Assembly (NCBI GenBank): GCA_963806535.1
Contig: CAWDYC010000001.1
Span: 1 to 29,912, forward strand
DNA from: Candidatus Bathyarchaeota archaeon
GTDB lineage: Archaea > Thermoproteota > Bathyarchaeia > Bathyarchaeales > Bathycorpusculaceae
Direction of reading: 5' to 3'
Length of the DNA stretch: 29,912 bases
The notes below the pieces were generated by a model. The model was not told where the DNA came from. It was given only the letters and a program-made list of their open reading frames with translations, and made no database searches. The position numbers were made by a program, and so were the translations under genes. Numbering within the stretch: position 1 is the stretch's first letter; every line of letters starts with the position of its first letter. Below are positions 1 through 29,912 of the stretch, piece by piece.

Positions 1-53
1 GACGGCGACATCATCCCCCATCGAATCAACATCGTCCCAGACTAAAAGGGCTT
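1..53. repeat. GC-rich repeat/hairpin element, copy 1 (left part cut by the window edge)
   Basis: GACGGCGACAtCATCCCCC (1-19) recurs at 2026-2043. CGTCCCAG-N6-AGGGCTT (33-53) is the reverse complement of AAGCCCT-N4-CTGGGACG (2011-2029). Confidence 0.75.
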
Positions 54-73
54 TGGTGAAGGAAAGATGAAAA

Positions 74-783
74 ATGAACAAAAAAAATCGTTCAAGAACT
101 CTTAAAACAACTCCAACAGGAGAACCAAGACCCCCAAGACATAGGAAAACTCAACATAACAAACATAATAATCTGGATGAAAAAAGAAGCCTACGAACCC
201 ACAACCAGTCAAAGAATAATAAAAGAACTAAAACACTTAGAACGAAACTGCAACACAGCCAAACCCGAAGAAGTAAAACTATACATAGCCAACAAGAAAG
301 TATCAAATGCAAGAAAAGAAAACCTGATAGAATCCTACAACATAGCAATCAAATCCTTAGGACTAACATGGAACAAACCCTTTTATCAACGCCAAGACAA
401 GAAACGCAGAGCACCAAAAGAAGAATCAGTCCAATTCATCATACACCACGTTAAATTCCCAATTAAACCTTAAACTAAAAATGTCAAGAGATTTAGGAAA
501 AAGACCCATAAAATTAACATGGCTAAAAGTTCAAGACATAGACCTAACAGCGGGAAAAACAGACCTTACAGGCGCAAAACACACGATCGGCAGAGAAGTA
601 AAGGTTAAACAAGACACCTTAGAACTTCTAAAAAGATACATCAAAAGAGAAAACCTAAACTCAACAAGCATAATTTTTTCGACCACATCGGACAACTTAA
701 ACACCGATTATAGACTTGCCAGAAATAGACTCGCAGAAAAATACCAAATGCTCTCACAGACAAGGAATCCCCTCAGTTATTAG
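74..783 (+). pseudogene. Tyrosine recombinase/integrase, frameshifted and C-terminally truncated
   Basis: Joining 177..473 and 481..783 (plus a probable N-terminus from 74 across an A-run slip) gives PEEVKLYIA...RKENLIESY...DLGKRPIKLTWLKVQDIDL...GAK...GR, the XerC/D-like Arg and Lys motifs. It ends before any HxxR box or catalytic Tyr. Confidence 0.75.
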
Positions 784-846
784 CTTTCGGTTTAATCTTG
801 TTTTCTATAGGTTTGATATCAAGAGTCGCGCGTTCTTCTTCCAGAT

Positions 847-877
847 AAAAAAAAGCCCGCAAGTTAGATGCGGGCTT
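847..877 (-). terminator. Stem-loop plus U-tract terminator downstream of the protease gene
   Basis: AAGCCCGCA (853-861) pairs with TGCGGGCTT (869-877) around a 7-nt loop. The A-run at 847-854 reads as U8 on the minus strand. Confidence 0.7.
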
Positions 878-921
878 GAGGTGGATTATTGTTGTCTCTC
901 TACCGCAAATCTCAATTTGAT

Positions 922-1539
922 TTAGATTAACACCATCCAAGGAATCCAGTTTGTTTTGTCGAAATCGAAAAAGCCATCAGTTTGCGGTTCGACGCAATAC
1001 ACTTTTTTGGCGTATGCATCATAGAATATGTTTACTGCGTGTCCCCAAGAGAATGGTGGGTTTCGGGGTCCAAACCATATTATTCCAAAAGGTATGCCTT
1101 TGTAGAATCCCTGAACTGAACCATTTAGCACAGAGGCAAAGTTGTCACAATCAAATGTCTCTGCAATCCAAACATCCAGATTAGTGGAATCGAAGTTTCC
1201 TATGTATTCTTGTAGTTGATAAGCCGAGTATGCTGTATAGCTTCCGTCTGACACGTGGAAAGCCCAATTTCCGCCTCCAAGAAATGCTAAGATAGCATTG
1301 ATTACCTCGGTTCCAAGTAGGTTTGGATGTGTCCCGTAAGCATTCTGTACATCTTGGGGGGTTTGCACAAGTTTGTCGTACACTTTTACTCCTGGCTGAA
1401 GTATTGGAATGGTTGGAGCTTTTTGAAATGATCGCATTATGATAGTTGGTTGGTTTTTTGGCAAGGCATTAAGATGGTCTGTAAGAGTTATTGCGTTGAG
1501 AGAAATTCTTTTTAACTCAGCTATCTGCATTGGTGGCAA
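922..1539 (-). CDS. Papain/transglutaminase-like cysteine protease, MOA agglutinin C-terminal-domain type
   Basis: Motifs FDCDNFA, GIIW, GHAVNIF and VEPQTD give a Cys-His-Glu triad in the order seen in the MOA lectin protease domain. Confidence 0.7.
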   Translation of the reverse strand: MPPMQIAELKRISLNAITLTDHLNALPKNQPTIIMRSFQKAPTIPILQPGVKVYDKLVQTPQDVQNAYGTHPNLLGTEVINAILAFLGGGNWAFHVSDGSYTAYSAYQLQEYIGNFDSTNLDVWIAETFDCDNFASVLNGSVQGFYKGIPFGIIWFGPRNPPFSWGHAVNIFYDAYAKKVYCVEPQTDGFFDFDKTNWIPWMVLI

Positions 1540-2010
1540 AGAAATCGCCAGAAATATGTAATAAGAATTAAGAATTTACGCATTCTTTATCAAAAATCTG
1601 GCACACTTACATTGTGATTCTTGTATCCAAACCCATAAATGAACCTGTTTATGTTAAAAACAGAATTATAAGAATCATTATTGAAATTTTGATGCATTTG
1701 ATTAAAAAAACTTCTAATAAATTTGAAAAATAATCAGCAACTTTGCGAAGAATGGGGTAAACAAAACATGTATGCACTAACTCATAAGCTTGAAATTACG
1801 TCATTTTGGAAACATTTATTTGCGCCTAATATAGCGATGGACTTAAAAATTGGTGGCAACGTTCAACTGTTTTAGTTTTTCCATAACCCTACGAAATACT
1901 GAATAATATATGACATAGTTGACCAACCAGTAGTTCTGAAAAAAACCCAAAAGGTTATAACTAGACCTCAACAATATAGAGGATTAAATAAGGAAGAGTA
2001 AGAAATTACT

Positions 2011-2053
2011 AAGCCCTAAGGCTGGGACGGCGACACATCCCCCGCTGAATGAA
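2011..2053. repeat. GC-rich repeat element, copy 2 (right arm degenerate)
   Basis: AAGCCCTAAGGCTGGGACGGCGACACATCCCCCGCTGAATGAA is a direct repeat of the sequence at the window start. Confidence 0.7.
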
Positions 2054-2182
2054 ACACTTTCCCTCAAATTTCAACCTTGTGATATACCCAGATGTTCTTA
2101 TAAGATTAGGAAATCAAAAAAAAATCCGCGCAGTTAAAGAAGTATTATAAAACAAAAAAAAATAGAAAAAGGAGTTTTTTTC

Positions 2183-2875
2183 TTAGACGGGTGTTGGCGT
2201 TGGTGGTGGACTTGCAGTTACCATCGACGGTTGTTGTGGTTCGTGCGTTTTCATTGTGAAGAAGGCAATTGCTAAGATGAGCACTCCAACCCACATGATG
2301 ATTAGACCTGGCAGAATAAAGAGTATTAGCAGAAACGCGCCTATGAATAGTATTAATCCTGCTGATGAAAATAGTCCAACCCCTGATTTTACTGAAAGTT
2401 GCTTAAGCGAGCGCCTGAAGAAGAATGTGGCGACTATTGCAAATACTATAAACACAACGAAAATCACAAGAACAGCTGCTATGAAAGAGGCTAATGGTGA
2501 AAAGTCAAGACTGCTGATATTACTCGGAGTCGTGGGCGTCATGCTTGAAAGTGATGCCCAATCGCCTCGTGTCCAATTTGGGAAAATCTGCACCAAGAAG
2601 TTTTCCAATGCTGTCAAAGAGGAGAGAATAGCTATAACTGCAACAATTCCGGTCACAACCGCACCTACGACGCCTGCAAGGACACCATAGATTGCATTGC
2701 TGAAGATTCTTTTTTCTTTGTAGAAGTTAGCTAAACCATGGAGTGCAATTAGAACCAGAATTAATCCAACAAATCCGATAACGCCAAATGTGGAAGTACC
2801 GAGCACTGGTAAAAAGCCGATCAGTAATAGTATTGCGCCTACACCGCCCAAAATTTTGTTTGATTCTAGAGTCAT
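2183..2875 (-). CDS. DUF996 family archaeal membrane protein
   Basis: N-terminus KILGGVGAILLLIG, LVLIALHGLA..Y..KRIF.NA, and C-terminal LF..AG...FIGA.L...G...ILAIAFF. Several TM helices. Confidence 0.8.
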   Translation of the reverse strand: MTLESNKILGGVGAILLLIGFLPVLGTSTFGVIGFVGLILVLIALHGLANFYKEKRIFSNAIYGVLAGVVGAVVTGIVAVIAILSSLTALENFLVQIFPNWTRGDWASLSSMTPTTPSNISSLDFSPLASFIAAVLVIFVVFIVFAIVATFFFRRSLKQLSVKSGVGLFSSAGLILFIGAFLLILFILPGLIIMWVGVLILAIAFFTMKTHEPQQPSMVTASPPPTPTPV

Positions 2876-3035
2876 TTAATTTTTCCTCTATTTTTCTGTC
2901 AACATACTAAAGATAAAAGCTTTTTCATGCCTATGCGTTGTCTATTTAAAGTTAGCGCTTAATTGATACGTGGTGCCTTTAATTATTCAACAGATCAAGA
3001 ACCTAAGTAAAGACTAAAATTCGGTTCTTAAGACT

Positions 3036-3509
3036 TTACATGCCAGGCATAGAAGGCAACAAATTGAACATTTGAAGGAACAATATCAAGCCCAATATGA
3101 AGCTGGCTAACCAAAGAACTGCTGTTAAACGCATCCATTTCTTCAAATTCTTCTTCGGCAAAAAACCAAACAAGTAAACAACACCTGTAATTACGGCGGG
3201 TACAGCGACCATCGTATGAATTATTGTCACTGCGGAAAGCGAGGAATAGAATTCAACATCTGGGTCCAAATAGTAGCGGATAAACGATGGTAGCATACCG
3301 AAAGAAATGGCAACTAAAGTCAAAGCTATAGCAGCAGAGAGCGCCCATCGATGCTGCAATAAGTTTTCCTTGCTTTTTGTCAAATAGCCAAACCCAATTC
3401 CGACGAGTAAAACACCCAAAATGACAAACATTATGGACATAACCGTCTGAGATACCACCGGCGGTGTCCCAGCATGTAATGCAATTATTCCTAACCAGAA
3501 TTCGAACAT
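3036..3509 (-). CDS. Four-TM membrane protein, DUF420-like
   Basis: Four hydrophobic helices with HRW and IIHT histidines and a MRLTAVLWL motif. Confidence 0.55.
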   Translation of the reverse strand: MFEFWLGIIALHAGTPPVVSQTVMSIMFVILGVLLVGIGFGYLTKSKENLLQHRWALSAAIALTLVAISFGMLPSFIRYYLDPDVEFYSSLSAVTIIHTMVAVPAVITGVVYLFGFLPKKNLKKWMRLTAVLWLASFILGLILFLQMFNLLPSMPGM

Positions 3510-3596
3510 TCTTTTCTCAGAAAGGGGTAACTTGCTGGGTTATTTATGATTATGTGATTGGGACTTGCCAGCCACAATATTAAGATTGAAGAGCCT

Positions 3597-3926
3597 TTAA
3601 GTTGTTTCTGCTTTTTCGTCAAGCAGCTCTTTTAGGGTATTAAAGTAGGTTTGGAGATAGATTCTTCCGTTTTCGGTAATGGCGTAGATTTTTCGGGCGC
3701 GTCTACCTCTTTGTTGTGTTGTGCTTTCAAGGAACCCTTTTTTTTCAAGGCATTTTAATGCGGGGTAGAGTGCGCCATGTCGTATTTTTATGTTGAAATC
3801 TGCTTCTACTTGTTTTTTTATCTTGTATCCCCATGTTGGTTGGGCTTGTACTGTACGTAATAATTTGATTTCTAGTAGGTTTCTGATTATGTGTTGTACA
3901 ATTTCTTTTTTGTATTTTTCTGACAT
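3597..3926 (-). CDS. PadR family transcriptional regulator
   Basis: PTWGYKIKK, GALYPALKCLEKKGFL, RARKIYAITENG. Confidence 0.92.
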   Translation of the reverse strand: MSEKYKKEIVQHIIRNLLEIKLLRTVQAQPTWGYKIKKQVEADFNIKIRHGALYPALKCLEKKGFLESTTQQRGRRARKIYAITENGRIYLQTYFNTLKELLDEKAETT

Positions 3927-4091
3927 TTGTTTTTGCCCGTTGGCGGTTTTTATTGGATTGTTGATGTTATTCTTGTTCAGGTTATGTTAAGTTTGCGTTG
4001 TTGATATATTGTGAGGTTATGTTTTTGTATGCTTGTGTTATGTATCAAGCTTTATATTATGGTTTATGGATATTCAATACTCAAGATAGGA

Positions 4092-4115
4092 AATATGTCT
4101 GAAAACGGACATATT
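4092..4115. promoter_or_regulatory. Candidate PadR operator (inverted repeat)
   Basis: AATATGTC-N8-GACATATT has perfect 8-bp arms containing ATGT...ACAT and lies between two divergent padR genes. Confidence 0.55.
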
Positions 4116-4170
4116 GTCTACACGCAGAACAGCAAAACTGTTCTACACAAATACAGGAGAAAAATAAAAA

Positions 4171-4599
4171 ATGTTAAAAACCGCAAACTCACAAAAAGAA
4201 GTTTCAAACAAACTAATGAAAGGGTTACTTGACCTAATAATACTACAATTCCTAAACAACCAACCAATGCACGGATACCAAGTGATAACGAAAATCCGCA
4301 AAAACTTCGGCGTCTACTTTGGACCCAGCACCATATACCCACTTCTGGGCACGCTTGAGAAAAAAGGTCTCGTAAACAGTGTATGGAACATGAATTCTGA
4401 TAGGCCGAGAAAAATTTATTCCCTAACAAGCAATGGTCAAAACATGCTAAACTTCACCGAAGAATCATTGAATCTGATCTGCAGAAAAATATCATCACAA
4501 GCGAAAACAGACTTAACAGTTGAGTCCTCAGTTCAACCAACAATAGGAATAATTACCAAAAGAGACAGAAGTACTCCAACAAACCGCTTAAGCGTTTGA
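4171..4599 (+). CDS. PadR family transcriptional regulator
   Basis: KGLLDLIIL, PMHGYQVI, STIYPLLGTLEKKGLV, RPRKIYSLTSNG. Confidence 0.93.
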   Translation: MLKTANSQKEVSNKLMKGLLDLIILQFLNNQPMHGYQVITKIRKNFGVYFGPSTIYPLLGTLEKKGLVNSVWNMNSDRPRKIYSLTSNGQNMLNFTEESLNLICRKISSQAKTDLTVESSVQPTIGIITKRDRSTPTNRLSV

Positions 4600-4741
4600 A
4601 ACGTGGAAAAGAAATCAGCGGCGCTAAAAACGACGCCCCTATTCTATTTTTGAATTGTTAATATTAATCTTAATTTTTTTAAATCGTGTTTTAATATAAC
4701 TCAATGTGTAATTCTATATCGGCTAAAGTATCGATGTCCAA

Positions 4742-6453
4742 TTGAAACAAATAGTCAATCAAAACAGCGAATTAAATACTCAAATACTTGATTTTTGTAG
4801 ACATATCGCTGGCTCCTCAAACATCACAGCCATAGTCTACGTTGACAACTATTCAATGAAGTCAATTAACGATAAAGCAATAATTAACATCATGCTTGTA
4901 ATTCAGCCATTTCCAGCGAGAATAATGAGTTACATTAAAACATTAAATGAAAAAACCATTTTCGTTTTTGCAGTTGACCAGTGGGTTTTTGAACGTGACA
5001 TTGAAATAGGTCTTCTAGGAGAAGCAATTGCAGGCAAACTTATTTTTCCGCACTCAACGCTTTATGGTGAAGATTATCTACATAAAAAAGAAGTCACTTT
5101 GAAGAAACGTTTGATTCTTGAATTGCTTGAAAATTTGGCATCAAGTTTTCCTGAGCTTACGCATCGAATTCAAATTGAACCACAATATTTCCTCTACGAA
5201 GTGCTTTCCAGCCGAATCCGTCTTTCTCCATTACTAATTTATGATGTCTCGAACTTGATGAATGGTTTACTGTTAAATGAAGCCGAATTTCTAAAAAGCT
5301 ACAATGAAGCGCTTCGACAGCTTGAAGTGGAAGGGAAAATATATTTCCTAAATAATTACGTGAAGATATCTGAGAAAATTTTGAAGCAATGCCAAGACCC
5401 AAAAGTCAAAATAATTAACTTATCAAAAAACGCTCCAAGAAGATTATTCTCATCAATCTTTGGAACTTTTCCACAGTTAATAAGTATTTTTTCGCAAAAT
5501 ACTGAGGCTTTTCTTAAAACACAAAAGATTAATTGGAGAAAACAACTTGATCAGCCTTATTTATTCATAAATCCTCAAAAATACGTGTTCTTTCAGACTT
5601 CAACTGGTTTAGTTTCTTTGTCCGATAAGATTGACATCAAAGGGTTTCGCTCAAAAAATGCTTTCTCATCCAGGTGAAGAGGTTGAAGTTGAACCCCTCG
5701 GCGGCATGCTAAACGACGTGTATTTGATTAATGTTCGAGGGAAGGGCAATGTAACGAAGGTGCTGGCGAAGCGTTTTAAGGATTGGTCTGGATTCAAATG
5801 GTTTCCCTTAACAGTGTGGTCTCTTGGAACAAGACCTTTCGCTATTACTGCTCAAGCTAGACTTGCCAAGGAATGCGCAATTAACGAATTTCTTTACAAT
5901 GAAGGATTTAAGGTCCCAAAAATTTTGCACATAAGCAACGCTGAACGTTTAGTTTTCATGGAGTATATAGAAGGAGAGAACCTCAGCCAAGCAATCAAAC
6001 GAATAGCCCTCGCTACAGAGAATCAAACATTCGAACAAGAACTCGCCAACACTAAGCGAAGCCGGCGAAATACTTGCTAAAGTTCATTCCTACAACATTG
6101 TTTTAGGAGATACAAAGCCGGAAAACATGCTGGTTAAACCGGATGGCACTATTTACATGATTGATTTTGAGCAGGCAGTTCAAGATGCCGATGGAGATAA
6201 AACTTGGGATGTAGCGGTCTTTCTATATTACGCAGGTCATTTCCTTCAACCGCTTTATGGGAAGATGAAAGCTGAATCAATTGCTAAAGCATTCATAAAT
6301 GGCTACTTGAAGGCCGGCGGAGAAGTTGATGTTATTAACAAGGCAGGGTTACCAAAATATACGAGGATATTTAGCATTTTTACCATGTGGAATATTATTT
6401 CCACTATTGCGAATGTCCTCAAGAAAACTAAAGCACTTGAGGAAAAAAGTTGA
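4742..6453 (+). CDS. Large protein with C-terminal Bud32/RIO/Kdo-type kinase domain (two frameshifts, near 5640 and 6055)
   Basis: ORFs 4742..5677, 5631..6080 and 6127..6453 join. Kinase motifs VLAKRF, KVPKIL, FMEYIEG, LGDTKPENMLV and IDFEQA are present. Confidence 0.75.
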
Positions 6454-6834
6454 ATTTGCAACACCTGGAAATATTACATCACAAATAGAAAAGCTATCTC
6501 TTGACCAGTTTTGTTGAGCAAATATTGTTAAAAACAACTTTCTAATGCCTCGAAAGAACAAGCATAGTTGTTGTTTCACCTAAACATGCGTTTGCTGTTT
6601 ACATCTATCTCCGAGACAATAAAGCTCAAGTTAATGCGAGAAAATGAGTTTTCGAAGGTCGAACAAGCGTTTAAGAAAGTGGCGAAACAATTGATTGAAG
6701 GTTTCTGTCGAGAACTGAGATTTTTTTATGGTTTCGAGGGTTCGAAGTTGCAGGGCACATGGTTTTAGAAGCGCTTGGATGTCCAAGTAGCAGTGTTTAT
6801 TTACCTTCTAGAGAAATATTTACTTGGGACTTTT

Positions 6835-7114
6835 ATGAGCGAATTTTACTATTACAAAGGTACTCAACAAGGTTAAGGTAGTAACTGAAAGCGAGGGCTA
6901 CTGGATTGTTGAGGCATTAGAAGACTTTGAGGATTGTTCTGAAGGCGAAGGAATCACCGTTAAGAAAGGTGAACGACGTATCGTGACACCAGACACCTTG
7001 TTTAAGCAAAAAAATATGCTGCCCATGGTTAAGGAACATGAATACGAGCTTAACATGGAAAGGAAGCTTAAGCGAATGGTCAGCGAAAACGAAAAAGAAA
7101 CTGGAAAAAAATGA
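6835..7114 (+). CDS. Small hypothetical protein (one frameshift near 6858; absent from the ORF track)
   Basis: MSEFYYYK then +1 slip to VLNKVKVVTESEGYWIVEALEDFED...KEHEYELNMERKLKRMVSENEKETGKK. Open frame with protein-like composition. Confidence 0.6.
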
Positions 7115-7258
7115 CCCAACTTTTTTAGTGCCTGCGTCCTTCACTTGCACTATTTTTTAGAAAAAAGTTGAATTCAAAAAAAACGATTTAACAATAACAA
7201 GATTCAAAGCTTAAATTATACAATCTCCATTTTCACTTCCAAAAGAGGAAAAAATTCA

Positions 7259-8149
7259 GTGGCTAACCAGAAAATAAGCGAAGGCGACTATGTCCTAATT
7301 TACTTAGATGCTCGAAGAACCTACATGATAAAAATGCAAGCAGGACAAACCTTCCATACGCATAAGGGTTACCTCAAACTGGATGAATTAATCGGTAAAG
7401 AATACGGGGAACCTATCAAAAGCAGCCTTGGCATCTACTTCACCACCCTCAGACCATCTTTAACCGACTACATTATGAAATCTTCACGCAACACACAAAT
7501 CATCTACCCCAAAGACGCAGCCTTAATCGTAATGTTCAGCGGTATCGGACCGGGAAGCCGTGTGGTGGAATCAGGCACAGGAACAGGCTCATTAACCACA
7601 GCCCTTGCCCACTACGTCGGGTCAACAGGAAAAGTTTACACTTACGAACTACGCCCAGAATTCCAAAAGAACGCTGCCAAAAACCTTGAACGTTCAAAAC
7701 TTATAGGCCACGTCGAAATGAAGAGCGGCGATGTGACTTTAGGTATTGAGGAGAGAGATGTGGATGCAGTCATTTTGGATTTGGCAGTTCCATGGCTTGT
7801 CGTACCCCACGCTTATGAAGCATTGAAGCCTTCAGGCACTCTGGTTTCGTTTAGCCCAACCATCGACCAAGTGGTAAAGACGACAGAAGCCCTTAGAGAG
7901 AACGGGTTCGTTTTCATAGAAACAATCGAGTGTATGATGCGGGCGATGCAGGTTGAACGGGGAAAAACAAGGCCACAAACGCTGATGACGGGACATACGG
8001 GCTACATTACTCATGCAAGAAAAATTCTAAAGCTACCCGTCCAAGAAAATGCACAGGCGATGCCCCAAGAAGAAAAAATTGTTGCTGAAGAAGTACCAGT
8101 TTCGCAAAAAGAAAACGTTGAAGAAATGATAGAAGAAGAAACTGACTAA
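7259..8149 (+). CDS. trmI: tRNA (adenine-N1)-methyltransferase TrmI/GCD14
   Basis: FHTHKG, TQIIYPKDAA, VVESGTGTGSLT, ILDLAVPW, FSPTIDQV, HTGYI. Confidence 0.96.
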   Translation: MANQKISEGDYVLIYLDARRTYMIKMQAGQTFHTHKGYLKLDELIGKEYGEPIKSSLGIYFTTLRPSLTDYIMKSSRNTQIIYPKDAALIVMFSGIGPGSRVVESGTGTGSLTTALAHYVGSTGKVYTYELRPEFQKNAAKNLERSKLIGHVEMKSGDVTLGIEERDVDAVILDLAVPWLVVPHAYEALKPSGTLVSFSPTIDQVVKTTEALRENGFVFIETIECMMRAMQVERGKTRPQTLMTGHTGYITHARKILKLPVQENAQAMPQEEKIVAEEVPVSQKENVEEMIEEETD

Positions 8150-9771
8150 ACCTTTGCTTTCATTTTGTGTTGTTTTGATGCAGACATGGGCATGCTTAAT
8201 GTCCAGACAGCCTGCTTTAGTTGTTCACTCTTTTCTCCACGGGTCAGTCCATAGTAGGCACCCAATATTTTGCCGAAGTACGGAATAATAAATTGGTCAA
8301 AGGTTTTGTAGATGAATGGATTGGTAAAGCGATTTTCTAGGAAAGTTGGTTTCCAGATTTTGATGTTGTATTCCCAACATTTGATGAAAAAGTCCCAACG
8401 CGCTTTGCTGAGGGAATCCATTTCGGCCCCTTTCTTATTCATAAGAACGCAGTTTTCAAGCGGAACAAAGAAGAGTGGCACGTAAAAAGCGTTGAAATCC
8501 TTTAGTTTATCCATTAATTCAAGTGTTTGGAGCATGTCTTCTTCTTTTTCATCAGGTAAGCCGATAATTAGTGTTGCAAGTGGATACCAATCATTATCGT
8601 TAAGGATGCCGAAAGCGTTAGTGACAACGTCCTGCCATTGCTCAGGCTTAAATGGCAACATTTTTCCCGACATATACTTTTTCATGAGACGTGGACTGCC
8701 TGTTTCTATGCCGGTTTCGGCTGTGATTATAGCTTTCTTGCCAAAAGAATACCAACTTTTCTCAATCAATATTTCAGCCAGTTCCTTAATCATCTGAGGA
8801 TCATTATAAACAGGAGCTAATGACATGTGTGAAGCTTGAATACTCTTTACGCCGGGATAATCCGCAACATTTTTTACTAGTTTCACTACGGCTTCCTTGT
8901 TTGGGATAAATTTCTTGTCTGTTGTGCCGTAAAGAAAAAGGTCTTCAGTAATGAGCGTTACGTGATCGCTGCCTTCAGCAACGGTTAACGCAACTTCATT
9001 CATAATTTTTTCAAGTGGCACATCAACTTTGTTTTGCATTGTTGGAGTGCAGAATTGACAGTTTCTGCCGCAGCCTTTGGAGATTTCAACTGCACCATGA
9101 ATTGCCGCATGCATAGTTAACGGCATTTGAACATTGTAGTTCCAATTGCTCAAAGATTCATCAGCTTTCGCAATACGTGGAAGTTCCTCACCGTTGACTG
9201 CTTTTTTGAAGATTTCAACAATTGGCTCAGGCTTTCCGCCGATGAGAACACAATCGACACCGTAACTATCCGAAACATGTTTTCGTTCAAGTTGCCAAGA
9301 ACCAAAGCCGCCCACTATGATTTTTGGTTTGTACTTTTTAATGCTGGGGTGCATGACGAGTTTTCGGAATTCCACGGCGTTCATGGGTTCTCCGCCGCCA
9401 ACAATTGATGAGTATGTTTTGCTTACGTAGCCCATGCCAGTTGGATCCATGGATGATATGCCGACGACTTTGGTTTGTGGACCGATGAACTCCTGTAAAT
9501 CTTCAGGATGAACAACCGCTATATCCGATTTTGAAAAGCCATTTTGCAGAAGTATGGATTCGACTTTTCTAAGGCCGTACGGTGCAAACTTTGCTTGTCC
9601 ATCGGCTTTGCGTCCACAATGTGGATAAAGTGTTTTTCTAACATAGCCAAGTGGAATAGGCCCTTTTCCGAAGCCTCCCACAAATGCGATAAAGGGATTA
9701 TTGAAAAAGTCACTCATTTCGGTTGCTGATGCTGTGAGCACAATTTTTTTGCCCAATACTGGTGACGCCAA
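8146..9771 (-). CDS. Archaeal radical SAM protein with B12-binding-like N-terminal domain
   Basis: APYGLRKVE, GISSMDPTG, VEISKGCGRNCQFC (CxxxCxxC), GIETGS, TLIIGLP. Confidence 0.88.
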   Translation of the reverse strand: MASPVLGKKIVLTASATEMSDFFNNPFIAFVGGFGKGPIPLGYVRKTLYPHCGRKADGQAKFAPYGLRKVESILLQNGFSKSDIAVVHPEDLQEFIGPQTKVVGISSMDPTGMGYVSKTYSSIVGGGEPMNAVEFRKLVMHPSIKKYKPKIIVGGFGSWQLERKHVSDSYGVDCVLIGGKPEPIVEIFKKAVNGEELPRIAKADESLSNWNYNVQMPLTMHAAIHGAVEISKGCGRNCQFCTPTMQNKVDVPLEKIMNEVALTVAEGSDHVTLITEDLFLYGTTDKKFIPNKEAVVKLVKNVADYPGVKSIQASHMSLAPVYNDPQMIKELAEILIEKSWYSFGKKAIITAETGIETGSPRLMKKYMSGKMLPFKPEQWQDVVTNAFGILNDNDWYPLATLIIGLPDEKEEDMLQTLELMDKLKDFNAFYVPLFFVPLENCVLMNKKGAEMDSLSKARWDFFIKCWEYNIKIWKPTFLENRFTNPFIYKTFDQFIIPYFGKILGAYYGLTRGEKSEQLKQAVWTLSMPMSASKQHKMKAKV

Positions 9772-9924
9772 TTTTTCTCTCTTCCTCGCGAATAGAATAA
9801 GTTAACATTCGATAGCCTTTTAAGAATTACTATACGTTGAAGTCCTTGCCTACGGAGTTAGGGGTAAACCAAAGAGCCGTCTTGATATTCCGTGACTTTA
9901 AAATAATTTTAAGCTGGCTTTAAT

Positions 9925-9969
9925 AACCTCCTTCTGCATCTGCGGTGTAAACAAGAGGTCTTTTAGACG
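9925..9969 (+). promoter_or_regulatory. Candidate structured 5' leader with anti-SD/SD pairing before an ACG codon
   Basis: ACCTC (9926-9930) is complementary to SD-like GAGGT (9955-9959). Inner CTGC/GCGG stem. TATA-like TTTAAAAT near 9897-9904. Confidence 0.4.
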
Positions 9970-10620
9970 TTCGCGATTGGCCACTTTGCCTTGGGATACA
10001 TATTTGGGAAAACTTCATCAAAGCTAGCCAGAGTAAAAGTAAATATGCCTCTTCTGTTTGCTGCCTCAGTACTGCCAGACGTTGATCTGCTGTTTCGTTT
10101 CTTAACGCATAGAGGACCAACACATTCATTCATAACAATAACTGTGTTGATGATTCCGTTTTTCGTTATTTACCGCAAACAAGCCATTCCGTATTATGCA
10201 GCCATGCTCTCCCATATTCTTATAGGCGATTTTTTCACGGGAGGCATCGAGCTTTTCTGGCCGCTCTCTCATAACGTGTTTGGAGCGCTAAACTTTGGGG
10301 TAACCAGCATGCCTATCGCGATAACGGAGCTCATCCTCTTCCTCTTAACCGTGCCATTCATGTACAAGCTGGGTGATCTAAAGACCCTACTAAAACCCAA
10401 CAACGAAAGCTGGGCTCTAATAATTCCATTAGGAGCAATCATTGGACCGTTAGCGTCTCTTGGTCGAGGCCAAGAAAGTGCTCTTCCAACCCTTCTTGTG
10501 ATTCCAAGCCTATTCTACATTGGCATGTTCACATATTCCTTGTATGTTTGGCTGAAATGGAGACGCATAAACACTCAAGCTGTGCCTAAACCTAACAATG
10601 TCGAGATACCGTCTAATTGA
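9967..10620 (+). CDS. Membrane-bound metal-dependent hydrolase (YdjM/DUF457-like)
   Basis: SVLPDVD, HRGPTHS, SHILIGD, LFWPL. The expected N-terminal GH motif (FAIGHFALGY) lies upstream of the ORF-track start 9991, so the start is placed at 9967. Confidence 0.85.
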   Translation, partial: TFAIGHFALGYIFGKTSSKLARVKVNMPLLFAASVLPDVDLLFRFLTHRGPTHSFITITVLMIPFFVIYRKQAIPYYAAMLSHILIGDFFTGGIELFWPLSHNVFGALNFGVTSMPIAITELILFLLTVPFMYKLGDLKTLLKPNNESWALIIPLGAIIGPLASLGRGQESALPTLLVIPSLFYIGMFTYSLYVWLKWRRINTQAVPKPNNVEIPSN

Positions 10621-10640
10621 TTTCTGAATAAAATATGCAG

Positions 10641-10695
10641 AGTTAACTTTAGGTGCTCGTCAATCCAAATTATTGGAGAAAAGATGACGGCACAA
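10641..10695. repeat. Conserved ~55-nt hairpin element, copy 1
   Basis: AGTTAACTTTAGGTGCTCGTCA-ATCCAAATTATTGGAGAAAAGA-TGACGGCACAA. Stem GTGC(T)CGTCA pairs with TGACGGCAC. Confidence 0.85.
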
Positions 10696-10722
10696 AAAAA
10701 GAAAAAATTTCTGATTATTTGT

Positions 10723-10998
10723 TTATGTCGGCCGTGTTTTATCTTCTGTTTGAGGTTCTGCAGTGATTTCTTCGATTGGTTTAGGCGCCGGCGTACTTGC
10801 CATCGTATAGCCAATCCAAGCACCAATGCCCAATATAGCGATAAATGCAAAGGAAACCAGAATCAAAACTGCATCCAACCTAACACTAGCTGCATTGAGG
10901 CTAAATAGACCTGGATCAACCACCAAAACAAGAAAACCAACAACCACAACAACACAAACAACCAAAATAGCCCCACCAATCACCTGATCCTTACCCAT
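10723..10998 (-). CDS. Small two-TM archaeal membrane protein, copy 1
   Basis: MGKDQVIGG...ILGIGAWIGYTMASTPAPKPIEEI. GGTGGTGA RBS before ATG 10998. Paralog of 12229..12504. Confidence 0.85.
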   Translation of the reverse strand: MGKDQVIGGAILVVCVVVVVGFLVLVVDPGLFSLNAASVRLDAVLILVSFAFIAILGIGAWIGYTMASTPAPKPIEEITAEPQTEDKTRPT

Positions 10999-11140
10999 AA
11001 ACTCTCTCACCACCCACATCCAGTTAATAGTTCAAAATATTTTTCAATAAAACAACTTTCAAGTTAATAACATTTATGAACAAATTTTTTTCTTTGTGTT
11101 TTGGGTTGCTTTTTTGGTTTGGGGTTGGTTTTGTTTGCAG

Positions 11141-11229
11141 GTTGAGTCACCAAAAGTCATGGAAAGTCATCATAAGTCACTAAAAGTCACCTAAAGTCAC
11201 TAAAAGTCATTACGCGTCACAAAAGGCAT
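11141..11229. repeat. Tandem array of 10-bp units with GTCAY core
   Basis: Eight consecutive 10-mers end in GTCAC/GTCAT (11141-11220), plus a degenerate ninth. Consensus NNAAAGTCAY. Confidence 0.9.
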
Positions 11230-11447
11230 CCGTTGTCGATAAGTTAAGACTTAGTTTCAAAATGATTTTGCTGAAGAAAAATCGTAAATGTATTTGCCCA
11301 ATTCAAGACAAACTTTTACGGGTACCTTGTCAATGCTTTATCAGGGATAAAAATTTAAAACCTATAGCTGCAAGAACGGGAGGAAAAAGAAGAAAAATAG
11401 GGCAACTTGCTTTGGCACTTTCCGTCAACTAAAATCAGAGTTTTTTT

Positions 11448-11708
11448 CTAATTTTTCTTGTAAACTTTCTTCCTATGCTCAGCATCATAAAGCATTATTG
11501 TTTTCTCATCTTCGTCTATAAAATAGATAATTCTGTAATCTCCGATTCTAAGAGACCACTTACCTAAAAGGCCTGCACGCAAAGGTTTTCCAATGCAGGG
11601 ATTGGTTTCAAGCAGTTTTATCGTTGCATCTAATCTTCTTTTAGTTTGAACGTCAAATGTACGAAAACTTTTTTCAAACGTCCTTGTAACTCGAAGCTTA
11701 AATCTCAC
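11448..11708 (-). CDS. RelE/ParE family type II toxin
   Basis: NPCIGKPLRAGLLGKWSLRIGDYRIIYFID...HRKKVY, a basic 86-aa protein. Confidence 0.92.
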   Translation of the reverse strand: MRFKLRVTRTFEKSFRTFDVQTKRRLDATIKLLETNPCIGKPLRAGLLGKWSLRIGDYRIIYFIDEDEKTIMLYDAEHRKKVYKKN

Positions 11709-11907
11709 CAGTTTCTTTCAGCTCCCCGAGGAATTCAGCGTAGTCCCTAACTCTTCCAGCTTTAACATCTTTTTCAGCCTGATTTAAACATAACATCGCT
11801 TCTTTGTCTTCCAGTATACTGAAAGTTTCAACTACTTCCTCAAGTAAACTGCTAACTTTTACTAGTAAAGCCCTATCTTCATCAGTCAGGAGAACTCCTT
11901 CAGGCAT
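11698..11907 (-). CDS. Putative antitoxin
   Basis: Acidic ~69 aa protein (EEVVETFSILEDKEAM...AEKDVKAGRV, PHD/YefM C-terminus-like). It is upstream of and overlaps the toxin. GGTGTGA RBS precedes ATG 11907. Confidence 0.8.
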   Translation of the reverse strand: MPEGVLLTDEDRALLVKVSSLLEEVVETFSILEDKEAMLCLNQAEKDVKAGRVRDYAEFLGELKETGEI

Positions 11908-12158
11908 CAAATCACACCAAACTATTACTTCGCAACTTTCATATTTTAACATATTCATCTCTTCCCCGTCAAAAGTAATTTTTACAAGAGATGTTAACGC
12001 GAAAGCTAGCGACTTTAGTTGGGAAGAGTGTCAACAAGGCCATTAATATAAGTCCATTGGGCATGTGGCTTTCATGATGCATCCTCAAAGGTTGGGTTCT
12101 CCTCTTAAAAAGTTAAATTATGTTAATTCTTTTAATGAATTATTCAGTAGGCGAATAT

Positions 12159-12212
12159 AGTCAAGTTCAGGTACTCGCCAAACCCAGCTAGAGGAGAATG
12201 ATGGCGGAACAA
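12159..12212. repeat. Conserved ~55-nt hairpin element, copy 2 (divergent)
   Basis: AGTCAAGTTCAGGTACTCGCCA-AACCCAGCTAGAGGAGAATGA-TGGCGGAACAA. CGCCA/TGGCG replaces CGTCA/TGACG. Confidence 0.8.
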
Positions 12213-12228
12213 AAAAAGAATGGTTTGT

Positions 12229-12504
12229 TTATGTGGGCGGGGTTTTATTTTCTGTTTCTGGTTCTGCTGTGATTTCTTCGATTGGTTTTGGCGGCGGCGT
12301 CGATGCCATAGTATAGCCTATCCAAGCACCAATTCCTAGAATAGCGATAAATGCTGCCGAAACCAAAATCAAAACTGCATCTAACCTAGCTTGGGCCGCA
12401 TTGAGGTTAAATAGACCTGGATCAACCACTAAGACGAGGTAGCCTGCAACGACGATAACGCAAACAGCCAGAATAGCTCCACCGATTGCTTGATCTTTAC
12501 CCAT
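12229..12504 (-). CDS. Small two-TM archaeal membrane protein, copy 2
   Basis: MGKDQAIGG...ILGIGAWIGYTMASTPPPKPIEEI. Same length as copy 1. Confidence 0.85.
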   Translation of the reverse strand: MGKDQAIGGAILAVCVIVVAGYLVLVVDPGLFNLNAAQARLDAVLILVSAAFIAILGIGAWIGYTMASTPPPKPIEEITAEPETENKTPPT

Positions 12505-12814
12505 GAGTTCTCTCACCACCCTCATCCATCATTTGTTTCAAATCTTTCCCCAAGAATCATTAATCCAATCTCGCCTAGAAAAAGATGAATCCAGAATAGC
12601 TTATAAACAATATTTCTAAAAAGTAACATCTCAAAATTTATCTTTCAAAAAGAAATCTATCTTAAAAAGTTCTTTTGCGTGTTGTTAATTTGAATTGTTT
12701 TTTCTAATGTGGGTTCTCGCGGTGTTTTTGTGTTCTACAAATGTTCAGTTCTTTCAATCAAAATAAATGTTTATTAATACTCAATACTTACGACATACAG
12801 CAGGGCAGAATATC

Positions 12815-13264
12815 ATGAAATCTCAGAAACTCTCCAAAGTAGGAACAATCGCACTTGTAATAGCCGCAATAGCACTAATCGCAACAACCGCAGCAGTACT
12901 TACATCAACTCAAACCGTTCCCCTAAACGGATCAATAACCGCAGTAAACGTAGGCGTATACTCAGACAGCGGCTGCACACAAACCGTCACATCCCTAACA
13001 GTTGGAACCCTAAACCCAGGAGGAACAGCCACACAAACAGTATACATCAAAAACATAGGAAACGTACCAGAAACACTAACCATGGCAGCAAGCAGCTGGA
13101 ACCCATCCAACGCCACCTTATCACTGACATTAACGTGGAACCAACAAAACACAATCTTACCAGCAGGAAACTCAGTCCCAGCAGTATTAACCTTGACAGC
13201 AGCATCAAACTGCGGATCCATGACAACTTTCAGTTGCAGCGTAACAATCACAGGCACCCAATAA
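12815..13264 (+). CDS. Small exported beta-rich protein, candidate fibre subunit
   Basis: Basic N-terminus and hydrophobic helix ending ATTAA, then a Thr/Ser/Asn-rich domain (VGVYSDSGCT...GTLNPG...VYIKNIGN...LTLTW...TITGT). Confidence 0.8.
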   Translation: MKSQKLSKVGTIALVIAAIALIATTAAVLTSTQTVPLNGSITAVNVGVYSDSGCTQTVTSLTVGTLNPGGTATQTVYIKNIGNVPETLTMAASSWNPSNATLSLTLTWNQQNTILPAGNSVPAVLTLTAASNCGSMTTFSCSVTITGTQ

Positions 13265-13310
13265 ACAATTTCCATTTACCGGGGCTGTTCTGAGCGAAAG
13301 ACAAATGCGT

Positions 13311-13364
13311 AGTCAACTTTAGGTGCTCGTCACCCCCGATTAGTGGAGAACGATGACGGCACAA
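13311..13364. repeat. Conserved ~55-nt hairpin element, copy 3
   Basis: AGTCAACTTTAGGTGCTCGTCA-CCCCCGATTAGTGGAGAACGA-TGACGGCACAA. Confidence 0.85.
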
Positions 13365-13412
13365 TTTTTTTTAATTATTCGAAAGAATTTTTGAAATATA
13401 AACAATATGAAT

Positions 13413-14012
13413 TTATTGGGTTTTGGTTAGATTCAATTGAAGATTTACGTAACGATCGTTAAATTCAATGGATCCTGTCTGGTCATTGAAGAGCCATAAT
13501 TCAAAGAATAGTTGATACGGGAATTTGGTGCTGTTTGAATTCCATATGGCGGACTTGTCCACGTTTAATGTTACGTCGTTTATTTGTAGGGTGTTTATTT
13601 GTGAAGTAGTTGGGGAGATTGTGGCGTCGGTGACTTTAAAGCTCAAGAGCTGTTGCCAAACGGTGTTGTCTTTGATGGAGAATCGGTATTCGTAGATGGG
13701 TTGAAGGGGACTTGGGATTCCAAGGGTTGCGTTCGGTAATTGATCAGTGGCATTGGCAAGCTTCACGTATAACACATAGTAGGCTGAAGAGCCCAAATGG
13801 TTTCCAACATTTACGTAGACAGAGTAGTTCTGGCCCACCGCGATGTTGGAGGGGTAATTTTGAGCCATCTGCTCCGGACCCAACAGATAAAGCTCAGAAA
13901 ACGCCTCGCCTGCAGGAGCACGAATAGCCCCAGCAATCGCAGGAGATGCAATAAGCAAAACACCAATTAAACCCACAGCAACAAAAACAAGTTTGTAATC
14001 TCCAAGCTTCAT
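13413..14012 (-). CDS. DUF1616 domain protein
   Basis: N-terminal TM, then EAFSELYLLGP..MAQNYP...VYVNVGNHLG...Y.LYVKL and LFFELW. Confidence 0.8.
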   Translation of the reverse strand: MKLGDYKLVFVAVGLIGVLLIASPAIAGAIRAPAGEAFSELYLLGPEQMAQNYPSNIAVGQNYSVYVNVGNHLGSSAYYVLYVKLANATDQLPNATLGIPSPLQPIYEYRFSIKDNTVWQQLLSFKVTDATISPTTSQINTLQINDVTLNVDKSAIWNSNSTKFPYQLFFELWLFNDQTGSIEFNDRYVNLQLNLTKTQ

Positions 14013-14536
14013 TCGCCAACCAACTCCGGTTTTGCTTCAGACAAATTCTTAATGTAATTACGTTTGAAACGGCGCCAAACCATAAACAAAACCAAAACAA
14101 ACACGATGGAGCCAATTACTGTGAATGCGATGGTTGCATAGAAGGCGTTTTGTGTGTTAACTGTGGCAGTTTGTTTGGCACTTTGAGCGGCGTATGTGAC
14201 CTGTTGTGCCATTGGCAGAACGCTGTCTGCTTGGATCCCGGCTTTGTTTAAATCTCCGGCGCGGTAAGAGTTTTCTGCCTGAGCCAAAACGCCATCAGCA
14301 TAACTTAACTGAGACAACAAATCAGTAACCTTTGCACCCGCTTTTTCAGCATCCAAAACAGCGCTAAAAGCCTGGTCAACTGCTGTGTTGGCTGCCTGCA
14401 GCTTTGAGGTAGTTTGGTCGATTTGGGCAGTCACCTGGTTGACGCTTAGAAAATACATGCTCAGCACTAATATGGAAAGTAAAATGATGCTTGACAACTT
14501 GCAACGGGAATTCGTTCCTATTTTATCCAAATTCAT
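14009..14536 (-). CDS. Exported Ala/Gln-rich helical protein with C-terminal TM anchor
   Basis: Signal-like N-terminus, helical core (AVLDAEKAGAKVTDLLSQL), then a TM and WRRFKR. Its stop overlaps the DUF1616 start (ATGA). Confidence 0.8.
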   Translation of the reverse strand: MNLDKIGTNSRCKLSSIILLSILVLSMYFLSVNQVTAQIDQTTSKLQAANTAVDQAFSAVLDAEKAGAKVTDLLSQLSYADGVLAQAENSYRAGDLNKAGIQADSVLPMAQQVTYAAQSAKQTATVNTQNAFYATIAFTVIGSIVFVLVLFMVWRRFKRNYIKNLSEAKPELVGE

Positions 14537-15005
14537 TATTCACCCTTTCTTGGCGATAACTTCTTTATTTTTTCTTGTTATTAAGCAGATATATCGAAAA
14601 TCGTAATATATACAAAACCTTAATGGAGCTAGAAAGCACCACAATATTATAAATCGGGAGAAGGTTTTATCTTTAAAACAATTTTAGAGACGTCACAATC
14701 GAATGCCTTCCTGAGGGAACTCTTATCTTTTTTTAGAAGCACGTCAGAGACTTTTCCGTTTGTAAATCTGCGTGAATTGTTCAATTTTTGCGATCAACCT
14801 ACATAGTTTATTTTGTTGCTGTTTAAAAAGTAGTTAAACGAATTCATTAGTCAATTAAATTGTTCGACTGTTATTTTAGCAGATTAGACAAAGTATTCTG
14901 ATGTTTACGACTGGCGGAATACAAGATCTTCGATTCTTTCTTGGATAGAACTAATCTAGAGCAATGAGAAGATATTTTACAAAAAAGGAAGGAACGGCGA
15001 TGAAC

Positions 15006-16758
15006 CTAGCTGCCAGTTGCTGTAATAGTCGTGCTGAAACCGAAACTTGACATTGCAGGGGTACTTGACGAGACAACCAAAGTCAGTGTAATTTTCAACG
15101 TAGCTCCAGGACTAAGCGCCTGATTTGAGTAATCCCAATTAAGAGTCAAGTAAGATGAAAGAGACGAAGGACTAAAGTTCGACAATCCTTTTGAAAGAGT
15201 CACAGCAGTGTTGCCCTGATTTTGAACATATACAACCAAAGTCGAAGTCGCACCTGGAGACAAATTTCCCCAATTGAAAGAAGACAGAGTTGCAGTACAA
15301 CCTTGATCGCTATAGATGCCTATTAATGATTGAGGCGATGGAGTTGGCGAAGCCGTTGGAGTTGGAGACGGAGTAACAGTTGGCTTTGGCGAAGGAGATG
15401 CCGTTGGAGTTGGAGACGGAGTAACAGTTGGCTTTGGCGAAGGAGATGCCGTTGGAGTTGGAGACGGAGTAACAGTTGGCTTTGGCGAAGGAGATGCCGT
15501 TGGAGTTGGAGACGGAGTAACAGTTGGCTTTGGCGAAGGAGAAGCCGTTGGAGTTGGAGACGGAGTAACAGTTGGCTTTGGCGAAGGAGATGCCGTTGGA
15601 GTTGGAGACGGAGTAACAGTTGGCTTTGGCGAAGGAGATTGGCGGATAGCCGTGGCACTTACATTATCCACTTTAAACGTACCAGTTGAACTCACATCAA
15701 AGTGAATCTGTGTTGTAGCAGTACCTGAAGGAATTGGTCCAAAATTCATAGTAGCCAATTTCCAAGTGCGAGAAGACGTCGACAATGCAGGTTCGTTAGA
15801 CATGCTCAGCAAATTCCACGAAGCTCCGAAATAAAAGACATTCGGATAGACCGTCATAGTACTCTTGTAGTAGAATTGCATTGTGTAAGTCTGTCCTACT
15901 TGGGCAGGGATTGATTGCACCATCGTTACGTATCCTGATCCACCTTGCGGAAAACCGGTTACTGTAAACAAACCGCTGTAGATTCCAGAGTAAGCATCGG
16001 TGCTTTGAGCAAGCGACCCAGCGTAACCCTGTGAGTTTGGATCAGAGATCGCTACCGTCCAAGGTGAAGTTCCAGATTCAAAACCTCCATTTTGAAATAT
16101 GTTTACTGATGGTAAAGGTGTTGGGGTGGCAGTGGGAAGTGGAGACGGAGTAACAGTTGGCTTTGAATCAATTGTTGGTGTTGGGCTCGTTAAACTGTTG
16201 TCTACGGCGTATATGCTCATGGCCCCGTCGCTATCGGTTCCCCATATCGTTCCGAACGGGTTTGCGAAACCATTTGCATAATTACTAACAGCATTATGAT
16301 CGCGTTGGCCTGTGCCAACAACTTCCATAACGTTAACTGGGACATCCCCCATTATTGCGAGACCATAAGTTGTACCAGAAGTTACAGTGCATGGTGAGGG
16401 TAGCGTAAAATCAACCCATGAAAAAGTTGTGCTCTATTTTTGCGCACGTTAGATTGTTCAAGCAGAGTAGCCAGCGGAACTTCCGCTGACTGTATATACT
16501 GCGGTTATGCAATTTCCCGAGGAAGCGCCATCAATGTAAGCGACAATATCTGTTATTGAACCAGTTGTTATGGATGTAAAATATGAAACAGACTGAGCAT
16601 TAGCGTCGTTCTGATCGGCCAACTGTTCCGATTGTTGTGTTTCCGAATGCCACTGACCTAACGCTCGCGTTTGTGGTTTGTGACAAAAATAATGAGAACA
16701 TGGAAATTATCATTAATGAAACAATTAGATACTTGTAAGCATCTCTCTTCCTTTTCAA
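15006..16758 (-). CDS. Secreted multidomain surface protein: N-terminal beta domain, CBM4/9-like domain, Pro/Thr/Ser stalk, C-terminal fibre-type domain (about three frameshifts in 16430-16625)
   Basis: TTG 16758 opens [31 protein letters not shown] (signal peptide), which joins via indels to ORF 15006..16352. [15 protein letters not shown]...FKVDNVS is CBM-like. Confidence 0.8.
15352..15639 (-). repeat. Coding tandem repeat, 6 x 48 bp ([16 protein letters not shown])
   Basis: Units start at 15352, 15400, 15448, 15496, 15544 and 15592 and are nearly identical. A degenerate partial copy lies near 16130-16165. Confidence 0.97.
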
Positions 16759-17494
16759 AGCATTTTCCCCTTTGGAATCAAGAGGAAACCCTAACCGACC
16801 CTTAAGTATTAGTGTATATTTGAGTCACAGAAAGACAGCAAAATTTCCAAGAATTGACGTAGTCTTTGAGCAAAACAAGAATAGTTCATAGTGCTTTAAC
16901 TTTAGGAAAAGGGTAAAGTGCATCCAATTGAGAATCCCTTCTTAAGGTTCGTGTGAAAAATTGTATAATCGTTAGTTTGTAAATCTGACTCTCTATGCTT
17001 AACTTCTGTGTTGTCTCAAATCTCAAACGCTTTCGTTTTTCTTTTCTCTCGCCTTTTTTGAAACAAATGTTTCATTCTTAAATTCTGAAACATCTTCAAC
17101 CAAACAAACAGGACATAAAAAATACCCATCTCGATTAGCCTGCAACGGTTCATAAAACCAAGACCCCATGACGACTGCACTTCACTAAATATTCTGGATT
17201 CAAGAAAACATAGCCAAATATTAATAGGTGAATACGTTGACGCAAAGTCAATTTTGGAAGAGACTTAATTATCATTTATTTATTGTTCATTCCGATTCAG
17301 GATAGCCAATGAAGGACCCAACATTAAAGGTAAGTAAAAAACTTTCCTTTAATTTTAATTATCCTTTTTTGACAAATAGTTTAACAGAACATGTCCAGGA
17401 TAAATTTATAAGCGAAATTGTCATTTTGGTTCAAAGTTTATAGCGGGTTTGTATTTGAGCTTGCCTTAACCATAAAAATCTAATTACATTTTGT

Positions 17495-17630
17495 TTCGCA
17501 AGAGTTTTTATTTGCGAAGCTGATTTGACAAACAAGCGAAGCAAAATTAGCAAAGTTTTCATGAGAATTGGCAAATTACGTTGTTTTCGTTCTCAAAAAT
17601 TTTTAAATTCGCTAAATTCGCATATGCGAA
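17495..17630. promoter_or_regulatory. Cluster of TTCGC/GCGAA inverted repeats upstream of the wHTH gene
   Basis: TTCGCAA-N10-TTGCGAA (17495-17518), perfect palindrome TTCGCATATGCGAA (17617-17630), and further GCGAA/GCAAA half-sites between them. Confidence 0.5.
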
Positions 17631-17639
17631 ACGAAAATC

Positions 17640-17988
17640 GTGAGAGGGAAAAAAAATAGTAAAACGATCAGTATTTGAAAAAATATACAGGGAATTGCAA
17701 TCGATTCATTTTCGATTGGATGACCTTGAAAAAAATCTGTCAAATTGGAGTCCGCAGCCTGTAGACATATCTGAGACAAAATTAATTTCTTTGCCGGATA
17801 ACCTGCGAAGAACATACATGTTCGTTGCCTCTAAAGGTGAATGTGACGCAACAGAGGCGTCAAGACTAACGGGACGATGCCGAGCATTAGAAAGCAATTA
17901 CTTAAATCAACTTTCCCGAATGGGCTGGCTAAACAAACGCAAAGTATCAAAAACAACAATCTACTACTTAGCTCAAGAAAAACAATAA
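17640..17988 (+). CDS. Winged-helix transcriptional regulator (probable GTG start, slip in A8 run)
   Basis: LPDNLRRTY...GECDATEASRLTGRCRALESNYLNQLSRMGWLNKRK, with a short coiled-coil N-terminus. Confidence 0.75.
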
Positions 17989-18640
17989 ATAAATTGGCTT
18001 CAAAACCAGTTAGGAATGCAAGTACCTCTGTCGGTCAATTAGAAGATAGTTTCAAAAAGTATTTTGCCGAACCACTAGATTTGTGAGGCATTAAAAAAAA
18101 TCAGCTGAAGAAAAAAGCCACTTCAAGTCTGCGATCTCAACTGATAAGAACTTGACATATTCAAAAGTACCAAAGACAAGAAATCGCCCCAAACCATGGT
18201 GTTTCTTCCATGTGCAACATTAAAATCGTTACGGTTTCCTTCAGGAATTAGCTTTTTGTAAACTTAAAAAGGTGAAATTCTTCACGCGAAATGAATAAGA
18301 TCAAATTCTTGTAACGCAAAGACACTTGGTAACTTTTCTTTCTTTTGATAAGCATAAACACGTTTAGGTGGGCTCCAGAGTGCACTTCATTTTTGGCCGC
18401 AGAATAACTGGAGGCAAAAATTAAACACTAAAAATATTTTTGGAAACTTTTTAATTAGTGTTAAAGTTTGTCTGTTTCTTATTCGTTTTTTCGGCTTCTT
18501 TTATAATGCCCAATAGAAAGTTGAGTTTTATTTTTAGTTTGAGAAGCCGAGTTTTGATTTTGCGAAATTCGATTGTTTGTAAGTTCAGCTTGCGTTCAAG
18601 AGTTATCAATTGTTCGTGTGTTAAGATTTCTGGCGATGAA

Positions 18641-19225
18641 CTAGTACTTGGTGGAGGTAATCTGAAGGTTGAAGCTGTATGTGGTGACATTATCGTTAAT
18701 TAAATAATTTATGAAGCCGTCAGAAGATTGCGAAGTTAGAGTCAGGGTTACCAAAATCGTTTGGTTCGGGTATATTGGAAGTCCATTGTAGTCCCATGAC
18801 AGACTTAGAAAAGATCCGATTCCAGGAGGCGACCAATTGGTTACAATAAACGAAATTGTAACGGGTACATTACTTGTGCTTTGCACAAAGAAAGATGTGT
18901 TCGTTGACTCACCTGCGTAAATGCTAGTCCATTGTATAGCATTTCCATGAAGTTCTCCGCCGAAGATCTTAACTCCCGTCGTGTAGATATAACCGTTATT
19001 AGAATAATTCTGTTCATTAGGAATATATGTCGGATTTAGGGTTTGATTAGGTGAAAGCGTCGGGCTTATGGTGTGAGTAGGCGAAGACGTCGGGATAGTC
19101 GTTCCATCATCCAAAGGTGAGGACGACGGGATGGCTGAAAAAGTAACAAAGATCAAAACTATTACAGCAAAAACCAACGCGACGATTACTAATGTTATTG
19201 ATAGTTTAGGTCTTGCCATAATCAA
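18641..19225 (-). CDS. Membrane-anchored/exported protein with Pro/Thr/Ser linker and fibre-type domain
   Basis: Long N-terminal hydrophobic helix, SPT linker, then IQW..IYAGE...FFVQSTSNVPVT...NWSP...LSLSWDY...VTLTLT...YSFNLQIT. Confidence 0.8.
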   Translation of the reverse strand: MIMARPKLSITLVIVALVFAVIVLIFVTFSAIPSSSPLDDGTTIPTSSPTHTISPTLSPNQTLNPTYIPNEQNYSNNGYIYTTGVKIFGGELHGNAIQWTSIYAGESTNTSFFVQSTSNVPVTISFIVTNWSPPGIGSFLSLSWDYNGLPIYPNQTILVTLTLTSQSSDGFINYLINDNVTTYSFNLQITSTKY

Positions 19226-19268
19226 CTCCTTTACAACAAATGACTCTTATGTGTCATTCTATAATTAT

Positions 19269-19284
19269 ATATTTGCGCAAATAT
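19269..19284. promoter_or_regulatory. Perfect 16-bp palindrome at the promoter of 18641..19225
   Basis: ATATTTGCGCAAATAT abuts a TATA-like TATATAAT on the minus strand about 40 bp before the start. Confidence 0.5.
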
Positions 19285-19495
19285 TGATACTTTCCTTAAG
19301 TTGTCAACTTTAGTTGAGTTTTATAAAACTCGACAAAGATTAGTAGTTCAGTTAAACTCAGGTCTATCATTGAATAAGAAACAATTTGTTTGTATTCTCT
19401 AAGCATTACCAAGTAATCGGAAATCTCAAGCCTGATTGTATAGAAGAATGTGGAACACCTTCAACCCCGTATCCGCGCCCGGGCAATGAATGCAT

Positions 19496-21108
19496 TTAAT
19501 GTATTTGGCTACGCGAGTTAGGTTTGGAGGTTTTCATGAGTTTTTCAATGACATTTAGAGCGCGGGTTAATATTTTGCCAATTATTCCCAGCCCACTTAC
19601 CATGCCGCGCAGGTTTTCTATGTCATATTTGTTTATTGTTTGGGTTAGCAAGGCCGTGGCTAAAAACACGAATGCGAAGAATATTACTCCTATGACTAGC
19701 CGTATCAAACTGGAGAAACTCAGCTCTGAGATGAGAATGTAGGTAAAGGCCGCGGATATTGCAGATGATAGCAGAATTTTTGTTGACGAAAGCCAGTCTA
19801 CTGTCAACTCGTAGTGTTTCCTTATCCAATAAAGCAATATTATAGTGATACAGATTTGAGTCATTAACGAAGTTATAATCAGTCCTAAAACTCCTAACTT
19901 CAAGATTAGAATATAACCTAATGGGAAGCCAATGGCTGCTGCAATTAGATTGATGTACAGGAGAAATGTGGTTTTTCCTTGACTGATGATGAAGTTGCCT
20001 ATGGTTAAGTTTCCAAACGCTGTGTAACAGTAGGTGACTGCAAGGAGCGCAAGGAAAAGGGGTGCCGAAGCAGTAGCTTCTGCCAAACAGCGTGGCAAAC
20101 TGCAGGCTGCGCAAGGCACATTACGAGCGTTGCTACAGGAACAACCAGTAATGAAGCGTATTTTATGGAGAATTGAAAGACGTCTTTAGAGAGCCTCTTT
20201 GTCTTTTTGCAGGTTCCAGCTTGCTAAATGCTGGAAACAGCATTGTTGTTATTGGTGTTGCAAAGAATGTTATAAGAACTACGAAAGTGTTGGGCTATTC
20301 CATAGTTGCCGATTGCAATGTTATCTTTTACATAGAAAATTGGCAGCAAAAAAGTGTAAAATTGACTTTGAAACCGGCACTTATTATTGTTGAAAGCGAT
20401 AAAGGTGTGCCGAACGTGAGCATGGATTTTATGTAGGCTTTGATTTCGAGTTTTCTAGTGTCTGGTTTTGGCAGCTTTCGATATATCGCATACATAAGGA
20501 GCAAACCTGTTGCAGCCGCCACTGCATAAGCTGATATGTTGCCTATCACGGCACCGGCAGTACCTAAGTCCATCGACGACAAGTGTTATCATAATTATGG
20601 TTTTGAAGATTGATTGGATAATGAGCATGATACTGTTGTGCGCCATTTTTTCGACGCCTGTAAAAGCTGCCGTAGCAGCGTTTACCAGCCCAATGGCTAA
20701 AATTAGGATAGATGCCAATTGAATAAGCGGAGCAATAGCGGGACGATGAAACACGTTGGCTGCCAAGAAGCCTGAAAGCCCAAAAGATAGGGCCGACAAA
20801 GCTAAACCCATGGCGATTTCAAAGATTAATCCGGAAACAAATATGCTTCTAACTTCGCTTTCTCTGCCTTCGCCTCGGAATTGCGCCGTGTAACGTACCA
20901 TGGCGGAGTTAACTCCCCAGTCCCTGAAAATTCCAATAAGCGTGGGGGTCACCAAAACTATTCCGTATAAACCGTACAAATCTGAGCCAAGGAGCCGAGC
21001 GACGAAAATTGTTGCAACCGAAGAAATTATTGTGGAAACCACTAGACCCCACAGTAGGTGAAAGCTGCCTGTCGTAGAAACTTTAGCAATATCCGCCGCT
21101 TTGCTCAT
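19496..21108 (-). CDS. Oligosaccharide/polysaccharide flippase (Wzx/MOP family), frameshifted
   Basis: Four overlapping frames with VARLLGSDLYGLYG, DWGVNSAMVRY, MLTFGTPLS, VLFPAFSKL and many TM helices. Confidence 0.85.
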
Positions 21109-21908
21109 ATTCTATTGTCCTTATCTCATACATACTTATGTTTAGCCTGCGCCACTTCTTCAAAGGAGGGGAACAAAGTCCTTGCTCAGTCTGTTTTAAG
21201 ACTCAATAAATGGGTAACTTAAAAGCACTTTTCTAAAATAGTTCCAGGCTGGCTGAGTGTGTTATCTGAAAATTTCAAGAGAGCGCGCTTCCTCTTTTTC
21301 GGAAATATTATTTAACGAGGGCACCAGAGCGTGAGCTGCTTGTAACATAGTCACGACTGGCTAAAAAGGCATATCAAAAAAATTGGAAAAAAATATATTT
21401 GATGGAGCTTTCAAAAGATAAACCTTGCACGGCTGAAAAAAATCAATTAAGAAAAGTTCAGTCTGCAAACTAGAACGAAAACTTCTTTTCCTTTAATAAC
21501 CAAAGCAGAATCAACAAATTTTAACATTTTTCCAAGATTAAAGGTCTTCTACAGGTTTGTGGCGATTATTATTGGAAACAGTTGTCAATGCAGTCACAAA
21601 AAAATAGAAGCGTTCAAAGGGTTTTAGCTATCTAATTAATAAGCATATTGAATGTTATATGCGGATAATAATCTGTTTAGAAGACTTAAAGAATTCGCAT
21701 AAGAAGACAGTATTCTGATAGACTTTTGTCCAACTGTCATTAGAAAAACCTTAATGCAGTACCTAATGCCGGGCTGAAATTCCTGAATCTATGATTACTT
21801 AGTCATGGTTTAATGGAGCTAATTTTCGTAAGGGTGAACTCAAGCCATTGTAAGGTCTGCGAAAATAATTTAGCTTAAAATATCAGAATTAGACAATGGA
21901 TGACAAAA

Positions 21909-22798
21909 TTATTTGAGAAGAGGTTTCCAATATTTTTCAATATACTCTTCAAGAGCAACATCCCAATTTCTAACCGAATCAATCCCGAGCAACTCAAGCT
22001 TATAATTCCGTGACATTTCCGATCTCGACCTTTGAGCTGGCAAGGGAAAACATGCAGAAGTGACAGGTTGAACTTTAACATCTGAGCATCCCAAAAAATC
22101 AACGATCTTGCAAGCAACATCGAATCGCGTACACCAGCCCTTATTAGTACAGTGATACAAACCATAGTAGTTCGTTTCAATAAGACTGGCAAGACAACGA
22201 GAAAAGTCAAAAGTATAAGTTGGGCTACCAATCTTATCGTTAACAGCTTTAAGCAATTTTGTTGATCTGATTTGATTAATTATTTTGGCAATAAATTTCT
22301 TATCTTTCTCGGGACCGCCACCAATCATCCATCCAGCACGAACAATATAATAGAGGCTCAACAAATTCTGAACAATCTTTTCCCCTTCAAGCTTACTCCG
22401 ACCGTAAACATTAATTGGATTTGGAGTATCAAATTCAGTGTAGGGCTCCAACTTGTCTCCAAAAAAGACACCAATTGTACTAATATAAACCATAGGAATA
22501 TTTCGCTCTTGACAAATCAAGGCGACATTCTGGGTGCCAATAGTGTTAGTCAGAAAAGCAGCATCGGGCTCTAACTCACATTTATCAACATCTGTCTCAG
22601 CCGCCAAGTGCATTATCATTTCAGGTTCAATCTTTTCAACCATGCTTCTCACTTGATTGTATTGTCTTACATCCAAGTATTCAATTTCCTTGCTATTTGT
22701 CAATAAATCAGTGGCAAAAACTCTGTGGCCCCGCTCAACTAATGTAGGACACAAAGCAGCCCCTAGCATTCAGCCGCACCAGTAATCAGTATTTTCAA
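21909..22798 (-). CDS. rmlD: dTDP-4-dehydrorhamnose reductase (frameshift in the first codons)
   Basis: MKILITGAAxMLG, HLAAETDVDKCE, YIST..VF.G, NPINVYGRSKLEGE, DKIGSPTY. Confidence 0.9.
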
Positions 22799-23045
22799 GT
22801 CACATGCTCCATCTCATCATATTAGGGATAACTTATTAATCTTTTTACGTGATTTCTGAATATTTTAATCTATATAATTTTAAAATTATTGTGAAACCAA
22901 GAGTGCTGTCCCTCGGAAGTGTTATCCGATTCTCAAATTCTCGCATTTTTTAACACCATTCATTAATTCAAAGAATAATTTCACAATAAGGTTGGTTGAA
23001 TACTATTAACATAAAATATCAATCGTTCGAAGGTTTAAAAAAACC

Positions 23046-23677
23046 TCAAAGTTTCGTCGCTTCTATAAAGGATTCAATTTCGTTGGAAAGAAGCAATGGA
23101 AGAAAGCTAATAATTTTTTTGTCATTCCAATTCCACCAAGCGATTTTCAATAACTCATCTATTTGTTCTCTTTTAAAGCGGTATTTTATTACTTTGGCAG
23201 GATTCCCCCAACGAGTGCATAAGGTGGCACGTCCTTTGTTACTAGGGAATTCATGGCAACTACAGCTCCACTGCCAATTCGAACACCCTCTTTTATAGTT
23301 ACGTTACTTGCGATCCATACGTCATTTTCTATAACGATGGGATTAGGTCGAATCTTATTAGTGTCAAGCTTGCCTTGCTGTACAAAGAAGTATCGATTTG
23401 CCATTTATCATAAAACTCATAGAAAGGATAGTCAGAAACCCAAGAATAGTTAAGTTTGCCGAGAAAGGTAAATTTTAATCCCCATGCAATCGAACAGAAA
23501 TTACCGACCTTGCTTCCGCGCGCCTTTTGCAGTGCAATCTCAGGCGTGATACCAATAATCTCGGGTTGAGGACCAAAACTATGTTTACCATAAGGAATGA
23601 TGATATTTGGAGTTCTGCCTGCTTTGCTTTTACGAATTATTTCAAGAATATGATTAAAATTCTTAGAACACCCACAT
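23046..23677 (-). CDS. CatB/Vat-like hexapeptide O-acetyltransferase, frameshifted (start approximate)
   Basis: KVGNFCSIA, WVSDYPF, IVIENDVWIA...GVRIGSGAVVAMNSLVTKDVPPYA, PAKVIKYRF, LLKIAWWNW. Confidence 0.8.
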
Positions 23678-23747
23678 ATTTAATCACTTAGCCTCAGTCA
23701 GTTTTGAAATCTCAACTAATTGCCAAGTCCACGCTGTTCTTGTTTAG

Positions 23748-24756
23748 CTACTTTTTCCGTTTTGTCTTGCTTAAGGTAGCAACTGCATTCCATTTCTTTG
23801 TCTAATTCTATTACTATAGATTTTCAAGTGTATTTAATTCCGAATTTCTATTCATTCCTTTAATAAATGAATACTTATCTAGGCAAAAACAGATATTTCC
23901 AGGGCATTTCACCGGACCTGGCAGGTCGCTTTGGCAGATTATTTTTGCTAAAAATGTTGCCGGATAACTTGGAAAACAACCCACGCTAATATCGCCATTT
24001 GCCGACATTTCGTAAGCTATTGAAGGATAAAGGCAAGTTTTTCCTTTGGTTTTGCCTCCTGTACGATAGTAATAATCTGTTTCGCCTAATTCTTCTTTTA
24101 GCATTTTAGCGAGTTCACCTGTCGGTTGGAAGTCCCATAAAGGATTAGGATGGAGAAGCAAATTGGCTTTCAGAAATTTTTCTTTCAGCTTTTTGTACTC
24201 TAAGGCTTGATTGGGAGTCATAACGTAGTTAACAATCCCAATTGTGCAACCTAAGTTCAAGAGTTTTGTTGCTCTTTGTAGAAAAGGTGTCACATTGAGT
24301 TTGTGATGGATGAAATGTGCACATGAAAATAACCTTTTCTTTGTGCGGCAAATTAGAATAGGATTCTAAGTTCCACGAAAGATTAGTATCTATCCTAATA
24401 TTACTTACATTCTTTTTCTGTAAGATTATACTTAAGAACTCATGCATGTTTTTTACATCTAGCATAGCTTCTCCACCGCTAAGGGTTAGCGCTAGTTCCT
24501 TATCGTGGAATGCTCGATCTATTGCGTCAGCCCAATCGCGAGGCGGATAGTTGTCAAAACAATGAACACTAAAACCATCATCGTTAGCGCGTCCTCGGCT
24601 ATGATCCTGAGAACAATATGGACATGAATAATTGCACCATTCACTCAAATACCACCTGAGCAAAATCGCATCTTGCCAAGTTTTCATGATTTTACCAAAT
24701 TGGTCTATTTCGTTTCGTTGAGTTCTTGGACTTCTGAATAGTTCCCACATATACAT
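23748..24756 (-). CDS. Radical SAM protein with Cys-rich C-terminus, frameshifted
   Basis: EWCNYSCPYC, LSGGEA, IDTNLS, TFHPSQ. C-terminal KTCLYP...GDISVGC...VKCPGNICFC. AGGTGAG RBS precedes ATG 24756. Confidence 0.8.
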
Positions 24757-24974
24757 CTCACCTTTTTGTTTATTATTTGTAAAAGCAGTCAATGCAATAA
24801 CCTATCGCATACCCCACTTTTTAGAATTTTGTATGCCGCCTTGTCTCGAAATTGAAAAGCTTATTTTCAACTTGTAGTTCCGTATTGAGTGTGAATTAAA
24901 TGAAAAATGAAAAGCATGGAAATTTAGTCTTACTTTTCTAAAAACGAGGCTTAAATATGTTTTTTTAGGACAAA

Positions 24975-25424
24975 GAGGTCTTCCATTTGCAATCGTTTTT
25001 AATTACTAGGTCAGTCATTCCAGCAATAAGTGAGTTTTCGGAAAGATTTCCCCACAGACCACCGATTTGGACGCCCCGATGCAGCCATCCTCAACTGTTG
25101 TTCCTTTCAAGATGCTACTGCCAGAACAAATCCAAACGCGGTTTTCAATTTTCGTGTCTGACTACGTCGGGGAAGGGGTGCCATCATATTCAATATAACA
25201 CCAGTTGATGTCTATAACAAGAGAACCTGTTGCAATCATATAGTCTTTTCCAATTTCAATTCTTTTTGGACAAGAATGGTTAAATTGATCCCGGAATCCG
25301 GTTCAGCTTCTTCTCCTGATATCTTTAATAGCCCATTTTCATGAGCTTGAATGTAAGAGCCATAAGTGAAATTCCAGATCATCAATTTGAAAAGTTGCAT
25401 TTCTATGCAAAATGATAAGTTCAT
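24975..25424 (-). pseudogene. Degenerate left-handed beta-helix acyltransferase (ends approximate)
   Basis: KRIEIGKDYMIA and TKIENRVWICSGSSILKGTTVEDGCIGASKSVV. In-frame TAG at 25162-25164 plus indels and an eroded GxPA motif. Confidence 0.6.
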
Positions 25425-25497
25425 CAGGACTGATCAAACAATTTTCATTTTTTGATAAGATCCACCTATCAACTAATCATTAACTATTATCCACTCG

Positions 25498-26406
25498 TTA
25501 AGATGAAGTTTCATTTATTGTAACCAAGTAAAATAAACCGTCGCGAATACCTTTGAGGTATGCGATAAACAACTTTGGTTTCATAAAAATAAGTTTTTCA
25601 TTTGAAAAATTAAGTCAACTGTGAATAAGTAGATAGAGAAAACAATGAATTGACTCCTACTGGAGTTCCTTTTCGCAAATATAAAACGGTTTCTAGTCAT
25701 ATAGTACGTTTCTAGTTCACTATCCGACCTTTTATGGATCTTATGCCAAACTCTAGCTTTTGGTACATAGATTACTTTGAAACCTGCTTTCTTTGCTTTT
25801 AAGCACCATTCTGTTTCTTCGTAATAAGCGAAATAAAGTTCAGTTCAAAAGACCTATCCGTTTGATCGTTTCTTCCTTTATCAGCAAGGCGGTACCAGTA
25901 ACAAAATCAACTTCTTCAATGCAATCGAATCTGCCCATCATCAATTTCATTTCTTCCGATAAGAGGTGTTATACCAGTCCAAGAATTTATTCTGCCACCT
26001 GCGCACCAAATTCTATTAGGCTGTTCATAATACAAAATCTTTGGACCAACTATTCCAATTTGAGCATCAGTTCTGAGCAACGTTAACCAATTCGGTTAAG
26101 AAGTTTGAATCCACAACTGCGTCGTTATTTAAGCAATAGAACGTAGTTTGCTCCAGAACGAAGAGCCCAACGGATTCCTTCATTGCAGCCTCCTGCAAAA
26201 CCAAGGTTTTTTTGCTCTTTGATCACCAAAACAAGAGTCTCCAAATTTTTTCTTAACAATCTCAGCGTCATTTCCTGTTGAGCCATTATCAATAACCACA
26301 ATCATGTAGTTTGGATAAACAATTTTCTGAAGAGATTCTAAACATTCTAAAGTGTCTGTCTAAACCGTTCCAATTTAGTATTATAATCGCTACTTTAGGG
26401 CAACAT
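25498..26406 (-). CDS. GT2 glycosyltransferase, WbbL/rhamnosyltransferase-like, multiply frameshifted
   Basis: KVAIIILNWNG, VIDNGS, NLGFAGGCNEGI, LLNND, VDFVTGTALLIK, YFAYYEETEW, KARVWHK, YYMTRNR. Confidence 0.85.
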
Positions 26407-26729
26407 TTTCGCATAAAAAGACCTTGGCTCCTAATAGTCTTACCAGACGCTTTTTCTTCATCGTTTTCAACCAACCTGCTTTCATCAAATTATTACTCTT
26501 CGACATTGACTTTCGGTACTCGATGGCTTTGTCATAATTATAAGTCGAATTTAGCATAATCAAGAGCAACTGATTTGATTTACAGCTTGGTTCTAAACTC
26601 ATAGTAATACAGAATTAATTTCTGCATTCAAGAGTTAGTAGCAAAAAGCAGACCCGACGAAAACAAGAGGAGCCAAGGAATTAAAAACATACTCGATGAC
26701 ATTTAACTTTATTTATTTTGCGACACTAA

Positions 26730-27895
26730 TTATATCGATAGATTATAAGAAATAATCAAACAAAATAACGCATTGTATGCGAAAAAATAATTCGGTTCCA
26801 AGCATACCACAATTTTAGGTTTTCTGATAAAAAAACGAATCTGCCTTCCAGAAGAAATTATTCGCCAATTGATTAACACGTGGAACTGTCCAGAATACTC
26901 GCTGGCAAAGATTCCACGTCCTGAATTATGCACTTGGCAAATTGCTTTTGCTTCTTCTTATAAAAATCAACTCTCGTTTCAAGCACTTCCTTCATTTCAT
27001 CGTAACCATCGGACAAATTCCTAAAAAGATTCATAATACGCTCTTCAGATGCATTATCAGTTCTGACAATGTACTTTTCAAACCCCACACTCTGAGCTAA
27101 TTCGCGACATTTCGGCTGATATTCTAAAGCAATAAACGGCGTTCCCGCAGCTGCACTCAAACCCAAAGAATGCAACTTTTCGCCTACAACAATCTTGCAA
27201 CTAGCAATAAGGTCGAGAGTTGACTGAATATCGAACCAATCATCAAATAAACTAATACCCTCTTCATCTGAAAATTTTTTCAGACGCTGAACATTCTTCT
27301 CCCAAAAAGGTATCAAAACTAAATCATACCCTTCTCTTCGCAGGTTTCTGCAGACTTTAGCTACTTCTACGAGAAGCCGTTCCTCGTTCATTCCCCAAAG
27401 AATGCCATCTGAACCAACAGCTATGGCAATCTTGTTATCAACTCTCTTAATCGAGCGACTGGGATGCAAAGAAAAACTGACATCGCCGATAACTTCTGAT
27501 TTAATTCCCCATTTCGCCAGCAAATTCTTCGAAATATCGCCTCTGACACCAATTCTTTTGAAAAACTTGAGTCGGTTTATTGCAACCGAACATTTGGAAC
27601 GAATTCTGATAAATGTAATTATATCCGAAAAAAAAAGGGTCTTTTACTCCCAGATCCAAATACGTAATTGTACATTGTTGGTCTAATAGCCTCAAGCCAT
27701 TCTGGAATACCTGTACTATCCCCAATAATAGTAATAGGACTAATACCACTATAGTCTGCATAATTCATCGATGCATGGTACAAGCGTAAAACAACCAAGC
27801 AACTCCCTAATTGCCTTATAAACAGCTTCATCACCTAAATTGCCTTCTCCAAGCCAACCAACGTAGTTAATTCTTCTTTTCTCTCGTCCATTCAT
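26730..27895 (-). CDS. Polysaccharide pyruvyltransferase family (CsaB/WcaK-like), frameshifted (3' end approximate)
   Basis: YVGWLGEGNLGDEA, IGVRG, VIGD, VGEKLHSLGLSAAAGTPFIALEYQPKC. Confidence 0.85.
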
Positions 27896-27924
27896 AAAAC
27901 GTCAACTCGCGAGAAGAAAGCTAA

Positions 27925-29190
27925 CTATATCTTTGACTTCAAATAACGAATGTTTCCTAAAATAACATTCAAAGCATACATAAACAAGGTATTTGCGATA
28001 AAGCTCTAATAAAACGAAGCTGCTTTACGTCTTCAGAAATTTGCCCAGGTAACCTAGAAGCATAAACAGTTGGTCTTGCCGAAAAGAGGAAAAAACCAAC
28101 CCAGTCAATGAATAGCGGAAAATCCAAAAGTTTCAAAGTATCCTCGAAATCCTCCTCAGTCTCGCCAGGAAAACCTATCATAATGTGGGTTGACAAGACG
28201 AATAAACGGAAACTTTTTGTTTATTCGACGCATGGAATCTCTCCAGGATTCTGCAGTCGTACTTTCTGCCCATTAACTTGAGTACTCGATTGCTCCCAGA
28301 CTCCACTTGACAGCCAACAGCTTCAATCTTGCCAGAAGCAAATATCTCCTCCAAAGACGGGAGCAGCCGCACCAAATCAACTGGATTCATTTGGTTAATA
28401 ATCAAATTGAAATCTCGACCCTCGCCAGCACGAAGCATGTTTCTCAAAAGATTAACAAGGTCGTTATCAATGTCGATACCGTAAGAGCCTAAGTCTCCAG
28501 ATACTAAGAAAAACCGTTTGTAACCACTGTTCTAAACCTCTTTTGAAATCCTTGACAATTTTCTCAACAGACCTACTTCGAACTCCACCCCACGCAGGAC
28601 GCTCACTGCAATAGGTACATTTCCCAGTACATCCTTCAGAAACTCTGATAAAACAAGAAGACGCATCAAAAAGCCACTTCCGCTGTGGCAACCTTACTCG
28701 ATCAACTTCCGTCTTTGAGATGAGCAAGCACATTACTGATTGGATCAAAAGGAGGTGCACTGACTTGTCTCAGGAACACCCAACGTATTCTTTGGAACAA
28801 CACTGATAGCGCTCATTTCATTAATCGACAAGTTTACATTCAAAATCTTCTCAAAGTATTCCAAATCTTTCGGTCCAACTATAGGCCCAGTCATACACTT
28901 CTTTGAGACTCTTAGAACTAATCTTAGGTAGACAACCCCAAACGATTAAATGCGCGTTGGCTTTTTTTCTGTTCCTGCAGTTTCTTAATCATTAAAATCG
29001 ACTGCTTTTCTTTCGGCTCAGTTAACCCGCAAGCGAAGAACACAATAAAGTCCGCCTGAGCAACATCGTCTGTTAATGTAAAACCATTTTTCAAGAAAAA
29101 TTGCTGCACATGCATGGACTTTAACTGACCCTCGTCACATCCGTTGGTAATCGAGTATAGCTTAGCCATATTCTCCAAACCCTCATTCAT
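27925..29190 (-). CDS. MiaB/RimO-like methylthiotransferase-family radical SAM protein, apparently without TRAM, frameshifted
   Basis: UPF0004-like Cys motifs NGC, FAC and WGC. IRVSEGCTGKCTYC, VRSRS, VESGSNRVLKLMGR, THIMIGFPGETEEDF, FSARPT. Confidence 0.8.
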
Positions 29191-29274
29191 AATTGAAAGT
29201 ACTTTTCAGTATCCGTTTTGAGCAAGACATAACACATTATAAAATTATTTCTATAACATCTGATTAGAAAACAA

Positions 29275-29912
29275 TTAGCTATGTTCAACTGGCTCAAACT
29301 CCTTATGATGAATACCAACAACTTTATCCAAGAACCCCATCTTGACACCAGCTTCTTTCATCCTTCTCCACAAATTCCAATCGTCAGGCTCATTATACTT
29401 CCAAGCATTAACATCATACTTTAGGAAATTCAATCTCGAATGATATAGAACGCCCTGATGGCAAATATTCTGCACATGTCGAGCGGCCAACAACCACGAT
29501 TAACCCATTTGTCAGATGTTCAGTTTCCATCCGAACTTTACCATAAACCATTTCAAACCCGCCTTCAACTGCAAACGACAACAAGATTTCCAAATGATCA
29601 ACGGTGAACTCGTCATCATCATCTAAAGGCGCAATCCAATAACCTGAGGCAAGTTCAAGACCTTTATTGCGAGGAATACTACCAGCAACCATCCATCGAT
29701 CAAAACTCTGTTTAGGATATTTTCCTCTTATTGGAAGATTAACAAACTTCACTCTATTGTCATCAATCTTCATGAACACGCTGCTCAGTATCATCAGTAC
29801 AGTGATCCCCAACGACAATCAATTCAAAATTCTTGTAGCTCTGAGCCAAAACCGAAGGAATGGCGACGTTCAGTCAAAAGCTTACTCCGATTATAAGTAG
29901 GAATAATCACTG
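29275..29912 (-). CDS. GT2 glycosyltransferase, 5'-partial, frameshifted
   Basis: VIIPTYNRS, NFELIVVGDHCTDDT, RNKGLELASGYWIAPLDDDD, DDWNLW. Confidence 0.88.

What the first reader, a model, noticed from the sequence alone, without database searches (positions are those of the whole stretch)
12815..19225. Candidate new archaeal fibre system: three proteins share one domain in shaft, tip and anchor architectures
Seen: a ~105-aa domain occurs three times. P1 (12815..13264) has VGVYSDSGCT..GTLNPG..VYIKNIGN..SWNP..LTLTWN..LTLT..FSCSVTIT. The C-terminus of P2 (15006..16758) has [49 protein letters not shown]3 (18641..19225) has IQWTSIYAG..FFVQSTSN..NWSP..LSLSWDY..LTLT..YSFNLQIT. P1 is only a signal peptide, a short strand (VLTSTQTVPLNGSIT) and the domain. 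P2 lacks that strand and instead carries a CBM-like domain and stalk. P3 has a long hydrophobic helix, a linker and a similar NGYI strand. Established: TasA/CalY and the archaeal bundling pilin polymerise by donating an N-terminal strand after signal cleavage, and FimH-type tips are lectin plus strand-accepting pilin domain. Inference: P1 is the major subunit, P2 a glycan-binding tip and P3 a membrane base, giving a biofilm or adhesion fibre beside a glycan cluster. No SipW-like peptidase is visible in this window.
Basis: partly seen in the sequence, partly recalled or inferred. Interest (0 to 1): 0.85.

Follow-up and report, generated by a model that had tools for sequence, protein, structure and literature searches.

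The report
Predicted strand-swapping fibre proteins of Bathyarchaeia
Three genes in this soil archaeon share one small antibody-like domain, and modelling suggests that the smallest protein links head to tail into a surface fibre by lending a strand to its neighbour, a way of building pili known elsewhere but not described for this group.

Summary
The shared domain is real. P1–P2 are 42% identical over 103 aa (E 2e-18), and a P1-family profile hits P2 at 3.7e-35 and P3 at 2.4e-20. P1 (12815..13264) and P3 (18641..19225) are intact. P2 (15006..16758) is not one open frame: it changes frame near 16621 and carries stops near 16470–16425.

P1 belongs to a large unnamed family, found mostly in one order of Bathyarchaeia. 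Members have a short basic N-terminus, a ~24-residue uncharged helix, a conserved strand, and a six-strand PapD/MSP-like Ig sandwich.

A three-copy model places residues 30–43 of one copy against the last strand of the next copy (score 0.58, best control 0.00). That is donor-strand complementation.

P2 and its intact relatives carry a copy of the domain without the strand, behind CBM-type heads and Pro/Thr stalks. P3 belongs to a divergent paralog family with a conserved N-terminal anchor.

The tip–shaft–base trio recurs in only 2 of 26 loci. In relatives, P1 and P3-like genes bracket an archaeosortase cassette that is missing here.

Verdict: this is a plausible new family of strand-donating fibre subunits, supported by models only. 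The tip and base roles are inferred.

The parts
12815..13264 (+). P1, 149 aa, the small subunit. Residues 1-31 (12815..12907) are a short basic N-terminus plus an uncharged helix. Residues 32-43 (12908..12943) are the conserved N-terminal strand. Residues 44-149 (12944..13261) are a six-strand Ig-like domain.
   Evidence: ORF. Homologs are mostly 149 aa. AF2 pLDDT 91: helix 8-27, coil 28-45, six strands. In the trimer model residues 30-43 sit on the next copy.
15006..16758 (-). P2, a modular surface protein that is broken in this assembly. It has a signal peptide and first jelly-roll-like domain (about 16116..16758; frame change near 16621, stops near 16470-16425). Next comes a CBM_4_9-like domain (about 15648..16115), then a Pro/Thr stalk, then a C-terminal copy of the shared domain without the N-terminal strand (15009..15323).
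   Evidence: frames. (intact relatives P0272, P0273). (CBM_4_9: 31.2 bits against a cut-off of 25.9 in P0273, 20.9 in P0272, no hit in the window's own copy). (domain).
15352..15639 (-). Six copies of a 48-nt repeat, 99% alike, encoding the Pro/Thr stalk of P2.
   Evidence: Tandem Repeats Finder; translation.
18641..19225 (-). P3, 194 aa, a divergent paralog. It has an N-terminal membrane helix (residues 8-29, 19139..19204) and a disordered Pro/Thr/Ser linker (about 19019..19138). The strand plus domain follows (18644..19018), with a family-specific helix inserted before the last strand.
   Evidence: ORF. AF2 pLDDT 80: H8-29, 39-74 below 50, strands from 77, H169-177. P3-like family alignments.
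13413..14536 (-). Two overlapping ORFs (14009..14536 and 13413..14012) that together resemble one DUF1616-type membrane protein. They are convergent with P1.
   Evidence: Pfam DUF1616 E 1.3e-14 for 13413..14012. A fused 352-aa form occurs in L021. A second P1-like gene of this genome lies directly downstream of a DUF1616 gene.
9991..10620 (+). YdjM-family membrane protein, tied with the flippase as the most frequently conserved neighbour of P1 genes.
   Evidence: Pfam YdjM E 1.4e-11. Its cluster is present in 10 of 26 loci.
19496..21108 (-). Polysaccharide flippase gene (Polysacc_synt), split over three frames in this assembly. It is a conserved neighbour of P3-like genes.
   Evidence: Pfam. 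tblastn with an intact relative. Present in 10 of 26 loci and within 1.5 kb of 18 of 30 P3-like genes.
17695..17988 (+). Small conserved ORF (97 aa, no family) between P2 and P3. It recurs near family members in 5 of 26 loci.
   Evidence: No Pfam hit.

Best explanation
P1 is the subunit of a chaperone-free, donor-strand fibre on the surface of a Bathyarchaeia archaeon.

It is exported by the Sec route, and its N-terminal helix is probably removed by the general signal peptidase (inferred). That leaves a roughly 118-residue protein that begins with a conserved strand followed by a six-strand PapD/MSP-like Ig sandwich. The sandwich lacks the seventh strand. The strand of one subunit fills that gap in the next subunit, antiparallel to the last strand, so subunits join head to tail (predicted by a model, not shown).

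P2 is a secreted modular protein with carbohydrate-binding-type heads on a Pro/Thr stalk. It ends in a copy of the domain that has the gap but no strand of its own. It can therefore only accept a strand, and would sit at the end of a fibre or be hung on it (inferred). P2 is broken in this assembly.

P3 belongs to a divergent paralog family with a conserved cytoplasmic motif and membrane helix that probably stay attached. It is therefore a candidate membrane-proximal subunit (inferred).
For: (1) The family is real and large. There are 1936 cluster representatives at E<=1e-3 and 906 at <=1e-10, most about 145-155 aa with the same layout.

(2) The AF2 monomer (pLDDT 91) leaves residues 28-45 unpaired and builds only six strands. 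In both VIA-align lists P1's C-terminus aligns to about residue 91-103 of chaperone or MSP domains of about 120-126 residues. That is up to strand F and without G.

(3) The three-copy model of residues 30-149 scores 0.58, with the best of 3 controls at 0.00. That mark was reached by 20 of 30 proteins solved as pairs of one chain and by 1 of 23 solved as single chains. These counts hold only roughly, because my own alignment and three copies were used. The runs agree in at least 97% of contacts, and the partner's pLDDT is at least 89. The listed contacts run antiparallel to the last strand (143-37, 146-33, 147-31) and parallel to 61-63 (36, 37, 39). This is the geometry of an Ig G strand.

(4) No solved protein is related by sequence (best E 0.043), so the pass is not a memory of a homologous complex.

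(5) The strand is conserved across the family: I/V/L at 35 in 72 of 93, G39 in 79 of 93, I/V/L at 41 in 86 of 93.

(6) Natural strand-less copies exist. All six proteins returned by the domain search (P0271, which is P2 itself, to P0276), and also P0092, join a Pro/Thr linker directly to the domain.

(7) P1-type N-termini are short and variable (median 7 residues, 2 K/R) and end in small residues before the strand. P3-type N-termini carry a conserved motif.

(8) Two general signal peptidase I genes are present in the genome.

(9) The weak Foldseek top hits are donor-strand pilins (CfaB 3e-3, CS17, Csu).
Against: - All support is computational. Only one multimer job was run, and its design (three copies, own alignment) differs from the calibration.
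- The residue the model buries, L37, is S or N in 64 of 93 family members.
- The domain also behaves as a general module. It occurs as two tandem strand-less copies (P0092), inside dockerin-bearing multidomain proteins (P0123; by eye in P0067), and at the N-terminus of a 479-aa protein (P0062).
- In the P3 monomer the residues equivalent to P1 39-45 fold as a strand in cis, so part of the 'strand' is the domain's own first strand.
- Best fold matches are complete Ig-like domains at Z 9-10, close to the range the tool calls common. No Foldseek match reaches E<=1e-3.
- The uncharged run is long (median 24) and could be a permanent anchor. No signal-peptide predictor was available.
- Groove positions are no better conserved between P1 and P2 than other positions (16 of 37 against 27 of 66).
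- The trio occurs in 2 of 26 loci, and P3-like genes in 44 of 301 genomes of the order.
Confidence: 0.45

Rival explanations
1. P1, P3 and their relatives are single, non-polymerising surface proteins held in the membrane by an uncleaved N-terminal helix. The shared domain is a general Ig-like spacer or binding module of the cell envelope. The predicted strand exchange would then be a modelling artefact.
For: - The uncharged run is long (median 24 residues).
- The domain is used as a module in multidomain proteins, including tandem strand-less copies and dockerin proteins.
- Best fold matches are ordinary complete Ig-like domains with Z below 10.
- In the P3 model part of the strand region folds in cis.
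- L37 is not conserved.
- The genes sit among envelope-biogenesis genes: flippase, GT2 and, in relatives, an archaeosortase.
Against: - The trimer score is 0.58 against 0.00 for the best control. The mark was reached by 20 of 30 solved same-chain pairs and 1 of 23 single chains (roughly applicable). Runs agree in at least 97% of contacts, with partner pLDDT at least 89.
- The AF2 monomer does not dock residues 28-45 in cis.
- The alignments stop at strand F.
- The strand motif with its near-invariant glycine is conserved.
- Strand-less copies would lack an edge strand unless it is supplied in trans.
Confidence: 0.3
2. There is no long fibre. Instead the strand and socket form an attachment device. 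Membrane-anchored or short chains of P1/P3 capture secreted P2-type proteins through their acceptor-only C-terminal domain and so display carbohydrate-binding heads on the cell.
For: - P2-type proteins have a signal peptide, variable heads and no anchor other than the strand-less domain.
- P3-like proteins have a conserved anchor.
- The heads differ between close relatives while the C-terminal domain stays 74-79% identical.
Against: - No P1+P2 or P3+P2 model was run.
- P2-type genes lie next to P1 in only 2 of 26 loci.
- In most P3-like proteins the strand follows the membrane helix within about 10 residues, which leaves little room to reach a partner.
- P0092 has two acceptor-type domains in one chain.
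Confidence: 0.12
3. P1 is a type IV pilin-like protein. Its N-terminal helix is kept and forms the core of a pilus assembled by an ATPase-driven machine.
For: - The layout is a helix plus a beta-sandwich.
- One relative (L028 6155..6790) carries a segment that looks by eye like an archaeal prepilin N-terminus between the P1-type N-terminus and the domain. This resemblance is recalled; Pfam found nothing at E<=0.01.
Against: - A class III signal pattern (written from memory) occurs in 4 of 93 family members.
- No pilin family hit for P1 at E<=0.1.
- No pilus ATPase or platform family appeared in the window ORFs that I scanned.
- The region after the helix is a conserved strand, not a continuation of the helix.
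Confidence: 0.06

Closest known systems
Chaperone-usher pilins of Gram-negative bacteria (FimA/FimH, CfaB, Csu, Caf1)
   Same: Both have an Ig-like subunit lacking the last (G) strand and an N-terminal extension that fills the gap in the neighbour, antiparallel to strand F. Both have a conserved glycine in the donor strand (for the pilins this is recalled). The tip adhesin is built from a binding domain plus an acceptor-only pilin domain. The weak Foldseek top hits are CfaB, CS17 and Csu. The P1 domain aligns to strands A-F of the chaperones' first domain at Z 8-9.
   Different: There is no detectable sequence relation. Archaea have no outer membrane, and no chaperone or usher family turned up among the window ORFs scanned. 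The acceptor-only domain is C-terminal, behind a Pro/Thr stalk. The closest fold is the chaperone/MSP type rather than the pilin type.
Archaeal thread of Sulfolobus acidocaldarius (Saci_0406, with the putative cap Saci_0405)
   Same: Both are archaeal, Sec-exported and cut by signal peptidase I, with no dedicated machinery known. The subunits are beta-rich and joined head to tail by an N-terminal donor strand, and a paralog next door is proposed as the terminal subunit (passages of PMC9715654 seen).
   Different: No sequence match to any solved chain, threads included. Threads did not appear among the listed fold matches. Isopeptide bonds were not examined here. The thread cap lacks an acceptor site, whereas P2 lacks the donor strand.
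TasA of Bacillus and AbpA bundling pili of Pyrobaculum (TasA-like, Pfam PF12389); cannulae CanA/AbpX
   Same: These are chaperone-free donor-strand fibres of the biofilm matrix. AbpA is processed by the general signal peptidase, and a multidomain partner (TapA/AbpB) is proposed as initiator or adhesin (passages of PMC9245690 seen). The protein-atlas features place P1 loosely near DUF1102 (0.89) and Peptidase_M73 (0.85), which are leads only.
   Different: No PF12389 or PF06510 match in P1 or anywhere in the genome. TasA/AbpA are jelly rolls, and AbpA matches P1 only at Z 6.3 (rmsd 4.2, 106 aligned), below many Ig domains. No SipW-type gene lies beside P1.
Tat-fimbriae (Tafi) of haloarchaea (TafA/TafE pilins, TafC tip, TafF anchor, TafD peptidase)
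   Same: This is an archaeal strand-donation pilus for which a tip protein, pilins and a membrane anchor encoded in one locus have been proposed (passages of PMC12337348 seen). TafE matches P1 at Z 6.3 and P3 at Z 6.8.
   Different: Export is by the Tat route in many members, and the locus holds a dedicated peptidase. There is no sequence relation. The fold match is weak and within the common range.

Membership tests
TasA/CalY/camelysin family (Pfam PF12389 Peptidase_M73) | Sequence match to the family profile | tested here: not met
   No PF12389 hit for P1, P2 or P3 at E<=0.1. No match anywhere in the genome at E<=0.01, while the Bacillus subtilis control rang.
TasA/CalY/camelysin family (Pfam PF12389 Peptidase_M73) | Jelly-roll fold like TasA/AbpA | tested here: inconclusive
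   AbpA (7ueg) matches at Z 6.3, rmsd 4.2, 106 aligned. This is well below the MSP/PapD-like domains at Z 9-10.
TasA/CalY/camelysin family (Pfam PF12389 Peptidase_M73) | Dedicated SipW-type signal peptidase in the operon (bacterial members) | tested here: not met
   The two archaeal-type signal peptidase I genes of the genome lie on contig C4, not in this window.
Chaperone-usher pilins | Incomplete Ig fold lacking strand G | tested here: inconclusive
   AF2 builds six strands. In the listed alignments to MSP and chaperone first domains, P1's C-terminus lines up with about residue 91-103 of domains of about 120-126 residues. Coordinates could not be inspected.
Chaperone-usher pilins | N-terminal extension complements the neighbour's groove | tested here: met
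   This is met in a model only. The score is 0.58 against a best control of 0.00. The mark was reached by 20 of 30 solved same-chain pairs and 1 of 23 single chains (roughly applicable). At least 97% of contacts are shared between runs, and partner pLDDT is at least 89. Residues 30-43 sit on 44-48, 58-68 and 136-149 of the next copy.
Chaperone-usher pilins | Periplasmic chaperone and outer-membrane usher genes in the locus | tested here: not met
   No such family appeared among the window ORFs scanned with Pfam. The organism is an archaeon.
Archaeal thread pilins (Saci_0406 type) | Sequence relation to the solved thread subunit | tested here: not met
   A profile of the P1 family against all PDB sequences found only ciliary ASH-repeat proteins, at E 0.043 and 0.66.
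Archaeal thread pilins (Saci_0406 type) | Inter-subunit isopeptide bond and conserved N-terminal Asp | not tested
   The feature is taken from passages of PMC9715654. It cannot be judged from the outputs available.
Archaeal type IV pilins | Class III signal peptide with cleavage before the hydrophobic helix | tested here: not met
   A class III pattern written from memory matched 4 of 93 family members. No pilin N-terminal family hit at E<=0.1.
PapD-like / MSP / ASH Ig-like superfamily (e.g. Pfam PF22544, NCBIfam choice-of-anchor D) | Fold of the s-type Ig sandwich | tested here: met
   VAP-A MSP matches at Z 9.7 (rmsd 3.2, 93 aligned). CEP192 ASH matches at Z 9.1, HYDIN at 8.9, and Caf1M/FimC/PapD first domains at Z 8-9. 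P3 gives the same list at Z up to 7.7.
PapD-like / MSP / ASH Ig-like superfamily (e.g. Pfam PF22544, NCBIfam choice-of-anchor D) | Sequence match above a family threshold | tested here: inconclusive
   Only sub-threshold hits were found. Choice_anch_D gives E 2.3e-4 and 21.6 bits against a cut-off of 45 for one paralog. CARDB gives E 0.018 for P2. PF22544 is precomputed on 4 of the 120 listed homologs.
CBM_4_9 carbohydrate-binding module (head of P2) | Pfam PF02018 above the gathering score | tested here: inconclusive
   The window's P2 has no hit at E<=0.1. Relative P0273 scores 31.2 bits against 25.9, and relative P0272 scores 20.9 bits, below the cut-off.

The most novel reading that the evidence does not exclude
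Strand complementation serves here as a general plug-and-socket for surface display. Secreted proteins with interchangeable carbohydrate-binding or enzymatic heads end in an acceptor-only Ig domain. That domain is captured, practically irreversibly, by the donor strands of P1 fibres or of membrane-anchored P3-type proteins. This would be a non-covalent archaeal counterpart of cohesin-dockerin or sortase display, used by polymer-degrading Bathyarchaeia.
Probability: 0.15. Interest if true: 0.8.

Novelty: new variant of a known kind. Interest (0 to 1): 0.6.

Why it matters
Bathyarchaeia are among the most abundant archaea in sediments and soils, yet almost nothing is known about their cell surface. 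Donor-strand fibres have so far been solved in archaea only for a few cultured groups: threads, bundling pili, cannulae and Tat-fimbriae.

This family of about 150-residue proteins has no name in any library searched. It has 1936 cluster representatives in metagenomes and occurs in 181 of 301 sampled genomes of one order.

If it polymerises by strand donation, that would add an independent, Ig-type solution to chaperone-free fibre assembly. It would also give a simple recombinant test object and point to how these organisms attach carbohydrate-binding modules to their surface.

If the models are wrong, the result is still a well-defined, abundant surface-protein family and a conserved archaeosortase-linked locus worth annotating.

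Tried and rejected
- **TasA/camelysin membership** was rejected. There is no PF12389 or DUF1102 match in the proteins or the genome. The DUF1102 search rang in no control genome, so it is uninformative.
- **Type IV pilin reading** was rejected as the main reading.
- **Thread subunits** did not appear in the listed fold matches. This absence proves nothing.
- **Foldseek against the PDB** gave no match at E<=1e-3.
- **The search for related loci with the 93-row alignment** failed because no stretch was conserved enough. It was repeated on the same tool with the single protein.
- **The look-up of sequencing runs** listed no run, so 'none was listed' and 'no RNA holder listed'. Read laying was therefore not used. 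Neither expression nor the reality of the P2 frame breaks could be checked.
- **A word-index search with P3** found only 3 proteins. More P3-like genes were obtained with the genome search instead.
- **Groove versus non-groove identity** between P1 and P2 (16 of 37 against 27 of 66) and between P1 and P3 (9 of 24 against 13 of 57) did not discriminate.
- **Archaeosortase search in the window's genome.** The 677-aa archaeosortase of the relatives' cassette found only a weak match (29% over 119 residues, E 2.5e-5). The genome is 91.75% complete.
- **A dedicated processing role for the neighbouring YdjM-family gene** was considered but left as speculation. Adjacency occurs in 10 of 26 loci with varying orientation, and none of the other four YdjM copies of the genome lies beside a P1-like gene.
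- **Supplementary files** of the papers cited were not opened. The lists of archaeal TasA-like and thread-like proteins in the supplements of PMC9245690 and PMC9715654 might bear on whether Bathyarchaeia proteins were noted before.
- **Not in print, as far as searched.** No paper holds both 'Bathyarchaeia' and 'donor strand'. A search for Bathyarchaeota, pili and archaeosortase listed nothing on this family among the 12 of 113 papers shown.

Full report
**What is in the window.**
The region holds three ORFs with one shared domain.
- P1 is 12767..13264 (+). Its likely true start is 12815, giving 149 aa, because most homologs are 149 aa.
- P3 is an intact 194-aa ORF at 18641..19225 (-).
- P2 is open only from 16352 to 15006 (448 aa). 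Upstream the same gene continues to 16758, but with a frame change near 16621 and in-frame stops near 16470-16425. This is shown by translation and by alignment of an intact 581-aa relative, P0272.

The flippase gene at 19496..21108 is likewise split over three frames. The genome is a 2.95-Mb, 12-contig assembly that is 91.75% complete. I could not tell assembly errors from real decay, because no sequencing run was listed.

The domain similarity is solid. P1-P2 are 42% identical over 103 aa, E 2e-18. P1-P3 give E 3e-7 and P2-P3 give E 7e-14. A family profile gives 3.7e-35 for P2 and 2.4e-20 for P3.

**The organism and the family.**
The closest public loci are all titled Bathyarchaeota/Bathyarchaeia MAGs: 15 of the 17 loci returned, with two weak bacterial hits.

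P1 belongs to a large family without a name. It has 1936 cluster representatives at E<=1e-3 and 906 at <=1e-10, most about 145-155 aa. Of the best 120 of 448 word-index hits, none carries a meaningful name, and 4 carry a precomputed PF22544 Ig-like hit. The protein atlas lists 30 nearest clusters, all unnamed; the ones shown are from Bathyarchaeota.

In a sample of the phylum the family was found in 33 of 401 genomes, nearly all in the window's own order (f1 17/25, f2 3/8, f4 2/4, f5 5/6, f6 1/1). In a sample of the order, 181 of 301 genomes have a member. The window's genome has four small P1-type genes plus P2 and P3.

**Anatomy of P1.**
The 93-sequence alignment shows a short variable N-terminus (median 7 residues with 2 K/R) followed by an uncharged run (median 24 residues). 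The run ends in small residues and is followed by a conserved strand. In that strand, position 35 is I/V/L in 72 of 93 sequences, G39 is present in 79 of 93, and position 41 is I/V/L in 86 of 93. The domain comes next.

AF2 (pLDDT 91) gives a helix at 8-27, an unpaired stretch at 28-45, and six strands.

Fold comparison puts the domain in the PapD/MSP/ASH type of Ig sandwich:
- VAP-A MSP, Z 9.7
- CEP192 ASH, Z 9.1
- HYDIN, Z 8.9
- the first domains of Caf1M, FimC and PapD, Z 8-9

P1's last residue aligns at about residue 91-103 of these roughly 120-126-residue domains. This fits a sandwich that ends after strand F. Z values of this size are near the range the tool calls common, so the fold class is supported but not any function. 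No solved protein is related by sequence.

**The strand-donation model.**
Three copies of residues 30-149, folded with the family alignment, gave a score of 0.58 (runs 0.54, 0.58, 0.59) against 0.00 for the best of three controls. According to the tool, the mark was reached by 20 of 30 proteins solved as same-chain pairs and by 1 of 23 solved as single chains. These counts apply only roughly here, because my own alignment and three copies were used. The runs share at least 97% of contacts, and the partner's pLDDT is at least 89.

Residues 30-43 of one copy touch 44-48, 58-68 and 136-149 of the next. The listed pairs run antiparallel to the last strand (143-37, 146-33, 147-31) and parallel to 61-63. 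This is what a missing G strand would do, and what the N-terminal extension does in chaperone-usher pilins. The weak Foldseek top hits are such pilins (CfaB 3e-3).

Three points count against the model. The buried L37 is S or N in 64 of 93 relatives. The job design differs from the calibration. I could not inspect coordinates to exclude a cis hairpin.

**P2.**
The C-terminal domain starts directly after a Pro/Thr stalk. The stalk includes six 99%-identical 48-nt repeats at 15352..15639. P2 lacks both the donor segment and the first half of strand A.

The same holds for all six proteins returned by the domain search (P2 itself and five relatives) and for P0092, which has two such copies in tandem.

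The heads vary. The window's protein and P0272 have a first jelly-roll-like domain plus a CBM_4_9-like domain. That domain is above threshold only in P0273 (31.2 against 25.9 bits), below it in P0272, and gives no hit in the window's copy. In the nearest related locus (L007) the equivalent gene has a different head, with a C-terminal domain 74% identical. In L008 the CBM-like head is attached to a different body.

So 'acceptor-only domain behind an exchangeable binding head' is a fair description. A tip role is an inference.

**P3.**
P3 belongs to a distinct paralog family: 48 places in 44 of 301 genomes at E<=1.3e-41, with a clear gap to the next score.

Its members share a conserved cytoplasmic motif, a membrane helix, a short segment with a Pro-Ser-x-Gly strand, and then the domain with a specific insertion. 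A conserved N-terminal motif argues that this end is kept rather than cleaved (inference). Only the window's P3, its L007 counterpart and P0278 have a long Pro/Thr linker between helix and strand.

AF2 (pLDDT 80) gives a helix at 8-29, disorder at 39-74, strands from 77 on, and a helix at 169-177 for the insertion. The fold list is the same as for P1, with Z up to 7.7.

In the P3 model they open a run (77-83) that folds in cis. The segment equivalent to P1's donor residues is poorly conserved in the window's P3. P3 as a membrane-proximal subunit is possible but untested.

**Context.**
I compared 26 loci: the window, 15 and 10.
- P1-type genes lie near a YdjM-family gene in 10 loci.
- They lie near a polysaccharide flippase in 10 loci.
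- They lie near further small copies in 6 loci.
- They lie near a P3-like gene in 8 loci.
- They lie near a P2-type gene in 2 loci (the window and L007).

In 6 loci (L013, L024-L027, L033) P1 and the P3-like gene bracket a cassette. The cassette holds two small unnamed proteins and a roughly 300-aa unnamed protein. It also holds a roughly 680-aa exosortase/archaeosortase-family protein (TIGR04178, 42 bits against a cut-off of 23). In 4 of the 6 loci it also holds a protein with a C-terminal Pro-Glu-x-Pro motif plus helix and basic tail. Last comes an AglJ-like GT2.

The window's genome has no close copy of that archaeosortase. Here the interval holds the DUF1616-like pair, P2 and a small conserved ORF instead.

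DUF1616 genes adjoin 2 of the 4 small P1-type genes of this genome, and 2 of 7 DUF1616 places have such a neighbour. The rest of the window carries glycan genes: RmlD-like, pyruvyl transferase, GT2 and radical SAM. The general signal peptidase I genes are elsewhere in the genome.

**Comparison with what is known.**
In working principle the nearest systems are the following:
- chaperone-usher pilins;
- the archaeal thread (passages of PMC9715654);
- TasA/AbpA (passages of PMC9245690);
- cannulae and AbpX (search listing and abstract starts only);
- Tat-fimbriae, for which pilins, a tip and a membrane anchor in one locus have been proposed (passages of PMC12337348).

None of these is a family home for P1. 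No profile or PDB sequence match exists, and AbpA and TafE match only at Z 6.3. I found no paper that links Bathyarchaeia with donor strands.

**Verdict.**

The most likely reading (about 0.45) is a new, Ig-type family of chaperone-free donor-strand fibre subunits, with acceptor-only modular partners and an anchored paralog. The main rival (about 0.3) is a family of ordinary, non-polymerising surface Ig proteins.

The kind of mechanism is known, while the family, its fold subtype and its host group are new. I therefore rate it a new variant of a known kind, of moderate to high interest, pending a simple polymerisation experiment.

Noticed in passing
L024 7594..14622; likewise L013, L025, L026, L027, L033: In six related loci P1 and the P3-like gene bracket a conserved cassette. 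It holds two small unnamed proteins, a ~300-aa unnamed protein and a ~680-aa exosortase/archaeosortase-family protein. It also holds an AglJ-like GT2 and, in four of the six loci, a protein with a C-terminal Pro-Glu-x-Pro motif plus helix and basic tail. The window's genome lacks a close copy of this archaeosortase.
   Followed up: partly
window 10723..11019 and 12229..12525 (-), with 11448..11958 (-) between: Two copies of a 98-aa two-helix membrane protein flank a ParE-type toxin gene (Pfam E 3.9e-10) and a small upstream ORF. The membrane protein is also the divergent neighbour of P1 in L008, L010 and L012.
   Followed up: partly
window 19496..21108 (-) and much of 23000..29900: The flippase gene is split over three frames, and few long ORFs are left in the last 7 kb although Pfam fragments (radical SAM, pyruvyl transferase, GT2) are present. 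This means either many assembly indels or gene decay.
   Followed up: partly
L028 6155..6790 (+): A 211-aa relative carries, between a P1-type N-terminus and the domain, a second hydrophobic segment that looks by eye like an archaeal prepilin N-terminus. Pfam found nothing at E<=0.01. It is the first of three tandem family genes.
   Followed up: no
L029 8970..9503 (-): A 177-aa relative has a ~22-residue Pro/Thr linker between the conserved strand and the domain. This is a natural variant in which the strand could reach its own groove.
   Followed up: no
window 15352..15639: Six 48-nt repeats, 99% identical, encode the stalk of P2. Such near-perfect repeats suggest recent expansion, and stalk length may vary between strains.
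   Followed up: no
L008 11424..13450 (-): The CBM-like head and Pro/Thr linker of P2 recur (60% identity) in front of a 397-aa ORF that looks by eye like beta-helix repeats, not in front of the Ig domain. The two ORFs overlap in different frames.
   Followed up: no
window 481..783 (+): A 100-aa ORF has a sub-threshold phage-integrase hit (E 0.0013, 18.9 bits against 27.1), at the start of the contig.
   Followed up: no
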